Shown here: positions 1 through 64,000 of the stretch, piece after piece
Position numbering within the stretch: position 1 is the stretch's first letter
Layout: each line of letters opens with the position of its first letter
Sequence record: OQ708376.1
Reading direction: 5' to 3' (one strand)
DNA: 64,000 nt
Translations under genes and position numbers: made by a program
Notes under the pieces: model-generated
Database searches by the model: none
The model's input: only the letters and a program-made list of their open reading frames with translations
What the model was told of the DNA's origin: nothing

Positions 1-2
1 TT

Positions 3-1820
3 TAACGAAGCGGATAAAGTTGTTTCATTGTTAGTTGCTTCAGTTGGCATTGTGAACACTTCACCATAACGGTGACCAACACCATCAGTACCGCCATCGT
101 TTTCTTCATAAGTGGTTACATAATCCTCAATATATTGAGGTAAAACATTGACTTGATAGTTATTATAACGGTCTTGTTCTTCTGCGTTACCAACCTGCAT
201 TTGATTTTTTGCTAAAGTTTCAACTTCAGTTAACAATTGTTGTTGGGCTTGTGTTAACATCCCTCCTAAATCACGAGTTACACGTAAATCACTTGTTTTT
301 GCCCATGCGTCTGGTATACTATTGTATTGTACACCTTGAATATTGAGTTCTTGGGATGTATGTGTACCTGCATGGTTCGCTACATCTTGTATCGGACCAG
401 GGTTACGTGTAGTGGCTACGAAAAATTGCTGATCAAATTTCAAATCCAAATCAAGTATCTCACTATTAAGCCCACTAAATTGATAATTATAAGTTTTCAT
501 GTTTATTTTTGGTTTTTGATCATTAGGATCTACGTATTTTTCTGCGTTCTCAAAAAAGTACTCAAATGTGAAATTTTCAGGTTGTAAATCCGATTCATGA
601 ACAATATCACCTATTTTAAATCTAACAATATAAAAAATTACTTTATAAACAGAAGTATTACGATAATTATCAAAACCAACGTATTGTTTAACTGGTATAA
701 TGTTTACAAATTGACGCACACTAGTACTATCATCGGCTTGTACAGTACATGTATCAATAACGTCATCAATAATTCGAGATATAGGAGTACTTGGGTTCCA
801 TGAAAAGTTTTTAGAACCTTGTGCACCACTTTTAGTTGTTCCGGCCTCTGCCATTTGTTTAGAATCATAGTTTATAAACAAATCTTGCAAATCAGGTGCT
901 ACTTTAAATTCGAAAAATTTACCTTCGGATAATTCACCAAATTTATATCTAAGATAACCATATTGTTGGTCAGCCATCTGATTTAATTTATCTTCTAAAT
1001 CAAAGCAGAAGTCACCAAAGTTTTCAGCAGTACAATTGAATGGTTCTTTTAAGGTCCATTCAATGTTATCAACTAAAGCTGCTCTATTATGAACTAAGTT
1101 CATAGTATACATCATAGTACTACCACTTTGTGAAGCACTTGCAGTAACACTATTAATTTTAACTGACCAGCGTCTTGTTGTTTCTGGGATAATTTCAGGT
1201 ATTCCATTTTTATTAAAGCCAATAAACTTTAATTCCAAGATCAATGGCAAGTCCATAAATTTATGATATCTAAGTTTGTTACTTAACGAAATTAATTCAT
1301 CATATAGACTCATACTATTATTTTCAGACATATTAAGTACTGCTGTATTAAAACAATAGTTTGTTGTCATTCCTGGTGTTGAAGGTCCAGCTTGTGTCAT
1401 TTGTACACTAGTGATATTATATTTGCCAGTAACACCACTTTCTGATATCACATGTCGTTGCACTTCTGCATCTGGGTAAAGCCAAAAGTTTTTAAAATCA
1501 TCTTTATCTAAGGCAAATAAACAAAAGTGCCAAGTTGGGTTATCATATTTCAATAATTTATTGTCATACGGTATTACAAACTGACTTAAATCGAGATCTT
1601 CATAAACTTGATCAACACTAGCACTTTGTTTTGGTAATGATACTACATTACTTACATTTGCTTTGTAATTATTTTTTGTAATAGTTTTTACATCATTTTG
1701 TAATGTATTTGCTGTAGCTTTCAAACTATCAAGTGCATTAGATGTGGTGGTTTTAGCCTTACCAGTAATACTTGTAATATCATTTTGAAAATTATCAACT
1801 GTACTTCGTAAATCTGCCAT
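3..1820 (-). CDS. Probable baseplate hub/structural protein, 3'-truncated by the window edge (not in ORF track)
   Basis: GGAG SD then ATG at 1820 (MADLRSTVDNFQND...). Frame checked open at both ends, through base 3. Product inferred only from its position after gp53-like and tail-tube-like genes. Confidence 0.55.
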   Translation of the reverse strand, partial: MADLRSTVDNFQNDITSITGKAKTTTSNALDSLKATANTLQNDVKTITKNNYKANVSNVVSLPKQSASVDQVYEDLDLSQFVIPYDNKLLKYDNPTWHFCLFALDKDDFKNFWLYPDAEVQRHVISESGVTGKYNITSVQMTQAGPSTPGMTTNYCFNTAVLNMSENNSMSLYDELISLSNKLRYHKFMDLPLILELKFIGFNKNGIPEIIPETTRRWSVKINSVTASASQSGSTMMYTMNLVHNRAALVDNIEWTLKEPFNCTAENFGDFCFDLEDKLNQMADQQYGYLRYKFGELSEGKFFEFKVAPDLQDLFINYDSKQMAEAGTTKSGAQGSKNFSWNPSTPISRIIDDVIDTCTVQADDSTSVRQFVNIIPVKQYVGFDNYRNTSVYKVIFYIVRFKIGDIVHESDLQPENFTFEYFFENAEKYVDPNDQKPKINMKTYNYQFSGLNSEILDLDLKFDQQFFVATTRNPGPIQDVANHAGTHTSQELNIQGVQYNSIPDAWAKTSDLRVTRDLGGMLTQAQQQLLTEVETLAKNQMQVGNAEEQDRYNNYQVNVLPQYIEDYVTTYEENDGGTDGVGHRYGEVFTMPTEATNNETTLSASL

Positions 1821-1831
1821 ACGTTACTCCA

Positions 1832-2146
1832 TTAGCCTATGTTTCGAGTACCATTAAGATAATTCTGTACTCTTTGATTTGCTGGTATTCTAATTGTTAC
1901 TCCACTTTTAAAATTATATATAGGATCTTCTCCTAGTATGTCTGGATTTAACAATGCGAAAATATAATATAAGCGTTCATTACCATACATTTCGTATGCT
2001 AAACGCCAAGGTTGATATTCATATTTCAATGGGATCTCATAAAAATCATCAGTATCAGCCGGAACAATATCACGTGGTAAATTATACCCAAGATACCATG
2101 TTTGTTTCACCTTAGCGTAAGGTGAGTATTGACTATAGTTGGACAT
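1832..2146 (-). CDS. Baseplate wedge protein, T4 gp53-like/LysM-like
   Basis: YEYQPWRLAYEMYGNERLYYIFALLNP...GVTIRIP fits the gp53/LysM pattern; baseplate context. Confidence 0.7.
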   Translation of the reverse strand: MSNYSQYSPYAKVKQTWYLGYNLPRDIVPADTDDFYEIPLKYEYQPWRLAYEMYGNERLYYIFALLNPDILGEDPIYNFKSGVTIRIPANQRVQNYLNGTRNIG

Positions 2147-2877
2147 TAAATGAATCCTCCTTTACGTAATAGTTCACCACGTTTGAATGCATTGAGGTTG
2201 AACGTTTTAGTCATATAATCCGATGTTGGCTGTTCTTCAAGTTGTAACATAACTGAGATTTTTTGTGGAACCCAAACTTCATCTTGTGGGTTCATATATC
2301 CAGTACTTCTAAGTTGTTCGAAGAATTTTCTACTATCCATGTCGGATAAATTAAAAGTACTATCGCTACTATTCAACGGAACTTGAATATAAGAAACATC
2401 ATTTGGGTAAGTAAAATTATAAGATTTTAAAATAACAGGAATATCATTATATGTATAACGACCATATCCACTTAGAAGTAAGATTGGTGGTGGTGCACCT
2501 GCAATTGCGAGTTCGGGGTTATTAGCCGAAGCAGCTTGTCTACCAAAATCCATCAACGAAACAGAACGTATAAAATGAACACATGCCAACGCATACATAG
2601 CTTCTGCTGCTGTATTCGCATAAAATTCACCCTGAATCGTGAAAACTGTATTAGTAGTGTTCTTATAGTTGTTATAGTTACTGTTAGTATGTATAGGGGA
2701 CTGTGTTTCATACTGAATTGACCTTTGTTCAGTAATTGTTGGTGTTACAGTCCAAACCAACCCATTAGTTGGACGCAGAAACGAAAGTAGAGTTGGTTCG
2801 GAGCTATCTCCAAAATCACCATATACATAGTTAGCACCTGCGGCTTTAGGTCGTAATCGAATTCTACGATCAATCAT
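2146..2877 (-). CDS. Tail-tube-fold baseplate protein (tube initiator-like)
   Basis: Start moved to ATG 2877 (GGAG SD; late promoter 2913-2920). PTITEQRSIQY...FTIQGEF...PPPILLLSGYG...PVILKSYNFTYP is typical of tube-initiator proteins. Confidence 0.55.
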   Translation of the reverse strand: MIDRRIRLRPKAAGANYVYGDFGDSSEPTLLSFLRPTNGLVWTVTPTITEQRSIQYETQSPIHTNSNYNNYKNTTNTVFTIQGEFYANTAAEAMYALACVHFIRSVSLMDFGRQAASANNPELAIAGAPPPILLLSGYGRYTYNDIPVILKSYNFTYPNDVSYIQVPLNSSDSTFNLSDMDSRKFFEQLRSTGYMNPQDEVWVPQKISVMLQLEEQPTSDYMTKTFNLNAFKRGELLRKGGFI

Positions 2878-2912
2878 CTTTTTGATTCTCCATAATAAGG
2901 GAACATTTGATG

Positions 2913-2920
2913 TATTTATA
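2913..2920 (-). promoter_or_regulatory. T4-type late promoter TATAAATA
   Basis: Exact T4 late consensus upstream of the baseplate operon. Confidence 0.7.
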
Positions 2921-2922
2921 CG

Positions 2923-2951
2923 TGGGACAAACTGCTTTTTGGTGCTATAAT
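2923..2951 (+). promoter_or_regulatory. Phage-specific promoter TGGGACA-N16-TATAAT (extended -10)
   Basis: One of about 11 copies with identical spacing; precedes the sigma factor gene. Confidence 0.7.
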
Positions 2952-3008
2952 AACATTGATGGTACAAGGATTGTACCTATTGGATTTAAACATGGAGAGT
3001 AAAATACA

Positions 3009-3848
3009 ATGACAAATAGACCAAAGCGTAAAAAGTATCTCAATAATGCTGATTTACTTCGTGAAATACAAAAAAGTAAAATTTCATATTGCTGGTTATT
3101 AGACAAATCATATAGTATGTATGATTATATTGTTTTTCATGAGTCAGAAATTACTGCTGAGTTACTAGAAAAAGCTAAGGCAGCACGAATTAAACGACTG
3201 AACAATGAAATGCTTGATAGTATTCGTGAAAAGGAAAATATGAGTGCTAAAAAAGCTAAAGAATATGCAGATGAACACAATTTAGTTATCACTGACGTTC
3301 CAATTGATGAAGTTGTTATTCGTGTTATTACAGATGAACATATTCCACCAGATACTAGAGTTAACTTTGAACCATTCAAGCATTATATTGTAGATAATGA
3401 AGGTATTCTCTATGAAGTTTGTCGTTCTCACTGGAAAGGCGACCTTGAAACTGGTGAATTCAGTACTGTTCATGGTAAAATTACAAATGAACTAGGGAAG
3501 ATGTTCATTAAACTTGCTGAGGAAATCTCTCATAAATCTAATTACAGAAACTATACATACTTAGATGAAATGATGGGTGATGCAAGAATACAATTAGTTA
3601 AAAACGCACTTCTCTTTAAAGAGAGCATTCTTTATAAAAAAGATAAACCAGCAGTTCAGCTAAATCCTTTCTCTTACTATACATCATTCGTAAACAATAG
3701 TTTTCGTTCTATATTGAATAGTGAGAAAAATGTTCGAAATATACGTGATGATTTACTTGAAATGCATGGCTTTACGCCATCACATACACGTCAAATTGAA
3801 ATTGAATTGAACATGATTGAAAGGAAAAATGAAGATGGCTCTGTTTGA
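3009..3848 (+). CDS. gp55: Late-transcription sigma factor, T4 gp55-like
   Basis: YLNNADLL, YTYLDEMMGDA and NPFSYYTSFVNNSF motifs. Confidence 0.85.
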   Translation: MTNRPKRKKYLNNADLLREIQKSKISYCWLLDKSYSMYDYIVFHESEITAELLEKAKAARIKRLNNEMLDSIREKENMSAKKAKEYADEHNLVITDVPIDEVVIRVITDEHIPPDTRVNFEPFKHYIVDNEGILYEVCRSHWKGDLETGEFSTVHGKITNELGKMFIKLAEEISHKSNYRNYTYLDEMMGDARIQLVKNALLFKESILYKKDKPAVQLNPFSYYTSFVNNSFRSILNSEKNVRNIRDDLLEMHGFTPSHTRQIEIELNMIERKNEDGSV

Positions 3849-4866
3849 TAAAGCAATTACATTCACTGATATTCACTTAGGTTTAAAGAATAACAGCAAG
3901 CAACACAATGAAGATTGTTTAAACTTCATTAAATTCATGATTGATGTAGCTAAAAAAAATAATATCAAAGTTTGTGTTTTTATGGGAGATTATTTTCATA
4001 ATAGAAGTAATATCAATATTCAAACACTAAACTATGGTTTACAAATTCTTCAATTATTAAATGATAATTTTGAAAAAGTATATTTTTTAGTCGGCAACCA
4101 TGATATGTATCATAAAAACAAACGTGATATAACAAGTATCAATATGGCTCAAGTTTATGAAAATATAGAATTCATTAATGAAATTACAACCTTTGATGAT
4201 TGTACTTTCATTCCATTTATGATTGAAGATGAATATAAGTTGTTACCTCAACTAAAAAGTAAGTATGTTTTTGGTCACTTAGAGTTACCAGGTTACTTGC
4301 TTAACAAGATGGTAGAAATGCCCGATCATGGAAAAGAAACAGAAGGTTCTTTTGGTGGATGTGAGTATGTTTTTAGTGGACATTTTCATAAACGACAGTC
4401 AAAAACAACTTCAAAAGGAACTCGTGTAGTTTATACTGGTAATTGTTTTCCACATAATTTTTCCGATACATGGGATGATGCAAGAGGTGTGATGATTCTT
4501 GAACATGGAAAAGAACCTATTTTCAAGTCATGGGATAATGCACCAAAATATAGAACATTCACACTTTCTGAATTGTTGACTGATCCAAGCTATTATCTAC
4601 AAGATAACACAATATCAAAAGTTCAAGTTGATATATCAATAACAACTGATGAGATTAGTTTTATTCGTGATACATTTACTAAACTTTATAACATTAGGGA
4701 GTTTAATGTTGTAACTAGCAAGCAAAGTATTTCAGAATTAATCGAAGATGGTGTTAGTTTTGAAAGTACTGAATCAGTTGATGAGATAGTTTTACAGCAA
4801 ATTATGGAAATTGATTCACCAATGTTTGATAAAAATCTTCTAATCCAAATTTACAGATCGTTATAA
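3835..4866 (+). CDS. gp47: Recombination endonuclease, Mre11/SbcD-like
   Basis: Metallophosphoesterase motifs TDIHLG, GDYFH, GNHD, GHL, SGHFH. Confidence 0.92.
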   Translation: MALFDKAITFTDIHLGLKNNSKQHNEDCLNFIKFMIDVAKKNNIKVCVFMGDYFHNRSNINIQTLNYGLQILQLLNDNFEKVYFLVGNHDMYHKNKRDITSINMAQVYENIEFINEITTFDDCTFIPFMIEDEYKLLPQLKSKYVFGHLELPGYLLNKMVEMPDHGKETEGSFGGCEYVFSGHFHKRQSKTTSKGTRVVYTGNCFPHNFSDTWDDARGVMILEHGKEPIFKSWDNAPKYRTFTLSELLTDPSYYLQDNTISKVQVDISITTDEISFIRDTFTKLYNIREFNVVTSKQSISELIEDGVSFESTESVDEIVLQQIMEIDSPMFDKNLLIQIYRSL

Positions 4867-4874
4867 GGGACTAT

Positions 4875-7022
4875 ATGCTAAACATTACACGTATATCTAT
4901 GAGGAACTTCTTTTCATTTGGTAATGCACCACAATCAATTGATTTGAATGGTTCCGACATTTCATTAGTACTGGGTCAAAATAATGATGCAGTTATTGAA
5001 GGTGGTGACAGTACCGGACGTCGAAATGGTGTAGGGAAAAGTGCTATTATTCAAGGATTAGTTTTTGGATTATTTGGTAAAAGTATTGGTAATGATATTA
5101 AAATTCCGAACCTAGTCAATAAAACTAATGGCAAAAATTGTGAAGTAGTTGTAGAGTTTGAAAAAGATGGTGTACAATATCTGGTTGAACGTGGGAGAAG
5201 TCCCACGTATTTCAATTTTGTTACTTTAGGTAAAGATAATAAAATTGAAGATGAATCAAGGGGAGAAAAGAAAGACACACAAGAAGATTTGAATGAAATT
5301 CTTGGTATATCTCAATTATTATTTGAACATATTGTAGTACTGAATGCTAACGTTGAACCTTTCTTAGCTTTATCCACACAAAAACAACGTGATATGATAG
5401 AAGAACTTCTTGGAATAACACAGTTGACGGAAAAAGCTGAAATGCTAAAGGAGATGTATAAGGATACTAAACGTTTAGCCGAACAAGAAAAGTTCAAAAA
5501 TGAAACTGTAGCTGCAAGTAATGAACGTATTCAAAAAAGTATTGAGACACTACAAGAACAGGCAAACCAGTTTGAAATTGATAAAAATAATAGAGTATCT
5601 AAGTTAAATGAAGAGTTGAATATATATAAAACTTTAGACTTTAATGACCTCTATGAAGCTGCTGATATAAAAGAGAAAGCTCTTATTCATAACGCAAAGC
5701 GTGGGGAAATCGAACGCCGTGTACAAGAGTTGGCTTTAAAATTTGATGCATATGACCGTGAACTTGAAAGATCTAAAAGAGCATTAAATCTAAGCATTGA
5801 TAAGCTAAAAACTATTGATATTAGTGCAGAATTGGAAAATCATAATGAGTTGGAGATATGGAAACAGTTAGAGGGTATTCTAAAAGAGAATAATAACCAA
5901 AAACGTTTCAAAGAACAAAAACTAAACTCACTAAAAATAGCTTTAAAAGGATATGAATGTTCAATTAATGCTGAAATTGACAAATTATCAACAGTTGAAA
6001 ACAGCAAATGTCCACTTTGTATGTCTGAATTAGAACATAACGAACATACTTCTTCAATTAAAGACAAAATCCAAAGTACTATTAATGATCTTCAAGCTAA
6101 AATTGATAGTTCTTCTTCTGAAATTGAAACATTACTTCAAGAAATTGATAGTATTGAGATTTTTGATATGCCACCTAAGCCCGTGACATATTATAATACA
6201 CTTTCAGAAGCACAAATGCATGAACATAAGCTTCAAGAATTGGTCAGAAAGAGTGAAGAAGAACAAATAAACATCTATGCAAATGAACTTATGTCATCAT
6301 ATGATGAACTTAACTCATATGAACTAATGGAAGTTCCAGATACATTAAACAAATATGAAGTTAAAGAGTTAGAAATGACTGTAAATTCATTATCACAGCA
6401 ATTAGATCGTGAATTGAAGACTACTAACACATTTATTAGCCAAATTAATACCCTGAAGACTGATTCTTTAGTACCAATTGATTATAGCGACTATAATAAT
6501 CTTGATAAAATGTCAAATCACCAAGATTTCTTGGTTAAATTACTTTTAAACAAGGATTCTTATGTCCGTAAACGTATTATTGAGCAAAATATATCATATT
6601 TGAATACACGACTTCAGTACTATATCGATATGTGCGGTTCTGAGCATAATGTTGTGTTTTTGAATGATTTGAGTGTTGAAATTGAGAAGAGTGGACAGTA
6701 CTTTGACTATAAACAGCTTAGTAGAGGTGAGCGTACAAGGGTAAACATCGCATTATCTTGTGCTTTCCGTGATACATATGAGTCATTATACCAAAGTATT
6801 AATATTCTTATCATTGATGAGATGATTGACCAAGGTCTTGACTCAAGTGGTGTTCTACGTGTGTGGTCTATCTTCCAAGATATGGCTGCTGTACGTGGTA
6901 AGAACGTTTATGCTATTTCCCACAGAGAAGAGTTACTATCTAAGACTGAAAAAATCCTCAAAGTTGTTAAAGAGGACGGTTTCAGTACTGTTGAATATGC
7001 AACCCTTGACGATGTTTTCTAA
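4875..7022 (+). CDS. gp46: Recombination ATPase, Rad50/SbcC-like
   Basis: Walker A NGVGKS, coiled coil with CPLC zinc hook, LSRGE signature, Walker B ILIIDE, ISH. Confidence 0.93.
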   Translation: MLNITRISMRNFFSFGNAPQSIDLNGSDISLVLGQNNDAVIEGGDSTGRRNGVGKSAIIQGLVFGLFGKSIGNDIKIPNLVNKTNGKNCEVVVEFEKDGVQYLVERGRSPTYFNFVTLGKDNKIEDESRGEKKDTQEDLNEILGISQLLFEHIVVLNANVEPFLALSTQKQRDMIEELLGITQLTEKAEMLKEMYKDTKRLAEQEKFKNETVAASNERIQKSIETLQEQANQFEIDKNNRVSKLNEELNIYKTLDFNDLYEAADIKEKALIHNAKRGEIERRVQELALKFDAYDRELERSKRALNLSIDKLKTIDISAELENHNELEIWKQLEGILKENNNQKRFKEQKLNSLKIALKGYECSINAEIDKLSTVENSKCPLCMSELEHNEHTSSIKDKIQSTINDLQAKIDSSSSEIETLLQEIDSIEIFDMPPKPVTYYNTLSEAQMHEHKLQELVRKSEEEQINIYANELMSSYDELNSYELMEVPDTLNKYEVKELEMTVNSLSQQLDRELKTTNTFISQINTLKTDSLVPIDYSDYNNLDKMSNHQDFLVKLLLNKDSYVRKRIIEQNISYLNTRLQYYIDMCGSEHNVVFLNDLSVEIEKSGQYFDYKQLSRGERTRVNIALSCAFRDTYESLYQSINILIIDEMIDQGLDSSGVLRVWSIFQDMAAVRGKNVYAISHREELLSKTEKILKVVKEDGFSTVEYATLDDVF

Positions 7023-7030
7023 TTAAAGAT

Positions 7031-7056
7031 AAAGGGAGCCTTAGCTCCCTTTTTTT
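7031..7056. terminator. Bidirectional intrinsic terminator
   Basis: AGGGAGC-ctta-GCTCCCT with A and T tracts, between convergent genes. Confidence 0.8.
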
Positions 7057-7532
7057 ATATCAACCATATTTAATTTACCGTCCTTAATCAGCTTTCTAGC
7101 TTGCTTTACACGAGCAGTAGTGTTACTACCAGGGACAACTCCTAACCCTTCCAGAATCGCGTTTTGCTGTGTTGCTGGAAGCCTTTTAAACTTATTAACA
7201 TCCACAGTTAGTGCAGTGTGATGTATAACTTGTTCATCGTCAGGAATGCTGTTATTACGCTCTAAGTAATCAGCAAGATTTCTGAGTACCTCATATAATG
7301 GTTTATCAGTTAAGTGCTTCATATATCGATTGAAGCTGTTTTGTACCTTTCCTTCCCAAGCATTGACTTCATTTTGAAGAACTTGTCTACAATGTTGGTT
7401 ACCATAGTGGTAGTGATCCAGTACTGGTTTAGTTATTGGTTCTTTAATTATAGGATCTATTCCATTTTGTTTCTTTAGTAATTTGTTTCGATAGTTTGCA
7501 GCATCCTTACTATCTTTTAATCTTTTTTTCAT
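7041..7532 (-). CDS. gp49: Recombination endonuclease VII (Holliday junction resolvase)-like
   Basis: PVLDHYH...CRQVLQNEVNAWEGK matches the Endo VII LDHDH...RGLL...CN..EGK core; TATAAATA at 7563-7570 upstream. Confidence 0.75.
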   Translation of the reverse strand: MKKRLKDSKDAANYRNKLLKKQNGIDPIIKEPITKPVLDHYHYGNQHCRQVLQNEVNAWEGKVQNSFNRYMKHLTDKPLYEVLRNLADYLERNNSIPDDEQVIHHTALTVDVNKFKRLPATQQNAILEGLGVVPGSNTTARVKQARKLIKDGKLNMVDIKKGS

Positions 7533-7623
7533 AATTCCTCACCAAACTATTTGTTATCAAAATATTTATAGATTAGTTATTTGCAATATTTTAAGTACTT
7601 AATGAATATTTTTATAAAAATAG

Positions 7624-7652
7624 TGAGACAACTTTAAAGTTTGTGCTATAAT
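7624..7652 (+). promoter_or_regulatory. Promoter TGAGACA-N16-TATAAT driving the non-coding region
   Basis: Full match to the recurrent motif, with TGn extended -10. Confidence 0.75.
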
Positions 7653-7658
7653 GTTTGT

Positions 7659-8112
7659 TGTAGTAATGACAATCCTGTTGAATGCAGAAATGCATATAAA
7701 TTAGAACCTGATCCTATCGAAAATGTAGATGGCAGATGAGCAGTTCAACAGTGCGATGAGCAAAAGAAACCCGTTAGATGTGGGCATAGTTTGAACCCCT
7801 CACGGCAATGCGGCTCAATAAAGAACTCCGATAAGCATACAGAGAGTTCCTCGATAGACATATAAGGATCGCACCTTACCAGATTTGCTAAGGGAGTTTA
7901 TTAAGTGATTTTAATAAACAGCCTGAAGTTTGATTGTATAGACTTTCAGGTGAGTGTCAGGATGATTAAGACTGACGACCGTTGCACATGACTGCGATAG
8001 AGAGAAACAGAGCAACCCGCTTTCGTTCTTAATATATTTTTAAGAAATTCGCAATACAATAAATGCTGAAACCATCAGCGTCAAGAAATAGAGACTTCAT
8101 TGTCTCTTTTTT
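7659..8112 (+). ncRNA. Large structured ncRNA of unknown family, with possible RNase P-like core
   Basis: No ORF of 60 aa or more; about 41% GC over 7681-8040 by hand count versus AT-rich flanks; many helices; promoter upstream and terminator at 8090-8112. Confidence 0.7.
8090..8112 (+). terminator. Intrinsic terminator closing the ncRNA
   Basis: AGAGAC-ttcatt-GTCTCT followed by TTTTT. Confidence 0.6.
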
Positions 8113-8329
8113 ATTGTCTTCATTCCCCTGCGGGGGGATGAAAATGTCCTCAACAAATCCCGTCAAGTATTAAATCTTTTAAAGTTCTTTATAATTAATT
8201 TAATTAAATGAATATGAGTTACGTAGTAACGAATATTCTTCAGCTAACGAATGAAATGAGTTAGATGAATCCAATAATATTAAAATTAATCCTTTCATAA
8301 TTCAATTCAAATAATTCTGTAGTTTAAAA

Positions 8330-8359
8330 CCAAAAAAAAAACCAGCAACAATGTGCTGG
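8330..8359 (-). terminator. Intrinsic terminator of the gp26/gp51-like operon
   Basis: CCAGCA/TGCTGG stem next to a long plus-strand A run (U tract on minus). Confidence 0.6.
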
Positions 8360-8370
8360 CTATATGAAAA

Positions 8371-8580
8371 TTAGTGCTTCTCGTTTTGTTTTTTAATTTT
8401 TTTATTAAAAGACTTAACTAATAAGTCTCTATCTATTAATGGCATATTAAGGAGTGTTCCATAGTCAATGTTATCCATATATACAGAACATTCCATTAGT
8501 GCATTTTTGATTTCTGACTTATTCAGTTCTATCTCCTTCAGTACTTCTTGTATTTCTTCAGGAGATGACTGGAGAAGCAT
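8371..8580 (-). CDS. Small baseplate hub assembly protein, T4 gp51-like
   Basis: NMPLIDRDLLV resembles the gp51 C-terminal motif; coupled to the gp26-like gene. Confidence 0.45.
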   Translation of the reverse strand: MLLQSSPEEIQEVLKEIELNKSEIKNALMECSVYMDNIDYGTLLNMPLIDRDLLVKSFNKKIKKQNEKH

Positions 8581-9416
8581 TACTCGAAAAAATGACTAGG
8601 ATCATATTTTAGTCCATCAATTTCCCATTGATGATTACATCCATCACATTCTACTTCCATACTATGAGATACACCAATTTCAAGTACTTCATCCATTTTT
8701 TCACGAATTAGTTTAAGTACTCCCTTCGATTGTTGTCCAAGCCATTCATTAATAAATTCTTTTTCAACTACTTCATCACCATCTGGTGTTATAATTTTTG
8801 CAATAACTCCACCAATCATATCGAAGTTAAGTTGAGCCATGTTTTCAAATACTTCAGAAAATATTTTTACTTTTTCATCTTTATCAATATCAGCAGTTTC
8901 AAGAAACTTAGTCTTCTGCTGCTCACTGAACATGCGTTCAGCAAACGATGAATATTCTTTCCATGTCAGTGGTCTAAATTCTAAACGTAGTCCATTATCT
9001 AAATCAATTGATGGGATTTCTTCAAATGCTTGTGCAGTTTCAAGAAGATATGATAGATTACGTTCAAATCGACCTTCTTTTTCACATTCAGGACATACAA
9101 CGTTAATATCATATGTTTCTTCTTTAGAAGCAACTTTAATAGCAATAAGAAGCATTTCAACGTCATTTACATACAACTCATCAGCGTCAATTACATTAGG
9201 AACACAGTTTTCAATAACACGGGATACTGCATCTCCGTTTAGTAACATATCGGGGGTATTAAGTGTCATTTCATCACGTGCACTACGTGCACAAACTCCA
9301 CATTTGACACCTTTTGGACCTAGAACTCCTTCTTTATAAGGAATAACGCCGTTTGTAACTAACTTAGTACTGATCTCTTCAATTTTAGTGTACTTAGCAA
9401 GTGGATTCATAGCCAT
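8580..9416 (-). CDS. Baseplate hub assembly chaperone, T4 gp26-like
   Basis: NPLAKY, EMTLNTPDMLLNG, DVEMLLIAIKVAS, two CxxC pairs; TATAAATA at 9451-9458. Confidence 0.75.
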   Translation of the reverse strand: MAMNPLAKYTKIEEISTKLVTNGVIPYKEGVLGPKGVKCGVCARSARDEMTLNTPDMLLNGDAVSRVIENCVPNVIDADELYVNDVEMLLIAIKVASKEETYDINVVCPECEKEGRFERNLSYLLETAQAFEEIPSIDLDNGLRLEFRPLTWKEYSSFAERMFSEQQKTKFLETADIDKDEKVKIFSEVFENMAQLNFDMIGGVIAKIITPDGDEVVEKEFINEWLGQQSKGVLKLIREKMDEVLEIGVSHSMEVECDGCNHQWEIDGLKYDPSHFFE

Positions 9417-9546
9417 TTTATTAAATCTCCATGTAATAAATGTGTTTTAGTATTTATAAGACTAAAAAAGATTAAATTAAACTAATTTTTATATTCTCTA
9501 TAGTTTCATAAATATTTCTATAATACATCTATTAAAAGGGAATGTT

Positions 9547-11751
9547 ATGGCTGGAAATACAAGTGATTACCTACTCCAGCAGTTGGTTAATCAAACTAAA
9601 GATAACAACGATAGTTTGAGTGCTATTCGTGAGTTATTGGCTGAAAATATAAAAAATGATAGAAAGAAATCCGGTTCTAAAAGTGGAAAACGTAATGGAA
9701 GTAATTCATCAAGTACTGGAAACCGTGGCTCTCGAACAAATAACAAAGCTGATGATGGTAAAGAATTTGGAAAAATATTCAAATCATTATCATCTGAAGT
9801 ATCGAATGTCGGCAAAACTATGATGAGTACGTCTGCAAACGTTAGCAATGTTGTAAACTCACTAGGAATGAGTGCATCTTCATTTGCTGGTTCATTAGCA
9901 ATGATCCCAGGTCCAGTTGGTGCAGCAGCATCTGCATTCAAATTGGTCGCTGACGCTGGTTTAGCAGTTTATAATGTGTTAAATGCACAGCTTGAAGTTT
10001 ATAATAGAATAAACAGTGCTGGTGTCGCTCTATCTGAAGGTTACGGCTCCATATTAAAAGGTGCTGGTGCATCAATGATGAGTATTGATGCATTTGGTGA
10101 AGCATTACAAACTCATAGTGCCGTTGTTGCACAATTAGATGGTGCATATGGTGATGGTGTTTCTACATTTGGTAAATTATTGGGTACTGTGCAACAAGCA
10201 CAAAATCAATTAGGTTTATATGGTGTTTCTCAAAAAACATTAACTGATTTAACTGCACGTAATATTAAATTCCAAAAGCAATTTGGTGGAAGAGAAATGT
10301 TACGTAGTATGGATCAAGCAAAAAGTACTGAACAGTTTATCATGAGCATGACTAAGTTCAGTAAAAGCATGGGTGAGTCAGTTGATGCACTATTAAATAA
10401 AACACAAAACTTAGATAAATCATTAGACACACGTTCAATGCAAATCGCATTACAAAACTATTCTGGATTATCTAGTAAAGCAGCAGTTGCAACATCAAAA
10501 GCATTTAACGAAGCGGCTGCCAGTATGGGTGATGCTGGTGCAGATTTTCTACGTTTAATTTCACATCGTTTAACTATTGGTGGAGTACCAGATGATTTAT
10601 TGACTCCAGTACTGAACCAATTTGCTGATTTAGGTGAGAACTTGGTACGTAGTGGTGTTACTGATTCACAAGAAATTCGCCGTCAACAATTGGAATTTGT
10701 TAAAAAGAACAAAGAACTAATAAAGCAAGATTTATTAAATCAGATACAATTAGGAAACACTACAGCAGCAACCTTCAACCAACAGCTACTTGATATGGAA
10801 GCTGCGATTAATGATCCTAAGAGTCAACCAGCAGATAAACTAACACAATTCACGGATAGATTCAATAGATGGATTAGTAAAGAATTTACTGAACCATTTA
10901 ATAAAATGTATGCAGATACACAAAATTCTATTGCGGATTACCTTACTGATATTGCAGACCGTACTGATGGTGCATGGGAATTTATCGGAGAGTTAGCACT
11001 TGATGGTTTTGGTTTGGTTCCTATTGCGAAAGATGCAGTTGCGTATTTGGATAGGATTGGTGGTGAGTTTGAGCAGTGGTTAGAAGGGTTAGGTACTGAA
11101 ATTTTTGGTAGTGGATATAATAAAGTTTCAGAAGCATTTGATAGCTTTATGAATAACCTAATGGATCTTCCTGGTAAACTTTGGGATTCTGTTAAAGGTT
11201 GGTTTGGTGGTTCAGACGACAAAGTAAAAGTAGAAAACAATTCTGTTACCGATGGTGCAGAAAAAGTTAATAATTATTTTGAAGAAAAAATGAATTCATT
11301 TGGTGATTATATTTCTAGTTCATTTGATGGTTTTTTAAAATGGAATTCAAGTAGAAACTTTAAACAACCAAAACCCCTTGATGAATCAGTTGCTGAAAAA
11401 CTTATTAGTAGTGGTCTTGAAAATAAGCCAAGAGCTACTGCGAGAATTGAAAAATCTGAACATGTTGCACCATATGTAACGATAACTCCAAAAACATTTG
11501 ACAAATCAGCATGGGGACCAAATGATCTACCAATTCAAGCTGAACCGGACGATTATGAGTCCATGAAAGCGATGATAAATAGTGGTAGTAGTATGGCAAA
11601 TGCTAATAATAATGCCACAATATCAGAAGACATGAAAGAGTTACTTAAAAAACTTGCTGATGTTAATGAGCAATCTCTATCTGCTGTACAACAGACAAAT
11701 AACTATCTAAGAACTATCTCTGAAAACACTCAAGGTGAGAGAAACAGTTAA
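9547..11751 (+). CDS. Probable tape measure / baseplate hub protein
   Basis: 734 aa, helical and Ala/Gly-rich, with Trp/Phe-spaced repeats in the C-terminal third; late promoter ATAAATA at 9508. Confidence 0.55.
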   Translation: MAGNTSDYLLQQLVNQTKDNNDSLSAIRELLAENIKNDRKKSGSKSGKRNGSNSSSTGNRGSRTNNKADDGKEFGKIFKSLSSEVSNVGKTMMSTSANVSNVVNSLGMSASSFAGSLAMIPGPVGAAASAFKLVADAGLAVYNVLNAQLEVYNRINSAGVALSEGYGSILKGAGASMMSIDAFGEALQTHSAVVAQLDGAYGDGVSTFGKLLGTVQQAQNQLGLYGVSQKTLTDLTARNIKFQKQFGGREMLRSMDQAKSTEQFIMSMTKFSKSMGESVDALLNKTQNLDKSLDTRSMQIALQNYSGLSSKAAVATSKAFNEAAASMGDAGADFLRLISHRLTIGGVPDDLLTPVLNQFADLGENLVRSGVTDSQEIRRQQLEFVKKNKELIKQDLLNQIQLGNTTAATFNQQLLDMEAAINDPKSQPADKLTQFTDRFNRWISKEFTEPFNKMYADTQNSIADYLTDIADRTDGAWEFIGELALDGFGLVPIAKDAVAYLDRIGGEFEQWLEGLGTEIFGSGYNKVSEAFDSFMNNLMDLPGKLWDSVKGWFGGSDDKVKVENNSVTDGAEKVNNYFEEKMNSFGDYISSSFDGFLKWNSSRNFKQPKPLDESVAEKLISSGLENKPRATARIEKSEHVAPYVTITPKTFDKSAWGPNDLPIQAEPDDYESMKAMINSGSSMANANNNATISEDMKELLKKLADVNEQSLSAVQQTNNYLRTISENTQGERNS

Positions 11752-11762
11752 GGACGAAAATA

Positions 11763-13502
11763 ATGAGTTGGAAACGACATATGACAGTGGGAAGGTCTAA
11801 ACTATCGACCATCCCAAATCAGTCCAGTAATAGCAATAAATCAACAGGAACGAAAACAAATTTCGCTTCCTATCTTCCTGTTGTATATAATGGATTGGCA
11901 AATCGTACTGAGCGTTATAGTCAGTATGAGCAAATGGACCAAGATCCTGAAATTAGAACTGCATTGAATATAATTGCTGACTTTTGTACTCAAAGTACTG
12001 AAGATTTTGGTTTACCATATAAAATCAAATATAAAGATGATATTGGTGATACTGAAGTAACGACTATTGAAGATCGTTTAGATGCATGGACTGAACAAAA
12101 TGATTTTAAAACACGAATGTATGAAATTGTGCGTGGTCTTCTGAAATATGGTGATCAATTTTTCATTCGAGATCCAGAAACATTCGATTGGTATTGGGTA
12201 AGTCCCAAAAATGTTGAGCAAGTATTTGTTAACGAAGCCACTGGTAAAACACCAGTAATTTATTATATACGTGACGTATCATTAAATTTGAAAGATAAAG
12301 TTTTTAGTAACCTTCAAGTAGGATTTGATAAAACCGCTTATCCAGGAGCTATTCCAACAACAATGGGTGGTGGTGGTTCAGTAGCTGCTGGTGGTGCATC
12401 TGGTTTTACAAGTCAAGGAAATACGGCTGACCCATTCAGTACTAACGGTCAATTAGACGTTATTCCTGTTGGTGCAGAACACGTAATTCATCTAACACTA
12501 AATACAGGACAAGATGGGGTATGGCCTTTTGGTACTAGTATACTTGAGGACGTATTTAAAGTCTATAAGCAAAAAGAACTTCTGGAAGATAGTATCATAA
12601 TTTATCGTGTACAACGTGCACCTGAGCGTCGTGTATTTAAAATTGATGTTGGTGATATGCAAGCACACCAAGCGATGGCTTATGTTGAAAGATTTAAAAA
12701 TGAAATCCACCAGCGTAGAATACCTTCAAACAAAGGTGGAAGTACTTCACTAATGGATGCAGCGTATAATCCATTAAGCATTTTAGAAGACTACTTTTTC
12801 CCACAAACTTCTGAAGGTCGTGGTTCAGATGTTCAAACATTACCAGGCGGTGATAACTTAGGACAAATTGATGACTTACGTTATTTCAATAATAAATTGA
12901 TTCGTGGTCTTCAAATACCAGCTTCATATCTACCACAAGGTCCAGATGATGGTGGTGTTTCATTATTTGGTGATGGTGCTACACAAGCTATGGCAAGTGA
13001 ATTGCGATTCAATAATCAATGTATGCGTTATCAACGTTTAGTTGCAAAACATTTTGATGCTGAATTCAAAAGATTTATGGTTAAAAATGGATATAACATT
13101 AGTACTTCATCTTTTGAAGTTATTATGAATCCACCTATTAACTTAGCTTCTTATCGTAAAGCTGAACTAGATGCTAAACTAATTAATACATATCTTCCTC
13201 TTAATGACTTGCCTTATATGGCAAAACAAACAATTCTTGAAAAAATGGGCTTTTCTAAAGCTGATATTGTTAAGAATGAACAAATGTGGTTACAAGAGAA
13301 TCCACAAGATGGTTCCCAACCTTCTGGTGGTGAAGAAGATTCCGCAGGATTGCAGTCTGTTGGTATTGATGCTCCAAATGATCCTGGAATGGATCTTGGT
13401 ATTGATGGAGAAGGTAATTTGGAAAGTGCTGATGCCGAATACCAAGAGCAACAGAGTGGAAGTGGTGGTTTCGACCCTAATAATTTAGGCAATTCTTTTT
13501 AA
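11763..13502 (+). CDS. gp20: Portal protein
   Basis: IYRVQRAPERRVFKIDVG, EDYFFPQ, GRGSDVQTLPGG, DLRYF. Confidence 0.95.
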   Translation: MSWKRHMTVGRSKLSTIPNQSSNSNKSTGTKTNFASYLPVVYNGLANRTERYSQYEQMDQDPEIRTALNIIADFCTQSTEDFGLPYKIKYKDDIGDTEVTTIEDRLDAWTEQNDFKTRMYEIVRGLLKYGDQFFIRDPETFDWYWVSPKNVEQVFVNEATGKTPVIYYIRDVSLNLKDKVFSNLQVGFDKTAYPGAIPTTMGGGGSVAAGGASGFTSQGNTADPFSTNGQLDVIPVGAEHVIHLTLNTGQDGVWPFGTSILEDVFKVYKQKELLEDSIIIYRVQRAPERRVFKIDVGDMQAHQAMAYVERFKNEIHQRRIPSNKGGSTSLMDAAYNPLSILEDYFFPQTSEGRGSDVQTLPGGDNLGQIDDLRYFNNKLIRGLQIPASYLPQGPDDGGVSLFGDGATQAMASELRFNNQCMRYQRLVAKHFDAEFKRFMVKNGYNISTSSFEVIMNPPINLASYRKAELDAKLINTYLPLNDLPYMAKQTILEKMGFSKADIVKNEQMWLQENPQDGSQPSGGEEDSAGLQSVGIDAPNDPGMDLGIDGEGNLESADAEYQEQQSGSGGFDPNNLGNSF

Positions 13503-13575
13503 ACATAAATAACAATGTATAAGAATGAGGGTTTATTTTTACCCTCATTTATAATGCATATTTCAAGGAGATCAA

Positions 13576-13803
13576 ATGTTAAAGGACATCTTTGAATCTA
13601 GCAGTGATTCAATGTACGACCCTGAAGATGATCAGAACGTATATAAAATTACTGATTCCAGAAAACCGAAACTAACATTACAAGTATTAAACAACTTAAG
13701 AAAGTACCGTGAATTTAAAGCACATGAAGAACAACGCCGCAAAAATGTGGTTGCAGTTGTTTATGCCGCTGCACCAACAGGTGACGGTTCTGGGTTAATG
13801 TAA
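13576..13803 (+). CDS. Small prohead-associated protein
   Basis: SD and late promoter ATAAATA at 13505; lies between portal and core genes. Confidence 0.6.
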   Translation: MLKDIFESSSDSMYDPEDDQNVYKITDSRKPKLTLQVLNNLRKYREFKAHEEQRRKNVVAVVYAAAPTGDGSGLM

Positions 13804-13904
13804 ACCGAAAATCGCACTTTTTAAAGCTTTTAAAAAAGGCGATTTTATTCAGTACTAAATAATATCATACTTTATACGAATGTAATATATCTATGGAGGA
13901 TATA

Positions 13905-14753
13905 ATGGCGAATTTAAAACTACTACAAGAAGCAATTGCGGCGTTTGCAAATGGCGAACAAGATATTGCTGATAAAAAAATGCGTAAGTATTTCGTTGAG
14001 CAAGCTCAAGAAATTAACAAACAACTAGAAGAAAGCATGGAAGATGAAGACGACGATGAAGATTGTGAAGTCGAAGTTAAAGTCAAAGATGAAGAAAAGC
14101 TTGACGAAGATTTTGATGTACAACCAGACGAAGGTCTAAATGCTGAAATCGAATACACCCTTGGTGAAGAAGATGAAAGTGCAGAAGAAGAAGTTGAATT
14201 CTCTGCTGATGCAGATGGTGACGGTGAAGACGATGTTGACGTTGAAGTGAAAGCTGATGCTGATGTTCCTTCCGAAGACCAATGGGAATCAATCCAAGAT
14301 GCTTTCCGTGGCCTACAACAAATGTTTGATGAAATCGGTGACGGTGAAGTTGATCTAGATTCTGAAGAAGAAGTAGAAGATAGCGAAGAAGAAGTTGGTG
14401 TTGACGGTGACGACGAATTTGCTGATGTTGAATTCGGCGATGAAAAATTCGGTGAATCCTTCAAACTAGAAAAAGTTGCTCCAGTTGATAAGAAAGAAAA
14501 AGCTGGCACTCATTCCAAATCTCCAGTAGCACCAGAAGCTAAATCTCCAGTAGCAGGAGCAGAGCCAGTTAAATTCGCTAAGAAAACTGACCAAGCCCCA
14601 CTACTAGACCTAGATGATAAATCTGTTCTACCAAAAGATAGCCTAGATCTTGGTAAAAATGCTCGCGGTGAAATGAAAGATGTTAAAGCACCAAAAACTA
14701 CTGCATCTAATTCTAAATCACCACTAAGCAAAGCACAACCTAAACTAAAATAA
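13905..14753 (+). CDS. Highly acidic prohead core/scaffold-like protein
   Basis: GGAGG SD before ATG 13905; D/E-rich centre and basic C-terminus; high-expression codon bias. Confidence 0.65.
   Translation: MANLKLLQEAIAAFANGEQDIADKKMRKYFVEQAQEINKQLEESMEDEDDDEDCEVEVKVKDEEKLDEDFDVQPDEGLNAEIEYTLGEEDESAEEEVEFSADADGDGEDDVDVEVKADADVPSEDQWESIQDAFRGLQQMFDEIGDGEVDLDSEEEVEDSEEEVGVDGDDEFADVEFGDEKFGESFKLEKVAPVDKKEKAGTHSKSPVAPEAKSPVAGAEPVKFAKKTDQAPLLDLDDKSVLPKDSLDLGKNARGEMKDVKAPKTTASNSKSPLSKAQPKLK
14517..14555 (+). repeat. 15-nt direct repeat AAATCTCCAGTAGCA x2 (KSPVA)
   Basis: Copies at 14517-14531 and 14541-14555. Confidence 0.8.
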
Positions 14754-14773
14754 ATATCTGAAAGGAGATCATT

Positions 14774-15397
14774 ATGAGTAGTATGATTCGTGAATGGTCT
14801 TCATTCAATGATTCTAAAGTTGTTTTGGAACATCGTGATAATGGATTTGGTGGGCGTGACTGCTATCTTCGTGGTATTGCTATTCAAGCCGACCAACGAA
14901 ATTTGAACGAGAGAATTTACCCTTTATCTGAAATTACAAGGGCAGTAAATAACATGAACCAGCGTTTAGCTAAAGGTGAAAGCATTCTTGTTGAATGTGA
15001 CCATCCAGAAACACTAACTATTAACCTAGACCGTGTAGCAGCAATGATTACTAAGGTTTGGATGGAAGGTGCTAATGGTATGGCAGAAATCAAACTACTT
15101 GATACTGCACATGGTCAGAATATCCGTAAAATGCTAGAGGCTGGTGTAAAACTTGGTGTAAGTTCTCGCGGTTCCGGTAACGTTGATTATAATGGAATAG
15201 TTTCTGATTTTGAAATTATCACTATTGATATTGTTGCTCAACCTAGTGCTCCAGAAGCATACCCAACAGCGGTATTTGAATCTCTGATGAGTAAGTACGG
15301 ATCACCTTGTAATAGTTCTAAAAAAATCACTGAATCTAAAAAAGTAAATAATTTAGATTCTGAAATATACGATTTTTTCAAGAAATTAAAAGGTTAA
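14774..15397 (+). CDS. gp21: Prohead maturation protease
   Basis: ECDHP, GVKLGVSSRGSG, DIVAQPSAPEA (His/Ser/Asp motifs). Confidence 0.93.
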   Translation: MSSMIREWSSFNDSKVVLEHRDNGFGGRDCYLRGIAIQADQRNLNERIYPLSEITRAVNNMNQRLAKGESILVECDHPETLTINLDRVAAMITKVWMEGANGMAEIKLLDTAHGQNIRKMLEAGVKLGVSSRGSGNVDYNGIVSDFEIITIDIVAQPSAPEAYPTAVFESLMSKYGSPCNSSKKITESKKVNNLDSEIYDFFKKLKG

Positions 15398-15408
15398 CAT
15401 TTTAAAAA

Positions 15409-15416
15409 TATAAATA
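15409..15416 (+). promoter_or_regulatory. Late promoter TATAAATA
   Basis: Exact consensus upstream of the scaffold gene. Confidence 0.75.
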
Positions 15417-15463
15417 TCTGTATGTTGAAGTACAGATATTTCAGTACTTAAAGGAGAGAACGA

Positions 15464-16579
15464 ATGTCTAAATTAGAAAAGCTTCTAAAAGAATCATCTC
15501 TTTCTGATGAGGCAAAACAGCTAATTCAGGAAGCATGGAATGAAGAAAAGAATACACTAGCCGCAGAGATGCGTGAAGAAATGAAAGGCCGTTATCAGCA
15601 AGATTTGGCTGAACTAACCGAAGGTTTGAACACGATGGTTACTCAAGTCATTGCTGAAGAAATGGGTGCTGTATATGAAGAGAAAAAACGTCTCGTTGAA
15701 GATCGTGTAACTCTACGTAAAACACTAAGCAATTTCTCTGCGTTTTCAAACTCTGTTTTGGCTGAAGAAGTTAAACAAATGCGTAAAGAACGTAAGCATC
15801 TTCATGAATGCATGGGTAAATTCGTTAATTTTTCTAACGGTATCCTAGCAGAAGAGCTAAAAGAATTCCACACTGAAAAACGCCAACTAGTAGAAACTCG
15901 CGTTAAACTACTTGCTGAAGGTTCACGTCAAATTGCTGAAGCTCGTAATAACTTCATCAAACGTACATCTGAAAGTGCTGCTAAATATATTGCAGAAACC
16001 ACTCAGAAGAATCTATATGCGTTGAAACAAGATCTAGTGGAAGCAAAACAAAATATGTTTGGTCGTAAAATCTTTGAAGCATTTGCTCAAGAGTTTAATG
16101 TCAAACAATTTAATGAAAACTCATTGCTACGTTCCCTAACTGAATCAATTAAATCTAAAGAAGATGAAATTGCTCAAGTTAAGCAAGAACTACATGAAAC
16201 TGCTAATGCCGTTAAAGCTGCTAAAACCAAACTACGTATTATGGAAGATGCACAAGCACGTAATGCGATTATGTCTGAACTAGTAAAACCACTAACTGCA
16301 CAGCAAAAACAAATTATGGAATCCCTTCTAGCTACTTCACCTACTGAAAAGCTTAAAGAAGATTTCAGCAAGTACCATAAGTCAGTACTTAACGGTACTA
16401 AAGTAAATGAATCTGCTACCACTCGTCAAGCAGTTCAGTCTTCCGCTAAGAAAACTCTTGCAGAAGGTAAAGTAATCACTGGCAACCGTCAGGCTATTGT
16501 TGAAAGCGAAGAAATGACCGCTGACGATATGGCATTCCTAAAAGAACTCGATGTTCTTTCAGGTATCAATAAAAAATAA
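15464..16579 (+). CDS. gp22: Prohead core scaffolding protein
   Basis: Long coiled coil between protease and capsid genes; LSDEAKQLIQEAW motif. Confidence 0.85.
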   Translation: MSKLEKLLKESSLSDEAKQLIQEAWNEEKNTLAAEMREEMKGRYQQDLAELTEGLNTMVTQVIAEEMGAVYEEKKRLVEDRVTLRKTLSNFSAFSNSVLAEEVKQMRKERKHLHECMGKFVNFSNGILAEELKEFHTEKRQLVETRVKLLAEGSRQIAEARNNFIKRTSESAAKYIAETTQKNLYALKQDLVEAKQNMFGRKIFEAFAQEFNVKQFNENSLLRSLTESIKSKEDEIAQVKQELHETANAVKAAKTKLRIMEDAQARNAIMSELVKPLTAQQKQIMESLLATSPTEKLKEDFSKYHKSVLNGTKVNESATTRQAVQSSAKKTLAEGKVITGNRQAIVESEEMTADDMAFLKELDVLSGINKK

Positions 16580-16617
16580 ACATTTTAAAGCATTTTAATA
16601 ATCAAATTTTTCAGTTC

Positions 16618-16625
16618 TATAAATA
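16618..16625 (+). promoter_or_regulatory. Late promoter TATAAATA
   Basis: Exact consensus 46 nt upstream of the capsid ATG. Confidence 0.8.
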
Positions 16626-16670
16626 ATATCATACTGAAAAACGAATATAACATCTTTAAGGAGATATATA

Positions 16671-17846
16671 ATGTCACAACTACTAAATGAATCCAAATGG
16701 GTAGCAGTAAAAGAGAAACTAGTTGAAGGTCTACAGGGTACTCGTAAGTCTGTAATGGAAACTGTTCTTGATAACCATCGTAAAGTTATGCTAACTGAAT
16801 CCGCAACTTCTGGTGCAACTACCGCTGGTAACATCGCTACTCTAAACAAAGTGATTCTACCAATTATGCGTCGTGTAATGCCAACCGTTATTGCTAACGA
16901 AATCATCGGTGTTCAACCAATGACTGGTCCAGTTGGTCAGATCCACACCCTACGTGTGCAATATGCTGATAACGCACCTGGTGTTATCGCTGGTGAAGAA
17001 ATGCTTTCTCCATACAAAATCGCTAAATCCTACTCTGGTGATCTAAATGCGGATAATAGCAACCCACAAGCTGCTCCTACTAGCCAACTAGAAGGTACTA
17101 TGGGTCGTCGCGTTAACATCCGTATTCTACGTGAAACTGTTGAAGCGAAATCTCGTCGTCTATCTGCACGTTGGACTGTTGAATCTGCACAAGATGCTCA
17201 ATCCCAACATGGTGTTGACGTTGAAGCAGAACTAATGGCTGCAATCGCTCAAGAAGTTACCGTAGAAATCGACCAAGAGCTACTAAGCCGTCTACGTGCA
17301 CTACCTGGTGCTGCTGCTGTAACTTATGACCAATCTAAAGTTACTGGTGTTGCAACCTTCGTTGGTGATGAGCACGCTGCTCTAGCAACTCTAATTAACC
17401 GTCAAGCAAACGAAGTTGCTCGTCGTACTAAGCGTGGTGCTGCAAACTGGGCTGTTGTTTCCCCAACTGCACTAACCATTCTACAATCTGCTACTACTTC
17501 TAGCTTTGCACGTACCACTGAAGGTACTTTCGAAGCACCAACTAACGTTAAGTTTGTAGGTACTCTAAACAGCACTATGCGTATTTTTGTTGATACTTAT
17601 GCAAGTGATGCAGAAGATATTCTAATTGGTTATAAAGGTAATGCAGAAACTGATGCTGGTGTGTTCTATTGCCCATACATCCCACTAATGGCTTCCGGTA
17701 CTGTAATGGACCCTAACACTGGGGAATTGGTCACAACTTTCTTAACCAGGTATGGTTATGTTCAGTTGACCGATAGCACCAGTTCACTAGGTAACGCTGC
17801 GGACTACTACAGCAAAATCGCTATCAAAAACGTTACTTTCATGTAA
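16671..17846 (+). CDS. gp23: Major capsid protein
   Basis: IIGVQPMTGPVGQIHTLR, AKSRRLSARWT, EIDQELL, FYCPYIPL, TRYG. Confidence 0.96.
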   Translation: MSQLLNESKWVAVKEKLVEGLQGTRKSVMETVLDNHRKVMLTESATSGATTAGNIATLNKVILPIMRRVMPTVIANEIIGVQPMTGPVGQIHTLRVQYADNAPGVIAGEEMLSPYKIAKSYSGDLNADNSNPQAAPTSQLEGTMGRRVNIRILRETVEAKSRRLSARWTVESAQDAQSQHGVDVEAELMAAIAQEVTVEIDQELLSRLRALPGAAAVTYDQSKVTGVATFVGDEHAALATLINRQANEVARRTKRGAANWAVVSPTALTILQSATTSSFARTTEGTFEAPTNVKFVGTLNSTMRIFVDTYASDAEDILIGYKGNAETDAGVFYCPYIPLMASGTVMDPNTGELVTTFLTRYGYVQLTDSTSSLGNAADYYSKIAIKNVTFM

Positions 17847-17890
17847 TTGTAATAGATTTAAAAGATTTAATCAAAAAAAATAAAAACAAT

Positions 17891-17918
17891 AGGGACTCTT
17901 CGGAGTCCCTTTTCTTTT
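17891..17918 (+). terminator. Intrinsic terminator
   Basis: AGGGACTC-TTCG-GAGTCCCT followed by a T tract. Confidence 0.9.
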
Positions 17919-17931
17919 TATTAAAAAACCC

Positions 17932-17960
17932 TTGACACAATGTTCTGGAATGTATATAAT
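17932..17960 (+). promoter_or_regulatory. Canonical sigma70 promoter TTGACA-N17-TATAAT
   Basis: Perfect consensus upstream of the endonuclease gene. Confidence 0.85.
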
Positions 17961-17992
17961 ACGCACATACACGAAAATAAAGAGACAAAATT

Positions 17993-19090
17993 ATGCCAAA
18001 CGTAAGTATCACCAAAGAAGAGTTTATCAGCAAAATGACTGCTAAGTATGGTGAATTTGATTTCAGTACTTTAGTATTCAAAGCAAGTAAGACAACAGTG
18101 AAATGTAACAAGTGTGGAAAAGAAAACACCAAACCTGCACTTCGTCACATTGCATGTACATGTGCATCATGTTATTCAAACATGTCACAACGTTCAAACA
18201 ACGACACATTCATCAGTACTGTAGAAACTAAATTTGGAAAAGATAAATTCAAATTTGATAAACTAAATTACACTAATGCTATATCAAAAGTAACAATTTT
18301 CTGCACAGATGAAGATCACAATGATTACTTTGAAATTACACCCAATAAATTTCTTTCTGGTAAAGGATGCCCCGTATGTAATAAAAATGAAGCATACAGT
18401 ACTGAAGAGTTCAAAGAAAAAGTAAAAGATAATTATGGTGATTTATTGGATTTAACTAACACGGTGTATGTAAATCAAAAAACTAAAGTAACTGTGTATT
18501 GTAACGCAGGTAATCATGAATGGACAGTTGATCCAAAAACTTTACTTGTTGGTAAGACTGGATGTGGTACATGCTCCGGTAAAGGCGGTCGAAGTACTGA
18601 ACGTTTCATTGAACTTGTGTCGCCTATCCATAACCATAAGTATGATTATAGCTTGGTGGATTACAAGACTAGTGATGAACATGTGGATATTATTTGTCCT
18701 GAACATGGTGTCTTTAAACAAATACCCAAATCTCATATGGCAGGAAGAGGATGTCCATCATGTGGTGAGTATGGTTATCAACCATCAAAGCCTGGATATT
18801 TCTATGTACAAAAACTATCTAATAACTCAAAAGTCGTTTACAAATACGGAATTACCGGAGACATGAAGAGACGAATTCATGAACAAAGTCGCAATTCTGA
18901 GTTCGAGCATGAAGTACTGGTAGAACGTTACTTTGAGGATGGTAATAAACCATTATTATTGGAAAAGTTTATCAAGCAATACATTGAAAGTGGTGTTGTA
19001 AGTACTGAAGAGTTACCGTCAGGATTTACTGAAACATTTGATGCTAAGTATCTTGAAAGTGTTTTAGAAATTGTAAATACTTTTAAGTAA
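17993..19090 (+). mobile_element. Free-standing homing endonuclease: four Cys/His zinc-binding repeats (DUF723/CapR-like) plus C-terminal GIY-YIG-like domain
   Basis: Repeats F...YG..D.S...Y......V...C...H........L.G.GCP.C; C-terminal GYFYV...YKYGITG..KRR. Confidence 0.75.
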
Positions 19091-19113
19091 ACAATCTAAA
19101 GGAGTTGACACGG

Positions 19114-19464
19114 ATGTTAACTGTATACAAATTTAACAAAGAAGAGTACTTAAAGAGTCAGTACTCAAATATAGAAATAAATGTTCCTTATGGTACGTTA
19201 GTTGGATATGATGAAGCCACTGAAACATTGTATTATAATGATGATAGATTGGATTATAGTTTAGATTCTTTTATAGAAGATATACTAAACACACATACTG
19301 AAGATATGTTATATGAAGAATACATAGATCATTATAGGGAACGTATGTCACAATTACACTCAGACGCTCCAGTACTAAACATTACACAAGAACCTTCTGA
19401 ATTTCAGCCCCATAATCCTTTTCAACGTTTAATAGATATTGGTTTGAAATTCACTATTAGTTGA
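19114..19464 (+). CDS. Hypothetical protein
   Basis: GGAG SD 9 nt before ATG 19114. Confidence 0.6.
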   Translation: MLTVYKFNKEEYLKSQYSNIEINVPYGTLVGYDEATETLYYNDDRLDYSLDSFIEDILNTHTEDMLYEEYIDHYRERMSQLHSDAPVLNITQEPSEFQPHNPFQRLIDIGLKFTIS

Positions 19465-19503
19465 TAGATAAATATCTCCATATTAATGATGGAGATTGAA
19501 TCT

Positions 19504-19812
19504 ATGTCACAGATATGTTATGTTATAATAAATTCTGCATGGCCTGAGTATGTTAAAATTGGTTTTACTTCAAAATCAGAAATGACAGAACGTCTAAGAA
19601 CGTATCAGACTGCTACACCATTTCGTGACTTTGAAGTATATCATGAAGTTCATTTTGATGATGCACGTTTGGCTGAAAAAGAAATACATAAAAGGCTTAA
19701 GCAGATGAATGCAACTAGACAACCCAATACCGAGTGGTTTAAAATGTCTAAAAAGATAGCAGCCAACATTATTGATTCCGTATGGGATGATATGGATAAC
19801 GACTTGCTATAG
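19504..19812 (+). CDS. T5orf172-type GIY-YIG domain protein
   Basis: CYVIIN...YVKIGFT...RL..YQT...EKEIH...EWF. Confidence 0.75.
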   Translation: MSQICYVIINSAWPEYVKIGFTSKSEMTERLRTYQTATPFRDFEVYHEVHFDDARLAEKEIHKRLKQMNATRQPNTEWFKMSKKIAANIIDSVWDDMDNDLL

Positions 19813-19852
19813 GAATAAATATAGTATATATTAATCATAAAGGGATTTATAC

Positions 19853-21463
19853 ATGAGCATAAGTTTTAATAACCCATTGGATACAATGACCAGTACTGGT
19901 GCTAATGGATCTTTAGAACTAATAGTGCTTGGTGGTACACCAACTAACCCAAGACCTATTCGTTTTAACTCGTCATCAGTTATCATACCAGTACAAACTT
20001 TACCAACTGGTGAACAAGGTGCAATGGTCTTTGATAGAAACGAGTTAGTTTTGAAGTATCATAACGGTACTAGTTGGATTGCAGTATACGATACTGATAC
20101 CATTTTAGAACCAATTAGAATTTCACTTGATGAAGTAAATAGAAAACTAAATTTAAAAGTAGAAAGTGTAACTTATAGTAGTAGTACTGTTCCTAGTGCA
20201 AGTATTAGTGGAACAAACTTAAACATTGTATTCCCTACTGCTTCTAGTGGTGGTTCTGGTCCAACTGGTCTTTACACTTCACTTAAACCTGGTGCTATTA
20301 CACAATATTCATTGACTTCTGGTCAATCTGTTGCTAGTATACGTGAACAAATGTCAGGACAATCGAATGGACAAAGTGGGAGAAACGGTTCACAAGGTGC
20401 TCCGTGGAAAACGTCTGACGGTTGGTGTTTTGCTGATGGTATGTGGTGGCAATGGGAGGGGGAAAATGGTACAATTACCAAACAAGTACCAAACCTTAAC
20501 CAAAACGCGTACTTAAAAGGGATATCCACATCAGGTGTAACTAAAACTGATAGTGTTATTGGTAGTAGCGGTAATATTAGCGGCACAGTATTAAGTGTTG
20601 CCCAATTACCATCACACTCATTTAGTTTTAGTGGGACCACAGGGGCTGCTGGTCGTCATGGTCATAGTCAAGCACTAAAAGGTATGGACCGTAGTGGTCT
20701 AAATGCGTTAACTTCAAGTAATGATAACGGTATACCAACTGTAATCAATAACATTAACGAAGCACCAGACCACATTCACTCATTTAGTGGAAACACTAAC
20801 ACACTTGGTGGAAACCAACCACACTATCATGGTATTAGTAACATTGATGTGGAACACTTTAACGTTGCATATCTATATAACATTGCTGAATCTAACGTCG
20901 CATTGAGTGAAAAAGTTGCAAACACTCGTTATGTACTAAAAACTGGTGATACAATGACTGGTTCATTGACTATTGCAAACAGTGCGTCAATTAAGTCAAA
21001 TGATACATCATTAGTTCTATATTTCCGTAACGCAAGCGGTGGTGAGCGTGCGGCAGTGTATCATAACTCTTCAAATAATACATTGAGATTACGTTCCGGT
21101 GGAGCAGAAGTTACTGTAAACTCTTCTGGTACGTTAGCTGCTCCATCATTAACTGTTTCTAACAACTCAGCTACTGTTGGTGGTAAAAATATTGTTCGTT
21201 CAATTAACGGTACTGCTGCTGATGCTAGTGGCAACGTTACTTTGCAAATTAGTACTAATAACGTACAAAGTATTCGTTTGAGTGCACGTATTGAAACAAG
21301 TAAAATACCTGATTCTTCATGGACATATACACCAGAAGGTGCATTTATGGATGGCGTATGGATTTCTGTTAATGGTAGTTCAGGCACTCACTTAGAACGA
21401 ATTAGTTATCGCTATGTTCAAATGCAAATAAATGGTAACTGGGAAACAGTACGTCAACAATAA
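19853..21463 (+). CDS. Tail fibre protein
   Basis: G/S/T-rich, HxH motifs, RYVLKTGDTMTGSL repeat, C-terminal YRYVQMQINGNWETV; late promoter at 19815. Confidence 0.85.
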   Translation: MSISFNNPLDTMTSTGANGSLELIVLGGTPTNPRPIRFNSSSVIIPVQTLPTGEQGAMVFDRNELVLKYHNGTSWIAVYDTDTILEPIRISLDEVNRKLNLKVESVTYSSSTVPSASISGTNLNIVFPTASSGGSGPTGLYTSLKPGAITQYSLTSGQSVASIREQMSGQSNGQSGRNGSQGAPWKTSDGWCFADGMWWQWEGENGTITKQVPNLNQNAYLKGISTSGVTKTDSVIGSSGNISGTVLSVAQLPSHSFSFSGTTGAAGRHGHSQALKGMDRSGLNALTSSNDNGIPTVINNINEAPDHIHSFSGNTNTLGGNQPHYHGISNIDVEHFNVAYLYNIAESNVALSEKVANTRYVLKTGDTMTGSLTIANSASIKSNDTSLVLYFRNASGGERAAVYHNSSNNTLRLRSGGAEVTVNSSGTLAAPSLTVSNNSATVGGKNIVRSINGTAADASGNVTLQISTNNVQSIRLSARIETSKIPDSSWTYTPEGAFMDGVWISVNGSSGTHLERISYRYVQMQINGNWETVRQQ

Positions 21464-21473
21464 GGAATGTGTA

Positions 21474-21989
21474 ATGCAACTAACAAATTTTAAGATGTAT
21501 GAAAAAGAAGGTGGTAATCCTAATTCTTTGTATATGATGTCCGATGAAGGTATGGATTGGTATGAATCTCGTGAATTGTTTGACATTAATAAAGCAAAAT
21601 TTATGTATGATACTAATGGTTTAATTGTTTCAGCATCATATAACATTTATGATCTAGTACCTTTAGGTTTTAGTGTTTCTGAAATTGAATATGATGGTGA
21701 TATTAACAAACTTTATGGTATGGTTTACGATGGAAATACTATTCATGACTATATTGAAACTAAAGAAGAAAAAATTGAACGCCTAAAAAATGAATTATCT
21801 AATTTGAAATACATTGCAATTCAAGAACTTGGACACTTAAAAACTGCTATGGATCTTGAGTTAGCAACTGATGAAGAAGCTGTATTGTTTGTAAAATTGA
21901 AAGATTATGTAACGCAATTGAATTCAATCAAACCAGCAGACATGATCAAGAAAACATTTTCATTTCCAGTTAAACCGGAAAAAAAATGA
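21474..21989 (+). CDS. Tail fibre assembly chaperone (Tfa-like)
   Basis: Follows the fibre gene; DWYE...SVSEI...ATDEE...LK.Y pattern. Confidence 0.75.
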   Translation: MQLTNFKMYEKEGGNPNSLYMMSDEGMDWYESRELFDINKAKFMYDTNGLIVSASYNIYDLVPLGFSVSEIEYDGDINKLYGMVYDGNTIHDYIETKEEKIERLKNELSNLKYIAIQELGHLKTAMDLELATDEEAVLFVKLKDYVTQLNSIKPADMIKKTFSFPVKPEKK

Positions 21990-22015
21990 GACAACACGTA
22001 AAGACGTGATACAAT
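21987..22015 (+). promoter_or_regulatory. Promoter TGAGACA-N16-TACAAT
   Basis: Recurrent motif with a one-mismatch -10. Confidence 0.65.
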
Positions 22016-22079
22016 TAAGTCATCTCACCGATTGTGGTGAGGTGACATTTTTTTGAAAACACACATGGAGAAATACAAA

Positions 22080-22382
22080 ATGGCTAAATCTAAAAAAGAA
22101 GTTAAAGTTGAAATTCGTGATCTAAACGATGAACAACGTAAACGTCTCGGCGATGCACTTAACAACATTGTTGTACAACTAACTTTCATTGATGATACCA
22201 AAGCATCCTTATCTGATTTTGTTTCTAGTGTTTCTGATGAACTTGGTATCGATGCATCTGATATCAAACAAGCTGCACAACGTATGTACAAAGGTGATTA
22301 CTTTGACAAACAAAATAAACTCGATAATATCGAAACTATTCTTAGTGTTACTAATAATCTTCCACAAGCAGATGATTACTAA
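22080..22382 (+). CDS. dsDNA-binding protein, T4 DsbA/GapR-like
   Basis: GGAG SD; SDELGIDASDIKQAAQRMYK resembles T4 DsbA KDELGVDGKMFNRLLALYHK. Confidence 0.6.
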   Translation: MAKSKKEVKVEIRDLNDEQRKRLGDALNNIVVQLTFIDDTKASLSDFVSSVSDELGIDASDIKQAAQRMYKGDYFDKQNKLDNIETILSVTNNLPQADDY

Positions 22383-22404
22383 TTAGTACTAAAATATATT
22401 AAAT

Positions 22405-22432
22405 AGCCTCCAATGACGGAGGCTTTCTTTTT
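22405..22432 (+). terminator. Intrinsic terminator
   Basis: AGCCTCC-aatgac-GGAGGCT followed by a T tract. Confidence 0.75.
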
Positions 22433-22461
22433 AACTTAATAAACGTAAGGGAATACAAACG

Positions 22462-25400
22462 ATGTATATCGATGCTTATATGGAACGTAAACGTACTGGT
22501 GATATTCTTCATGTAGTTGAACGTAAGAATGGTAAACGTATTCTACGCGAATTAGAACCAGTATATGAATATTATGTTGAATCCCCACAAGGAACACATA
22601 AAACTGTTTATGGTACAATGGCTAAACATTTTGAGTTTCAAACTCAAGCTCAAATGAATAAAAGTGTAGAGAAACACAAAAGTGAAGGTCTACGTATTTT
22701 TGAAAGTGATTGTAACATTACATTTAAAACATTAGCCAAAGAATATATGGGAAAAGGCTCACCCGATTTGAACATCGTGTTCTTCGATATCGAGACTGAT
22801 TTCCATAAGAAATTTGGTTATGCTCCACCATCAGACCCGTTTAACCGAGTAACCGCTATTTCTCTATATCAATCATGGACTGGAAAGGATTATGTACTTA
22901 CTTTACCACCTGCTGATATGGAAATTTATGAAGCACAAGATATTGTTCGCCAACTAAATGAAGAAACAAACGATCCTAACAGTACTGTAATTTTATATAC
23001 AGACGAAAAGGAAATGTTTATGGAATTCTTTAGTTTAATTGATGATTCTGATGTTATTTCAGGATGGAATAGTGAATTCTTTGATATTCCATATATGATC
23101 AATCGAACTAAAAAAATCTTCAATGAAGCAACAACTGCTCGTTGGTGTTTATGGAATAAAAAACCAAATTCACGTGAAGCAGACAACTTTGGTAAAACTG
23201 TTCAAACATATGATCTGGTAGGTCGCGTCCATCTTGATTATTTGGCTTTGTATAAGAAACATGCTGGTCAAGTTGAACAATCTTATAAACTAGATTATAT
23301 TGCTGAAAAAGTAACTAAAGAAAATAAAGTATCATATGAAGGTTCATTGGATAAACTTTACAGAGAGGATTACATTACTTTCTTGCGTTATTCTAAACAG
23401 GATAGTATTCTTCTTAAAAAGATTGATGCTAAATGTGACTATATCAACCTACACAATCGACTTGCACACAAAGAATGTGTACTTATCAGCACAACAATGG
23501 GTTCAGTAGCACTAATCGACACTGCTATTATCAACTTAGCACATACTCGTGGTGAAGTTGTTTTTAACAAAGCACCTAAAGATGATCTTGAGTTTGATCC
23601 AGAAATGGAATATTATGGTGAAGATGGTGAAGATGAAGATGAGAAAATTAGTGCAAAAGCAGCAGGTGCATGGGTACAAGATCCAGTACTAGGACTTGTA
23701 AGTGACCTTGGGTGTACTGACTTTAACTCTCTTTACCCTACAGTTCTACGCACTTTGGGTATGAGTACTGAATGTATTCTTGGTCAATTACGTCAAGATT
23801 ACACCGATGCGTATCTTGCAGCTAAAATCCAAGAACAGAAGAACAAATCTAAATCTAAATCATTTGAACCAGATTGGACTGCGGCATGGCATGGTTTATT
23901 TGCTGCTGTTGAATTTACAATGGTTCATGAAAAGTCAGAAGAAACATTGATTGTTGATTTAGAAGATGGGAGTTCTTTTAAAGCAACGGGCAAAGAGCTA
24001 TATGATATTATTTTTGCAGAAGATAGTACTATTGTACTTAGTGCAAACGGAACACTTTTTGATAAGTCTAAGTCTGGTGTAATTCCTGACATTCTAACTC
24101 AATGGTATTCTGAACGTAAAGCACAGCAAAAAATGGTCATTGACTACAAACATATGTATACTGATGGTTGGGAGTTTAATGGCTATGAAAAAGTCGAACC
24201 ACTACTATCAAACTATACCCCTGGTACAATGTTTAGAACTAATATTCATGATAATGATCCTGTATACTTACTTCGTAAAGAAATTGGTAAAGGACAATGG
24301 GATGAAGTTGCTAAGTTGATTGTAGAAAATGGTTTAGTACTAAAAGATGGTCGTATTTTCTGTCCTAAAGAAGAAAAAGATTACTTCAAACAACGTAGTG
24401 CTTTCTGGAAACAGAACCAACAGATTCGTAAGATTCTTCTAAACAGTCTATATGGTGCACTATTGAACAAAGGTTCTCGTTTCTTTGACAAACGTTTAGG
24501 TCAATCCGTAACATTAACTGGACGTTCTATGACCAAACATATGGCAAGTCGTATCAATGAGATTACTACTGGTGTATATAATCACCAAGGTGGTTCAGTA
24601 ATTTATGGTGATACTGACTCAGTTTACTTTAGTGTAACGCATTATCTGAAAGAACAAGGTATTCCATATAATCTATCTAAAGAAGAGATTGTTGATATGT
24701 ATATTAAAATTGGTGAAGAAGTTGGTGAATCTTTCCCATCATTTATGCATGAGATGTTCAACACTGGTATTGAAAAAGGTAAGATTGTTGGTGCAGACCT
24801 TGAGATGGTTGGTTCACGTGGCCTATTCTTGAAGAAAAAACGTTATGCAATTCTGAAGTACTGGGAAGATGGGTTCCGTAAAGATATTGATGGTAAACCA
24901 GGTGAAATCAAAGCGATGGGTCTTGAAATTAAACGCTCAGACACGCCAAAATACATCCAGAACTTCCTAGAAGAGACTCTAATCGCATTACTGGTAGGTG
25001 AGAGTGAACAGCAGCTAAAACAGCGTGTACGTGAGTTTAAGGACGTATTTAAGGATATGCCTGTACATGAAAAAGGTTCACCAAAAACTGTAAAAAACTA
25101 CACTAATTTAGAGGCTGAATATCAGCTAACTGGTAAGTGTAAAGTTGGTCACGTTCTTGCTGGTATCCAATGGAACCGTCTACGTGAAGTTTATGATGAT
25201 AAATCTGTTCCAGAAGTAACAGATGGAACAAAAGTAATTGTCTGTAACTTAAAAGATAATCCTATGGGAATTAAAGCTGTTGGATATCCAATTGACTGTG
25301 TTGAGTATCTACCAGAATGGTTCTTGGAACTACCATTTGATACTGAAAAAATGGAAGAGATTGTTCTAACTAAAAAATTAGAGAATATTTTTGGTATTTT

Positions 25401-25467
25401 GGATATGGATATTGGTATTCATGAAAAAAGTACTGCGTCAGTAAACAATGGATTCTTCACTTGGTAA
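22462..25467 (+). CDS. gp43: DNA polymerase family B with 3'-5' exonuclease
   Basis: FFDIETD, GWNSEFFDIPY, DFNSLYP, KILLNSLYG, YGDTDS, KKRY. Confidence 0.97.
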   Translation: MYIDAYMERKRTGDILHVVERKNGKRILRELEPVYEYYVESPQGTHKTVYGTMAKHFEFQTQAQMNKSVEKHKSEGLRIFESDCNITFKTLAKEYMGKGSPDLNIVFFDIETDFHKKFGYAPPSDPFNRVTAISLYQSWTGKDYVLTLPPADMEIYEAQDIVRQLNEETNDPNSTVILYTDEKEMFMEFFSLIDDSDVISGWNSEFFDIPYMINRTKKIFNEATTARWCLWNKKPNSREADNFGKTVQTYDLVGRVHLDYLALYKKHAGQVEQSYKLDYIAEKVTKENKVSYEGSLDKLYREDYITFLRYSKQDSILLKKIDAKCDYINLHNRLAHKECVLISTTMGSVALIDTAIINLAHTRGEVVFNKAPKDDLEFDPEMEYYGEDGEDEDEKISAKAAGAWVQDPVLGLVSDLGCTDFNSLYPTVLRTLGMSTECILGQLRQDYTDAYLAAKIQEQKNKSKSKSFEPDWTAAWHGLFAAVEFTMVHEKSEETLIVDLEDGSSFKATGKELYDIIFAEDSTIVLSANGTLFDKSKSGVIPDILTQWYSERKAQQKMVIDYKHMYTDGWEFNGYEKVEPLLSNYTPGTMFRTNIHDNDPVYLLRKEIGKGQWDEVAKLIVENGLVLKDGRIFCPKEEKDYFKQRSAFWKQNQQIRKILLNSLYGALLNKGSRFFDKRLGQSVTLTGRSMTKHMASRINEITTGVYNHQGGSVIYGDTDSVYFSVTHYLKEQGIPYNLSKEEIVDMYIKIGEEVGESFPSFMHEMFNTGIEKGKIVGADLEMVGSRGLFLKKKRYAILKYWEDGFRKDIDGKPGEIKAMGLEIKRSDTPKYIQNFLEETLIALLVGESEQQLKQRVREFKDVFKDMPVHEKGSPKTVKNYTNLEAEYQLTGKCKVGHVLAGIQWNRLREVYDDKSVPEVTDGTKVIVCNLKDNPMGIKAVGYPIDCVEYLPEWFLELPFDTEKMEEIVLTKKLENIFGILDMDIGIHEKSTASVNNGFFTW

Positions 25468-25478
25468 GGAGTAATAAT

Positions 25479-25628
25479 ATGGTTATTGTAAATGAAATTG
25501 AACTAAACTATGATGAAGTAAACGATACTTTCACTAATGAGATGTTGAATCTTACTGAAGAAAGTGTAAATGAGGCATGGGAAAAATATGTAGAATGGAC
25601 TTCATTACAAGGTAAAAATAATGAGTAA
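25479..25628 (+). CDS. Small acidic hypothetical protein, 49 aa (below ORF-track cut-off)
   Basis: AAGGAG SD, ATG 25479, MVIVNEIELNYDEV...KNNE*, overlaps the next start. Confidence 0.65.
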   Translation: MVIVNEIELNYDEVNDTFTNEMLNLTEESVNEAWEKYVEWTSLQGKNNE

Positions 25629-25917
25629 TATATATAAGCGTATTGGTGAAGTATTAGAAGGTAATGGTATCATTAATTCTGTACTAGCATATGATAATGA
25701 TGAAGAAGTAGTTCTAATTGGTGCGGGTTTTACTCGCACTGGTTCAGTGGAAGTTGACGGAGAGATTGCTGATGTTTACACTCTTGTGAAAAAGCGTAAA
25801 GTTGTTTTTGTCGATGATGTACATACATTAAAAGACTTGAAAAAATTACGCGATAAAATTGGCATGAGTTCTACAATTGATAAGCCTTATCTTCAACGTT
25901 GGAATACAAAATACTGA
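25621..25917 (+). CDS. Hypothetical protein
   Basis: 98-aa ORF in operon context. Confidence 0.65.
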   Translation: MSNIYKRIGEVLEGNGIINSVLAYDNDEEVVLIGAGFTRTGSVEVDGEIADVYTLVKKRKVVFVDDVHTLKDLKKLRDKIGMSSTIDKPYLQRWNTKY

Positions 25918-25925
25918 TAAAAAAT

Positions 25926-25954
25926 TGAGACAAGCATCATTTTTGAGATATAAT
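25926..25954 (+). promoter_or_regulatory. Promoter TGAGACA-N16-TATAAT
   Basis: Recurrent motif. Confidence 0.7.
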
Positions 25955-26018
25955 GGTGCTTGTAGTAATCTTACATAAAAACATTTTTTGATTAACAAAT
26001 AAAACGGAGAATTATATA

Positions 26019-26750
26019 ATGGATCTACGCAACGTACTACGTGACCTCGTAAACACAACCAGTGGTATTGACTTCTCTTGTATTGCAGTAAGCAGTGAAG
26101 ACCGTGGTGAAGGACAACGTGTATATCTAGAAGCGTACACAGATGACCGAACTCTTGTAATGCGAGCATATACTAAAGAAGATGTTCCTGAAGTTCAGGG
26201 TCGTTTTGGCTTAGGTAATCTAGGTCTTCTTCAGGGTCTAATGTCTCTAAAAACATACAGTACCGAAGGAACCACAATCACATCAAATGTTAAAGATGGT
26301 TCAGTTAAAAGTCTGGCATTTAAATCTGAAGATGCAAGCACTACATTTATGGTACAAGCTGAAAAACTTATTCCAGTTCAACCACGTTTTCATGAACAAC
26401 CATATGACGTACAGGTTATTCCTAGTGCAGCAAAAGTTCAGGAACTAAAGAGTTTTTCTGGTGTATTTAAATCTTTTAGTTCTCTTGTAACTCCGTATAC
26501 TGAAGGCGACACCCTATACTTTCACGTTGGTGAGAAAAACAAAAGTAACCACGTTGGTTCTCTAGCTTTTTCTAAAACTGAAGGTGAATTAGGTCTTGGT
26601 TTTGGTTATAATATTGATCGCGTACTTCAAGCATTATCTCGCGTATCTAATGCCGAATCAGTATCACTTGGTATTACTAAAACTGGTATGCTAAATGTAA
26701 CACTAGATACTGGAATTGCAGTATACAAATTTTACGTAACAGGCTGCTAA
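26019..26750 (+). CDS. Probable sliding clamp, T4 gp45-like
   Basis: 243 aa, alternating beta/alpha pattern, FGLGNLGLL resembles gp45 FAIYDL; strong codon bias. Confidence 0.55.
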   Translation: MDLRNVLRDLVNTTSGIDFSCIAVSSEDRGEGQRVYLEAYTDDRTLVMRAYTKEDVPEVQGRFGLGNLGLLQGLMSLKTYSTEGTTITSNVKDGSVKSLAFKSEDASTTFMVQAEKLIPVQPRFHEQPYDVQVIPSAAKVQELKSFSGVFKSFSSLVTPYTEGDTLYFHVGEKNKSNHVGSLAFSKTEGELGLGFGYNIDRVLQALSRVSNAESVSLGITKTGMLNVTLDTGIAVYKFYVTGC

Positions 26751-26758
26751 TATAAATA
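26751..26758 (+). promoter_or_regulatory. Late promoter TATAAATA
   Basis: Exact consensus. Confidence 0.7.
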
Positions 26759-26814
26759 ACGGGGAACACTATGTTCCCCAAATTAGTTTGATTTAAAAAG
26801 TAAAGGAATACAAA

Positions 26815-27021
26815 ATGCCATTATATACATATCGTTGTGAAAAAGAAGAATGCAAACATAGCATGGAAAAAATTGTTAAAATTGCAAATCGTGATGAACC
26901 TCATGATTGTCCTAAATGTAATGGTGAAAAAACTATGAAGTTGGAAGTGTTCACTCCAGGTGATAAGGGTGCTAATCTTTATTTCCGTGGAAAATGGTTT
27001 GCAAATACTGGAGGTTACTGA
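26815..27021 (+). CDS. FmdB-family zinc-ribbon protein
   Basis: MPLYTYRC..C...CPKC...FRGKWF. Confidence 0.75.
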   Translation: MPLYTYRCEKEECKHSMEKIVKIANRDEPHDCPKCNGEKTMKLEVFTPGDKGANLYFRGKWFANTGGY

Positions 27022-27022
27022 T

Positions 27023-27322
27023 ATGAAAATTAAAATGATTAATGATTACGTTCTTGTTCGACAAATTGAAGCACAGAATAAAAGTACTGGTGGTATTATT
27101 CTAGGTAATGTTGAACCACCATGTATTGGGATGGTAATTTCCGTTGGTCCAGGTAAAATTCTTCCGAACGGACAACTAGCAGAACATAATATTAAAGAAG
27201 GTGATATGGTTGTGTTTGGTCGTTCATCTTTGAACACACCACTGACTGAAGATCTTGGTGGGGGCGAAGATACATATTATGTAATGAAAATCGAAGAGAT
27301 TTTTGGTAAGAAAAATGGCTAA
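27023..27322 (+). CDS. groES: GroES-like co-chaperonin
   Basis: NDYVLVR...KSTGGIIL...VISVGPGK...IKEGD.V.F. Confidence 0.88.
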   Translation: MKIKMINDYVLVRQIEAQNKSTGGIILGNVEPPCIGMVISVGPGKILPNGQLAEHNIKEGDMVVFGRSSLNTPLTEDLGGGEDTYYVMKIEEIFGKKNG

Positions 27323-28040
27323 AAAGAAATTTATTCCATTTTGGATGGTCCCTGCTCACTGGGGACTTTCTGGAAAGGCAAAAGAGATAGCTAAAGCATA
27401 CTACTACAATGATGATTATGAAGCTGATATGAAAGTTGCTGAATTGACATATCTAACTCCATATGAAGTTGAAGTGGCCCAATTGGATATTAAAAAGAAA
27501 TATAGCGTAATTGGAGATTTGGAATATCTAATTGCTGTACTTGATGTTGAACTAAAATATTCTAAAATTACTCGTGAACAGTATGATGTTAAAGTTCTTG
27601 ATGCAAAACTAAGTATTGGAGTTATTACAGAAAAAGAATATGATATGGAAATCATTGAGTTAATGCCAGAAGGTGATGAAAAAAGGCTTAAGGCTATTGA
27701 ATTTGCATATCGTTACGATGAAATCACACAAAGTGAATATTCTAAGGAAATATACACACTTCGTAAAGAACCTTGGATTGATTTGGATGTTGTTCTTGAT
27801 CCTGAAACTAATGAAGTTGAGTTTGTATTTGACTATAATGAATATTTCTGGAAAAAGTTGAAAGCTGAAGGTCATCCAGGAAATGATGAAGAAGAAATTA
27901 TCGATAACTTTGTGAGAGACTTGGGGCGTAAACTTGCTACGGATGATTTCAGTGATGATTACGACACAAAGCTGGTGAGTGCGAACGAAGGATTAGACAA
28001 GCTACCTGGTTTGCCTGAAGGATTTCGTTCATATAGATAA
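27315..28040 (+). CDS. Hypothetical acidic protein
   Basis: Long ORF overlapping the groES stop. Confidence 0.7.
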   Translation: MAKKKFIPFWMVPAHWGLSGKAKEIAKAYYYNDDYEADMKVAELTYLTPYEVEVAQLDIKKKYSVIGDLEYLIAVLDVELKYSKITREQYDVKVLDAKLSIGVITEKEYDMEIIELMPEGDEKRLKAIEFAYRYDEITQSEYSKEIYTLRKEPWIDLDVVLDPETNEVEFVFDYNEYFWKKLKAEGHPGNDEEEIIDNFVRDLGRKLATDDFSDDYDTKLVSANEGLDKLPGLPEGFRSYR

Positions 28041-28045
28041 CATAT

Positions 28046-28080
28046 AAAAAAAAAGGAGAGCAAATGCTCTCCTTTTCTTT
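28046..28080. terminator. Bidirectional intrinsic terminator
   Basis: AAAAGGAGAGC-aaat-GCTCTCCTTTT between convergent genes. Confidence 0.85.
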
Positions 28081-28089
28081 TGAAAAATA

Positions 28090-28779
28090 TTAAACCAATG
28101 CTGGGATGTATTGGAAAAGTTTAACACCGAAATCACCTGCTGCATCAGCAGATTGGGAACGTAGGTAAACTTCGGTAACACCATCTTTAGCAAGTAGTGG
28201 AACACCAGTTAGATCATCAATTAGTAGACGGCCTTCTTCGGATTCAGTACTTGGTACACCTTGTGGTGATTTAAGATCTTTGTTAAAGACACCAGCACGT
28301 TCAACTAGGAAGGTTACAACGGAAGCATCAGCAATACTAACTGAACCTGCACTCAATACACCATCAGGTGCGTTGGTGAAACCAGTAACTGGAAATACTT
28401 CAAGACCATTACCTGCGATGTTAGAGGTAGCGATGATAACCGCACGTTGTTGAACAACATCGACAATACGTTTAACGTTAGTTTGTGCTGCATAAGATGC
28501 ATTGTAATCAGCTTCTAGTGTGCCAAGAACAAATGCAGTTCCATCAATACGTTTGATACCTTTATCATTTAGATATGCTAGAATTTCTTCTGGAATATCA
28601 GTGTTTAGAAAACGTTGTAGACCAGCATAAGAAGAAACTGCACCAGTAACTAGAACGTTTACGTTTCCTAGCTTACTGATAGCAATGGATGCTAGGGCGT
28701 TAGTGCCACAAAAGTAACCTAGAATACGTTCAAAGGAATAACCATTGATACGTTCAAAAGAAGTATTAGTATATGACAT
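28090..28779 (-). CDS. Abundant virion protein, paralogue 2
   Basis: Capsid-like codon bias; shares QQRAV and TF..ER..VFNK with its neighbour. Confidence 0.6.
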   Translation of the reverse strand: MSYTNTSFERINGYSFERILGYFCGTNALASIAISKLGNVNVLVTGAVSSYAGLQRFLNTDIPEEILAYLNDKGIKRIDGTAFVLGTLEADYNASYAAQTNVKRIVDVVQQRAVIIATSNIAGNGLEVFPVTGFTNAPDGVLSAGSVSIADASVVTFLVERAGVFNKDLKSPQGVPSTESEEGRLLIDDLTGVPLLAKDGVTEVYLRSQSADAAGDFGVKLFQYIPALV

Positions 28780-28793
28780 AATCTATCCTCCTA

Positions 28794-29393
28794 TTATAGT
28801 TGAACAGGAAGAGCAGCACGTACTTTAATTGCTACAGCAGTAGATGCACCTGCATCACCAACACCATCAGTACCTTGACTTACGAAAGTTTTGGTACGGA
28901 AAACTTTAGCTTGAGCGATAGACTTAGCTAGGTCAACAGTTGGATCAACTGGAGCAGGACATGCTGAACCAGGACGAACTTCTTGCTTGTTAAATACGTC
29001 TTGACGTTCACAGATGAAAGTCAATGCAACAGAATTAGCACCACCTGCTACATCAGCACCACTAGTGCCGAACGCAACTACGTTTGGATTAGCATTTTTG
29101 AAATCAGCAGGAATAACAACTTCTGAATCAAGAGCTAGTAGAGAGGTAGTCACTAGAACTGCACGTTGTTGTAGTAGTTGGGTAACCATGAATAGGTTAT
29201 ATTGAGCATTACTTAGAGCAGTTTGATACGCTTCAGCTTGAACATCAGAACCGTCAGAAGTAACTTTGGTAGTACCTAGTTCAACATCAGTTGGTAGATC
29301 GATTACGATGGTAACGAAACCGTTATTACCACCCCACCATTCGCGAGCAACGCTAGACATACCATAGTTACGGTTAAAAGAATTAAGACTCAT
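28794..29393 (-). CDS. Abundant virion protein, paralogue 1
   Basis: Late promoter ATAAATA at 29440-29446 (minus); AAGGAG SD; strong codon bias. Confidence 0.6.
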   Translation of the reverse strand: MSLNSFNRNYGMSSVAREWWGGNNGFVTIVIDLPTDVELGTTKVTSDGSDVQAEAYQTALSNAQYNLFMVTQLLQQRAVLVTTSLLALDSEVVIPADFKNANPNVVAFGTSGADVAGGANSVALTFICERQDVFNKQEVRPGSACPAPVDPTVDLAKSIAQAKVFRTKTFVSQGTDGVGDAGASTAVAIKVRAALPVQL

Positions 29394-29554
29394 GAAAATC
29401 TCCTTGTCAAATTTTGTGCAGGTATATCCTGCTTAAAGTTATTTATCAAAAAATATCACTAGCATTTAAATTTACTGAGATATTTAATGAATTTCTATGA
29501 TATTATTTATCAAATCTGGGAAAGTGATTCAAGATGTGCTATAATTATTAATGA

Positions 29555-34812
<5,258 letters not shown>

Positions 34813-34822
34813 TTAAAAAATA

Positions 34823-34851
34823 TGGGACAGTATAAAAACCTGTGCTATAAT
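34823..34851 (+). promoter_or_regulatory. Promoter TGGGACA-N16-TATAAT
   Basis: Recurrent motif; second of a tandem pair upstream of the SSB gene. Confidence 0.7.
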
Positions 34852-34938
34852 GTAAAACGTTGAAGGAACAATGAAGTTTCTGAAACATTGAAGCCAATTA
34901 ACAAATAACAAAGAAACCCAAAATCAAGGAAGATATAT

Positions 34939-35991
34939 ATGAAATCTCTAGCTGAAATTCGTGCACACCTAAAAGCAGAACAAGAAAAAGCAGAAGCTCA
35001 AAAGAATGGTACATTTACTGGCGAGCGTAAAGCTGATTCGTTCTTAGCTTTCTGGAACGTACCTTATAACGAACCACTAAACCTACGTTTTCTACCAGAT
35101 GCAGATGAGTCTAACCCATTCTTCTGGCGTGAACGTGACATGATTAACCTAACTTTCAATGGTGTAGTCGGTATGCACACTGATAAAGTTACCGTTCAAG
35201 TACCTTGTAACGAAATGTGGGTTCCTAAATCCTGTCCGGTTCTGAAAGAAGTACGTCAATGGTTCCAAAGTGCGAATGAAACAGGGAACGAAGAACTAAA
35301 AGCAATGGCTGGTCGTTACTGGAAGAAGAAAACCTATCTAATGCAATGTTTTATTGCTCCTGATAGCGTTGCAGTAAAAGACGACATTGCACCAGAAAAT
35401 CCAATTCGTCGTATTCTGGCTAACAAAGATATCTTTGATAAAGTTAAATCCATCCTGCTAAACCCAGGCATCAAAGAGTCTCCAACTCACTACGTTCAAG
35501 GTCGTGATTTTGGTATTGTTAAAACTAAGAATGGTGGTGGTTATAATAGCTACGACATGTCTCAATTCTCCATGTCTGAGCGTCCACTAAACGAAGAAGA
35601 ACTAGCAGCAATTGAAAAATATGGCCTATACAATCTAAATGATTTTATGCCAAAACAACCAACTCCAGAAGAGTTGAAAGCAATTGAAGAAATGTTCGAA
35701 GCATCAGTAAATGGTGAAGCATATGATCCAGCACGTTGGGCATTTGCATATCGTCCAGCAGGTGTACCAAAACCTAACTCTGGAACTGTTACTGAATCAA
35801 AACCAACTCCTGCTCCAGTACAACAAGAGTCAGAACCTGCACCAGTAGCACCTACTGCTCCAGTTACACCAGCCCCACAAGCTGCTCCAGTAACTCCAGT
35901 CGCTACCCCAGCAGCAACCACTCCTGAAGCACCAAAAGAACAACTATCTGCATCTGCACTAGTTGCTCGTTTGAAACAACAAGGTAAGTAA
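34939..35991 (+). CDS. gp32: Single-stranded DNA-binding protein
   Basis: LRFLPD, VPCNE...CPV, YWKKKTY, GRDF, YNSYD.S.F; Pro/Ala linker near the C-terminus. Confidence 0.88.
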   Translation: MKSLAEIRAHLKAEQEKAEAQKNGTFTGERKADSFLAFWNVPYNEPLNLRFLPDADESNPFFWRERDMINLTFNGVVGMHTDKVTVQVPCNEMWVPKSCPVLKEVRQWFQSANETGNEELKAMAGRYWKKKTYLMQCFIAPDSVAVKDDIAPENPIRRILANKDIFDKVKSILLNPGIKESPTHYVQGRDFGIVKTKNGGGYNSYDMSQFSMSERPLNEEELAAIEKYGLYNLNDFMPKQPTPEELKAIEEMFEASVNGEAYDPARWAFAYRPAGVPKPNSGTVTESKPTPAPVQQESEPAPVAPTAPVTPAPQAAPVTPVATPAATTPEAPKEQLSASALVARLKQQGK

Positions 35992-36009
35992 TAGTTTTTG
36001 AAAAGTTAA

Positions 36010-36035
36010 GGGGCAACGGAGTTTGCCCCGTTTTA
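36010..36035 (+). terminator. Intrinsic terminator
   Basis: GGGGCAA-cggagt-TTGCCCC followed by Ts. Confidence 0.7.
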
Positions 36036-36060
36036 TTTCATAAAATTCAAGGAGCGAATT

Positions 36061-37179
36061 ATGAAAATGACAAGTGGTTTTGCGAACATTCTTAAAAACA
36101 GTACTGGTAGTGTTAAAAAGAATACTGGTGTTAGTGTTGGTTTTCATGATCCAGATACATGGGTTAGTACTGGTAACTACGCACTAAATTATCGCATCAG
36201 TGGCTATTTTGACCGTGGTATCCCACTAGGCAAAGTAACTATGTTTGCTGGTGAATCAGGTAGTGGTAAATCTTTTATCGTATCTGGTAATATTGCACGT
36301 GAAGCTCAAAAACAAGGCATCTTTGTTGTTATGATTGACTCAGAGAACGCATTGGATTCAGATTGGCTTCAAGCACTTGGTGTTGACACTTCTGAAGAAA
36401 AACTTTTGAAAGTCAATATGGGTATGATTGGTGACGTTGCAAAATTCACCTATGAGTTCATTGAAGGATATCGTAAAGAATACGAAAATACACCTAAAGA
36501 TGAACGTCAAAAAGTATTGTTTATTATTGATTCAATTGGTATGCTAAACACTGAAGTAGCCAATGATCAAATGAAAGCGGGTAACCTTAAAGGTGACATG
36601 GGTCATAAACCCAAACAGCTTAAAGCATATATCACAAACTGTGTAAACTCTATTGGTTCATTGAACATTGGTATGGTTTGCGTTAACCACAGTTATGAAT
36701 CTCAGGACATGTTTAACCCAGATCCTAAAGTTTCAGGTGGTAGTGGTTTGATTTATGCTTCATCTATGGTTATCGCAATGGGTAAATTAAAACTTAAAGA
36801 AGATGAAGACGGAAATAAAACTTCCGAAGTAAATGGTATTCGTGCTAAATGTAAAGTCATGAAGACTCGTTACAACAAGCCGTTTGAAGATGTAGAAATT
36901 AAAATTCCTTGGGATAAAGGTATGGACCCACGTAGTGGTCTACTAGATATGTTTGAAAAATACGGTCTAATCACTAAATCAGGTAACCGTCTATTGTATG
37001 TTGATATTGTAACTGGCGAACAGATTCTAAAATATCGCAAAGAGTGGATGCGTAATGAAGATTCATGTCTTGATTTGGTAATGCATCAATTTAAAAATCA
37101 TCCTTTGATTGAAGAAGTTAAAGAAGAAGAAAAAGGTGATGAAACTTTTGGTACTGATGTGGATATTAGTGAGGAATAA
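36061..37179 (+). CDS. uvsX: RecA-like recombinase
   Basis: GESGSGKS, IDSENA, IIDSIG, SGGSG, KTRY. Confidence 0.93.
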   Translation: MKMTSGFANILKNSTGSVKKNTGVSVGFHDPDTWVSTGNYALNYRISGYFDRGIPLGKVTMFAGESGSGKSFIVSGNIAREAQKQGIFVVMIDSENALDSDWLQALGVDTSEEKLLKVNMGMIGDVAKFTYEFIEGYRKEYENTPKDERQKVLFIIDSIGMLNTEVANDQMKAGNLKGDMGHKPKQLKAYITNCVNSIGSLNIGMVCVNHSYESQDMFNPDPKVSGGSGLIYASSMVIAMGKLKLKEDEDGNKTSEVNGIRAKCKVMKTRYNKPFEDVEIKIPWDKGMDPRSGLLDMFEKYGLITKSGNRLLYVDIVTGEQILKYRKEWMRNEDSCLDLVMHQFKNHPLIEEVKEEEKGDETFGTDVDISEE

Positions 37180-37640
37180 TGAAACCTTGGCATTGGATTA
37201 TCAAAGATGATAAATCTAAAATTATTGAAATGATTGAGTTCTTTAACAAAGAAGTTGAAGAAGCTCGTCGTGAAGTAAAGAAGATTGGCATCATTGAAAA
37301 AATTGCTCAAGAGATTCCTGGCTGGCATGAGACGCGTCTAAGCCAGCTTCAAGAACTTGAAGCAGTATTGGAAATGTTAGAAATTGAAATGCGTCAGGTA
37401 CAAGCCGAGAAGTTCAAATACTTTCTCGAAGGATACCGCCGTGCACTATCTTCATCTGACTGTAAAAAGTATGTTGAAGGTGATAAAGATGTTTGTGAGT
37501 TAGCAGAACTTATAAACGAGGTATCTTATATAAGAAATACATATTCAAGTATTGTTAAATCCTTAGAGATGAAAGCTTTTCAGTTAAACAATATTGTGAG
37601 ACTACGTGCCGCTGGTATTGAGGATGCACGTTTAGAATAA
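37179..37640 (+). CDS. uvsY: Recombination mediator
   Basis: KKYVEGD...KAFQLNNIVRLRAAG; follows uvsX. Confidence 0.8.
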   Translation: MKPWHWIIKDDKSKIIEMIEFFNKEVEEARREVKKIGIIEKIAQEIPGWHETRLSQLQELEAVLEMLEIEMRQVQAEKFKYFLEGYRRALSSSDCKKYVEGDKDVCELAELINEVSYIRNTYSSIVKSLEMKAFQLNNIVRLRAAGIEDARLE

Positions 37641-37648
37641 TTATCATT

Positions 37649-37673
37649 AAGGACGCATATCGCGTCCTTTTTC
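37649..37673 (+). terminator. Intrinsic terminator
   Basis: AAGGACGC-atatc-GCGTCCTT followed by TTT. Confidence 0.7.
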
Positions 37674-37687
37674 TATGCGAGAATAAA

Positions 37688-38506
37688 ATGACAAAATTAA
37701 ATGAGTTTTTATCAAATGTAGCAGTTCTAGATACTGAAACTACTGGGGTTGAGAGTGAAGATGATATTATTGAATTTAGTATCTCGTATCCACATACTTC
37801 ACATGAAAACATTGATACTATTGATAACTATACATTGAGATACAAACCCTTGAAAGATATTCCACCAGAGGCATCTGCTGTACACTTTATCAGTACTGAG
37901 GATGTAGCTAATTGTGTTGGGTATAAAGATGATTTAGATAACATTGATGCACTTATGGGATGCCGTAAGTATTTTGTTGGTCATAATGTACAATTTGACC
38001 GTAGAATGATGGTAGATAACGAATATAAATATCGTAACTCAATTTCACAGTACTTACTTGATGAAAATAAATGGATTTGTACCCTTCGTCTTGCTAAGAA
38101 AATGTTCGCAGAAGATATTGAATTTAAAAACTTAACTCTAAGTTATTTGTGGTATAAGTTTGGATGTTATCGTGATGTTCATCGACCTGTTAATGCACAC
38201 GCAGCAAAAGACGATGTGTTCATGTGTTATCAGGTTCTAATCAAATTAGTTGAAATTGCAATCGAACGTGGACATATTGAACCTAATGGTGATATTGGTG
38301 AGCAAATTGTAACTTTCTGCAACACACCAATGCGTTATCAATTCATGCCATTTGGTAAACACAAAGGTGAGCCAATGAGTACAGTTCCATTGAATTACAT
38401 TGAATGGATGATTACTAATAGTGACATTTTAGATGCAAGTAACCCTAACTGTGATAAAGATTTAGTATATACATTTGAGTACGAATATAATACTCGAACT
38501 AATTAA
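37688..38506 (+). CDS. DEDDh 3'-5' exonuclease (ExoX/DnaQ-like)
   Basis: LDTETTG, GHNVQFD, HAAKDD; C-terminal MPFGKHKG. Confidence 0.9.
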   Translation: MTKLNEFLSNVAVLDTETTGVESEDDIIEFSISYPHTSHENIDTIDNYTLRYKPLKDIPPEASAVHFISTEDVANCVGYKDDLDNIDALMGCRKYFVGHNVQFDRRMMVDNEYKYRNSISQYLLDENKWICTLRLAKKMFAEDIEFKNLTLSYLWYKFGCYRDVHRPVNAHAAKDDVFMCYQVLIKLVEIAIERGHIEPNGDIGEQIVTFCNTPMRYQFMPFGKHKGEPMSTVPLNYIEWMITNSDILDASNPNCDKDLVYTFEYEYNTRTN

Positions 38507-38521
38507 TAAAGGTAATCATGG

Positions 38522-40006
38522 ATGAAAACTTGTAAGTTAACCTTATTGGATGAGGTGAATTGTAAATTTGAGGGACTTGATCCCTCAATTAGACAAAAGA
38601 TGATTCGTGCAACTGAATATGTGTTGCCATATGCAAAGTTCACACCAGCAGGACGTATTGGACGTTGGGATGGTAAAGTTCAGTTTATGAATTTAGGCGG
38701 GACAACTTATTATCATATGTTAGATAAGTTATTGCCTATTCTTGATGAAGCTAAGATTGACATTGAATTAGTAGATCATAGGGTAGATTATGGATTTAAA
38801 TTTGACCCTATTGATGAAGATATTTTTAGTGATGTTGTATTCGGTGCAGGACACCACATGGAAGGTAAATCCATAAAACTGCGTGAACATCAAGTTAATG
38901 CGGTTAATGCATGTTTGGCTAATCCACACGGACTACTATTGGCAGCTACTGGTGCAGGTAAAACTCTCATTACTGCTGCATTGTCAAAGAAAGTGCAAGA
39001 GTATGGACGTTCTGTTATAATAGTACCAAGTACTGATTTAGTACAACAAACATATGATGACTATATTATGTGTGGCTTGGACACTGGTATGTTCTATGGT
39101 TCACAAAAAGATTTCGGTCACCAACATACAATCACGACTTGGCAATCTTTTAACTCTCTTTGGAAGAAAACCAAAAAAGGTGAAATAGAATTAACAGAAC
39201 AAGACGTGAATGATTTTATCGATGGAGTAGTTTGTGTTATCGTTGATGAGTGTCAAGGTGCAGGCGGTGACGCATTAGTTCAAGTACTTTCTAAAGTTAT
39301 GAATAACGTACCATTACGTTGGGGTCTTACTGGAACAATTCCTAAAGATCCGGTAGTTGCCGCGAAAATCAAATGTAATGTTGGTGATGTTATATTTAAA
39401 ATAACTGCAAAGGAATTACAAGATAAACAAATACTAAGTACATGTAATGTGAATTGCATCAAACTAAAAAGTAGTATGAAGTTTGCATCATATGCTGAAG
39501 AGTTGAAATACTTAGTAACTGACAGAGATAGGATGGCATATGTAGCGTCATTGATATCTGCGTTATCTGAATCAGGAAACACTTTAGTTTTAGTAGATAG
39601 ACTTGAAGCAGGTGAGTTGCTATGTGAATTTTTAGGCATTCCCAAATCAGAATTCGTTCGTGGAGAAACTAAAAAGAAAGATCGAGAATCATCTTATGGT
39701 GAAATTCGTTGGGCTGATAATAAAATACTTATTGCGACATACGGCGTTGCCAGTACTGGTATTAGTATTTCAAGGTTATATAATGTAGTATTGATTGAGC
39801 CAGGAAAAAGTTTTGTAAGAACTATACAGTCAATTGGACGTGGATTACGCCGAGCAGAAGATAAAGATCACGTAGAAATATATGATATTAGTGGTTCTAA
39901 TAAGTATAGTGCAAAGCATTTACGAGAACGTTTAGCTTACTATAAGGAAGCACAATATCCTCATAGTATTATAGATGTTAAAGATTGGGAAAACACAGCG
40001 GGATAA
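38522..40006 (+). CDS. uvsW: SF2 DNA helicase
   Basis: ATGAGKT, IVDECQ, GLTGT, STGISI, QSIGRGLR. Confidence 0.92.
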   Translation: MKTCKLTLLDEVNCKFEGLDPSIRQKMIRATEYVLPYAKFTPAGRIGRWDGKVQFMNLGGTTYYHMLDKLLPILDEAKIDIELVDHRVDYGFKFDPIDEDIFSDVVFGAGHHMEGKSIKLREHQVNAVNACLANPHGLLLAATGAGKTLITAALSKKVQEYGRSVIIVPSTDLVQQTYDDYIMCGLDTGMFYGSQKDFGHQHTITTWQSFNSLWKKTKKGEIELTEQDVNDFIDGVVCVIVDECQGAGGDALVQVLSKVMNNVPLRWGLTGTIPKDPVVAAKIKCNVGDVIFKITAKELQDKQILSTCNVNCIKLKSSMKFASYAEELKYLVTDRDRMAYVASLISALSESGNTLVLVDRLEAGELLCEFLGIPKSEFVRGETKKKDRESSYGEIRWADNKILIATYGVASTGISISRLYNVVLIEPGKSFVRTIQSIGRGLRRAEDKDHVEIYDISGSNKYSAKHLRERLAYYKEAQYPHSIIDVKDWENTAG

Positions 40007-40027
40007 ACCCGCTGTTTGTGATATAAT
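39999..40027 (+). promoter_or_regulatory. Promoter CGGGATA-N16-TATAAT
   Basis: Variant of the recurrent motif. Confidence 0.55.
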
Positions 40028-40061
40028 GTGTCATATGACAACAACAAGGACGTAAAATAAA

Positions 40062-40490
40062 ATGGAATTGAGATCTAGTATTGCTTTTATCTGTGACCAA
40101 GAAACTTTAGAAGTTATGGATGTATTGTTGAACGATGATGGTATTATGGATGACATGGTATCTTCTCTTGACTATATACCTGAGCTAGAAACGGATGATA
40201 CTAACGTATGGAGATGTAATATTGATAGTGATTCTTGGATTAATATCTATGAATTACAAACACGAATTGATTCTAAAGTAGAATCATTGAAATATGATAT
40301 CATCTATGCAAGTACTGACACGAAAACTTTTATTGATGTAGTAAGTCTAAGTGGTAATTTTGATTCATATCTGGATACTGATGTAGATAAAATTCAAGAG
40401 ATGTGTGAAACTTATGGACTTGAATTTTATGGTGTAGAAGACCAAGATGATGAAGAATATTATGATGACGAAGAAGATTCGCAGTACTAA
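40062..40490 (+). CDS. Hypothetical acidic protein
   Basis: ORF with SD. Confidence 0.7.
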   Translation: MELRSSIAFICDQETLEVMDVLLNDDGIMDDMVSSLDYIPELETDDTNVWRCNIDSDSWINIYELQTRIDSKVESLKYDIIYASTDTKTFIDVVSLSGNFDSYLDTDVDKIQEMCETYGLEFYGVEDQDDEEYYDDEEDSQY

Positions 40491-40499
40491 GGAGATGAC

Positions 40500-40997
40500 A
40501 TGAACGTATTAACACCTGAAAATAATTCTTTTGACATGGATTTAGTAACAGAACATATCCCTGAAGAAATGTATTGTGTTTTGGATCTAAGCCCAAATGG
40601 TGAATCTGATTTTTATTTTAGACATATTCTAAACACCGTATCATTTAATAGTATTAGTGCTGATCTTCAAATTGGTGAAAAGATTATTCAAGTGCCTCTA
40701 GGATGGCAAATTATGTTAGGTGATGAAGAAACTGGTATGGTTGAGATGTGTACAATTGAAAACATTCTTAACATGAAAGAACCAAAAGCTTTTGTTTACA
40801 ATCCTATCCGTTCAATGTATCCTAAGTTTGAACCAGTCAAAGTACTACGTGTATTTGCATTAACTACAAAGTGGCAGATACCAATGTTACCTAAAAAGAA
40901 TTTACTATGCGTCCCACTACATAGTGGTGAAAATCCACCATGTGTGTACTTTGCAGATGAAAACGAAAAAATTCAAGATTTGTATCTAGGAGTATAA
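40500..40997 (+). CDS. Conserved hypothetical protein
   Basis: AAGGAG SD; 165 aa. Confidence 0.7.
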   Translation: MNVLTPENNSFDMDLVTEHIPEEMYCVLDLSPNGESDFYFRHILNTVSFNSISADLQIGEKIIQVPLGWQIMLGDEETGMVEMCTIENILNMKEPKAFVYNPIRSMYPKFEPVKVLRVFALTTKWQIPMLPKKNLLCVPLHSGENPPCVYFADENEKIQDLYLGV

Positions 40998-41001
40998 AAT
41001 A

Positions 41002-41847
41002 GTGTTTGATTTCAGTGATATTAAAAATAAGTCGGTCGATGATGATGAAAAACCAACACAGCATTCTTTTTCTATTGCTGAATTTCTAAAACACATTGAC
41101 CGTGCTGATTATAAGTACTATAATGACATGACCGAAAAAGAACGAAAAGAGTTTACTCCATATACTGTTTTGCGATGGGTAAGCTCTTTAGATGATTCGT
41201 TACAAGTAACCTACCCTAGTAGTAAAGTTGAAAGTGTATTTGGAAAATGGAAATCTGGTGGTAAAGAAGCACTGACTGAACTAGTTACTGAATTAAAGTC
41301 TTCAGGGACAAATGTTTCATCAGTAACTAAGTACTGTCATAGTGATTATGATTGGCGTATTAAATTTGCAGTCCAATCAAAAGATGACGCACAAAAATTA
41401 ATATCCTCAATGGTCGAATTTGGCGTATCAGGTTCAGAAATTGTTTCATTAGTAGATACTGAAGTTGTCAAATACCAACTTATTATGCTAAATGATATGG
41501 TTAATGATGGATTTTGGGATATGAAAGAACATCCAGAATTAGTATATCAGCTTATGTGTTCAGTCCATGATATGATTGGTGGACAAGAAATGCCACGTAA
41601 CTGGTTAAACTTTTCTAAGAATTTCAAAAAGGCAAATAACGAATTATTTGAGTTAATTAAAAGCTCACAACCTGATACTATATCTACTCAAATGAATGAA
41701 GATGAGTACAAAATTGTTCTATTGCAGTATGATAAAAAAACATTTGAGACATTTCTTGACAATAATGGTTTTCAAGATAATGAAAAGAAATCTATGATGA
41801 AATTGTTTAAAGAAGAATGTAAAAAATATGGCAAAGAAATCAAGTAA
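41002..41847 (+). CDS. Probable clamp-loader small subunit, gp62-like, with central insertion
   Basis: KEFTPY.VLRWVS and LN..VN..FW....HPELVYQL.C motifs. Confidence 0.5.
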   Translation: MFDFSDIKNKSVDDDEKPTQHSFSIAEFLKHIDRADYKYYNDMTEKERKEFTPYTVLRWVSSLDDSLQVTYPSSKVESVFGKWKSGGKEALTELVTELKSSGTNVSSVTKYCHSDYDWRIKFAVQSKDDAQKLISSMVEFGVSGSEIVSLVDTEVVKYQLIMLNDMVNDGFWDMKEHPELVYQLMCSVHDMIGGQEMPRNWLNFSKNFKKANNELFELIKSSQPDTISTQMNEDEYKIVLLQYDKKTFETFLDNNGFQDNEKKSMMKLFKEECKKYGKEIK

Positions 41848-42538
41848 TAAAGTATATACCTGTAGATTTTGTGATCGTGAATTTAAACGTGAAGAAACTG
41901 TAAACACACATAAATGTATAAAACGTGACCGATACGAAGACCGCCAAAGCCGCCAGATGATGGAGGCTTTTCGTATATATATGCAATTTATGGAATTGAA
42001 TAAGTTCCCATTTAAAAAAGGCGTAGAGCCTTTTATTGCTTTTATAAAGTCAAAGTACTTTAATGATTTTTATAGTTTTGCCGAATACTATTTGAATAAT
42101 AGAGATATTATTAATGTGGACGAGTTTGTAAAGTACTTGATTATCAATAACAAACCAATCACGGAATGGAGTACATATAAAGCAAAAGATGAATGGATAT
42201 TAAAAACAATTCGTGCCGAGCACCCAAAAGAAGCAATTGCAAGAAGTGTTATCTCACTGGTTGAATGGGCTGAAAATTTGAATGTACAATGGAATACTTT
42301 CTTTGAAAATGTAAGTTCTGCCCGTGCAATTGCATGGATTGAGAGTGGTAAAATTTCACCTTGGATTATCTGGCTTGCTCCTAAAAAAAGTACTAATAAG
42401 TTTTTTAAAAAACTATCAAACTCAGAAATTGAATATATACTTAAATACATCGATCCAAGTTATTTTGAAATCAAAACTATAAAATACAAAAAGGATTGTG
42501 ATGAAATTAAGATTATGCTATGTGAGGCAGGATTATGA
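41828..42538 (+). CDS. Hypothetical protein with N-terminal zinc finger
   Basis: YTCRFCDREF......HKC. Confidence 0.7.
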   Translation: MAKKSSNKVYTCRFCDREFKREETVNTHKCIKRDRYEDRQSRQMMEAFRIYMQFMELNKFPFKKGVEPFIAFIKSKYFNDFYSFAEYYLNNRDIINVDEFVKYLIINNKPITEWSTYKAKDEWILKTIRAEHPKEAIARSVISLVEWAENLNVQWNTFFENVSSARAIAWIESGKISPWIIWLAPKKSTNKFFKKLSNSEIEYILKYIDPSYFEIKTIKYKKDCDEIKIMLCEAGL

Positions 42539-42864
42539 ATGGAAAAAGTATATATAATAAAATACCAGAAGGGTATGTACCTGTACCTAAAGAACAAAAA
42601 TCAAAACAAATATCTCTACTTAGACAAGGATCTATTACTGAAATAACTTTAGATGGTAAAACATTTCAAGTTCATGATCCTGCTCGTATTGAAAAAATTA
42701 TTTCTTTGGTAGAAAGACACGAAGAACGCTTTTTCAGTTTAAGTCAAGAATTGGCAAAGACAAAACAAAATTGTAGATTATTAGAGAATCAAATATCAAC
42801 TTTGACTAATACAGTTAAACAGTTACAGGAGCAAATAAAAAATGCAGGATTCGACCGATTCTAA
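42535..42864 (+). CDS. Hypothetical coiled-coil protein
   Basis: Heptad-rich C-terminal half. Confidence 0.65.
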   Translation: MNGKSIYNKIPEGYVPVPKEQKSKQISLLRQGSITEITLDGKTFQVHDPARIEKIISLVERHEERFFSLSQELAKTKQNCRLLENQISTLTNTVKQLQEQIKNAGFDRF

Positions 42865-43480
42865 ACATTATAGAAAAGCCCGAACTGATATTGACATTGA
42901 CTTCAAGGATAGTAAAAGCGTAATCGCTAAACTTCCATGTGTGCGAAGTACTGAAAAAATTACGGAGGATGGTTTAATCCCCCATAATAGTGGTGTTCAT
43001 TTTGATAATATACCTATTGATCCAATCACTGGATTGGCAAGTATACAATATAAAGAAGCTGAAAGGTTAGGGTATCAAAAAGTTGATATTCTTTCACAGT
43101 CAGCTTACATGTATGTTCGTGATAGAGAGCATTTAAAAGAACTAATGAATCAGGAACCAAATTGGGATCTATTGTTAGAACCCGAAATTGTAGAACATCT
43201 ATCGCAAATTAAAAAACATGTAACTTTATTAAATGTATGGAAGCCTAAATCTATAGACGAACTAGCAATGTTTATTGCAATGATTCGCCCAGGAAAAAGG
43301 CAGTGCCAAAGTATGAACACATGGGACGAAGTTAAAGCTACCATATGGGATTATAGTACTATAGGCACTGACCAAGCAGGAAATAAATTACGATATTTCA
43401 AAAAGCCACATGCTTACGCATATAGCTTAATGATTGTTGTACAACTAAATGCTTTAGTTGAACATCTTACTTCTTCTTAA
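42842..43480 (+). CDS. Miniature DNA polymerase III alpha (DnaE)-like protein
   Basis: DIDIDF, HNSGV, GYQKVDIL, IAMIRPG and FKKPHAYAY appear in DnaE order. Confidence 0.8.
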   Translation: MQDSTDSKHYRKARTDIDIDFKDSKSVIAKLPCVRSTEKITEDGLIPHNSGVHFDNIPIDPITGLASIQYKEAERLGYQKVDILSQSAYMYVRDREHLKELMNQEPNWDLLLEPEIVEHLSQIKKHVTLLNVWKPKSIDELAMFIAMIRPGKRQCQSMNTWDEVKATIWDYSTIGTDQAGNKLRYFKKPHAYAYSLMIVVQLNALVEHLTSS

Positions 43481-43820
43481 GAGCCACATTACGACGCTTG
43501 ATGCGTTTCTGTGGCAAATTGCTTAAAGAAACTACTGGACCACATACGAAATTCACCGACGGTGTATCGAATCTCTGTGTGTACGGTTCAAATTTCTCCA
43601 TCTCTTCTTGAAAGAATAGACAAACTGGAATGGTTCTATTACTTTGCCACCACCAATCGTGTGCTATACCTAACAATTCGTCTTGCATTGAATCATCCAT
43701 ATCATCGAAACAGTAAAGAGTTGTATACTGTTTGCTTTTGATTTTGATGATACCAACAAACGTTTTACCATCATACTGGATTACAGTAATGAATGGTGGA
43801 ATAGTGTTATATTGATTCAT
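43467..43820 (-). CDS. Conserved hypothetical protein
   Basis: 117-aa ORF with SD; divergent late-type promoter upstream. Confidence 0.65.
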   Translation of the reverse strand: MNQYNTIPPFITVIQYDGKTFVGIIKIKSKQYTTLYCFDDMDDSMQDELLGIAHDWWWQSNRTIPVCLFFQEEMEKFEPYTQRFDTPSVNFVCGPVVSLSNLPQKRIKRRNVALKKK

Positions 43821-43877
43821 ATTAGTTCCATAAATATTAGTATAAATTTATACCTATTATTTATGGAAGGAAAAACT

Positions 43878-44855
43878 ATGGCTCATCACGGCGTGTTTAT
43901 GTACCCTTATAATCAGGAAGTATCATTGGGCAATTTTAATATGCCATATAGCAATGAAAAACTAACTATATATAGAGGGGCAAATAATAATTTATCTTTT
44001 ACTGTTCACAACGCTGATGGAAAATATACTTTATTGAAAGATAATGAATATCTTACATTTATGATTTTTGATGCACGAAATAATACTAAACTATTTGATG
44101 TTGTATTAGAAAAACAAGAACCCAGTTGGTTATCAGAAAGTGGACAAGCAAGACAAACATTAGGAAATAAAAAGAAAGTATATTATGGATGTATTGTTCC
44201 AGCAGGAGTTATTCAAGATACCAGTCCTGGTTCAAAATATAGATGGAGCATTACTAAAGTAACAATGGATGGTTCACTTATAGAACCAACACAATATCTA
44301 TATACAGGGATGAACTTTGAGGCATCAGCAGAGCTAATAATTTCAGACCAAGCAGCACCTGTATTTGTCCCCAGTACTGAAATATCAGTTAATAAAAATC
44401 CAGCATGGACAACTATAAAGCGTTTATATCATGAACCAATTGGAAATGGTATGATTGGTGAATATGATATTCTCGCATCAACTCCACTACCAGCACAAAT
44501 GCAGTTTGGATTAGTAGATGGATTAAGTAGTATTGCAATCTATTTTGATAAATTTATTGGTAGAATACAGCTACAAGGGTGCTTGTGTAACAACGTACCT
44601 AATGATAATGAAAACTATAAATGGTTTATTATTAAATTAGATGGAAAGGATTATATTGAAAATGGAATTGATTCAGAAGGTTTTCCAAAAGAACTTGACG
44701 GAATACAAGCATTTAATTTTAAAGGAAATTATATGTGGTTACGTTTGGTGGTTGCTATTCATCCCAAAATTGTTCCAGTACCATATGACTATGCTGCTGT
44801 CCGAAAAGTGTATGACCCTTTCCTAACAGTACCTAAAATTTTGATACGTAGATGA
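43878..44855 (+). CDS. Probable virion structural protein (beta-rich)
   Basis: GGAAGG SD before ATG 43878; IYRGANNNLSFTVHNADGK; late promoters upstream. Confidence 0.5.
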   Translation: MAHHGVFMYPYNQEVSLGNFNMPYSNEKLTIYRGANNNLSFTVHNADGKYTLLKDNEYLTFMIFDARNNTKLFDVVLEKQEPSWLSESGQARQTLGNKKKVYYGCIVPAGVIQDTSPGSKYRWSITKVTMDGSLIEPTQYLYTGMNFEASAELIISDQAAPVFVPSTEISVNKNPAWTTIKRLYHEPIGNGMIGEYDILASTPLPAQMQFGLVDGLSSIAIYFDKFIGRIQLQGCLCNNVPNDNENYKWFIIKLDGKDYIENGIDSEGFPKELDGIQAFNFKGNYMWLRLVVAIHPKIVPVPYDYAAVRKVYDPFLTVPKILIRR

Positions 44856-44881
44856 GACAAAACTAGAAGGTGTGCTATAAT
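44853..44881 (+). promoter_or_regulatory. Promoter TGAGACA-N16-TATAAT
   Basis: Recurrent motif upstream of primase. Confidence 0.75.
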
Positions 44882-44910
44882 CATTTGTAAGAAAAGACAA
44901 GGATTAACTT

Positions 44911-45966
44911 ATGAACGCTGTACAAAACATAATGGCACAAATTATGAATGATCCAGTACCTGCGATTGGTACATGGTCACAACACAACTGTCCAGCTTGT
45001 GTGTTCAGAGGACATTCAAGGCCGGATACAAAGCACCGTGGTAATCATATGTTCAATGCAGATGGTTCCGTTTCATATAACTGCTTTAACTGTAGTTTAA
45101 AAACTGGTTGGCAACCAGGAAAATATATGAGCAAAGATATGGAGTCTTTGCTCATTTCTTTTGGTGCACAAGATAAAGAAATAGAATTAGTTAAGTTTTA
45201 TATTAAAGAAATGGTTGACAGCGGTGATTTTGCTGCACAAGAAACTGTTGCATCAAAATTGTATGACCGAGTAACAGTACGTGATTTGCCATCAAATGCA
45301 AAAACATTTTGGGAATGGGCTTCTTTACCTGAAGATAAAATTCCACAAGAATTTATAAGTGTTTTGCATAATGTCAATGAAAGAAACCCATATCTGTTAG
45401 ACTTAGAATTATATTGGTCACCTAATAAAGAACATAAAATGTATGACAGATTTATTATTCCATATTTCATGAATGGTAAAATTATTGGTTATACTGCACG
45501 ACATAAATTAAAAGATCCTGGAAGTACATACAGGTTCATAAATCAAGTAAGTACTAATATACTATATAACTATGATTTATTAAAAGATGAACGAATAAAA
45601 ACAATTTTAGTATGTGAGGGTCCGTTAGACGCAGCATTAATGGGTGGTGTATCTGCTAATAACTTTAAATTATCAAACGTACAGATTGATGTATTAAAAG
45701 ATGCACAGCAAAAAGGTAAAAAAATAGTTATTGTTCCAGATAGAGATAAAGATGGATTAATAACTATAGACCAAGCACTTGAAAATGGATTCAGTGTTTC
45801 CTTCCCAGACTTTGGTGCTGTAAGAGAAGGTAGTACAATACGTCATATCAAAGACTTTGAAGAAGCTTGTGCACGATTTGGTAGGTTATTTTGTTTACAA
45901 TTAATACATGATAGTATAGTAGATGAGCCATTTTATATTAAAGCTCAAACGGATAAATGGATGTAA
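44911..45966 (+). CDS. gp61: DNA primase (zinc finger + TOPRIM)
   Basis: CPAC...YNCFNC; VCEGPLDA; VPDRDKDG. Confidence 0.88.
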   Translation: MNAVQNIMAQIMNDPVPAIGTWSQHNCPACVFRGHSRPDTKHRGNHMFNADGSVSYNCFNCSLKTGWQPGKYMSKDMESLLISFGAQDKEIELVKFYIKEMVDSGDFAAQETVASKLYDRVTVRDLPSNAKTFWEWASLPEDKIPQEFISVLHNVNERNPYLLDLELYWSPNKEHKMYDRFIIPYFMNGKIIGYTARHKLKDPGSTYRFINQVSTNILYNYDLLKDERIKTILVCEGPLDAALMGGVSANNFKLSNVQIDVLKDAQQKGKKIVIVPDRDKDGLITIDQALENGFSVSFPDFGAVREGSTIRHIKDFEEACARFGRLFCLQLIHDSIVDEPFYIKAQTDKWM

Positions 45967-45988
45967 TACATATAATGAGGGAACATAG

Positions 45989-47509
45989 ATGATTCAAAGC
46001 ACAGTGGATGTGAAACAATATGGGATTAATGCACAACAATACTTATTATCTCAGATTTTCAGTAATCCTGATTTATATGTACGTTGTAAAAATATCCTTA
46101 AACCAGAATATTTTGATAAAACATTTCATGAAAGTATTCAATACGTGCATGATTATGCTGCAAAATATAGTTCATCACCTACTTTGAAAGATATTGAAGT
46201 TAAAGGTGGTTATCAATACGATCAATATGAAGTTCAAGAATTACATAAACAATCAGTACTTGATACCTGTGGTGAATTTTGTCGCCATAAAGCATTAGCT
46301 TTAGCCGTTGAAAAAGGAATGGAACTTGTCCATCAGAAAAAATATGGTGGAATCGAAGAACTAATCCGAGAAGCAATGTTGGTAACGGTACAGAATGAGT
46401 TAGGTTTGGATATTTTTGAAAACCCTGAAGATACAATCCGCTCACTCAGTACAATGCAAGGATCATTTAAGAGTGGTTGGGAAACTCTTGATTACAAACT
46501 TTTCGGTGGATTTGGGCGTAGAGAGTTAGAGATCTTTGCTGCTGCATCAGGTGGTGGTAAATCAGTAGTACTGCAAAATTTAGCAGTTAACTTTGCGAAA
46601 GCTGGAATGAATGGTGCATACATTTCACTTGAACTAGCTGAAGAGTTGGTTGCTGTTCGTATCTATGGTATGATGACTGAATCAAAACTCAGTAACGTAA
46701 AAAATGAAGCTGAAAAGATTGGATTTGCTGTTAAAGTTGAAGGTAAAAACAGTGGTATGTTGCGTATTAAACGCTTACCTGAATCTGTAACAACCACAGA
46801 CGATATTGAAAGTTATCTACGTGAATTACAAATTAAGATGGAAATCAAACTTGATTATGTATGCGTGGACTATTTGGATCTATTAACTTCTAATCGTCTT
46901 GGACCAAATGATAAATCCAATACATTTACTAAAGATAAATTTGTATCAGAAGAATTACGTGCTCTTGCATCCAAAATGGATTTGACTGTTTTCACTGCAT
47001 CTCAGTTTAACCGTAGTGGTATGGACGAAGATAAGAAAAGTCAAAGTCAGATTGCTGGTGGTATTTCAAAAATTTATACTGCTGATAACGTAATTTATAT
47101 TGAAGCAAAAAAAGAAACTGGCGAACTATGGTTTGATTTCCAAAAAACACGTAACAGTAGTGCAGTAGGTTCCCGTTTGCGTATGTCATATGATATTGAT
47201 TCATTGAGAGTTCTTGACCACGCAACTACAGTACAACAAATGGAAACCGAAGGTAATGGATTCCGTCACAGCGGTGTTTCTAAGATTGGTGGAGGGAACA
47301 TGGCGTTACCACCCAGCACTATGCAAACATTACGTCATTCGCTTTCTGGTGCAGCTAAATCACCATCTGTGCAACCTGACAATACAGTAACACTAAATAC
47401 TGATAGTGCTCCTAACTCTACGACACAAAACGAAATACAGAATCCACAGACACATGCTGGTACTGATCGTGTTCATGCAATGAAGCAATGGTTAAATCAA
47501 AGGAAATGA
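45989..47509 (+). CDS. gp41: Replicative DnaB-like helicase
   Basis: AASGGGKS, ISLEL, VDYLDL, TASQFNR, KTRNS. Confidence 0.92.
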   Translation: MIQSTVDVKQYGINAQQYLLSQIFSNPDLYVRCKNILKPEYFDKTFHESIQYVHDYAAKYSSSPTLKDIEVKGGYQYDQYEVQELHKQSVLDTCGEFCRHKALALAVEKGMELVHQKKYGGIEELIREAMLVTVQNELGLDIFENPEDTIRSLSTMQGSFKSGWETLDYKLFGGFGRRELEIFAAASGGGKSVVLQNLAVNFAKAGMNGAYISLELAEELVAVRIYGMMTESKLSNVKNEAEKIGFAVKVEGKNSGMLRIKRLPESVTTTDDIESYLRELQIKMEIKLDYVCVDYLDLLTSNRLGPNDKSNTFTKDKFVSEELRALASKMDLTVFTASQFNRSGMDEDKKSQSQIAGGISKIYTADNVIYIEAKKETGELWFDFQKTRNSSAVGSRLRMSYDIDSLRVLDHATTVQQMETEGNGFRHSGVSKIGGGNMALPPSTMQTLRHSLSGAAKSPSVQPDNTVTLNTDSAPNSTTQNEIQNPQTHAGTDRVHAMKQWLNQRK

Positions 47510-47512
47510 TAA

Positions 47513-47785
47513 ATGTCTAGTAAATCCAATAAAAAGAATCTACTTGATAGTATAGTTGACTATACGCCAGAGAAAGATACATTACAGAGTTTTAGTAATC
47601 GTGCCGACCACGCAATAAACTCTGTGATTCATTTATTGGAGAGCATTGAAGATGAGTTTAACCAAACTGATGCTGAAGATTTAAAAAAACGCTTATTTCT
47701 AAGTATAAAAAACCGAGATTATAAAAAGTTTCAAAAAGGGTTAGAGAATATAGCACTTGATGAAAAACGTAATAAAGGAAATTAA
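47513..47785 (+). CDS. Hypothetical protein (probable virion)
   Basis: ORF at the start of the late cluster. Confidence 0.6.
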   Translation: MSSKSNKKNLLDSIVDYTPEKDTLQSFSNRADHAINSVIHLLESIEDEFNQTDAEDLKKRLFLSIKNRDYKKFQKGLENIALDEKRNKGN

Positions 47786-47786
47786 T

Positions 47787-47951
47787 ATGAAGAAAAAGAA
47801 TATCAAAGAAAATGCATCTTCTGGAGCTACTTCAGCAGGTGCTATTGCATCAGTCAGTACTGGTTTACATTATCCATTACATCGTAGATTGCCTCCTACT
47901 AACTTCTTTGGATACAAAGTCGTAGAGAAAAAAGATAAGGACAAAGAATGA
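47787..47951 (+). CDS. Small head-associated hypothetical protein
   Basis: AAGGA SD; IKENASSGATSAGAIA motif. Confidence 0.55.
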   Translation: MKKKNIKENASSGATSAGAIASVSTGLHYPLHRRLPPTNFFGYKVVEKKDKDKE

Positions 47952-48340
47952 AACCATATACATTCTACACAATTCACACTGTAGTAGATATTGGTGATGG
48001 TAAAACCCCAACAATCATAGATTCTAAGTTCACTGGTGCTATGAACTTGTCTAGGTTGTTGGAAGCTATTATGGTATATGACTATCCAATGATGGTAAGC
48101 GTTGTTAAAAATGAAGTCGATTTATATAAAGATAATAATTCATCTTTTTATAACATGCCAATTTCTTGGGGAAAATGTACCATAAGCACATTCAAATTCG
48201 CATTACCAATGGATGTCGAACTTCGTTTGAATGGTATACCATTGGTTCTACCAACCGAATTAAATGGAAAACGAATAACAAAATTTATCACATCTGGTGA
48301 TGATATTAACATTAGCATCAGCAAACAGACCTTTTCTTAA
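47948..48340 (+). CDS. Hypothetical protein (probable virion)
   Basis: ATGA-coupled ORF. Confidence 0.6.
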   Translation: MKPYTFYTIHTVVDIGDGKTPTIIDSKFTGAMNLSRLLEAIMVYDYPMMVSVVKNEVDLYKDNNSSFYNMPISWGKCTISTFKFALPMDVELRLNGIPLVLPTELNGKRITKFITSGDDINISISKQTFS

Positions 48341-48396
48341 TTGTGATAAATATCATAAAGCAAGACAGAGGTCTTTTTATTTTATATGGAGAAATT

Positions 48397-49341
48397 ATGG
48401 ATATAAACCAAACAGCAACTGAACTTCAAAAGTTCGCAGATGCACATAATTTGAATGTTGATGTTTCTGTTATTCTTGATAATATGGATGCAGGTGATTT
48501 TATCACTTTAAATTCTGCGATTGATAATTCTGACAATCGTGAAATATTCCAAATTTTACAAAAATACAAAGCACAGATGAGTGAATGTTATAATTATTTT
48601 AGTACTAAAAATGTTAACAAACATATTAATGAAAGCACTGAACTTCATAGTATTGTTGATTCAATGTCACTAAAGCAATTAGCAGAAGAGTATCATAAAA
48701 ATTATACATATTCAGATATAACAAAACTAACCACACAAGAATTAAAAGCAATTGTATTTGAAGATTTACAAAATCAAGCCACACAAATGCAAGCAAAACA
48801 AATTGCTAAAATGAATGTTTCTCAGGGTCAACAACAAGTCAATCCACAAACTCAAGCTAAAATGAAACAAGCTGAGTTGCAAAGAAATGCTAATAATATG
48901 AAAGTTAGTGTTCCTGGTACACAAAGCGGGACAGATTCGGTTGAACCTGTAGTTGGTGTTGACCCAGGACAAACACCGGAGCAATCATTAGTTATTACTA
49001 AAAGTGGGACTAAGCCAAATGAGTTGAACGTTTTTCCTTTGAGTGATGTTAATCCTATTGATAATCAAAATAATCCAATTCGTGAAGAAAAATCTCCACA
49101 AGAAATTAACAGTGAACTTATGGCTAATTCCAGTTTAGAGCCTGATAGTAATCCTGATACACCATCACCATTGTCACATCACGCACCTGGTATGGGCGAA
49201 ATGATACATGCAATTTCTGATATTGAAAAAGAAGATGATATCTATGGTGATGAAAGTGTTATGGCAAACACATCACAATCTGATAATGATGACATGGTAG
49301 ACCAAATTATCGATTTCTGTCATCGTATGCGAGGTCGTTAA
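48397..49341 (+). CDS. Probable internal head protein
   Basis: Late promoter at 48346, GGAG SD, Q-rich region, INES/IREE motifs. Confidence 0.5.
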   Translation: MDINQTATELQKFADAHNLNVDVSVILDNMDAGDFITLNSAIDNSDNREIFQILQKYKAQMSECYNYFSTKNVNKHINESTELHSIVDSMSLKQLAEEYHKNYTYSDITKLTTQELKAIVFEDLQNQATQMQAKQIAKMNVSQGQQQVNPQTQAKMKQAELQRNANNMKVSVPGTQSGTDSVEPVVGVDPGQTPEQSLVITKSGTKPNELNVFPLSDVNPIDNQNNPIREEKSPQEINSELMANSSLEPDSNPDTPSPLSHHAPGMGEMIHAISDIEKEDDIYGDESVMANTSQSDNDDMVDQIIDFCHRMRGR

Positions 49342-49559
49342 TGAGAACAGTACTAAATGTGCATGGTCACAATACAATGGTTTCTAATGAAGAATATAAA
49401 CTATTACAAAAGATAAAAGCACGCGGTACTGTTCCAGTTGAAAAGGTAAATGAATATTATCAGGAATTAGCTGATAAGATGGTATCACGTGGTGTTCTAA
49501 ATAAAATAGAAAATGATGACGGTACTGAATCTTACCAAACAGTTAGGAGTAGTAAATGA
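49341..49559 (+). CDS. Small hypothetical protein
   Basis: Coupled ORF. Confidence 0.65.
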   Translation: MRTVLNVHGHNTMVSNEEYKLLQKIKARGTVPVEKVNEYYQELADKMVSRGVLNKIENDDGTESYQTVRSSK

Positions 49560-50227
49560 ATTACGAATATGATCAACAATCAGTTAATCAGATGGCTGAT
49601 TTGTTAAGTGGATTGAATGACATTGAAGCTGGTGAAACACATAACGCATCGGGGGTTCCATATAAAACTGGTGGTGATATCGGTGCTATGGCTTCTATTT
49701 TAACTTCATTAAATGAAGCAGGTATGGATTATGGTGAACCACAACATCCACATATGGTTCAATACAATTCTCCGTATAATGAACATTTATCAGGGAATTC
49801 ACCAGTACCTTCGCCACGACCATCACAAGCACCTCTTAAACCAAAAACTAATTGGAGTTTAGTGGAAGAAAAAGTACAAGGTACTAAATCTACTAAAGTT
49901 TATAGCATTAAGTGTAATCATAGTTCACAAATTATCATGAATAATATTATGATGTATGAAGCAGCACTTACATTAGTTAATCTTCTTAATGAAGGAAGAA
50001 TGTTGACAGATGCAAAAGTACTTGGTATAATCAGTTCGGGTCTTCAATACACGAATGTGATTAGTGAAGCATTGAAAGCAGCCCAGAAACGTCAACGCGT
50101 ACTTAATGAATCGAAGTATGATGAAGCAAAAGATTTAGATATAATTATTGCAGAAAAGAAAGCTGAAGCGTATAAATTAAAAGAGCGTGTATTAAACTTT
50201 CTAAAAGGCGAAGGTTATATAAAGTAA
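49556..50227 (+). CDS. Probable internal head protein
   Basis: LNEA/LNEG/LNES motifs. Confidence 0.5.
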   Translation: MNYEYDQQSVNQMADLLSGLNDIEAGETHNASGVPYKTGGDIGAMASILTSLNEAGMDYGEPQHPHMVQYNSPYNEHLSGNSPVPSPRPSQAPLKPKTNWSLVEEKVQGTKSTKVYSIKCNHSSQIIMNNIMMYEAALTLVNLLNEGRMLTDAKVLGIISSGLQYTNVISEALKAAQKRQRVLNESKYDEAKDLDIIIAEKKAEAYKLKERVLNFLKGEGYIK

Positions 50228-50259
50228 ATAAATGAGTGATATTTTATAAGGAAATACAA

Positions 50260-50892
50260 ATGTCAAAATATAAAAAACTAATGGAAGCAGCTTCTCGTGC
50301 AGAAGCTATGAAGTTTATTCAACTAAATGAATCTAATATTGAAAAAGCAGAAATTGTTCTTTCAGTAAAAGGTGAGATTGTGGATAAACTCCAACGTCAA
50401 TCTGAGGTTATTAACAACATGGGTGTTGACGTACTAGGCCCATTACTTGACCGTATTAAAGCCGAGCAAGGTCTAGATGCTGCACAAAATTTTAGTGATA
50501 ATGTTCGCCATCTACTACAACATGCAGTTACTACCTTAATGGATGTAAAAGACAAAATCAGTACTGAAACACTTAAACTAACTGGTGATATCACTGACGG
50601 TCCAGATGTTTCTGATATTGGAAGTGAAGATGTTGATATTGATATTGCAGCAGATACCCCAACTTTTGATATGGATGCAGACGCAGACTTTGAAGAAGAC
50701 ATTATCTCTGAGCCAGTACCAACTGAACGTGAAATGAAAGAATCTGTTAAACCAAGTAAAGTTGGTGTAAAAATGGAAAGTATTCGCGGAACTGTGGGTA
50801 CTAAATACTTTAGTTCAAAAGAAGAAATGAAAACATGGCTTTCTGAGAATGAAAAGAAAGTTAAACGTGTTCTAGGATACGTTAAAAAATAA
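50260..50892 (+). CDS. Probable internal head protein
   Basis: AAGGA SD; LMEA/LNES/MKES motifs; acidic linker. Confidence 0.5.
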   Translation: MSKYKKLMEAASRAEAMKFIQLNESNIEKAEIVLSVKGEIVDKLQRQSEVINNMGVDVLGPLLDRIKAEQGLDAAQNFSDNVRHLLQHAVTTLMDVKDKISTETLKLTGDITDGPDVSDIGSEDVDIDIAADTPTFDMDADADFEEDIISEPVPTEREMKESVKPSKVGVKMESIRGTVGTKYFSSKEEMKTWLSENEKKVKRVLGYVKK

Positions 50893-50908
50893 TTAAGGAC
50901 AATTCTAC

Positions 50909-51244
50909 ATGAGATTTCGTGATCTTACTGAAGAGGCTCCTGGTAAAGATATACGCAATATGATTACTACTATTGCGTTGTCTTTAGTGTCCACGGGTCG
51001 AGAAGAAGTAAATGTTCAATCTTTGATTTCTGAAATTAAAAAGAGAACCAACATCGATGTTCCATACAATGTAATGATGGACATTTTGAATTCCCTTCCT
51101 TTTGTACAGGATGCTAATTCTGATGTTGTAACTTTTGCAGGAAATTCAGCAGAAGGTTCAGAAGAAGTCGAGCAAGATTCTGAAGAGCAAGTTGAAGATT
51201 GGGCCACAAAAGCTGCTGTGACAGCAAATAAACAAAAAAACTGA
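50909..51244 (+). CDS. Probable head-associated protein
   Basis: MRFRDLTEEA N-terminus. Confidence 0.5.
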   Translation: MRFRDLTEEAPGKDIRNMITTIALSLVSTGREEVNVQSLISEIKKRTNIDVPYNVMMDILNSLPFVQDANSDVVTFAGNSAEGSEEVEQDSEEQVEDWATKAAVTANKQKN

Positions 51245-51270
51245 GACAAATTAAAATATAATGCTATAAT
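51242..51270 (+). promoter_or_regulatory. Promoter TGAGACA-N16-TATAAT
   Basis: Recurrent motif. Confidence 0.75.
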
Positions 51271-51283
51271 TAGGAGTACACGG

Positions 51284-52003
51284 ATGTACACACCACCAAT
51301 TGTTAGCAGATATACATATGTTGGTTACAATAGAATTGAAGGCGGCCCAGAAGGTCGCCTTTATTCAACTCCAACAGGTAATCTGCCGTCAGTAACAACA
51401 ATTCTAAGTGCGACTTCGAATGACGAAGGTTTAAAGAAATGGAGAGAATTTGTTGGTGAAGAAAAGGCTAATGAGATTACATTAGAAGCATGTACAGTTG
51501 GTACTTTTATGCATGAGAACTTGGAATTTAGATTGGAAGGAAAGCCAGACCATGAAGGCGGTATGCCAATTCGAGTTCTTGCACGTAGAATGGCTGACAA
51601 AATTCAGCAAGAAGCATGGCCTAGAATTAATGAAGTATGGGGACAGGAAGTCCCATTGTACTATGAAGGTTTATGGGCCGGAACAACTGATTTAGTAGGT
51701 GTTCATGATGGAATCCCAACCATTATGGATTATAAAAATTCCCGTAAAGTTAAGAAGTGGGGACAAATCGAAAATTATCGTATGCAAATTGCAGCATATG
51801 CATTAGCCCATAATCAAATGTTTGGTACTAATATAGAACGTGGTGTGATTTTCATCTGTGTAAGAAAAGATCCTAACAATCTACAATATCAAGAGTTTGT
51901 CATAGAAGGTCAAGACTTCAAAGATGCAGTCAATATGTGGATTGAACGTGTAGAACAATACTATATTTTACGTGGAGAAATTGAATCAAATGGAGCAGCA
52001 TAA
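51284..52003 (+). CDS. PD-(D/E)xK exonuclease (lambda-exo/RecB-like)
   Basis: PSVTTILS, GTFMH, QEVPL, GTTDL, MDYKNS, QIAAYA. Confidence 0.88.
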   Translation: MYTPPIVSRYTYVGYNRIEGGPEGRLYSTPTGNLPSVTTILSATSNDEGLKKWREFVGEEKANEITLEACTVGTFMHENLEFRLEGKPDHEGGMPIRVLARRMADKIQQEAWPRINEVWGQEVPLYYEGLWAGTTDLVGVHDGIPTIMDYKNSRKVKKWGQIENYRMQIAAYALAHNQMFGTNIERGVIFICVRKDPNNLQYQEFVIEGQDFKDAVNMWIERVEQYYILRGEIESNGAA

Positions 52004-52544
52004 AAAAATGAAACAAGATCTATATACAATTCGTGCACTAGTAAGTAAAGGTTATGATTTAGAAGAAGTAATTAAACTTAGTGAAGAAGAGATTGATAAA
52101 CTTGATTTATCAAATAAGCTAATTCTAAATATCAAAGATTATAAACAACGTGGTGCTAAACCTGTTGAAGAAATTAAAGAACAAATTGCACAAGATATTA
52201 GTGTTGATGAAGTATCACGCAATGTACCACCAGAAGTTATCCAAGAGTATGTTGTTGATAGTGAAGAACAAGTTAAAGTTTCTGAAGAAGTTGAAATTAT
52301 TGCAGAAGAACTTGCTCCTGAATTGGAAGAAGATGAAGTCGTTATTGAGCGTGTTGTTTCATCTAAAGAAGATTTGGACATTATCAAAGAAGCATTACAG
52401 ACTAAAGAATTTAAAAGTGTTTCCAACTATGTTAAACATTTAAAATCTTTAGTACCAGAACAAATTTTATCTTCTGTAGATAGCTCAGTTGTATCTCAAC
52501 TAATTAATGAGCGTATTGCGGAAGTTAAAGAAAAAGCTAAATAA
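51990..52544 (+). CDS. Hypothetical Glu-rich protein
   Basis: ORF overlapping the upstream stop. Confidence 0.65.
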   Translation: MEQHKKMKQDLYTIRALVSKGYDLEEVIKLSEEEIDKLDLSNKLILNIKDYKQRGAKPVEEIKEQIAQDISVDEVSRNVPPEVIQEYVVDSEEQVKVSEEVEIIAEELAPELEEDEVVIERVVSSKEDLDIIKEALQTKEFKSVSNYVKHLKSLVPEQILSSVDSSVVSQLINERIAEVKEKAK

Positions 52545-52572
52545 TCCTATAATACTATAGGAGATAGTTTTT

Positions 52573-53154
52573 ATGGCACAACAACAAATTGCTTTACAAC
52601 AAGTAAGAACTGGTAAACAGAGAGACTTACCTGATGCATTAGAAAAAGGTCAGATAGGATTCAGTACTGATGTGGGTCGTGTTTTTATTGGCCTTCCATC
52701 ATCATCTGACCCCGCCAGCTTAGTTGCAGGTAGAACTTGGACTACTGATCCAAATTCAGGTAAAGAAAACGTAGAAATAATTACAGAATTTTCACCGTGG
52801 AGAACGGTATCAAAAATAATTAACAGACCGTTTAAAGTTGATCTTCCACAAAATCAAGAAAGTATAGAAGTTATTCTTGAAAGTGAAAGTAGAGTATTCA
52901 TCGATTATATTGCATATGATGATACCGAAACGGTTTTGGAATCAGGAACTATTCAAATTGTAGCTGCTGGTACAAACACGATGATTGCACAGTCAAATAA
53001 TACAAATAGAACTGACGCAATTATTTCTATCTCATTTGAAGATCCTGCATATGATTCTACAACTGGAAATATGCAATTTAACATAGTTAACTCGGATTAT
53101 TTAAATTCAGGATATCATATAGAATTTGTATATCGTGGGTGGGACAAACCTTAA
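52573..53154 (+). CDS. Virion protein with Mtd-N/hyaluronidase-like N-terminal motif
   Basis: QVRTG...DLP..LEKGQIGFSTDVGRVFIG. Confidence 0.55.
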   Translation: MAQQQIALQQVRTGKQRDLPDALEKGQIGFSTDVGRVFIGLPSSSDPASLVAGRTWTTDPNSGKENVEIITEFSPWRTVSKIINRPFKVDLPQNQESIEVILESESRVFIDYIAYDDTETVLESGTIQIVAAGTNTMIAQSNNTNRTDAIISISFEDPAYDSTTGNMQFNIVNSDYLNSGYHIEFVYRGWDKP

Positions 53155-53172
53155 AAGGCGTCCCGCCTTTTT
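53153..53172 (+). terminator. Intrinsic terminator
   Basis: AAAAGGCG-tcc-CGCCTTTT. Confidence 0.6.
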
Positions 53173-53217
53173 CTTCCACTAAAAAAAGAAATTTACATCA
53201 AAAAACAAGGATGACAC

Positions 53218-55536
53218 ATGATTAACGTAACCAAGCGTAATGGAATGAAAGAGCCGTTATCATTGGATAAGATCCATCAAATTTTATTTTTCGCTGCTGA
53301 AGGTTTAAGTGGTATTTCAGTTTCTGAAATTGAAATCCGAGCACAGCTTCAGTTTTATGAAGGTATTGAAACTAGTACTATTCATGATATTCTTATTAAA
53401 GCAGCAGCAGAACTTATTTCAGAAGATACACCTAATTACCAATATGTTGCTGGAAGACTATTAAACTATAGTATTCGTAAGCAAGTATATGGGCAGTATG
53501 ACCCAATTAAATATACTGCTCATCTTCAAGAAATGGTTGATACCAAAATATATGATCCTGAAATTCTTGAGAAATATACTCTTCAAGAAATAGAAGAGCT
53601 TGGACGTTATATCAAACATAAACGTGACGATAAATTTACTTATGTTGCTATGCGTCAGTGGGAAGGAAAGTATCTTTATAAAAACCGAGTCACTAAGAAA
53701 ATTTATGAAACCCCACAAATGGCATATATGACTATTGCAGCAATCATCTTTATGGAGTATGATCGTTCTGTACGTATGTCATATGTTAAAAAGTTTTATG
53801 ACGCAGTAAGTAATTTTGACATCAGTCTTCCTACGCCTATTATGGCTGGTCTACGTACAAATACACGTCAGTTTAGCTCTTGTGTAGTACTAAACGTTGG
53901 TGACAGCTTGGATAGTATTGGTTCCTCTAACCACGCTATTCTACGTTATATTTCACGTAAAGCTGGTCTTGGTATTAATATGGGCCGCATTCGTGCTCTG
54001 GACTCCGAGATTCGTTCAGGTGATGCAGTACACACTGGGCTGATTCCGTTCATTGCAGCTACTGCTAAGACTGTTAAAAGCTGTTCACAAGGTGGTGTTC
54101 GTGGTGGTGCAGCAACTGTTCACTTCCCATTGTGGCATTTGGAATTTGATAACTTGGTAGTCCTTAAAAATAACAAAGGTACTGAGTTTAACCGTGTGCG
54201 TCAACTGGACTATTGTTTCCAAGTAAACAAAACTTTATATCAACGTTTGGTTGATGGAAAGAATATTACATTCTTTAGTCCTAATGAAGTCCCTGGGCTA
54301 TATGAAGCATTTTGTTCTGACCAAAAAGAATTTGAAAAACTATATAAAAAATACGAAGCTGACCAAAGCATCCGTAAAAAATCCGTTCCTGCTGTGGAAG
54401 TATTCAGTACTCTAATGACTGAACGTGCAGAAACTGGTCGTATCTATATTCAAAATATTGACCATGCAAACACTCACTCAACATTTATTGAATCAATTGC
54501 TCCAATCGAACAATCCAACTTGTGTCAAGAAATCGCACTACCATCTGTGCCATTTGATGATATTAATACTGGTGAAGGTTTGATTAGCCTATGTACTTTG
54601 AGTGCAATTAACTGGGGTAACTTTGATAAACCAGAAGATATGGAAACTGCGTGTGATCTTTCTGTTCGTGCTCTTGATTCACTATTGGACTATCAAGACT
54701 ACCCAGTAGTTCATGCTGACCGTGCTACAAAAATGTATCGTCCACTAGGTGTTGGTATTATTAACTTTGCATACTTCCTTGCTAAACGTGGTTTACGTTA
54801 TAATGAAGCAGCACTAGAAACAGTTAACGAGTGGGCCGAGGCATGGTCTTACTATCTAATTAAATCTTCTGTACAGCTTGCTAAAGAGAAAGGTAAGTGT
54901 GAAGGATTTGATAATCTAAAATATGCCAAAGGTATCCTTCCAATCGATACTTATAAATCGGACATTGATGAATTAGTAACTAAAGAACTAAAACAAGATT
55001 GGGAATCCTTACGTGCCGATATCAAAGAATATGGTATTCGTAACGCAACAACAATGGCATTAATGCCAGCAGAAACAAGTGCACAAATCAGTAACAGTAC
55101 TAACGGTATTGAAAAGCCACGTTCTCTTGTAACGAAGAAACTATCTAAGGATGGTATTCTTAAACAAGTAGTTCCAGAAATCAATAAGTTGAAAAACAAA
55201 TATGATTTACTATGGGATCAGAAAGATAACATTGGTTATCTACAAATCTGTGGTGTTCTACAAAAATACATTGACCAAAGTATCAGTGTTAATACTAGTT
55301 ATAACCCAATACACTTCCCTGATGGTAAGTTGCCAATGTCAACTCTTCTAACTGAACTTATGTATGCATATAAAGTTGGTTTGAAAAATCTTTATTATCA
55401 TAATACAAATGATGGTTCAGATGAAGTAGACGTTGAAAAAGTACTGAAAGAAGCTGCCAAACCAGAATCTGGACAATTTGTATTACCATCACTTCCTGAT
55501 TTGGATGAAGGTGATTGTGATAGTTGTAAAATCTAA
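53218..55536 (+). CDS. nrdA: Ribonucleotide reductase class Ia, alpha subunit
   Basis: ATP cone (VTKRNG), PTPIMAG, SSCV, SNLCQEI, MPAETS, YY, CDSCKI. Confidence 0.97.
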   Translation: MINVTKRNGMKEPLSLDKIHQILFFAAEGLSGISVSEIEIRAQLQFYEGIETSTIHDILIKAAAELISEDTPNYQYVAGRLLNYSIRKQVYGQYDPIKYTAHLQEMVDTKIYDPEILEKYTLQEIEELGRYIKHKRDDKFTYVAMRQWEGKYLYKNRVTKKIYETPQMAYMTIAAIIFMEYDRSVRMSYVKKFYDAVSNFDISLPTPIMAGLRTNTRQFSSCVVLNVGDSLDSIGSSNHAILRYISRKAGLGINMGRIRALDSEIRSGDAVHTGLIPFIAATAKTVKSCSQGGVRGGAATVHFPLWHLEFDNLVVLKNNKGTEFNRVRQLDYCFQVNKTLYQRLVDGKNITFFSPNEVPGLYEAFCSDQKEFEKLYKKYEADQSIRKKSVPAVEVFSTLMTERAETGRIYIQNIDHANTHSTFIESIAPIEQSNLCQEIALPSVPFDDINTGEGLISLCTLSAINWGNFDKPEDMETACDLSVRALDSLLDYQDYPVVHADRATKMYRPLGVGIINFAYFLAKRGLRYNEAALETVNEWAEAWSYYLIKSSVQLAKEKGKCEGFDNLKYAKGILPIDTYKSDIDELVTKELKQDWESLRADIKEYGIRNATTMALMPAETSAQISNSTNGIEKPRSLVTKKLSKDGILKQVVPEINKLKNKYDLLWDQKDNIGYLQICGVLQKYIDQSISVNTSYNPIHFPDGKLPMSTLLTELMYAYKVGLKNLYYHNTNDGSDEVDVEKVLKEAAKPESGQFVLPSLPDLDEGDCDSCKI

Positions 55537-55542
55537 TTTAAG

Positions 55543-55560
55543 ATCCCGCTTCGGCGGGAT
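55543..55560 (+). terminator. UUCG hairpin between nrdA and nrdB (weak terminator or processing site)
   Basis: ATCCCGC-TTCG-GCGGGAT followed by TATTATTTT. Confidence 0.55.
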
Positions 55561-55590
55561 TATTATTTCAAAATATATAAAGGAATATAT

Positions 55591-56715
55591 ATGTCAGTTT
55601 TCAAAATTAACGAGAAGTCTCACCTAGAAAAAAATATGTTTTTTGATGAAAGTGTTGATATCCAACGCTTTGAAAGTAACAAATACTCTACACTTGAAAA
55701 ACTAACAGAGCAACAGAAAAGTTTCTTCTGGACTCCTGGTGAAGTTGACGTATCTAAAGATAAAATTGATTTTGCCAACCTTAATGATTCCGAGAAGCAC
55801 ATTTTTACCTCTAACTTGAAACGTCAAATTCTTCTTGATTCCGTACAAGGTCGTGGTCCAAACCTAATGTTACTTCCATATGCATCTCTACCTGAACTAG
55901 AGAACTTTATAGAGACATGGGCATTCTTTGAAGGTGCGATTCATAGCAAATCATACACTCACATTATTCGTAACATTTATCCTAATCCATCTGAAGTATT
56001 TGATACTATGTTGGACATTCCAGAAATCACAGATTGTGCGGCTGATGTTTCCAAATACTACGATGAACTTGATGTATTAGGAACTTTATACCGTGCATTG
56101 GGAGTTGGGACACATACAATCAATGGTGAAACAGTTGAAATTAGTTTGTACGAACTAAAGAAAAAACTTTGGTTGTGTCTGAATAGTATTAACATTCTTG
56201 AAGGTGTTCGTTTTTATGCAAGCTTTGCGTGTTCTTGGGCGTTTGCTGAAAACAATCTAATGGAAGGTAATGCTAAGATTATCCGTCTAATCTGTCGTGA
56301 TGAAAACCTACACCTAGCAGCAACCCAAATGATTCTACGTCTTCTGAAAAAAGAAGATCCAGATATGGTAAAAATAGCAGAAGAGTGTTATGATGAAGTA
56401 CTGGAAATGTTTATGTCTGCTATCCGTCAAGAAGAAGCTTGGGCAGACTTCCTCTTTAAAGATGGTTCAATCATTGGGCTGAATGCAGAAATCCTAAAAC
56501 AATATGTTCGTTGGATTGGTTCTAAGCGTATGACTGCACTAGGAATTAAATGTCCATATACCGTATCTAAGAGTAACCCACTACCTTGGACTGAGCATTG
56601 GGTTAGTGGTGGTTCAGTACAAGTTGCACCACAAGAAACTGAAATAAGTTCTTATATCATTGGTGGTATTGTGAATGATATCCAAGTAGATACATTCACA
56701 CCATTCAAACTATAA
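55591..56715 (+). CDS. nrdB: Ribonucleotide reductase class Ia, beta subunit
   Basis: FFWTP.EV, LLDSVQGR, IHSKSY, LEGVRFY.SF, RDENLH, QVAPQETE. Confidence 0.97.
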   Translation: MSVFKINEKSHLEKNMFFDESVDIQRFESNKYSTLEKLTEQQKSFFWTPGEVDVSKDKIDFANLNDSEKHIFTSNLKRQILLDSVQGRGPNLMLLPYASLPELENFIETWAFFEGAIHSKSYTHIIRNIYPNPSEVFDTMLDIPEITDCAADVSKYYDELDVLGTLYRALGVGTHTINGETVEISLYELKKKLWLCLNSINILEGVRFYASFACSWAFAENNLMEGNAKIIRLICRDENLHLAATQMILRLLKKEDPDMVKIAEECYDEVLEMFMSAIRQEEAWADFLFKDGSIIGLNAEILKQYVRWIGSKRMTALGIKCPYTVSKSNPLPWTEHWVSGGSVQVAPQETEISSYIIGGIVNDIQVDTFTPFKL

Positions 56716-56727
56716 ATTGTAACTAAC

Positions 56728-56750
56728 AGGGATTCTATGAATCCCTTTTC
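56728..56750 (+). terminator. Intrinsic terminator
   Basis: AGGGATTC-tat-GAATCCCT followed by TTT. Confidence 0.75.
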
Positions 56751-56765
56751 TTATGGGTATAATAT

Positions 56766-58366
<1,601 letters not shown>

Positions 58367-58368
58367 TA

Positions 58369-58398
58369 AAAAAGGAGCAACAAAATGTTGCTCCTTTT
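58369..58398. terminator. Bidirectional intrinsic terminator
   Basis: AAAAGGAGCAACA-aaa-TGTTGCTCCTTTT between convergent genes. Confidence 0.85.
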
Positions 58399-58401
58399 AT
58401 T

Positions 58402-59804
<1,403 letters not shown>

Positions 59805-59839
59805 TGTTAATCTCCAATCTTATTGTTATTTTTATAAAG

Positions 59840-59846
59840 TATTTAC
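59840..59846 (-). promoter_or_regulatory. Late-type promoter GTAAATA upstream of the holin pair
   Basis: One mismatch to the late consensus, about 40 nt upstream of ATG 59799. Confidence 0.45.
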
Positions 59847-59889
59847 CCAATTTTACGTTTTACATAGTTTATATGGAGAAAGAAGTAAT

Positions 59890-61192
<1,303 letters not shown>

Positions 61193-61219
61193 CTTGAAAT
61201 GTATAAATCAGTCGAGGGA

Positions 61220-62563
61220 ATGATGAGTAAAATTAAGCTTACGGATAAGCAACAAGAAATCTTTGATGATTTTATAGATCGTGTTTACAACTATGCAGGT
61301 AAAACAATTTCAGTTTTATCTGCACCAGCAGGAACTGGAAAAACATTCACTACTGCTGAGATTGTAAAAGCACTATGTAAAAATTATAATATTGCAGTAA
61401 CTTCACCTACACATAAAGCCAATGCTGTTATTCGTAATATGCTAATTAATAATGCTGGTCTTACTAAGGAAGATGCACAAGTTAGTACTATACACTCTTT
61501 TTTAGGATTAAAATTAGTATATGAAAAGAATCGTCAAGTACTGAAGCATGATCCACAAAGTAAAGTTAGTAATACTAACGTTGACATTCTTATTGTTGAT
61601 GAGTGTAGTATGATTTCAGATGAACTATTCCAGCACATACAAGACCAATTGTGGCGTGTCCGTCGAGCAGTTTTATTCATTGGTGATCGTTGTCAATTGC
61701 CTCCAGTTGAGTCAGAAGGAACAATGGGCGAGACTAAATTGTCTCCTACGTTTGATGTACCTGTTCAATATGAGTTAACTGAGGTTTTACGACAAGCATT
61801 AGATAATCCGATTCTGGCAGTTGCAACTGCTATTCGTGAGTGTATTGGAACTAGTAAAAATCCATTTGATATTATGCACCAAACATATGGTTTAAGCACT
61901 ATTACACCTATTGATGATGAAGATTTGTTTTTGAATGTTTATCGTGAATTCATTATGGAAAACAAGGGGTCATCTAAAAAAATATTTGATTTCGTAAATG
62001 AAAATAAAATCTTAGCATATACTAACTATAGAGTTAATTTGGCTAATATCTACATTAGAAGTCAACTATTTGAAGTACCAGATGAATTTACTAAAGGTGA
62101 GCCAATTGTTTTTGAAAGCATAACTGAGAATAGTCCATATGTAGTACAACAAATTATACAATGTCCTGAAGTAAAACGTGAAAGTTTCATGGGAATAGAT
62201 TGTTGGCAATTCCGTTTACCTAATGGTAGTTATATTTTAGGTGTAGGACCAGAAACAAGAATTGCAATGGACGAAAAACTTGATAAACTTGTTAAGGATA
62301 TTGAGAAAAAAGAAATAAATCCATTGACAAAGAAACCATATATGTGGCAGGATTACTATGTAATTAAGAACAAATTACATATCATCAATTATCCTTATGC
62401 AACCACTGTTCATAAATCACAAGGAAGTACTTTTGATAACATTTGGTTTGATACTGATTTTATTGAACGTATTGGTACAAATGATACTAAGTGTAGAATT
62501 TTATACACTGCCATGACACGCCCACGCTATAGTGTTATGTTGAGGCAAAATGCACGATTCTAA
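61220..62563 (+). CDS. dda: SF1B (Dda/RecD-like) DNA helicase
   Basis: APAGTGKT, SPTHKA, VDECSM, GDRCQLPPV, LRQ, TVHKSQGST, YTAMTR. Confidence 0.9.
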   Translation: MMSKIKLTDKQQEIFDDFIDRVYNYAGKTISVLSAPAGTGKTFTTAEIVKALCKNYNIAVTSPTHKANAVIRNMLINNAGLTKEDAQVSTIHSFLGLKLVYEKNRQVLKHDPQSKVSNTNVDILIVDECSMISDELFQHIQDQLWRVRRAVLFIGDRCQLPPVESEGTMGETKLSPTFDVPVQYELTEVLRQALDNPILAVATAIRECIGTSKNPFDIMHQTYGLSTITPIDDEDLFLNVYREFIMENKGSSKKIFDFVNENKILAYTNYRVNLANIYIRSQLFEVPDEFTKGEPIVFESITENSPYVVQQIIQCPEVKRESFMGIDCWQFRLPNGSYILGVGPETRIAMDEKLDKLVKDIEKKEINPLTKKPYMWQDYYVIKNKLHIINYPYATTVHKSQGSTFDNIWFDTDFIERIGTNDTKCRILYTAMTRPRYSVMLRQNARF

Positions 62564-62646
62564 AAGACTAAATGTTATACGTAAATATTTTTGATTTTTA
62601 ATAATAAATAATCAAAAGTGTTTTGTATTATGGAGAAGAATATACA

Positions 62647-63213
62647 ATGAACAATTTACTACAAGTATTTAAAATTGAAGTTGCAGGGACGAACCTAGAT
62701 AATATCCCATATTATATGTATGGTGATTATGATTCATCTTCCCCAACAACCGCACCGACTGACCAGCAAACTATTGATAAGTCAATTGCACTTTTGCGTT
62801 ACCTACAACTTTCTCGTTTGCTTTCAACTTATTCAGTACCAGTTTATAGCAATGTTGAATTTGCTACACCAGGAACTGCAAAAACGATTCCAACTGGTGC
62901 AACAATCACCGTTGGATATATTAGTTATCAACCTTTTCTTAGTACTTTGAGTGTTGAAGAACAAGCAGCACTAACTACTGAAGATATGAAAACAGCAAAA
63001 GCTGCTGAGATTATCCAAACACTAATCAATGATTCATTGAAAGGTAATGGCACTAATGCACTAGAAAATGAAGAAATTACTGTACAAAAAACCATACAAC
63101 GTATCAAGAATGCTCTTACTACGAGTACTGTTGATTTCATTGAGTATGAGAACGTGTATCTTAATGTTCCTTCTGTTTCTGATGCATCTGTAGTATCTTA
63201 CGTTAAATTATAA
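62647..63213 (+). CDS. Probable virion protein
   Basis: Late promoter ATAAATA at 62604; GGAG SD; T/S-rich. Confidence 0.5.
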   Translation: MNNLLQVFKIEVAGTNLDNIPYYMYGDYDSSSPTTAPTDQQTIDKSIALLRYLQLSRLLSTYSVPVYSNVEFATPGTAKTIPTGATITVGYISYQPFLSTLSVEEQAALTTEDMKTAKAAEIIQTLINDSLKGNGTNALENEEITVQKTIQRIKNALTTSTVDFIEYENVYLNVPSVSDASVVSYVKL

Positions 63214-63236
63214 TTTTATAACATGGAGTTCTTGAC

Positions 63237-63431
63237 ATGACTGACAAAACATTTTATGATCGTATTATTGAAGACAAGGGAGTTTTTGATAAGGTAGTTT
63301 ATGACCTAGAACTTATGATCAAAGACGCACCGAACCCCCGTGTGCGAACCCAAGCAGAATTTGCAAAAACTTATCTTGTTCAAGTTCAAGCAATCTGTGA
63401 AGCAATTAAAAAACACAATGATAGTGCTTGA
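63237..63431 (+). CDS. Small hypothetical protein
   Basis: GGAG SD; 64 aa. Confidence 0.6.
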   Translation: MTDKTFYDRIIEDKGVFDKVVYDLELMIKDAPNPRVRTQAEFAKTYLVQVQAICEAIKKHNDSA

Positions 63432-63456
63432 CAGAACTAATGTTCTATCCTATAAT
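63428..63456 (+). promoter_or_regulatory. Canonical sigma70 promoter TTGACA-N17-TATAAT
   Basis: Perfect consensus upstream of the IF3 gene. Confidence 0.85.
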
Positions 63457-63500
63457 TACTATCGAACAAAACATTAAAATCATATTGGAGCTTTTATTAC

Positions 63501-63998
63501 ATGAAATCTATTATTGCCAATAACGAAATCACCGCAAAAACTGTACGTCTTGTTACGGAAGGTGCAAGTGAGGTCATGGCAATCTCTAAAGCACTTACTT
63601 TAGCAGAAAATCAAGGATTGGATTTGGTGGTTATTGGTGCAGGTGATGAACCTGCTGTCAAAATTACAGATCTTAACAAATACAAATATGAGTTGAAGCA
63701 AGCTGAAAAGGCTTCTCTTAAAAAACAACGACAAAATGCCGTGAGTATTAAAGAGATTCAATTCAACTTTGGTACACAAGAGCATGATTTGCAGATTAAA
63801 GCAAAAAGTGCTGAAAAATTCCTTGATGAAGGAAAACATGTACATATTGTAATGAAAACTTCAGGACGTGGAACTAATGCATCAGTAATTCAAGCAAATA
63901 TTAATGCAATGGAATCATTCGTTAATCGTTTGGGTAACGTTTCATATGTTCAAAAAGTCGAGTTCCAAGGTAAAAAGGTAACCTGTACTGTCAAAGTA
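63501..63998 (+). CDS. infC: Translation initiation factor IF-3, 3'-truncated by the window edge (not in ORF track)
   Basis: MKSIIANNEITAKTVRLV...AENQGLDLVVI...KYKYE...KEIQF...EHDLQIK...FLDEGKHV matches both IF3 domains. Confidence 0.92.
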   Translation, partial: MKSIIANNEITAKTVRLVTEGASEVMAISKALTLAENQGLDLVVIGAGDEPAVKITDLNKYKYELKQAEKASLKKQRQNAVSIKEIQFNFGTQEHDLQIKAKSAEKFLDEGKHVHIVMKTSGRGTNASVIQANINAMESFVNRLGNVSYVQKVEFQGKKVTCTVKV

Positions 63999-64000
63999 AA

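Follow-up and report, generated by a model that had tools for sequence, protein, structure and literature searches.

A noncoding gap between two phage genes

The DNA that we analyzed (the window, 64,000 nucleotides from sequence record OQ708376.1) comes from an Asteriusvirus (121Q/PBECO4-type) jumbo coliphage. Between its Endo VII gene and a baseplate gene lies a gap that, as judged by sequence comparison, encodes a real RNA of roughly 430 to 520 nt with three covariation-supported pseudoknots. The gap has the following features.

7624-7652, + strand: promoter (consensus scan; layout present in 30/30 unique copies)
7659-8085, + strand: structured RNA body (nhmmer family profile and whole-structure covariation)
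7675-7682, + strand: 5' strand of pseudoknot PK1, CUGUUGAA, pairing with 7744-7751 in the P3 hairpin loop
7684-7695, + strand: P1 hairpin, UGCA-GAAA-UGCA (seen by eye in alignments)
7708-7735, + strand: P2 hairpin, CUG/CAG (7708-10/7733-35) plus 7714-18/7728-32, with conserved loop GAAAAUGUA
7740-7754, + strand: P3 hairpin, GCA/UGC, whose loop (7744-7751) provides the 3' strand of PK1
7757-7817, + strand: P4 (7757-61/7813-17) around P5 (7771-74/7802-05) (covariation)
7823-7849, + strand: P6 hairpin, GAACUC/GAGUUC (96% paired; 6/6 pairs change on both sides)
7863-7878, + strand: P7 hairpin, UAAGG/CCUUA (87% paired; 3 pairs change on both sides)
7887-7895, + strand: conserved single-stranded GCUAAGGGA, with AAGGGA invariant in both clades (alignment columns)
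7896-7919, + strand: P8 hairpin, stem base conserved and interior variable
7922-7950, + strand: P9 hairpin (9/10 pairs change on both sides)
7955-7977, + strand: P10 hairpin, UGUCAG/CUGACG (95.5% paired; 4 pairs change on both sides)
7981-8053, + strand: 3'-domain core of PK3, P11, P12 and P13 (covariation)
8054-8060, + strand: 3' strand of PK2, AUACAAU, pairing with the P9 loop (7933-7939)
8065-8085, + strand: P14 hairpin, GCUGA/UCAGC, plus repeat R1 (CGUCAAG, 8079-8085); register shifts between copies
8090-8112, + strand: intrinsic-terminator-like hairpin (AGAGAC/GUCUCU) and U-run (scan; optional in the family)
8117-8168, + strand: conserved 3' block, present in all four 121Q paralogs, clade I, clade II and bacterial copies

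An earlier note on this DNA, made from the letters alone, had described a structured RNA of raised GC content here, with its own promoter and terminator and no ORF. No ORF of more than 45 aa occurs on either strand across 7540-8370, and the GC content is 0.41 to 0.44 at 7700-7999 versus 0.24 to 0.30 in the flanks, in agreement with that description. Several database records annotate "hypothetical protein" ORFs across the locus, an annotation that the finding of an RNA corrects. The family profile matched 7629-8195 with an E value of 7.7e-139 (nhmmer), and ARAGORN found no tRNA or tmRNA genes in the window. Compared with shuffled sequences, the + strand folded with a z score of −2.92 (0/100 shuffles were as good) and the − strand with a z score of −1.76. 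When the pairs of the structure described below were read as + strand, 85.7% were kept, versus 81.1% when they were read as − strand, and the alignment contained 240 G.U cells versus 103 A.C cells. The + strand is favored because of the G.U wobble pairs, the promoter and the fold z score. The locus shows the marks of an independent noncoding RNA gene, in that it has a promoter, a structure that covaries on one strand, a terminator and a converging neighbor; a discrete transcript is predicted, along with its ends, abundance and stability.

Promoter, terminator and conserved 3' block

The promoter consists of a −35-like TGAGAC (7624-7629), a 17-nt spacer and an extended −10 element, TGcTATAAT (7644-7652). 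The same layout recurs in 30/30 unique relatives, as TGGAAC, TGAAAC or TGGGAC, 17 nt and TGnTATAAT, which bears out the promoter proposed earlier, and transcription would start near 7659. In the CBB paper, promoters of one class, with TGAAACG as the −35 element and a classic −10 element, are concentrated in the region carrying DNA-synthesis genes (PMC5259590).

At the other end, a scan recovered the terminator of the earlier note in the form of a terminator-like hairpin (8090-8107) with a U-run behind it, and 5 pairs of this hairpin change on both sides in the alignment. In 25 of the 49 unique copies, a hairpin of 5 or more perfect base pairs with a T-run comes straight after the RNA body, and some paralogs have a terminator-like hairpin right after the start site. 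The 3' end that had been placed at 8112 was too short, as the conserved unit reaches ~8168-8176. Beyond the terminator, the 3' block contains, in order, a C-run/G6 hairpin (8119-8128/8132-8142), AAAUGUCCUCAACAAAUC and repeat R2 (CGUCAAG, 8161-8167). Opposite its invariant G-run, only C-to-U changes occur. Two covariation scans found no pairing of the 3' block with the RNA body. R1 and R2 show concerted changes across lineages, and a switch between them is possible in many copies, but the window copy has no such switch, its R2 being unable to pair with the 5' strand of P14. A coding role for the block was ruled out, since relatives use two different frames. The small peptide that it could specify (GGGGGGAUGAAAAUG..., ORF 8063-8173) was rejected likewise, because nucleotides are what is kept and two frames are used across relatives. 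Most transcripts of the window copy would end at the weak terminator at 8090-8112, giving an RNA of ~450 nt, and read-through would add the conserved 3' block, giving an RNA of ~510 to 520 nt.

Covariation supports a fold with three pseudoknots

In an alignment of 30 sequences, the 104 pairs of the structure were 85.7% paired versus 71.8% in shuffles, and their covariation was 0.390 versus 0.150, a value that 0/500 shuffles reached and that slid controls approached to no more than 0.117. Compensatory changes keep the pairing in 69 of the 104 pairs. For the 3' domain, with the divergent clade II and the bacterial copies included, pairing was 91.3% versus 77.6% in shuffles, and covariation was 0.512 versus 0.228. 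The alignments were built with mafft L-INS-i, which is not structure aware. The body divides into a 5' domain (~7675-7878, P1 to P7) and a 3' domain (~7887-8085, P8 to P14), and the three pseudoknots that hold the fold together join the 5' leader to the P3 loop (PK1), the P9 loop to 8054-60 (PK2) and 7981-85 to the P12 loop (PK3). More than 100 positions are invariant in the family, and the junctions contain long invariant unpaired stretches (AGAUGAG, GGCAAUGCGGC, AUAAAG, GAUAGACAUA, AAGGGA, GACCGU, GAAAC and ACCCGC); peripheral hairpins and inserts are gained and lost from copy to copy.

In the 5' domain, the helix 7675-82/7744-51 had been mentioned earlier as a caveat, a competing pairing; it proved to be real and constitutes PK1. 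In a test that needs no alignment, at least six contiguous Watson-Crick pairs formed between the two strands in 79% of 48 copies, versus 7.7% when loops were swapped between copies. PK1 occurs in at least 12 different sequence versions and was also recovered by the covariation scan. The P1 hairpin varies in both length and sequence (GGUAC-GAAA-GUACU, AGGC-GAAA-GCCU, CAAGGA..UCCUUG), with a GAAA tetraloop in many copies; its formal count is low because it aligns poorly. Of the two helices of P2, the first is 92% paired and has 2 pairs that change on both sides; for the second, the values are 80% and 3. P3, preceded by the invariant AGAUGAG, is 100% paired, and its middle pair occurs as A-U, C-G and U-A, each in 10 sequences. 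P4 and P5 are also 100% paired, with four pairs of P4 changing on both sides. P5 carries an optional insert (7775-7801) that is replaced by a UUCG tetraloop in copies L017, L026 and L042, is absent from RaK2 and is swapped for a different, longer insert in other copies. P6 is the local helix 7823-28/7844-49 of the earlier note, now supported by covariation at every pair, and P7 is preceded by the conserved GAUAGACAUA listed above. The segment AGAUGAG-P3-CGA(A) recalls the hammerhead core, CUGAUGA..stem II..GAAA with stems I and III and a UH cleavage site, but is incomplete (A stands in place of U4, and the next stem is preceded by one A too few). A hammerhead was rejected, as no stem I is possible and no Rfam hammerhead model matched.

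The local helices drawn earlier in the 3' domain fared well for the most part. That at 7896-7904/7911-19 (P8) covaries at its base, where the three basal pairs are paired in 24/25 sequences with several pair types (GCCA/UGGC, GAUGC/GCAUC, GUUUCC/GGAAAC), and its interior holds a 40- to 60-nt insert in most other copies. Covariation supports the helix 7922-29/7942-50 in the form 7922-31/7940-50 (P9) and the helix 7956-60/7972-76 in the form 7955-60/7972-77 (P10). The hairpin 8065-69/8075-79 (P14) forms in most copies, but its register shifts and it is only 33% paired in the alignment. PK2, whose 5' strand (AUUGUAU, 7933-7939) makes up the P9 loop, is 99.5% paired (97.7% in a second alignment, of the 3' domain), with 5/7 pairs changing on both sides and with a matching pair of strands of its own in each of the four 121Q paralogs. 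In the core, 7981-85 (GUUGC) pairs with 8012-16 (GCAAC) to form PK3, the latter strand being carried by the P12 loop, AAACAGAGCAACCCG, and the stems are P11 (7993-97/8049-53), P12 (8000-04/8020-24, with one invariant G.U wobble) and P13 (8026-32/8040-46). P11, P12 and PK3 are 99 to 100% paired and P13 is 86 to 91% paired; three to six pairs change on both sides in each. This support extends to clade II and the bacterial copies.

The comparisons do not support an RNase P-like ribozyme

As one of two alternatives, the earlier note had proposed a ribozyme related to RNase P, though highly divergent, with a core of P1, P2 and P4; such a ribozyme would process phage pre-tRNAs. There is a short resemblance between ACAGAGCAACCCGCUUU in the RNA and ACAGAACCCGGCUUA in E. 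coli M1 RNA, the latter as quoted in that note, and a tRNA cluster lies elsewhere in the genome (121Q, 72 to 78 kb). The RNA also resembles M1 RNA in size, in its long-range pseudoknotted pairings and around ACAGA..ACCCGCUU. However, the Rfam search that the note had proposed gave no RNase P match. The RNase P models (bacterial types A and B, archaeal and nuclear) found nothing over the whole window at the gathering threshold, no Rfam family, RNase P included, matched 7400-8450 at E <= 10, and none matched 11 further copies at E <= 1. The proposed helices (7700-07/8026-33 as P1, 7740-45/7990-95 as P2 and 7776-84/8016-23 as P4) were together 61.0% paired versus 60.9% in shuffles, with covariation of 0.115 versus 0.113, the proposed P1 being 41.5% and the proposed P2 72.8% paired. 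When P2 and P4 were examined for covariation, as had also been suggested, no pair was found to change on both sides.

Moreover, the bases assigned to this core belong to other elements, namely, the covarying P3/PK1, P11, P12, PK3 and P13. In RNase P RNA, P4 joins the conserved regions CR-I and CR-V, and P1 and P2 bring the 5' and 3' regions into contact. The proposed P4 (7776-78/8021-23 plus 7780-84/8016-20) has its 5' strand within the optional P5 insert, so that this strand is missing from L017, L026, L042 and RaK2. Its 3' strand is part of PK3 and P12, both covarying, and ACCCGC sits in the P12 loop, adjoining PK3. Unlike M1 RNA, the phage RNA lacks an RNase P-type P4, the GAGGAAAG J3/4 motif and an end-to-end P1, its 5' and 3' ends showing no mutual pairing, and tRNA genes adjoin none of the copies. 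The reading as an RNase P-like ribozyme is already contradicted by these sequence comparisons, and we consider it extremely improbable.

A previously undescribed RNA family

The comparisons support the RNA as a member of a previously undescribed family. ROOL, GOLLD, OLE, HEARO and raiA were absent at E <= 10 from the window copy and at E <= 1 from the 11 further copies, and we found in the literature neither a description of the family nor a published transcriptome of a phage that carries it. A new class, the other possibility raised in the earlier note, is supported because the structure is conserved, strand specific and covarying, the RNA has its own promoter, and both Rfam 15 and the literature returned nothing. 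Novelty is meant relative to these two sources. The noncoding RNAs of phage PA5oct were found by RNA-seq and are reported to be without sequence similarity outside the close relative MIJ3. Other classes were rejected: a T-box, suggested by F-box-like CCGUU and AGAGA motifs, had no Rfam match, and for an IscB/TnpB-type guide RNA, the 5' leader is semiconserved rather than hypervariable, no such protein is encoded nearby and HEARO did not match.

The closest parallels in general character are ROOL and GOLLD, large "ornate" structured RNAs of phages and prophages for which cryo-EM structures are available (bioRxiv 10.1101/2024.12.08.627333). Like them, the phage RNA is large (over 400 nt) and noncoding, has many helices and several pseudoknots, and resides on phages and other mobile elements as its own transcription unit with no linked protein. 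Unlike them, it is smaller, is carried by T4-related jumbo phages of Enterobacterales in two to five paralogs per genome, and has no sequence or structure match to them even at E <= 10.

Paralogs at fixed positions and copies on bacterial islands

The family is present in two to five copies in every cultured RaK2-like jumbo phage, and related genera gave two to five BLAST matches per genome. The window holds a single copy, the others lying elsewhere in the genome; 121Q has four co-oriented copies at ~90, 193, 247 and 327 kb (55 to 112 kb apart). The copy called D adjoins Endo VII in 121Q, G17, UE-S1 and Munch, and in phages of Serratia, Erwinia, Yersinia, Pectobacterium and Cronobacter, the regions that match it best are at ~174 to 177 kb of the records. 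Clade II, from uncultured phages, retains the 3' domain. Rare copies occur on integrated elements in E. coli and Serratia (four bacterial loci, the S. fonticola island record being a 6.6-kb contig), and the E. coli island has only the roughly 550-bp module in common with the phages. None of 72,556 plasmids carried the module, and a plasmid-type origin was rejected.

Every copy, including the bacterial ones, has its own promoter. No neighboring protein is conserved, the flanking genes differing from copy to copy, and homing-endonuclease genes adjoin several copies. The gene that follows the RNA points toward it at the window copy, at the corresponding copy of phage Munch and at three of the four bacterial loci, which leaves no downstream cistron to regulate. 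Similarity among paralogs ends at the promoter and at R2, and there are no terminal inverted repeats or target duplications. The UE-S1 record labels part of the element as a "repeat_region."

Explanations for the conserved module

We lean, with somewhat more belief than doubt, toward the joint reading that a large RNA with tertiary structure has a self-contained gene at 7624 to ~8170 and that this stand-alone RNA of a new family acts in trans through its fold. From the promoter, with its phage-typical TGrrAC −35 and its extended −10 element, the + strand would be transcribed from ~7659, and the product may work as a subunit or scaffold of a complex, as a ribozyme or as an RNA-only assembly of the ROOL/GOLLD kind. 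Its partner would have to be present both in jumbo-phage infection and in uninfected Enterobacterales, and the RNA would be neither an mRNA leader nor RNase P. The distribution (two to five copies, fixed positions and retention in clade II) implies a conserved function. Against a stand-alone gene, a conserved block downstream of the terminator fits "gene plus terminator" poorly, the terminator is missing from about half of the copies, which continue into ORFs downstream (as do 121Q copies A and B), and some paralogs have the additional hairpin after the start site. In addition, no partner protein is linked to the RNA, with neighbors varying by copy, and ancient paralogs at fixed positions are what a cis element would lead one to expect.

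We consider two other explanations unlikely. In one, the module would be a replication origin. Its promoter would make a folded primer RNA, and a persistent hybrid of this RNA with DNA, at the G-rich 3' block and the AT-rich DNA that follows, would prime leading-strand synthesis; islands bearing the module would be replicated and packaged by an infecting jumbo phage. Models for this are ColE1 RNA II and the T4 origins oriF and oriG, which combine an unwinding element with a middle promoter. They likewise involve an untranslated RNA from a phage or host promoter, a G-rich stretch and AT-rich DNA downstream, and several copies in the genome, and plasmids with a T4 origin are replicated and packaged by T4. 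The several dispersed copies in one orientation, the position of copy D kept beside Endo VII across phages, and the C4/G6 block with AT-rich DNA behind the RNA fit such a role, as does a promoter of the class enriched in the DNA-synthesis region of CBB (PMC5259590). An origin could also explain island capture: the module is the only phage-like DNA on the E. coli island, which has no recognizable replication or transfer genes, and jumbo phages transduce small integrase-bearing islands (PMC12595487). However, more than 100 invariant positions and three pseudoknots go far beyond what a primer needs, and the model RNAs have no deeply conserved pseudoknotted core. Furthermore, a terminator stands between the RNA and the G-run in half of the copies, the module is on no plasmid, it has neither iterons nor an initiator gene linked to it, and the bacterial modules point toward converging genes at the edge of the element.

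The other explanation, a leader that acts in cis on its own transcript or transcription complex, as a put- or nut-like processive antiterminator or as a riboswitch-like attenuator, is about as doubtful. Here the fold, perhaps by switching between R1 and R2, would set the passage of polymerase through the terminator and the 3' block. The order of promoter, structured RNA, terminator and conserved block agrees with a leader and recalls HK022 put and the PR'-6S RNA/tR' region of lambda, in which an untranslated RNA close to the promoter precedes a terminator, with conserved sequence beyond. The concerted changes of R1 and R2 are those expected of alternative partners for one strand, some copies have the terminator-like hairpin near the promoter, and the terminator-less 121Q copies A and B lead into co-oriented genes 168 to 170 and into gene 416 and the dam gene, respectively. 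Yet a co-oriented gene downstream is lacking for many copies, and where genes converge (the window copy, Munch and three of the four bacterial copies), read-through would make only antisense RNA. The downstream genes vary among paralogs, the window copy has no R1/R2 switch, and known put elements and riboswitches are 3 to 6 times smaller than the phage RNA. We give far less credence to a DNA-level repeat with an incidental transcript, whether a recombination hot spot, a protein-binding site or a remnant of a nonautonomous mobile element. Its multiple copies, the direct repeats R1 and R2, the "repeat_region" label and the adjoining homing-endonuclease genes would suit such an element, but the compensatory changes and the conserved G.U pairs, including the invariant one in P12, imply that the constraints act on RNA and on one strand, and the boundaries of paralog similarity lack the inverted repeats and target duplications of a mobile element.

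A bolder extension of the trans-acting RNA, which we hold to be improbable, is a catalytic or self-assembling RNA machine that is needed in position-specific copies and that islands of Enterobacterales have captured as a handle for exploiting the phage. Such a machine may start DNA replication or process transcripts, for example, and the captured module would let islands be replicated, packaged or induced by jumbo phages. If true, this would connect a jumbo phage with its satellites through an RNA for the first time. To our knowledge, few large RNAs have a conserved tertiary fold, and every one discovered so far has brought new biochemistry to light, as ribozymes, riboswitches, RNA cages and guide RNAs exemplify. 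With its many compensatory changes in three pseudoknots and its invariant core, the RNA is easy to study; several RaK2-like carriers grow on E. coli K-12, and the 550-bp module on the E. coli and Serratia elements offers a direct test of the connection between jumbo phages and islands.

A conserved unit in the gap between the Endo VII and baseplate genes

The putative RNA (promoter, 7624-7652; body, 7659-8085) lies in a gap of ~840 nt without ORFs, bounded by the following features.

7031-7052, two-way terminator hairpin separating the gp46-like and Endo VII genes
7041-7532, − strand, Endo VII gene, one flank of the gap
8340-8361, − strand, terminator closing the baseplate operon
8371-9416, − strand, small hypothetical gene and baseplate hub gene, the other flank

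The two terminators jointly bracket the RNA locus. The 831 bases surrounding the element are 100% identical in Escherichia phage vB_EcoM_CRJP21 and 99.4 to 99.8% identical in 121Q, PBECO4, G17, slurp01, and other Asteriusvirus jumbo phages (348 to 386 kb). Most records leave the gap unannotated, some place short "hypothetical proteins" there, and the UE-S1 record has a bare "repeat_region." The short ORFs annotated over RNA copies in several GenBank records [L046:3300-3455 in a stretch of 121Q (gp516) and "hypothetical protein" features in SHEFM2K, JP4, and others] are probably spurious.

An earlier note, made from the sequence alone, had described a promoter, a terminator, raised GC content, and no ORF in this gap, and each was recovered here. 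A promoter scan found a −35-like element, a 17-nt spacer, and TGcTATAAT with its last base at 7652; it further located a terminator-like hairpin (8090-8107) followed by a T-run, with six terminator-like sites in 7000-8800 versus 0.5 expected by chance. The GC fraction is 0.41 to 0.44 versus 0.24 to 0.30 in the flanks, and gap ORFs are all ≤45 amino acids. The + strand folds at −111 kcal/mol (z = −2.92; none of 100 shuffles was as good), and the − strand gave a z of −1.76. ARAGORN found no tRNA or tmRNA, and a search of the whole window against Rfam 15 at gathering thresholds was negative; at an E value of ≤10 over 7400-8450 there were only weak subthreshold matches to unrelated small-RNA models, mostly on flanking terminators, and a 5.5-bit tmRNA fragment. 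The ends and abundance of the RNA are inferred.

Several copies in all RaK2-like jumbo phages

Similar DNA was found in 71 to 72 phage records, all of RaK2-like jumbo phages, whose hosts are Escherichia, Salmonella, Klebsiella, Erwinia, Yersinia, Serratia, Pectobacterium, Cronobacter, and Xanthomonas. Identity among these matches went down to 67%, with two to five separate matches per record; the window itself holds no second copy. The RaK2 match has a genomic context different from that in the window, and this led us to two annotation gaps in 121Q, both of which align to the window element along its full length. A profile search placed the 121Q copies at ~90.3, 192.7, 247.4, and 326.6 kb, each on the + strand and the fourth being the window copy (7629-8195), and copies are also co-oriented in GAP32, Serratia phage BF, and a 371-kb metagenomic phage. 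When IMG/VR was searched for exact occurrences of the most conserved 3' motif, 34 stretches emerged, 27 on contigs of 345 to 378 kb and 7 on contigs of 23 to 174 kb, with 4 in 121Q. All RaK2-like jumbo phages retain more than one copy of the RNA gene. Another 121Q stretch without annotation, 2 kb long (121Q 135,194-137,161; L009:35194-37161), contains two tiny tandem repeats only and has no Rfam match at an E value of ≤0.1.

The promoter TG(G/A)(G/A)AC, 17 nt, TGnTATAAT is present in 30 of 30 unique copies. Two paralog classes have a strong terminator-like hairpin and U6-7 right behind the predicted start site, before the RNA body [L012:1873-2396(−), L015:6725-7271, and L010:42771-43312 in stretches of relatives' DNA].

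Similarity among the four 121Q paralogs and their flanks begins at the −35 element and ends just past the second CGUCAA(G), at window position ~8168-8176; the conserved unit therefore passes the 3' end previously assigned to it, at the terminator. The extension consists of the following.

8119-8142, C-run/G6 hairpin
then CCUCAACAAAUC
8161-8167, CGUCAAG (R2)

The terminator hairpin between the first CGUCAAG (R1, 8079-8085) and this 3' block is optional: of 49 unique copies, 25 have a strict hairpin with a T-run. It aligns in the manner of an inserted peripheral hairpin. Opposite the invariant Gs of the C/G hairpin only C-to-U changes occur, a pattern that a + strand RNA hairpin would tolerate, although it is not proof of one. 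A coding 3' block was ruled out by the presence of two reading frames among relatives. R1 and R2 vary jointly from lineage to lineage, both reading CGUCAG, both CGUCAAG, both CUUCAAG (RaK2), or both CGAAG (the divergent clade II) in alignments A3 and A5; this points to a common pairing partner or binding factor, and none was found.

Covariation supports a pseudoknotted fold

Covariation scans of all column pairs in a 30-sequence alignment, repeated on 49 sequences, recovered identical helices. Across 104 pairs in alignment A3, 85.7% of cells were paired versus 71.8% in shuffles, 69 pairs changed on both sides versus 45.3 expected, and the covariation score was 0.390 versus 0.150, a value reached by none of 500 shuffles and well above slid controls (≤0.117), these controls not being probabilities. 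P1, PK1, and P14 are undercounted because the MAFFT alignments are not structure aware. Compensatory changes were found in hairpins P3, P4, P6, P7, P9, P10, P11, P12, and P13, and P5 is paired in all sequences with one-sided changes only. Local helices that had been drawn from the single sequence thus stand at P6, P9, and P10, and the base of P8 (7896-7904/7911-19) covaries as well. The fold contains three pseudoknots.

PK1, 7675-82 with 7744-51 (P3 loop); alignment-free test
PK2, 7933-39 (P9 loop) with 8054-60; 99.5% paired, five of seven pairs changing on both sides
PK3, 7981-85 with 8012-16 (within the P12 loop); 100% paired, three pairs changing on both sides

PK1 was tested without an alignment because MAFFT aligns it badly. 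Among 48 copies, the 5' leader had at least six contiguous Watson-Crick pairs to its own P3 loop in 79%, versus 7.7% when loops were swapped between copies, and there are at least 12 sequence versions, including CUGCUUG/CAAGCAG, GUGUGG/CCACAC, CUGAAUGA/UCAUUCAG, ACAACGG/CCGUUGU, and CUGAAAGG/CCUUUCAG. This helix, which the earlier note gave as a caveat because it competes with the P2-like pairing, is part of the fold. When the 104 pairs are taken as − strand RNA, 81.1% of cells are paired, and the 240 G·U versus 103 A·C cells favor the + strand. These comparisons of sequences show that the family of pseudoknotted RNA genes is real and strand specific.

A conserved submodule, (G)UACAAUAUAGAUCCGUC, lies inside P8 in most copies and inside P13 in others (A3 and A5; e.g., L018:6313-6400 versus L044:6620-6680, both in relatives) and is missing from the window copy. 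It behaves like a peripheral element able to swap position.

The RNase P-like pairs score as shuffles do

The earlier note had proposed, as one of two readings, an RNase P-like ribozyme on the basis of long-range pairs resembling P1 (7700-07/8026-33), P2 (7740-45/7990-95), and P4 (7776-84/8016-23). In the same alignment these were 61.0% paired versus 60.9% in shuffles, with a covariation score of 0.115 versus 0.113 (187 of 500 shuffles did as well), and the proposed P2 and P4 had no pairs changing on both sides. The 5' strand of the proposed P4 is part of an insert within hairpin P5 that is replaced by a UUCG tetraloop in three relatives (L017, L026, and L042), is absent from RaK2, and is a different, longer insert in other copies. 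The bases of the three proposed helices are members of P3/PK1, P11, PK3, P12, and P13. A search of 11 further copies against Rfam at an E value of ≤1 gave no RNase P match and no other match within the element. On these grounds we rejected an RNase P identity. The similarity to ACAGAACCCGGCUUA, which here sits in the P12 loop, is short and due to chance.

A divergent clade and copies in bacterial genomes

A metagenome scan gave 45 stretches, mostly RaK2-like, of which 7 are similar to the profile in its 3' half only and make up clade II. Complete clade II loci each carry a TGnTATAAT promoter of their own and a 5' domain that differs, and all clade II members retain AAGGGA, P8 to P13, PK2, PK3, R1/R2, and the G6 block. 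With clade II included, the 3' domain is 91.3% paired versus 77.6% in shuffles, with a covariation score of 0.512 versus 0.228. The RNA gene is modular. The clade II contigs, which carry a gene for tRNA-His guanylyltransferase and a weak head-decoration match, look phage-like; clade II was absent from the cultured phages searched.

Unexpectedly, a scan of one genome per bacterial species found three full-length copies, and 2 of 5,426 complete E. coli genomes carry one. A search of 72,556 plasmids found none with the module.

Serratia fonticola GTA-SR07, chromosome, beside a large serine recombinase gene and two ParB/RepB-like genes
Serratia sp. 2723, directly behind a large serine recombinase gene
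Enterobacteriaceae MAG, between thiM and a CI-like repressor gene
E. coli LR-29-1, island at L095:15961-26305 (NZ_AP027515.1), with an IS3-interrupted tyrosine integrase, several hypothetical genes, the RNA module, a DUF4326-mSLOG/DUF488/DuOB trio, and a DNA invertase

The S. fonticola copy is at an element edge, next to a duplicated rof gene and tilS. The LR-29-1 copy (447 bits; promoter, terminator, and 3' block all included) sits in a 1.4-kb gap without ORFs in the ~10-kb island, beside ffs. The match of this island to phages is limited to the 550-bp module, whose best match is the copy beside Endo VII in Serratia phage BF (80.6% identity); the island may be of a satellite-like or conflict type with a link to jumbo phages. 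The RNA gene is able to move between mobile elements. The next gene converges on the RNA in three of the four bacterial loci and in the window.

A stand-alone RNA is the favored reading

We favor a stand-alone RNA that would act in trans through its fold, because a promoter accompanies every copy, converging genes lie opposite many of them, a terminator is common, the module is captured as a unit, and the combination of an invariant junction core and a variable periphery typifies ribozymes and RNP RNAs. Nearest in kind are ROOL and GOLLD, orphan "ornate" phage RNAs to which the element has no homology (bioRxiv 10.1101/2024.12.08.627333).

An attractive alternative is a replication-origin primer RNA: the copies are dispersed, co-oriented, and conserved in position, and their promoter class is linked to DNA synthesis genes, a class with a TGAAACG −35 element and a classic −10 being concentrated in the DNA synthesis gene region of phage CBB (PMC5259590). 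A primer would also account for capture of the module by islands, and jumbo phages transduce small islands (PMC12595487). However, the terminator precedes the G-run, structural conservation is very high, and the module is missing from plasmids. A cis-acting leader or antiterminator fits in part, given the order of promoter, RNA, terminator, and block and the R1/R2 pair, but copies without a downstream gene do not fit it.

Genes of the homing endonuclease type adjoin several RNA copies (121Q copies are lettered A to D, with D beside Endo VII; L-numbers denote stretches of relatives' DNA).

L008:41320-42108, annotated HNH gene (121Q gp170), follows copy A, without a Pfam match
L046:1520-2131, HNH gene (121Q gp513), precedes copy C
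L005:1513-2469, DUF723/treble-clef ORF (Munch gp274), inserted between Endo VII and copy D in phage Munch

This arrangement is consistent with the RNA genes serving as conserved landing sites for elements of the homing endonuclease type.

Follow-up and report, generated by a model that had tools for sequence, protein, structure and literature searches.

The analysed window is a 64,000-nt stretch of sequence record OQ708376.1 from Escherichia phage CRJP21 (Asteriusvirus), a jumbo coliphage; all the features described here lie on its plus strand. According to the open reading frame list, the Pfam search and the codon table, the gene at 16671..17846 (391 codons) encodes a T4 gp23-like major capsid protein. 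Its product matched Pfam Gp23 (E=1.3e-89), the orthologues in the relatives are annotated as major capsid or head proteins, and its codon usage is strongly biased. Outside a short 3' segment, Gly is encoded by GGT at 24 of 24 positions, Arg by CGT (19) or CGC (1), and Leu by CTA (25) or CTT (2), as the original prediction on this DNA had noted. The segment at 17721-17786 (in frame, capsid codons 351-372) was described in that prediction as a patch of codons found nowhere else in the gene. This is true for GGG, GTC, ACA, TTA, AGG and both TTG codons, which have 0 other occurrences; TCA is also present at capsid codon 2 (16674-16676), and the number of private codons in the segment is 7. The TRYG protein motif is kept in the recoded patch, as had been stated. 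When synonymous codons were permuted among capsid positions with the same amino acid (5000 shuffles), a 22-codon window with 7 window-private codons was obtained in only 1 of the 5000, and the mean maximum was 2.4. The clustering of unusual codons is confirmed as a real observation.

Downstream of the patch is a conserved spacer (17793..17920), which comprises the 3' end of the capsid gene (18 codons and the stop codon) and an intrinsic terminator with a stem at 17891-17910 and a T run. The diversity of the spacer is low: between backbones with 6% divergence, 0-2 of 54 nt differ. The resemblance to phages with an empty site stops at about 17920, and the junction sequences define a mobile endonuclease cassette at 17921..19104. 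The cassette is absent from PBECO4, SD-15_S21, SD-2_S15 and fEgEco12, occurs in 12 close relatives, and is replaced by other insert types in the remaining ones; at least five insert types are found at this insertion site. The intergenic sequences of the empty sites contained no remnants of the cassette, and the possibility that these sites are scars of endonuclease deletion was rejected on this basis. The cassette has its own promoter at 17932..17960, a perfect TTGACA-17-TATAAT (12/12 consensus match), followed by a free-standing homing-endonuclease gene of 365 aa (type A; 17993..19090). The gene begins 147 nt past the capsid stop codon and 207 nt past position 17786, in agreement with the predicted gap of about 200 nt. 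It is an intergenic nuclease gene between conserved genes, present or absent in close relatives, which is characteristic of free-standing homing endonucleases. On its right, the insertion site is bordered by a conserved 116-aa gene (19114..19464; PHROG 15724), which sits directly after the capsid gene in the empty-site phages. Outside the cassette, a small stand-alone T5orf172-domain protein (19486..19812; PHROG 15085) is kept in all relatives, including the outgroups, and its orthologues have PF10544/PF13455 matches. Neither an ectopic donor copy of the patch nor endonuclease paralogues were found in the window.

The endonuclease consists of four N-terminal zinc-ribbon modules of the CapR/DUF4379/DUF723 type (17993-18184, 18185-18385, 18386-18583 and 18584-18772) and a putative C-terminal nuclease domain of the T5orf172 type (18773-19087). 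The repeats are about 60-65 aa each and contain paired Cys (CxxC) motifs, whose Cys residues do not vary in the family alignment; the AlphaFold model also showed four separate zinc-ribbon-like units. The Pfam match to DUF4379 scored 26.4 bits (cut-off 24.5), the CapR match was below its cut-off, and T5orf172 scored 17.1 bits, below the 20-bit cut-off. The protein belongs to a large endonuclease family: it matched PHROG 681 'endonuclease', which spans the nuclease domain, with E=9e-77, and its homologues carry PF05265/PF14311, some of them also PF10544/PF13455. The model had a pLDDT of 85 overall and of 94 in the C-terminal domain, in which the order of elements is strand-strand-helix-strand-helix-helix. 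The best PDB match of this domain in Foldseek was a weak one (E=0.4, TM 0.45-0.49) to 1zg2 (UPF0213), a GIY-YIG-family protein. In a profile comparison, the nuclease domain also matched the small T5orf172 protein of the window (E=0.0017 over 65 columns). Owing to its multi-domain chain (pTM 0.39), the full-length model gave no useful result in Foldseek, and neither NCBIfam nor a sequence search of the PDB yielded a match for the endonuclease. The alleles are intact in 18 of 18 cases, with dN/dS values of 0.08-0.21; evolution is about two-fold faster in the DNA-binding modules than in the nuclease domain. The number of modules is also variable, namely four in type A and three in type B.

The diversity of the capsid gene was analysed in a comparative set of about 40 relatives. 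Since codons 373-374 vary too, the hypervariable patch (P2) was extended to codons 351-374 (72 nt, about 17721..17792), 6 nt beyond the segment first described; the 22-codon window with the highest diversity in the gene is 17727-17792. P2 is the peak of synonymous diversity in the capsid gene (0.65 vs 0.14 per codon), and its protein sequence is invariant across the set. All 8 of the six-fold (Leu/Arg/Ser) positions in P2 switch codon family, compared with 3/67 elsewhere in the gene, two of which fall in a second patch (P1, see below). These include all three Ser positions of P2, where the protein is also unchanged. Compared with the consensus of the insert-less outgroups, CRJP21 differs at 23/72 nt in P2 and at 5/72 in the adjacent flank. 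More than 20 P2 haplotypes are known among the genomes compared; rare codons are found at P2 genus-wide, and which rare codons are used varies. The outgroups were taken from IMG/VR, in which no close Asteriusvirus was found (best 92% aa). An intron or intein at P2 was rejected, as none of the capsid genes examined has an insert there. The closely related capsid genes examined are all 1176 nt long, except those of SD-2_S15 (22-nt deletion) and CMSTMSU (frameshifts). These data support a localised and purely synonymous recoding of P2.

The variation of P2 follows the endonuclease allele and not the capsid backbone. Capsid genes separated by 0-6 differences over 1078 nt can differ at as many as 27/72 nt in P2. 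For example, CRJP21 and UB have 0 differences outside P2 and 6 inside; the corresponding numbers are 2 and 16 in the E9.1 comparison, and 0 and 4 between fENko-Kae01 and PHA46. Identical P2 patches also occur on capsid backbones at least 60 nt apart, and CRJP21 and Turkey3 have 61 differences outside P2 and 1 inside. In Mantel tests, which treat related genomes as independent, the P2 distance was correlated with the distance of the downstream endonuclease allele (r=0.62, p=1e-4; partial r=0.60 given the backbone), and the partial r with the capsid backbone given the endonuclease was 0.00. Some of the correlation between P2 and the endonuclease is expected from physical linkage alone, because P2 and the insertion point are separated by only about 130 nt. 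The sequence allegiance flips sharply from the backbone to the endonuclease at about 17721. Moreover, P2 haplotypes can be more conserved than both flanks: 121Q and BF17 differ at 1/72 nt in P2 vs 6.3% in the capsid gene and 17% in the endonuclease region, and slurp01 and WPEC5 at 0/72 vs 6.0% and 9.4%, respectively. CRJP21 itself is a mosaic, in which a UB-like backbone (0 differences) is joined to a Turkey3-like patch (1 nt) and endonuclease (98% aa); its spacer between the patch and the endonuclease is homogenised. The mosaic, being neutral as to direction, is compatible with a non-reciprocal transfer in which flanking markers were co-converted. Many small exchange tracts were seen in the mosaic maps. 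These results support a statistical tie between the recoding of P2 and the adjacent free-standing endonuclease gene, the kind of footprint that an attacked nuclease target site would be expected to show.

The original prediction also expected the recoding only in carriers of the endonuclease, and this is contradicted by endonuclease-less Asteriusvirus phages, which have the same recoded patches as carriers, an outcome that the prediction itself had listed as refuting. The P2 of the endonuclease-less fEgEco12 has GGG, TTG, GTC, ACA and AGG, and its capsid gene is identical throughout to that of the carrier WPEC5; the P2 of PBECO4, also endonuclease-less, has the second TTG besides GGG and ACA, and matches the P2 of the carrier SHEFM2K exactly. 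Since these codons are shared by carriers and endonuclease-less phages, the majority of the "unique" codons are not restricted to carriers, and no single base was diagnostic of carriers. The type-C carriers have three unrelated P2 haplotypes, and EC.P1 (type B) has its P2 in common with UE-S1, which contains an unrelated HNH insert. Sister genera without an insert have ordinary codons at P2 (0-1 private codons), and the independent carriers L110 and L113-L118 have 3-8 private codons. Of the proposed immunised target site, the synonymous patch, the link to the endonuclease and the absence in insert-less sister genera are retained, and the restriction to carriers is given up. The small T5orf172 protein (19486-19812) was rejected as the driver of the recoding because it is present in insert-less genera with an unrecoded patch.

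P2 is a composite of a 5' block and a 3' block. The mosaic comparison showed that the 5' block, P2a (17727..17756), is exchanged independently. It contains the sole 6 differences between CRJP21 and UB from 15171 to 18011 (about 2.8 kb), and the CRJP21-type P2a is also present in Turkey3, slurp01, WPEC5 and the endonuclease-less fEgEco12. All 4 nt by which fENko-Kae01, a carrier, differs from the insert-less PHA46 are at codons 356-358, within P2a. The 3' block, P2b (17760..17792, with an approximate start), is the haplotype of the close 365-aa endonuclease alleles; its block ACC GAT AGC ACC AGT TCA CTA was found in 10/12 type-A carriers and L110, and in no type B, C, D or E carrier and no insert-less phage. 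A one-to-one pairing of zinc-finger modules and sub-blocks was rejected, as every module correlates with every block in Mantel tests.

A secondary diversity peak, P1 (codons 311-318, 17601..17626), is unrecoded in CRJP21. It is recoded in all Asteriusvirus type-C carriers (SHEFM2K, JNE01 and TH47), PBECO4 and SD-15_S21, and recoding of P1 arises independently in the outgroup carrier L024 (vs L025). The P1 distance was also correlated with the endonuclease distance (Mantel r=0.58, related genomes being counted as independent). P1 follows another clade of endonuclease alleles (type C), and is a replicate of the P2 pattern.

It is fairly likely that P2 is the region recognised by the capsid-adjacent endonucleases of the T5orf172/CapR type, which would probably cut in or near it, and that the odd codons are immunising. 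For CRJP21, we infer from the genome comparisons that its endonuclease binds or cuts at P2 and that the codon changes block the enzyme. A contested target and immunity region, which might be shaped by several rival endonuclease alleles and would include resistant empty-site genomes, fits the data. The endonuclease, expressed from its own promoter, would break the genome of a co-infecting relative with a still-recognised patch; the carrier genome would serve as the repair template for the break, and the patch, the conserved 128-nt spacer and the endonuclease gene might be copied in as one segment. The capsid protein being fixed at P2, escape would be possible via synonymous sites only, so that selection would use every Leu, Arg and Ser position, where a family switch changes 2-3 bases. 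Several diverged endonuclease alleles might compete for the one insertion site and the patch would be rewritten repeatedly, which could explain why P2 is hypervariable and has rare codons genus-wide. The patch may be split from the endonuclease by short repair tracts or by crossovers in the spacer, and resistant genomes without the gene would result.

The localisation of P2 might also result from passive hitch-hiking, if P2 were the usual end of the cassette recombination tract and carried donor codons, with the cut site elsewhere (for example, in the invariant spacer). P2 is indeed the boundary where the allegiance passes from the capsid backbone to the endonuclease, small exchange tracts are numerous in the mosaic maps, and nuclease genes have been reported at boundaries of genetic exchange (PMC10448857). 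However, the 32% divergence is found in 72 nt only, compared with 12-14% between capsid genes of different genera and 0-4% in the next 54 nt on the endonuclease side. Hitch-hiking is considered unlikely, as it leaves unaccounted for both the 8/8 codon-family switches without amino-acid change and the P2 haplotypes more conserved than both flanks. Break-associated mutagenesis, in which repeated cutting and error-prone repair would increase mutation at P2 and purifying selection on the protein would leave synonymous changes only, without any selection for resistance, predicts an equally localised recoding that is likewise tied to endonuclease presence, and rare codons are also expected from it. 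It is rather improbable, since a Ser switch between TCN and AGY requires two changes via a non-Ser intermediate, yet 3/3 Ser positions switch and the protein is invariant; moreover, discrete haplotypes that are unchanged across backbones at least 60 nt apart resemble selected or converted cassettes and not ongoing scatter.

In a function unrelated to the endonuclease, the rare codons might make the ribosome pause ahead of the C-terminus, or the patch might form an mRNA structure, contain an internal promoter or help to evade a host defence that targets particular sequences. Rare codons at P2 throughout the genus might suggest such a role, and the patch RNA of CRJP21 folds somewhat better than its shuffles (z=-2.3). 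However, the consensus fold of 19 haplotypes has only 2 invariant pairs (-0.55 kcal/mol) and no covariation, by which a conserved mRNA structure in the patch was rejected. The patch contains no promoter-like site and no internal terminator, the only strong promoter being that of the cassette (17932-17960), and Rfam gave no meaningful match to it, the sole one being sub-threshold, irrelevant and in the terminator region. Moreover, the particular rare codons used are not conserved, the sister genera encode the same protein with ordinary codons, and the variation of P2 follows the endonuclease allele; an unrelated function is regarded as very improbable.

The contested-target reading could be taken further. 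P2, together with P1, might be a hypervariable 'lock', in which the zinc-finger arrays of rival alleles re-target the immunised patches of their competitors, and immunity cassettes of ~30-70 nt micro-convert independently. This extension is tentative; if it were true, the more than 20 haplotypes and the three- and four-module alleles could reveal the DNA-recognition code of CapR-type modules. One pointer in this direction is that type B, which lacks one module, has an unrecoded 3' block.

No earlier description of the capsid recoding was found in the literature searched, including the Sharanji and fEgEco12 genome papers, and an immunity footprint for the T5orf172/CapR family appears to be new in this literature. 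Barth, Dunham and Seed (2023) described T5orf172/CapR homing endonucleases in ICP1 and other phages, with the derivatives CapR and Odn, and did not mention synonymous recoding or 121Q/PBECO4-type phages (PMC10448857). No mapped target for any T5orf172/CapR endonuclease was found in the searchable literature. The genomes point to a candidate target of ~70 bp with a natural series of sensitive and resistant alleles, and the specificity is therefore directly testable. The immunised-target reading would explain the mosaic Asteriusvirus capsid genes at P2, and suggests that a selfish nuclease can scar the codon usage of a highly expressed essential gene, visibly in a single genome. Such scars could serve in the computational finding of endonuclease targets, and the P2 segment of the capsid gene should be avoided for phylogeny or typing.

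The CRJP21 locus is similar to the free-standing endonucleases of T4, with a nuclease gene between conserved genes and a presence/absence polymorphism. In T4, the carrier's own allele is said to be resistant, from the work of Belle in 2002 and Liu in 2003; that allele differs in sequence, as does the recoded patch of CRJP21. Free-standing phage endonucleases cut conserved neighbour genes at a distance of hundreds of bp from the endonuclease gene, and the intronless homing of T4 (SegF/gene 56, SegG/gene 32, SegE/uvsW and MobE/nrdB) leads to localised marker exclusion (PMC2988022). The T4 enzymes have their target in the adjoining conserved gene and the flanking markers are co-converted (PMC2988022), whereas the target of the CRJP21 enzyme is a candidate deduced from the genomes. 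The CRJP21 enzyme also differs from the Seg (GIY-YIG) and Mob (HNH) types of T4 in having a putative T5orf172 domain with zinc-ribbon repeats, in its jumbo-phage host, and in the at least five insert types and more than 20 patch haplotypes competing at one site. The canonical GIY-YIG catalytic domain is N-terminal in the Seg type (T4 segA-G) and the DNA-binding region C-terminal; the order in CRJP21 is reversed, with N-terminal zinc-finger repeats and a putative C-terminal nuclease, and no Pfam GIY-YIG match was found in the CRJP21 endonuclease at E<=0.01.

The parallel with T4 segD drawn in the original prediction is valid for the position, since segD, between genes 23 and 24, is also a free-standing endonuclease gene immediately beside the major capsid gene in a T4-like morphogenesis module. 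It does not extend further, because the target of segD is unknown and its orientation is antisense (PMC2988022). Moreover, segD is of the Seg-type GIY-YIG family and has no promoter of its own (PMC2988022), whereas the CRJP21 gene is co-oriented with the capsid gene, has a consensus promoter and belongs to a different family. The vibriophage ICP1 T5orf172/CapR endonucleases have a similar architecture, with repeated CapR/DUF723/DUF4379 modules and a C-terminal T5orf172 domain (PMC10448857), and the CRJP21 endonuclease is directly similar to ICP1 tcgB (32% over residues 212-364, E=2e-9). The capsid-adjacent position and the variation of module number by recombination are also shared with this family, whose genes are reported to be near capsid genes in 31% of the neighbourhoods (PMC10448857).

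The window is 100% identical to Escherichia phage vB_EcoM_CRJP21, a 366-kb jumbo phage of the 121Q/PBECO4 group in the genus Asteriusvirus. Its major capsid gene (16671-17846, + strand, 391 codons; Pfam Gp23, E=1e-89) lies downstream of the prohead protease and scaffold genes, and is followed by an intrinsic terminator with a T run (17891-17910), a perfect TTGACA-17-TATAAT promoter (17932-17960) and a 365-aa endonuclease ORF (17993-19090). In the deposited OQ708376 annotation of 16671-19090, 'hypothetical protein' is given for the capsid gene and 'DNA polymerase II' for the endonuclease, in both cases apparently wrongly. A small stand-alone T5orf172/MUG113-domain protein (19486-19812, 102-108 aa), which has no DNA-binding modules, is kept in every relative, other genera included, and may be a domesticated nuclease domain.

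The site right behind the capsid terminator is polymorphic among the relatives, with at least five insert types in the genus. This hot spot corresponds to 17921-19104 and to the equivalent site in loci L018, L020, L022, L023 and L003. No insert is found in PBECO4, SD-15_S21, SD-2_S15 and fEgEco12. Type A (361-369 aa) is the type of the window, type B (300-307 aa) equals type A minus its first module, and types C and D have 328-332 and 406 aa; these four types form one family (22-98% identity). Type E (~480-550 aa; UE-S1 and ph0011; PHROG 3339) is an HNH homing endonuclease unrelated to them.

The 17993-19090 product matched PHROG 681 'endonuclease' (E=9e-77) and has 1834 database relatives; ~960 phage records were matched by tblastn, including ICP1 tcgB, a 'putative homing endonuclease'. 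It contains four zinc-ribbon modules of ~60-65 aa with invariant Cys pairs. The C-terminal domain was modelled with a pLDDT of 94, in the order strand-strand-helix-strand-helix-helix that is typical of GIY-YIG-like domains. The Pfam T5orf172 score was below the cut-off, the best structural match of this domain was weak (1zg2, E=0.4), and the profile match to the small T5orf172 protein of the window was modest (E=0.0017). All 18 type-A alleles tested were intact. For the nuclease domain dN/dS was 0.08, and for modules 3 and 4 it was 0.17-0.21; purifying selection acts on the type-A genes, with the fastest evolution in their DNA-binding parts. A predicted active homing endonuclease, with its fold partly verified, is credible.

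Codons 351-374 of the capsid gene (17721-17792) form a synonymously recoded patch. In codons 351-372 (17721-17786, in frame), GGG, GTC, ACA, TTA, AGG and TTG (twice) are codons absent from the rest of the gene, as had been noticed originally; TCA had also been listed as unique, but it is codon 2 as well. Elsewhere in the gene, Gly is GGT (24/24), Arg is CGT/CGC (20/20), and Leu is CTA/CTT (27/27). Permuting synonymous codons among positions that share an amino acid gave a 22-codon window with seven such private codons in one of 5000 shuffles.

Capsid regions were compared among 29 GenBank phages, 80 IMG/VR loci and 9 Logan/ENA/NCBI contigs. CMSTMSU was left out of the statistics; in this 'UNVERIFIED_ORG' record several frameshifts, probably sequencing errors, break the capsid and scaffold genes. 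The hypervariability of the patch is genus-wide and not peculiar to CRJP21. Its 24 residues are identical in all Asteriusvirus phages compared, whereas its nucleotide diversity is the maximum of the capsid gene (best 22-codon window 17727-17792; 0.65 differences per codon vs 0.14 in the remaining gene). The original prediction had placed this peak at 17721-17786 and had confined it to endonuclease carriers; insert-less fEgEco12 and PBECO4 are recoded too. All eight six-fold-degenerate positions in the patch (4 Leu, 1 Arg and 3 Ser) are polymorphic between both codon families vs 3/67 outside it, two of these three lying in a second patch; the hypergeometric probability is ~1e-8 by our own arithmetic, for sites that are not phylogenetically independent. 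Since a Ser family switch takes two base changes via a non-Ser intermediate, these switches point to selected nucleotide change or templated replacement rather than drift.

In insert-less sister genera, an identical or near-identical peptide is encoded by ordinary codons, with 0-1 private codons. Compared with the consensus of insert-less outgroups (Erwinia phage Hallingskeid and IMG/VR loci L025, L027, L030, L032 and L033), the CRJP21 patch differs at 23/72 nt and the adjoining 72-nt flank at 5. In the independent carriers L110 and L113-L118, whose alleles are more diverged (64-79% identity), the patch is recoded in a way particular to each carrier and contains 3-8 private codons. Although the same codons were not expected in endonuclease-less relatives, fEgEco12 has GGG, TTG, GTC, ACA and AGG. 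It shares an identical capsid gene with WPEC5 (type B), as PBECO4 does with SHEFM2K (type C). As no cassette remnants were seen in their intergenic regions, fEgEco12 and PBECO4 are best read as putative resistant empty sites. These might arise via short repair tracts. Alternatively, they might come from crossovers in the 128-nt spacer (17793-17920), which is highly conserved and separates the patch from the insertion point. The ordinary-codon patch sequence is retained in no sampled Asteriusvirus.

The patch is uncoupled from the capsid backbone. For example, CRJP21 has 0 differences from UB outside the patch and 6 inside, 2 and 16 from E9.1, 4 (plus 9 in the second patch) and 18 from PBECO4, and 61 and 1 from Turkey3. 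The 1176-nt capsid genes of fENko-Kae01 (Klebsiella) and PHA46 (Salmonella), phages of different host genera, differ at 4 nt, all in the patch; only one of the pair carries an insert, a type-B endonuclease. Identical patches also occur on backbones at least 60 nt apart (JP4/WPEC3, BF17/A4 and slurp01/WPEC5). Conservation of a single patch haplotype can exceed that of both flanks: 121Q and BF17 differ by 1/72 in the patch, 6.3% in the capsid gene and 17% in the endonuclease region, and slurp01 and WPEC5 by 0/72, 6.0% and 9.4%. Judged from these sequences, CRJP21 is evidently a recombinant of a UB-like backbone (zero differences across 15171-17726) and a Turkey3-like patch and endonuclease (98% protein identity). 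The patch is also composite; its 5' block (17727-17756) is exchanged independently. The spacer, which comprises the last 18 capsid codons and the terminator, is near-invariant even between 6%-diverged backbones, consistent with homogenization by repeated conversion or a need for it as a homology arm.

In Mantel tests of 22 carriers, patch distance correlated with endonuclease-protein distance (r=0.62, p=1e-4), also when controlling for the capsid backbone (r=0.60, p=1e-4); its correlation with the backbone, controlling for the endonuclease, was r=0.00 (p=0.45). In a segment scan, the r values with backbone and endonuclease were 0.78 and 0.32 at 17627-17720, 0.19 and 0.65 at 17721-17756, and 0.10 and 0.51 at 17757-17792, which places the switch at the 5' edge of the patch. 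An AGR codon at Arg360 is present in 12/12 close type-A carriers and 4/5 type-B carriers. The 3' block (~17760-17792) is found in 10/12 close type-A carriers and L110, and nothing else. In type B, both the first zinc-finger module and the 3' recoding are missing, a suggestive coincidence; module-by-block tests resolved no mapping of zinc-finger modules to patch blocks.

The second patch, a smaller mosaic at codons 311-318 (17601-17626), is synonymously recoded in 3/3 Asteriusvirus type-C carriers, and also in insert-less PBECO4 and SD-15_S21, whose capsid backbones, with the two patches excluded, exactly match that of type-C carrier SHEFM2K. The outgroup type-C carrier L024 is independently recoded here relative to L025. 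Loci in which this patch tracks the type-C clade are L104, L022, L105, L001, L016 and L024. Two allele clades therefore appear to have left two different footprints in the same capsid gene, as expected under target-site immunity but unlikely to result from linkage alone. The second patch is unrecoded in the window, and CRJP21 is thus predicted to be sensitive to the type-C clade. In SD-2_S15, a 22-nt deletion (equivalent to 17603-17624) takes out precisely this patch and shifts the reading frame of the capsid gene, for which two CDSs are annotated. The deletion may be a true lesion of break repair, or an artefact of assembling mixed haplotypes.

The CRJP21 enzyme probably recognizes and cuts 17721-17792 in versions with ordinary codons while leaving its own version intact. 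If donor sequence had hitch-hiked passively, this would explain neither the codon-family switches nor a divergence of 32% restricted to 72 nt with a near-invariant spacer alongside. Mutagenesis induced by breaks is a less easily dismissed rival, although discrete haplotypes that distant backbones share without change suit it poorly. An RNA structure, promoter or translational pause in the patch is contradicted by the sister genera without recoding and by the association of the patch with the endonuclease allele; moreover, no conserved structure was found across the patch haplotypes, and no promoter signals in the patch.

The logic proposed for CRJP21, with target immunity by recoding, would be intronless homing as in T4 SegF, SegG, SegE and MobE, which cut within a conserved neighbour, at a distance from their own gene, and cause co-conversion and marker exclusion (PMC2988022). 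By family, the enzyme belongs to the T5orf172/CapR type of Barth, Dunham and Seed, whose genes are enriched beside capsid, terminase and reductase genes; their paper mentions neither synonymous recoding nor these phages (PMC10448857), and the Sharanji and fEgEco12 genome papers do not mention recoding. The putative multi-allelic immunity footprint of this system is unusually clear, and it yields a concrete, testable target prediction.

Follow-up and report, generated by a model that had tools for sequence, protein, structure and literature searches.

AGTACT sites and genes in the window

The window, by which we mean the whole stretch of 64,000 nucleotides analysed here, comprises record bases 186001-250000 of Escherichia phage vB_EcoM_CRJP21, a Rak2/121Q-like jumbo phage. 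The hexamer AGTACT, a perfect palindrome, occurs in it at a density of 1.6 per kb; according to the CRJP21 gene coordinates, 99 copies lie within genes and five between them. The features that concern us are the following.

1..64000, no strand: AGTACT, 104 dispersed copies, each an exact match
7594..7599, no strand: intergenic AGTACT within an 838-bp gap between minus-strand genes
13851..13856, no strand: intergenic AGTACT some 50 bp ahead of the gene at 13905, with AAATAATA immediately after
15443..15448, no strand: intergenic AGTACT with a stem-loop on one side and the ribosome-binding site of the scaffold gene (15464) on the other
16671..17846, plus strand: major capsid gene (equals 121Q gp603), a counter-example with zero AGTACT
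17993..19090, plus strand: gene with six AGTACT, 5.5 per kb against 1.3 expected under a synonymous shuffle (equals 121Q gp604)
18065..19376, no strand: nine-copy AGTACT cluster, shared between the gene at 17993-19090 (six copies) and the gene at 19114-19464 (three)
19114..19464, plus strand: small gene with three AGTACT, 8.5 per kb against 0.16 expected
22385..22390, no strand: intergenic AGTACT right after the stop of the gene at 22080-22382, ahead of a terminator-like hairpin
31098..31103, no strand: intergenic AGTACT with the ribosome-binding site before it and the start codon of the gene at 31109 after it

The original prediction drew attention to the nine-copy cluster. Each of the positions that it gave (18065, 18215, 18398, 18593, 18913, 19001, 19145, 19160 and 19371) is an exact AGTACT, and the 'dozens more' that it mentioned bring the total to 104. 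Its intergenic example at 13851 is correct as well, but the one placed at 31099 is off by one and begins at 31098. The cluster is the densest stretch of the window, yet it is not exceptional: when 104 sites are placed at random, at least nine of them fall within some 1,312-bp interval in 8% of trials. We therefore reject the cluster as a special locus (P = 0.08). The sites are spaced almost at random (coefficient of variation 1.18) and have no helical phasing either, so that nothing points to a regular array.

The gene at 17993-19090 has weak matches to a zinc-finger domain (DUF4379) and to T5orf172, and it therefore looks like a mobile, nuclease-type accessory gene; phage fEgEco12 lacks it at the corresponding position. 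The label 'DNA polymerase II' that it carries in the CRJP21 record is evidently a mislabel. It is not the capsid gene, for which the scrambled CRJP21 labels might let one take it. The true major capsid gene has no AGTACT at all, and neither do further conserved late genes, each 600 bp or longer, at 13905-14753, 14774-15397, 26019-26750 and 34939-35991. Among the five intergenic sites of the window we saw no common promoter context. Over all sites of the window the preferred context is C-AGTACT-G, with C at position -1 in 39/104 and G at +1 in 48/104.

Randomization tests of AGTACT abundance

Base composition predicts 21.5 copies of AGTACT in the window, or about one per 3 kb, just as the original prediction had estimated, and shuffles that preserve dinucleotides yield 18.6 ± 3.7 (maximum 28). 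Within genes, shuffling synonymous codons gene by gene gives 31.2 ± 4.7 copies, compared with the 99 observed. The genic copies occupy all three codon phases, as had been claimed: 62 are in phase 0 (AGT ACT), 12 in phase 1 and 25 in phase 2, each number exceeding its expectation under the same shuffle (20.5, 2.5 and 8.1, respectively). Between genes, the five copies compare with 0.64 expected from a first-order Markov model or 1.1 from a mononucleotide shuffle (P = 0.004).

A more stringent randomization, of the Katz-Burge type, leaves protein sequence, codon classes and all dinucleotides unchanged. Under this null the genes of the window should contain 63.0 ± 5.0 copies, with a maximum of 77 in 500 runs, and AGTACT stands out most among the 4,096 hexamers (z = 6.7), with CAGTAC and GTACTG next. 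Thus, the excess survives the codon- and dinucleotide-preserving null on which the original prediction had staked its claim. Its appeal to Markov models fared less uniformly: the excess is large under the low-order nulls, but a maximal-order model expects 83 copies against the 104 observed. This last difference is small because AGTAC, GTACT and GTAC are themselves inflated by the hexamer.

The modest maximal-order excess, the favoured status of AGT, ACT and GTA as codons, and the large share of AGT-ACT among genic copies (62/99) are what one would expect if codon usage or dipeptide content, or else paralogous repeats, were producing the pattern as an artefact. Yet codon usage predicts only 19.2 AGT-ACT among the Ser-Thr pairs of the window, all three phases and the intergenic DNA are enriched, and the hexamer still heads the list when amino acids and dinucleotides are both held fixed. 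The flanks of the sites are variable, so the copies do not belong to a longer repeat. Three nulls reject a codon or dipeptide artefact, and we consider the chance that it accounts for the pattern to be negligible.

The excess is a trait of the phage clade

The excess extends well beyond the window, and the original observation is confirmed. The whole genome of phage 121Q (349 kb) contains 903 AGTACT. Its coding DNA has 745, compared with 215 ± 13 under the synonymous null, distributed over phases 0, 1 and 2 as 368, 142 and 235 (114, 36 and 64 expected), and its non-coding DNA has 5.1 per kb. In eight Rak2-like phages infecting eight host genera (CRJP21, RaK2, GAP32, CBB, Munch, fHe-Yen9-04, Serratia BF and XaC1), the ratio of observed to expected counts over dinucleotide nulls is 5.6-9.1 (about 6-9), and AGTACT ranks first or second of 4,096 hexamers. 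The comparison across relatives that had been proposed thus finds the excess common to all eight. All sampled genera of the clade have a density of about 1.6-2.8 per kb.

Other phages have no such excess: PA5oct contains 3 copies against 13.7 expected, Atu_ph07 contains 1 against 3.4, and the rV5-like coliphage BME3 contains 0 against 8.9. A 50-kb sample of E. coli K-12 has 0.06 per kb, so that the phage is some 30-40 times denser. We conclude that the AGTACT excess is a trait of the phage clade and not of the host. Other words fare differently in the same genomes. CTGCAG, CAGCTG, GGTACC and GCGC have zero copies in the 349 kb of 121Q, GATC is depleted here (observed/expected 0.52-0.57), and canonical Chi, with 18 copies on the plus strand of 121Q and 11 on the minus strand, is not notably enriched. 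Our literature search found no report of an AGTACT motif in these phages; digestion notes on RaK2 and fEgEco12 were the only relevant items.

Conservation of sites, flanking bases and effects on proteins

AGTACT sites are kept about twice as well as phase-matched hexamers. In fEgEco12, 53/70 are retained (29.4 expected), which places AGTACT 3rd of 402 frequent hexamers; in JNE01 the figures are 44/67 and 22.4, placing it 6th of 340. Against RaK2 and GAP32 retention is still about twice that of controls, yet 175/211 site columns are unique to one genome. Over long time scales the positions of the sites change from genus to genus, while their density is maintained.

The flanking bases in 121Q are mirror-symmetric. 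C at -1 has a frequency of 0.44 and its mirror at +1 one of 0.47, whereas G at -1 and its mirror are rare (0.10 and 0.06); farther out, one side is T-rich and the other A-rich. The two sides vary independently, with CAGTACTG found 194 times compared with 188 expected. As the flanks vary beyond ±1 to 4, we discarded the idea that AGTACT belongs to some longer repeat or to a mobile element.

The pressure for AGTACT is strong enough to alter proteins: the dipeptides Ser-Thr and Val-Leu are inflated to 1.45 and 1.39 times expectation, while the reversed dipeptides Thr-Ser (0.98) and Leu-Val (1.00) are at expectation. Position within genes has a flat distribution. These results establish AGTACT, in its preferred context (T)C-AGTACT-G(A), as a genuine DNA-level signature word of Rak2/121Q-like jumbo phages. 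The description 'highly iterated palindrome' was apt, for the word is independent of frame, present between genes as well, conserved in the clade and constrained at the level of DNA.

Density that is held despite positional turnover would also fit a molecular drive of no benefit to the phage, in which biased repair, gene conversion or a nuclease-and-repair process turns near-matches into AGTACT and restores mutated sites; very-short-patch-type repair has been proposed for the cyanobacterial word HIP1, a precedent for this view. At the synonymous level, genes of all classes and lengths have a uniform excess (about 3.2-3.6 times), and enrichment is highest in weakly constrained accessory genes. 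The deamination neighbours AATACT (0.80) and AGTATT (0.87) are mildly depleted in 121Q, states with one difference are under-represented at aligned non-conserved sites relative to RaK2 (24/6/13/7/6 for 0-4 differences), and the phage encodes many nucleases (EndoVII, DenV-like, HNH and GIY-YIG/T5orf172). Other neighbours, however, are enriched in 121Q (AGTACA 1.37, AGCACT 1.44, AGTGCT 1.51), so that there is no clean signature of single-mismatch repair; the neighbour depletion expected of very-short-patch repair was not found under the synonymous null, and the annotation contains no Vsr-type gene. An effect of this size, 6-9 times over dinucleotide nulls with dipeptides altered, also counts against drive, the very-short-patch effect in E. 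coli being far smaller. The fixed promoter registers described below suggest function instead. We regard drive as quite unlikely.

Promoter registers, the ACT-free island and a putative reader

Outside the window, in 121Q, AGTACT overlaps core promoter elements in fixed registers. Of 52 matches to a strict sigma70-type pattern (TTGACA/TTGCAA-N15-19-TATAAT/CATAAT), 30 carry AGTACT in this way. TATAAT starts 7 bp after the start of AGTACT in 18 cases, and the -35 element starts, relative to AGTACT, at -15 (TTGACA, 17 cases), at -5 (TTGACA, 8) or at +5 (TTGCAA, 14). Several of these promoters have diverged spacers, and many are visibly paralogous copies. Early promoters of 121Q lie, for instance, at its positions 142999, 145492 and 147613. 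The 30 kb of the Serratia BF early region that we examined yield only four promoter-like matches with no AGTACT register and are uninformative. Given the paralogy, and with no register in this BF region or at the intergenic sites of the window, the operator role rests on one genus.

A natural contrast is a conserved island of at least 7.5 kb (7.5-8.3 kb) from whose coding strand ACT is completely absent. There AGTACA takes the place of AGTACT, at 5.3-5.4 per kb, which reveals a tolerance of change at the outer position. The AGTACA sites are not individually conserved above background in the island (15/35, compared with 36.5%). The ACT ban is strand-specific and therefore probably acts on RNA or single-stranded DNA.

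An RNA-type phenomenon so near at hand lends some interest to the view that AGUACU itself works in RNA, either as a nuclease site or through pairing of its self-complementary copies, any two of which can pair within one transcript. But mirror-symmetric flanks with independent halves are expected of double-stranded DNA recognition and not of a single-strand site, the word is just as enriched in intergenic DNA and promoters, and its substitute in the island, AGTACA, is not self-complementary. A function in RNA is thus very improbable.

Selection at the level of DNA maintains AGTACT, and some reader therefore probably treats it as a mark of phage DNA. The explanation that we favour as a whole, tentatively and at somewhat less than an even chance, is a symmetric, phage-encoded DNA-binding factor. 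AGTACT would be the recognition site of this double-stranded DNA reader of two-fold symmetry, most likely a dimeric protein. Sites as dense as one about every 400 bp would allow it to mark or organise phage DNA, and where AGTACT overlaps the -35 or -10 element of early sigma70-type promoters, its binding would modulate early transcription. The mirror symmetry of the flanks, the independence of the two half-sites, the registers in promoters and the replacement by AGTACA would all fit such a reader. Against it, biased repair or conversion would equally yield site retention and held density.

Alternatively, AGTACT could be the preferred action site of an enzyme of replication, recombination or topology, such as topoisomerase II (4-bp staggered cut A|GTAC|T), primase (GTA start on both strands) or a bidirectional Chi-like signal. 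Dyad symmetry and the GTAC core suit a cleavage complex that is itself symmetric; among the proteins encoded by the phage are topoisomerase II subunits, a DnaG-type primase, Mre11/Rad50-like gp46/47, UvsX/Y/W and EndoVII; and one site per 400 bp or so is of the order of density of Chi or uptake sequences. This view leaves the promoter registers unexplained, however, primase sites are trinucleotides that are common by chance, and we know of no T4-type system that needs an enriched hexamer. We find it improbable.

Methyltransferases and DNA modification

The original prediction offered a broad choice of causes: a phage methyltransferase, a DNA-binding or packaging protein, or a recombination or repair signal. 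These are candidates: the DNA-binding reader fits, by inference, one form of the methyltransferase idea is disfavoured, and a packaging or recombination signal is neither favoured nor disfavoured. The suggested search for such enzymes finds two encoded, a C5 enzyme (121Q gp91, PF00145) and a Dam-family enzyme (121Q gp417, PF05869; bases 59509-60027 of the CRJP21 record, outside the window). It is important, then, to consider each of them as the possible partner of AGTACT in an epigenetic system like GATC with Dam, or HIP1 with its methylases.

A 6-bp palindrome is what a type II methyltransferase site typically looks like. The outright purge of many other 6-bp palindromes from 121Q implies that these phages are under restriction pressure, and the AGTACT-free rV5-like coliphage hints at AGTACT-cutting enzymes in these hosts, against which a phage carrying about 900 sites might have to be protected. 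At aligned sites, moreover, the commonest single difference is C<->T at the motif cytosine (29/96). This excess is equally expected from ordinary GC-to-AT mutation bias; in an AT-rich genome it is no diagnostic sign of 5mC deamination, and we did not accept it as one.

Three grounds lead us to disfavour the C5 enzyme as the cause. It has no orthologue of at least 52% identity in the enriched Eneladusvirus, Munch/SE_PL and XaC1; a homologue of 51% identity occurs in an rV5-like phage with zero AGTACT; and AGTACT contains no CpG, the context to which bisulfite sequencing of RaK2 DNA reportedly points (methylated CpG, data not shown by its authors; PMC3622015).

The Dam-family enzyme is the best remaining candidate. 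Among the matches listed from the whole phage collection, its closest homologues are in Rak2-like phages of enriched lineages, and those listed comprise Asteriusvirus, Munch/SE_PL, RaK2/K64-1, EJP2, XaC1, Yen9-04 and Erwinia Eneladusviruses; the enriched GAP32, CBB and BF are absent among them. To our knowledge, PF05869 enzymes are either GATC-specific or non-specific. A strict hexamer methyltransferase would not account for the AGTACA substitute, and methylation by itself leaves selection for the sites unexplained. Dam-type resistance has been reported for RaK2 (PMC3622015). Virion DNA of fEgEco12 is cut as predicted by ten enzymes, which excludes global hypermodification, and its complete digestion by EcoRI, HindIII and ClaI conflicts with non-specific adenine methylation; ScaI is not among the published digests (PMC13070987). 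That AGTACT is in essence the target of an orphan phage methyltransferase we judge unlikely. The clade-wide Dam-family enzyme may nonetheless play a part in the same pathway as the favoured DNA-binding reader.

Implications

Phages are textbook cases of palindrome avoidance. One palindrome raised 6-9 fold amid purged ones, kept across eight host genera and bending protein sequences, is a clear anomaly, and it implies either a reader of phage DNA or a drive in phages whose genes mostly lack assigned function. Some 900 sites per genome make the question testable, with relatives that lack the excess (PA5oct, MIJ3, Atu_ph07 and SCTP-2) and the AGTACA island as natural controls, and with laboratory E. 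coli strains as hosts. A duplex carrying the motif is TCAGTACTGA, for which a scrambled version, GAGTACTC and an AGTACA version serve as contrast variants.

More speculatively, AGTACT could label phage DNA as 'self' through its sequence: the roughly 900 sites would be points of nucleation for a phage protein, which would coat the 350-kb genome or organise it and would also shut down early promoters. We think this a long shot. If true, phage DNA would be shielded from nucleases, or told apart from host DNA while the latter is broken down, and the label would be a functional alternative to the base hypermodification or the protein 'nucleus' of other jumbo phages.

Comparison with known systems

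As the site of a ScaI-type restriction-modification system, AGTACT is the same hexamer, and the rV5-like coliphage avoids it fully, as one would expect for a restriction target. Unlike such a target it is enriched here, in genomes that purge other 6-bp palindromes and GCGC.

AGTACT also forms the centre of GTGAGTACTCAC, the 12-bp palindrome to which SlmA binds in E. coli and in which G precedes the core at -1 and C follows it at +1; SlmA sites, too, are palindromes dispersed over a chromosome, and their reader is a dimer. The flanks favoured by SlmA are, however, the very ones disfavoured in 121Q, and with GAGTACTC at 3/903 sites, compared with 194 for CAGTACTG, we reject SlmA sites as an explanation. 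The LexA box (TACTG) was dropped because the order and spacing of CAG..CTG are wrong.

The uptake words DUS and USS, and Chi, are genic in all frames, affect peptides, turn over in position at held density and serve as a signature of 'own' DNA. AGTACT resembles them in its density of about one per 0.4-1 kb, its peptide effect and its turnover with maintained density. Those words are non-palindromic and orientation-dependent, though, whereas AGTACT is a perfect palindrome with mirror-symmetric flanks, and they act in uptake or with RecBCD; we therefore rejected a Chi- or uptake-type word.

GATC, with Dam, SeqA and MutH, is a palindrome read symmetrically, as AGTACT would be. In both cases a location in promoters is possible, which would make these promoters sensitive to the state of the DNA, and a Dam-family enzyme is conserved in the AGTACT-enriched clade, among the matches listed. 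GATC itself, unlike AGTACT, is depleted here, and its enrichment in E. coli is much weaker than that of AGTACT in the phages.

The closest comparison may be drawn with HIP1 (GCGATCGC), the highly iterated palindrome of cyanobacteria. The differences are several: AGTACT is an AT-rich hexamer without a GATC or CGATCG core, it belongs to virulent phages and not to cellular genomes, its observed/expected ratio is 6-9 compared with 15-300, its C5 enzyme is disfavoured as a cognate methyltransferase, and it is embedded in promoter cores as well. Nevertheless, both are short palindromes that are hyper-abundant relative to compositional and codon-aware nulls, both occupy every frame of coding DNA and extend to non-coding DNA, and both are conserved in abundance across a clade. 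HIP1 sites are more conserved than control words (PMC5861425), and AGTACT sites, compared by the same method, likewise outlast theirs.

Annotation of the window

The window spans bases 186001-250000, plus strand, of the 366,301-bp record OQ708376.1, the genome of Escherichia phage vB_EcoM_CRJP21 (CRJP21), a Rak2/121Q-like jumbo myovirus of the genus Asteriusvirus. It holds baseplate, head, DNA polymerase, terminase, recombination, helicase/primase and ribonucleotide reductase genes. Window positions 17000-25000 align with record bases 203000-211000 at 100% identity. Gene identities are taken over from 121Q, a RefSeq relative, since the product names given for CRJP21 are plainly out of place; across the aligned 44 kb the window and 121Q agree at about 99% identity, and at 97.1% across window positions 17000-25000. 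In the CRJP21 GenBank entry the names are shifted against genes whose coordinates match 121Q, and the labels are not to be relied on: 'structural protein' stands on a 1001-residue DNA polymerase, 'DNA polymerase II' on a nuclease-like gene of 365 residues, and the names 'terminase large subunit' and 'ribonucleotide reductase large subunit' on proteins of just 99 and 72 residues, respectively.

AGTACT in the window

AGTACT occurs 104 times in the window, where base composition predicts 21.5 copies and dinucleotide shuffles 18.6 ± 3.7. The strong over-representation throughout the window noticed from the sequence alone is thus confirmed, and the nine positions singled out at 18065-19376 are all among the 104. 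That cluster falls in a nuclease-like accessory gene (zinc finger and weak T5orf172) and a small neighbouring gene, and is itself within chance fluctuation (P = 0.08). Among all window hexamers AGTACT ranks seventh in frequency, alongside A-rich words. The maximal-order Markov estimate reaches 83, and no more, because AGTACT itself inflates AGTAC (160 observed versus 115 expected), GTACT (162 versus 119) and GTAC (311 versus 250). The remaining NGTACN words show no enrichment in the window: GGTACC and CGTACG have zero copies, and TGTACA lies near its strict codon-null expectation (30 versus 34.5).

As originally noticed, the copies fall in all three codon phases and in intergenic DNA. By the annotated genes, 99 are genic (62, 12 and 25 in phases 0, 1 and 2, phase 0 being AGT ACT) and five intergenic, against 0.64-1.1 expected (P = 0.004). 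AGTACT is absent from the major capsid gene and several more conserved late genes of the window. One of these is the virion protein gene at 13905-14753, which has an odd composition; positions 13989-14755 form a 766-bp stretch without TAT, a word expected there about 23 times (approximate P = 1.6e-7), and ATA and TTA are sparse nearby.

Shuffling all codons predicts 23.2 copies in the window's genes, and shuffling synonymous codons within genes predicts 31.2 ± 4.7 (20.5, 2.5 and 8.1 by phase). The 113 Ser-Thr pairs use AGT-ACT 62 times, where codon usage predicts 19.2. In our strictest null, third positions are swapped only between codons for the same amino acid that share the neighbouring base, so that the protein and all dinucleotides are conserved. 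This null yields 63.0 ± 5.0 copies against the 99 observed, and AGTACT is the top outlier among 4,096 hexamers, with CAGTAC second and GTACTG fourth. Thus, the enrichment does not disappear under a codon- and dinucleotide-preserving null, the outcome named beforehand as telling against it. We therefore reject codon or dipeptide bias as its source, and the probability that the excess is an artefact is negligible.

Pressure at the DNA level

The 348,532-bp genome of 121Q contains 903 copies, exceeding expectation in every 10-kb bin. Its coding DNA carries 745, against 215 ± 13 under synonymous shuffling (z about 41), with a 3.2-3.9 fold excess in each codon phase. The synonymous-level excess is even over gene classes and gene lengths (about 3.2-3.6 times); the excess relative to a shuffle that abolishes amino-acid order reaches 4.0 for late and replication genes and 7.5 for the small accessory genes. 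The dipeptides Ser-Thr and Val-Leu occur at 1.45 and 1.39 times expectation, and the reversed pairs at 0.98 and 1.00. We therefore conclude that the pressure acts at the level of DNA, and that it is powerful enough to alter proteins in tolerant regions.

The 121Q record also annotates a tRNA-Ser at 75464-75555 whose anticodon, ACT, would read AGU, the serine codon within AGT-ACT. An unmodified A at the tRNA wobble position is unusual.

Distribution across phages

We compared observed and expected AGTACT counts in DNA polymerase gene neighbourhoods of 27-43 kb each.

Table. AGTACT in DNA polymerase gene neighbourhoods (observed; expected)
RaK2 (Klebsiella): 88; 9.7
GAP32 (Cronobacter): 90; 12.1
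CBB (Pectobacterium): 56; 8.5
Munch (Salmonella): 44; 7.8
fHe-Yen9-04 (Yersinia): 48; 7.6
BF (Serratia): 52; 8.1
XaC1 (Xanthomonas): 76; 11.2
fEgEco12 (Escherichia): 90; 13.7
JNE01 (Escherichia): 94; 14.4
PA5oct (distant relative): 3; 13.7
Atu_ph07 (distant relative): 1; 3.4
BME3 (rV5-like coliphage): 0; 8.9

AGTACT ranks first or second among all hexamers in the enriched phages, and three copies (0.06 per kb) occur in 50 kb sampled from E. coli K-12. Since the enrichment extends across host genera and the word is rare in the K-12 sample, it is a trait of the phage lineage and not of any host. In the 27 kb of BME3 (PP239276.1, 118227-145201), CTGCAG, CAGCTG and AAGCTT are missing along with AGTACT.

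Conservation and turnover of sites

Between the window and fEgEco12 (85% identity), AGTACT is intact at 53 of 70 aligned sites, where phase-matched hexamers predict 29.4; for JNE01 (80%) the figure is 44 of 67, with 22.4 expected. This places it among the best-conserved frequent hexamers, together with TAAATA, the late-promoter core. At 68% identity, retention is 42% versus 20% (RaK2) and 30% versus 17% (GAP32), and 175 of the 211 site columns in the RaK2/GAP32 comparison are genome-specific. Because retention exceeds the control and most columns are genome-specific, the sites are individually constrained, yet turn over in the long run at a steady density of about 2 per kb. The description of AGTACT as a highly iterated palindrome is thus borne out by all the nulls, by the clade-wide enrichment and by site retention: it is real, acts at the DNA level and is selectively maintained across the clade. 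A repair or conversion drive is an unlikely source of the excess.

Methyltransferases

The original prediction offered a phage methyltransferase as one possible partner. 121Q encodes two, the C5-cytosine enzyme gp91 (PF00145) and the Dam-family N6-adenine enzyme gp417 (PF05869). Orthologues of gp91 (63-78% identity) occur in RaK2, GAP32, CBB, XbC2 and EJP2; none of at least 52% identity was found in Eneladusvirus, Munch or XaC1, all equally enriched, and AGTACT-free BME3 carries a C5 methyltransferase 51% identical to gp91. According to the RaK2 authors, bisulfite sequencing revealed methylated CpG (given as data not shown; PMC3622015), and AGTACT contains no CpG. Because of this phylogenetic mismatch, the BME3 homologue and the CpG context, gp91 is an unlikely cause. 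Among the matches listed, those closest to gp417 all come from Rak2-like phages, across enriched lineages, and in every case the gene adjoins a cytidylyltransferase gene.

121Q 193985-195036, Dam-family methyltransferase gene and neighbour
CRJP21 record 59509-60027, Dam-family methyltransferase gene

The Dam-family gene is followed by a cytidylyltransferase/nucleotidyltransferase gene in Asteriusvirus, RaK2/K64-1, Munch/SE_PL, EJP2 and Hallingskeid, and the methyltransferase-cytidylyltransferase pair may form a functional module. Ten enzymes cut fEgEco12 virion DNA as predicted (PMC13070987), which speaks against global hypermodification and against adenine methylation without sequence specificity. 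That AGTACT is a Dam-family methylation mark is possible, if on the doubtful side.

In the Asteriusviruses JNE01, ph0011, UE-S1, A4 and TH47, C5 methyltransferase matches fall at two separate places (residues 78-286 in one); these phages may have the gene in split or interrupted form.

Flank symmetry and early promoters

In 121Q, C precedes AGTACT at a frequency of 0.44 and its mirror image follows at 0.47 (background 0.16); G at -1 stands at 0.10, its mirror at 0.06. The bases at -2 to -4 are rich in T, those at the mirror positions in A. CAGTACTG occurs 194 times with 188 expected, so the two flank sides are independent; spacing is near random (coefficient of variation 1.18). We infer from this mirror symmetry with independent halves a reader that has two-fold symmetry and acts on double-stranded DNA, of which such flanks would be expected. 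A role in RNA or single strands would not yield them, and an RNA-level function for AGTACT is very improbable.

AGTACT density in 121Q peaks, with 65 copies per 10 kb, between 130 and 150 kb, among tiny early genes with sigma70-type promoters. Among strict promoter matches, 30 of 52 carry AGTACT at fixed registers, either directly 5' of the -10 (TTGACA-N9-AGTACT-G-TATAAT or AGTACT-GG-CATAAT) or joined to the -35 hexamer (AGTAC-TTGCAA, AGTACT-A-TTGACA, TTGAC-AGTACT); some promoters have both placements, 20-22 bp apart. Several have diverged spacers, and many are paralogous copies. The one region covered from another genus, in Serratia BF, held only four promoter-like matches and showed no such register; no common context links the five intergenic sites of the window. 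The 121Q registers suggest that AGTACT may be an operator-like element at early promoters.

Immediately upstream of this promoter cluster, at 117-131 kb on the minus strand, about 14 paralogous RCC1-repeat genes stand in tandem, their products annotated as 'DNA condensation' proteins.

An island without ACT

Coding-strand ACT is absent from 161,803-169,314 of 121Q (NC_025447.1), where about 142-144 copies would be expected; no other ACT-free gap exceeds 459 bp. AGT, the reverse complement of ACT, has normal density. The block (7.5-8.3 kb) lies outside the window, holds about 20 small plus-strand early genes, and is depleted 2-3 fold in CTN and TCT. Phage phAPEC6 has the same 7.6-kb gap despite 412 substitutions relative to 121Q, none of which creates ACT, and in fEgEco12, about 77-82% identical in the island, the gap extends over at least 8.3 kb (431-8724 of the examined segment). 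Since the gap persists despite this divergence, the ban is real and maintained in three genomes. Its strand specificity points to a putative action on RNA or single-stranded DNA, such as escape from an ACU-specific ribonuclease. We found no description of the island, and nothing like it in the window.

Within the islands AGTACT is absent, and no other hexamer is as frequent as AGTACA (41-48 copies, 5.3-5.4 per kb), the sole ACT-avoiding orientation of that variant. This suggests that the pressure may tolerate change at an outer position, and is easier to reconcile with a DNA binder that reads half-sites than with an enzyme requiring the exact hexamer. AGTACA may instead be a relic there, because its sites in the island are not individually conserved above background.

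Other skewed words

GCGC is completely absent from the window (27 expected) and from all 348.5 kb of 121Q (153 expected). CTGCAG, CAGCTG and GGTACC have zero copies in 121Q coding DNA (77, 62 and 53 expected); the window lacks CCATGG, GGATCC, TGGCCA, GCATGC, ACCGGT and others, and GATC stands at 0.52-0.57 of expectation. The purged palindromes vary by genus, CTTAAG for example being absent from RaK2, GAP32, CBB and BF. In several genera (the window, GAP32, CBB, Yen9-04, BF and others) CTGGTG, GGTGGT and TGGTGA follow AGTACT in over-representation, and CAGCAG, GCAGCA and CTGCTG are likewise close behind in several; in CBB, CAGCAG ranks first (35 versus 3.3). The excess of CAGCAG may in part be a by-product of CAGCTG and CTGCAG purging. 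Full Chi (GCTGGTGG) is unremarkable, with 3 plus and 1 minus copies in the window and 18 and 11 in 121Q.

The T4-type late-promoter core is strongly depleted in 121Q coding DNA (TAAATA 92 versus 264, TATTTA 55 versus 241), and the remaining TAAATA copies rank among the best-conserved hexamers between the window and fEgEco12 or JNE01, as would be expected if spurious late promoters are avoided.

Interpretation

Our leading explanation, held tentatively and at somewhat less than even confidence, is that a symmetric, phage-encoded DNA-binding factor reads AGTACT. Once bound, the factor would mark phage DNA and would also touch early promoters. That the word is instead an action site for an enzyme, such as one of replication, recombination or topology, is improbable. 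The AGTACT-free BME3 suggests that enzymes cutting this word may act on coliphages; if they do, the roughly 900 sites carried by Asteriusvirus are the more surprising.

Follow-up and report, generated by a model that had tools for sequence, protein, structure and literature searches.

The 64,000 nucleotides of sequence record OQ708376.1 analysed here (the window) encode, besides a complete family B DNA polymerase with an exonuclease domain, a 212-amino-acid protein that carries the motifs of bacterial DNA polymerase III α (DnaE). What such a small family C protein is doing in a genome with a family B replicase is the question raised by this locus. An earlier note, made from the letters of the DNA, had proposed a minimal family C nucleotidyltransferase. 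We find that the protein is one half of a nucleotidyltransferase of family C (DnaE type) that has been trimmed drastically, with a resemblance to DnaE that goes beyond chance and with catalysis predicted. The proposal of a reduced DnaE-type protein with conserved carboxylates is therefore upheld, but not that of an enzyme complete on its own, because the half bearing the GRGS motif is encoded by a separate gene. We propose that the open reading frame (ORF) is probably the C-terminal unit (C-unit) of a two-piece minimal family C polymerase found in a large clade of jumbo phages, where it would be accessory to the family B replicase; we refer to the other piece as the N-unit.

The ORF is preceded by an AGGAG sequence 11 nt upstream of its ATG (sequence inspection), and scans for promoters and terminators around the gene stayed at chance level. 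The source of the window is a jumbo phage of E. coli of the Asteriusvirus (Rak2-like) type; phages CRJP21, slurp01, G17 and Sharanji are 100% identical to it over positions 40000–48000. Relatives are numerous: 785 homologues in a large protein collection, and 509 cluster representatives at E ≤ 1e-3 in a profile search. The family has members in 96 phage records, among them PA5oct, RsoM2USA, Xoo-sp13 and a jumbo phage of Vibrio, and at least 592 stretches of IMG/VR carry one. As the earlier note had thought possible, relatives are already annotated: residues 9–211 of the C-unit match positions 1–197 of the 197-position profile phrog_11778, labelled 'DNA polymerase', with an E-value of 2.1e-108.

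The family also has a published description. Iyer, Anantharaman, Krishnan, Burroughs and Aravind (2021, Viruses 13:63; PMC7824862) identified a phage-specific split minimal Pol III α in group 2.2 jumbo phages, in which NTP binding is assigned to an N-terminal protein and binding of Mg2+ and template to a C-terminal one; the two are encoded by distant genes in phages also possessing a family B polymerase. Their structural interpretation, arrived at independently, agrees with ours. The proteins studied here belong to the same family (PHROG 11778 is the C-unit and PHROG 11127 the N-unit) and do not differ from it in kind. Since a 2021 paper already describes the family, its split and its occurrence together with family B, and since PHROG carries the 'DNA polymerase' label, the system is already known computationally, and little is added here as a claim of discovery. 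The earlier note knew of no established function, and our literature searches agree to the extent that, beside this computational description, they returned no experimental study of this polymerase; in the PA5oct omics paper, the C-unit gene goes unmentioned. What we add is a residue map, conservation counts, predicted structures and a fixed break point, together with apparently independent re-fusions, near-adjacent halves, a link between one fusion and a primase-type replicase, and two constant neighbours (a zinc-finger ORF and a convergent ORF).

The ORF is real, and all five motifs that had been quoted for it were located in the order of Pol III α (Table 1). DIDIDF (residues 16–21), HNSGV (48–52), GYQKVDIL (77–84), PKSIDEL..IAMIRPG (135–151) and YFKKPHAYAY (185–194) have their counterparts, in the same order, in PDFDVDF (401), HAGGV (511), KFDFLG (553), FRPGP (638) and NKSHSAAY (757–764) of E. 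coli DnaE. The register was taken from the E. coli dnaE sequence, in which the motifs were located, and from hhalign, including a run on DnaE 650–800. The full catalytic triad claimed for the protein is present, with D16, D18 and D82 equivalent to DnaE D401, D403 and D555. DIDIDF had been credited with two aspartates; two are indeed catalytic (D16 and D18), and the motif contains a third, D20, which is equivalent to D405. The DnaE counterpart of H48–G51 is the palm strand that follows the thumb. The K187–Y194 motif opens the last helix of the C-unit, and the chain stops 18 residues past it.

Table 1. Features of the window that bear on the C-unit, with their positions and the basis of each assignment.
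Feature	Position	Strand	Basis or remark
Family B DNA polymerase, 1001 aa, presumed main replicase	22462..25467	+	PF03104 E 3.8e-23, PF00136 E 1.3e-21
Zinc-finger protein, 236 aa, N-terminal CCHC/C2H2-type	41828..42538	+	upstream neighbour in 68/68 IMG/VR loci
Coiled-coil protein, 109 aa, 23-nt overlap with C-unit start	42535..42864	+	phrog_14909 'virion structural protein'
C-unit gene of split minimal Pol III α	42842..43480	+	212 aa, ATG start
D16-I17-D18-I19-D20 = DnaE D401-F402-D403-V404-D405	42887..42901	+	alignment register; D16, D18 predicted catalytic carboxylates
H48-N-S-G51 = DnaE H511-A-G-G514	42983..42994	+	low-confidence hhalign placement; model hairpin 34–53
K80-V81-D82 = DnaE K553-F554-D555	43079..43087	+	hhalign; D82 predicted third catalytic carboxylate
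R149-P150-G151-K152 = DnaE finger motif R639-P640-G641-P642	43286..43297	+	hhalign
K187-K188-P-H190-A-Y-A-Y194 = DnaE N757-K758-S-H760-S-A-A-Y764	43400..43423	+	hhalign on DnaE 650–800
Convergent 117-aa protein, WWW motif and basic tail	43467..43820	-	phrog_11637; 74/77 loci; overlaps last 14 nt of C-unit gene
DNA primase	44911..45966	+	phrog 47 annotation in SHEFM2K; no Pfam match; downstream in 48/51 loci
DnaB-type replicative helicase	45989..47509	+	PF03796 E 3.4e-17; downstream in 49/51 loci

Homology to DnaE is carried by structure. AlphaFold (AF2) modelled the 212-residue chain with a pLDDT of 93 and a pTM of 0.80, as the metal-binding part of the palm followed by a trimmed finger subdomain. 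When this model was compared with the PDB using Foldseek, the best 12 matches were all Pol III α chains (from Thermus, M. tuberculosis and E. coli), followed by noise; in the viral structure library BFVD, the top matches, about 25 of them, were phage DnaE proteins. Single-protein sequence statistics are weak: phmmer with the C-unit sequence retrieved nothing relevant from the PDB, hmmsearch with a 27-sequence C-unit profile gave no PDB match at E ≤ 1, Pfam DNA_pol3_finger (PF17657) aligned with residues 129–162 below the cut-off (E 0.045), and hhalign of the C-unit profile alone against E. coli DnaE was weak (E 0.039). By contrast, a profile that includes natural fusions of the two halves (A2; the fusions are described below) aligned with E. 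coli DnaE at a probability of 96.5% and an E-value of 8.8e-10, over DnaE residues 263–642 and across the junction between N- and C-units. Homology to DnaE thus became significant only with structure prediction and the natural fusions.

Relative to DnaE, the phage protein has been pared down much as the earlier note described: it has lost the PHP domain and the thumb, the greater part of the fingers, and also the domains for clamp binding and OB. There is no Pfam match to a PHP domain in either half, and the alignment with DnaE begins only at residue 263. D20 and H48 are separated by 27 residues, compared with 105 between D405 and H511 in E. coli DnaE; this shortening between the DxD and HxxG strands indicates that the thumb has been deleted, and at its position the model has only a short helix and a hairpin. 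The fingers comprise about 130 residues versus about 350 in DnaE, with the RPG and K-x-H..Y motifs retained. No Pfam match was found to the β-clamp-binding/HhH, OB or τ-binding domains, and nothing extends beyond the helix equivalent to that of Y764. We know of no thumbless family C polymerase with activity, and stable binding of a primer–template is accordingly hard to explain.

The palm itself is incomplete at the other end. The C-unit begins 15 residues before the DxD strand, where DnaE has about 130 palm residues including GRGS (361–364). A motif scan found the GRGS half neither in the C-unit nor in any ORF of the window (best E-value with an N-unit HMM, 0.39), and a search with E. coli DnaE matched no further ORF of the window. 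In Sharanji, the missing piece is gp285, a protein of 172 amino acids that contains GLGRGSS and ends in EFLKW; it matches PF07733 above the cut-off (E 1.9e-9) and also phrog_11127. In Sharanji and G17, the gene for this N-unit is found 30.3 kb downstream of that for the C-unit, which in the numbering of the window corresponds to about 73.8–74.3 kb, about 9.8 kb past the right end. None of 80 IMG/VR loci has an N-unit within 10 kb of the C-unit. The two halves travel together: in the phage collection, the numbers of N-unit and C-unit records are nearly identical in each genus (Escherichia 34/34, Pseudomonas 11/11, Salmonella 8/8 and Erwinia 8/8). The break between them is at one fixed loop in the Pol-β-like catalytic core, between DnaE residues ~395 and 400. 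A pseudogene or frameshift reading of the split was rejected, as the halves are 30 kb apart and both are kept in hundreds of genomes.

An exhaustive profile search recovered two metagenomic proteins in which the N-unit is followed directly by the C-unit: P0186 (375 amino acids) and P0256 (336 amino acids). In each, the PF07733 match runs from the half with the GS motif into or past the DxD of the C-unit (E 4.8e-16 and 1.1e-8). The P0186 model (pLDDT 87.9, pTM 0.86), which serves as a proxy for a complex of the two chains, is a contiguous family C palm, and all of its 16 Foldseek matches in the PDB at E ≤ 1e-3 are family C polymerases, including PolC (best E 9e-9; the remaining matches are noise at E ≥ 4). 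In a tree of C-unit domains, P0186 and P0256 are placed inside different clades of stand-alone C-units (support 0.98 and 0.95), which suggests two independent re-fusions. Intermediate arrangements also occur: the split lineage nearest to P0186 has both genes on one strand, with only about 0.9 kb between the end of the N-unit gene and the C-unit gene that follows it, and in RsoM2USA the two genes are 4 kb apart. That the halves are fused in N-to-C order is a good indication that they work together as a single enzyme.

We propose that the C-unit would supply the metal-binding carboxylates D16, D18 and D82, K80, and short fingers with RPG and K-x-H-x3-Y, that the N-unit would contribute the remaining half of the palm, with its GRGS motif for binding nucleotide phosphates, and that the two would assemble non-covalently into a single active site of about 384 amino acids. 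Because the break is inside the Pol-β-like core, neither half is expected to be active alone. The GRGS, DxD and third-Asp strands make up one active site, from which, with the fold, the natural fusions and the co-occurrence of the halves, we infer an obligate non-covalent heterodimer; we are fairly confident that this heterodimer forms and is catalytically active. That the catalytic and finger motifs hardly vary argues for an active enzyme that would read a template. As the parts that confer processivity and proofreading are all lost, a distributive, non-proofreading accessory polymerase is to be expected. The assembled mini-enzyme would then be a template-dependent DNA polymerase assisting the family B replicase, most plausibly by elongating the primers of the primase whose gene is nearby, or by filling gaps. 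Either of these specific roles in the replisome is speculative, and we would not expect it to be right in this detail. Somewhat less probable still is the fullest version, in which the smallest active family C core, with about 300 homologous residues, would be a primer-extension polymerase that takes over from the primase and precedes the family B replicase; a Pol-α-like job would there fall to a bacterial-type enzyme in a replisome of archaeo-eukaryotic type. The lost DNA-holding functions might be provided by the two constant neighbours, the zinc-finger protein and the convergent-ORF protein with its WWW motif and basic tail.

Would such an enzyme have to copy a template? The family C catalytic core has a Pol-β-like nucleotidyltransferase fold, which is common to other nucleotidyltransferases. 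The same fold is assigned to the core by Iyer et al. (2021; PMC7824862). The assembled mini-enzyme could accordingly be a nucleotidyltransferase with a non-templated job, such as tailing of DNA or RNA ends, modification of DNA or its bases, or synthesis of a small nucleotide product. The thumb, HhH/clamp-binding and OB domains, which hold duplex DNA in Pol III α, are all gone, and the phage already owns a family B replicase, recognized in the earlier note, that is complete and includes an exonuclease domain; both points would suit such a job. However, the finger motifs specific to family C are nearly invariant (R149 kept in 241/245 homologues, P150 in 241/244, K187 in 225/236, H190 in 232/236 and Y194 in 222/235), and every structural match is to a replicative polymerase of family C, none to another transferase of the Pol-β fold. 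The location also speaks for replication. The setting among replisome genes that had been noted for this ORF is confirmed by the primase and DnaB genes, and the window further encodes a gp32-type SSB, a UvsX/RecA-type recombinase, a FEN-type nuclease, a DnaQ-like exonuclease and an SF2 helicase. Gene order is strongly conserved among 80 diverse IMG/VR loci, running SF2 helicase, the ORFs starting at 40500, 41002 and 41828, the C-unit, the ORF at 43467 on the opposite strand, the ORF at 43812, primase and DnaB (denominators for neighbours are the loci with enough flank, except for the coiled-coil ORF, which was counted over all 80). Within a single clade of viruses, conserved synteny may stem from common descent and need not indicate function. 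In addition, the P0256 gene directly follows, with an overlap of 4 nt, a gene for a PF03090 primase-type replicase. Taken together, these observations make a non-templated transferase unlikely.

A second alternative to the two-piece polymerase is that the protein is a catalytically dead relic, retained by the phage as a replisome scaffold or as a decoy against the partners of host Pol III. The loss of domains is extreme, and the N-unit has a glutamate where DnaE has R390, as might be the case in a dead enzyme. The earlier note had made its reading depend on conservation of the aspartates in homologues, and among 269 C-unit family members, down to about 36% identity, the catalytic residues are essentially invariant: D16 and D18 are each kept in 249/249 and D82 in 260/261. 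The same is true of other palm residues (K80 in 260/261, D20 in 245/249, H48 in 251/252 and G51 in 249/252), and GRGS is essentially invariant among N-unit homologues. Such constancy of the catalytic aspartates, the lysine and GRGS over hundreds of divergent homologues is unexpected of a dead protein. A decoy, moreover, should keep the regions that bind host β, τ and ε, yet these (PHP and the C-terminal domains) are exactly the missing parts. We consider a relic or decoy very improbable.

It is also conceivable that the 212-residue chain is self-sufficient, either alone or with the neighbouring zinc-finger and coiled-coil proteins standing in for the lost parts of DnaE. The earlier note had suggested these two proteins as split subunits; the principle of a split was right, but the partners were not. 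All three catalytic carboxylates are present in the chain, and the zinc-finger ORF is found upstream, with overlapping stop and start codons, in all 68 related loci with sufficient flank, and also upstream of the C-unit in loci L005–L007 and L089–L091. Its family has invariant C12, C15, H28 and C30, and its profile matches only C2H2 zinc fingers in the PDB, over residues 5–28; it is a possible accessory subunit. The convergent ORF at 43467 adjoins the fused form in locus L004 and is present in L089, and searches of its family against Pfam and the PDB, including a profile search, gave no match. By contrast, the coiled-coil ORF adjoins the C-unit in only 6/80 loci and is absent from PA5oct and RsoM2USA (blastp). 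As candidates for the missing DnaE domains, the neighbours were rejected: the families of ORFs 41002, 41828 and 43467 each gave an hhalign probability below 1% against E. coli DnaE. A self-sufficient chain, with or without these proteins, would furthermore lack the GRGS strand–helix of its own catalytic sheet, which is missing from both chain and window, and it would leave unexplained a dedicated, co-occurring N-unit elsewhere in the genome that has been fused to the C-unit in two lineages. We regard it as highly improbable.

The two-piece polymerase that we favour can be set against known systems. It shares a Pol-β-like palm and the order of its motifs with bacterial DnaE (E. coli, Thermus aquaticus and M. 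tuberculosis DnaE1) and with PolC. Bacterial DnaE, however, is a single chain of about 1160 amino acids, whereas the phage enzyme would comprise about 384 in two chains, in a genome with a family B replicase. In cyanobacteria, DnaE is produced from two distant genes and joined by trans-splicing inteins. The phage halves are likewise encoded by two distant genes, but they contain no intein sequences, and their association would have to be non-covalent. Despite the cyanobacterial precedent, post-translational joining of the phage halves by a split intein is scarcely credible, since the break near DnaE 395–400 differs from the cyanobacterial site and since the N-unit chain, in 112/119 homologues, ends 29–31 residues past GRGS (all aligned with DnaE) and the C-unit starts 1–19 residues ahead of DxD, leaving no room for intein halves.

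Two further comparisons are functional analogies only. Bacillus subtilis DnaE (DnaE3) extends RNA primers and then hands them off to PolC. It thus resembles the role predicted for the phage enzyme, as a secondary family C polymerase that works with primase beside another replicase, and the phage C-unit gene is two genes from the primase–DnaB pair; B. subtilis DnaE, however, is a full-length protein that retains the PHP domain, the thumb and clamp binding. Pol X of African swine fever virus is a minimal family X polymerase of 174 amino acids that performs distributive gap-filling. Like the phage enzyme, it is viral, has a Pol-β-fold core and has shed DNA-binding subdomains, but it belongs to family X and is a single chain, and its homology to the phage enzyme is limited to the fold of the catalytic core.

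Sharanji infects E. coli K-12 MG1655, which makes the system tractable. If the pair is active, it would define the minimal catalytic core of family C polymerases and would mean that neither thumb nor PHP domain nor clamp contacts are indispensable for the bacterial replicase fold to function. It would also be part of a natural replisome with two polymerases, one of family B and one of family C. The origin of the unrelated bacterial and archaeo-eukaryotic replicases is a subject of the argument made by Iyer et al. (2021; PMC7824862), and a replisome combining families B and C, if true, bears on it. The C-unit gene belongs to the conserved replication core of a large and environmentally widespread clade of phages.

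The N-unit, the 172-aa GRGS-bearing half of the split mini Pol III alpha, is encoded in phage Sharanji by gp285, a gene that adjoins topoisomerase II/gyrase-like genes and has, at a distance of four genes, gp281, which is clamp-loader-like ('DnaX'), together with a GroES-like gene. Like the C-unit, the N-unit is therefore encoded in a replication neighbourhood.

Coordinates of the genes and gene regions around the two halves of the mini-polymerase.
Feature	Position	Strand	Remarks
DnaQ-like exonuclease, 272 aa	window 37688-38506	+	RNase_T, PF00929
Zinc-finger protein, 236 aa	window 41828-42538	+	directly upstream of the C-unit gene in 68/68 loci
'Virion structural protein' labels in relatives	window 42535-42864, 43812-44855, 47513-47785	+	all inside the replication module
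117-aa ORF	window 43467-43820	-	convergent with the C-unit gene, sharing its last 14 nt
N-unit gene gp285 region	L001:13715-16279		Sharanji 123715-126279
Fused P0256 and the gene before it	L008:1516-4181		JGI contig Ga0669126_0033275
N-unit 3' end to stand-alone C-unit P0168	L090:3-1636		ENA contig BRZ_ML NODE_52194

The metagenomic contig L090 shows the two genes in an intermediate layout. Its stand-alone C-unit (the metal-binding half), P0168, which is the sister of the natural fusion P0186, is encoded 0.9 kb downstream of the 3' end of the N-unit gene, and the interval contains two tiny ORFs and, positioned between the two halves, a homologue of the zinc-finger protein. In the 236-aa zinc-finger protein of the window, the finger is of the eukaryote-like C2H2 type, with C12-C15-H28-C30 invariant, and the profile of the protein matches zinc-finger proteins (E 1.5e-7); the ~200 residues that follow are without known relatives. 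On the other side of the C-unit, the 117-aa ORF is its neighbour in 74 of the 77 related loci, and a member of the same family adjoins the fused form in locus L004. Residues W56 W57 W58, N61 R62 and P65 are nearly invariant, the tail is basic (K105 R106 K108 R109), and searches of Pfam and PDB returned no relative.

Within the same replication block, the gene for the DnaQ-like exonuclease neighbours that of an SF2 helicase, and the exonuclease could provide proofreading in trans for an exonuclease-lacking polymerase. Several genes with the 'virion structural protein' label in relatives are scattered among those for primase, helicase and polymerase, an odd place for packaged proteins; the PA5oct homologue of the 43812-44855 product was found in virions by ESI-MS/MS.

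In P0264, a further metagenomic protein (233 aa), the first ~110 residues of a C-unit run on into the C-terminal portion of a pseudouridine synthase (PF00849, E 1e-8); this protein is probably an assembly chimera or a frameshift. The natural fusion P0256 is encoded directly after, and with a 4-nt overlap with, the gene for a 552-aa protein that combines an HTH with a primase-type domain (PF03090, 'Replicase'). The 8-kb contig on which they lie, which also carries a PG_binding_1 gene, may represent a small phage or plasmid that uses the mini-enzyme.
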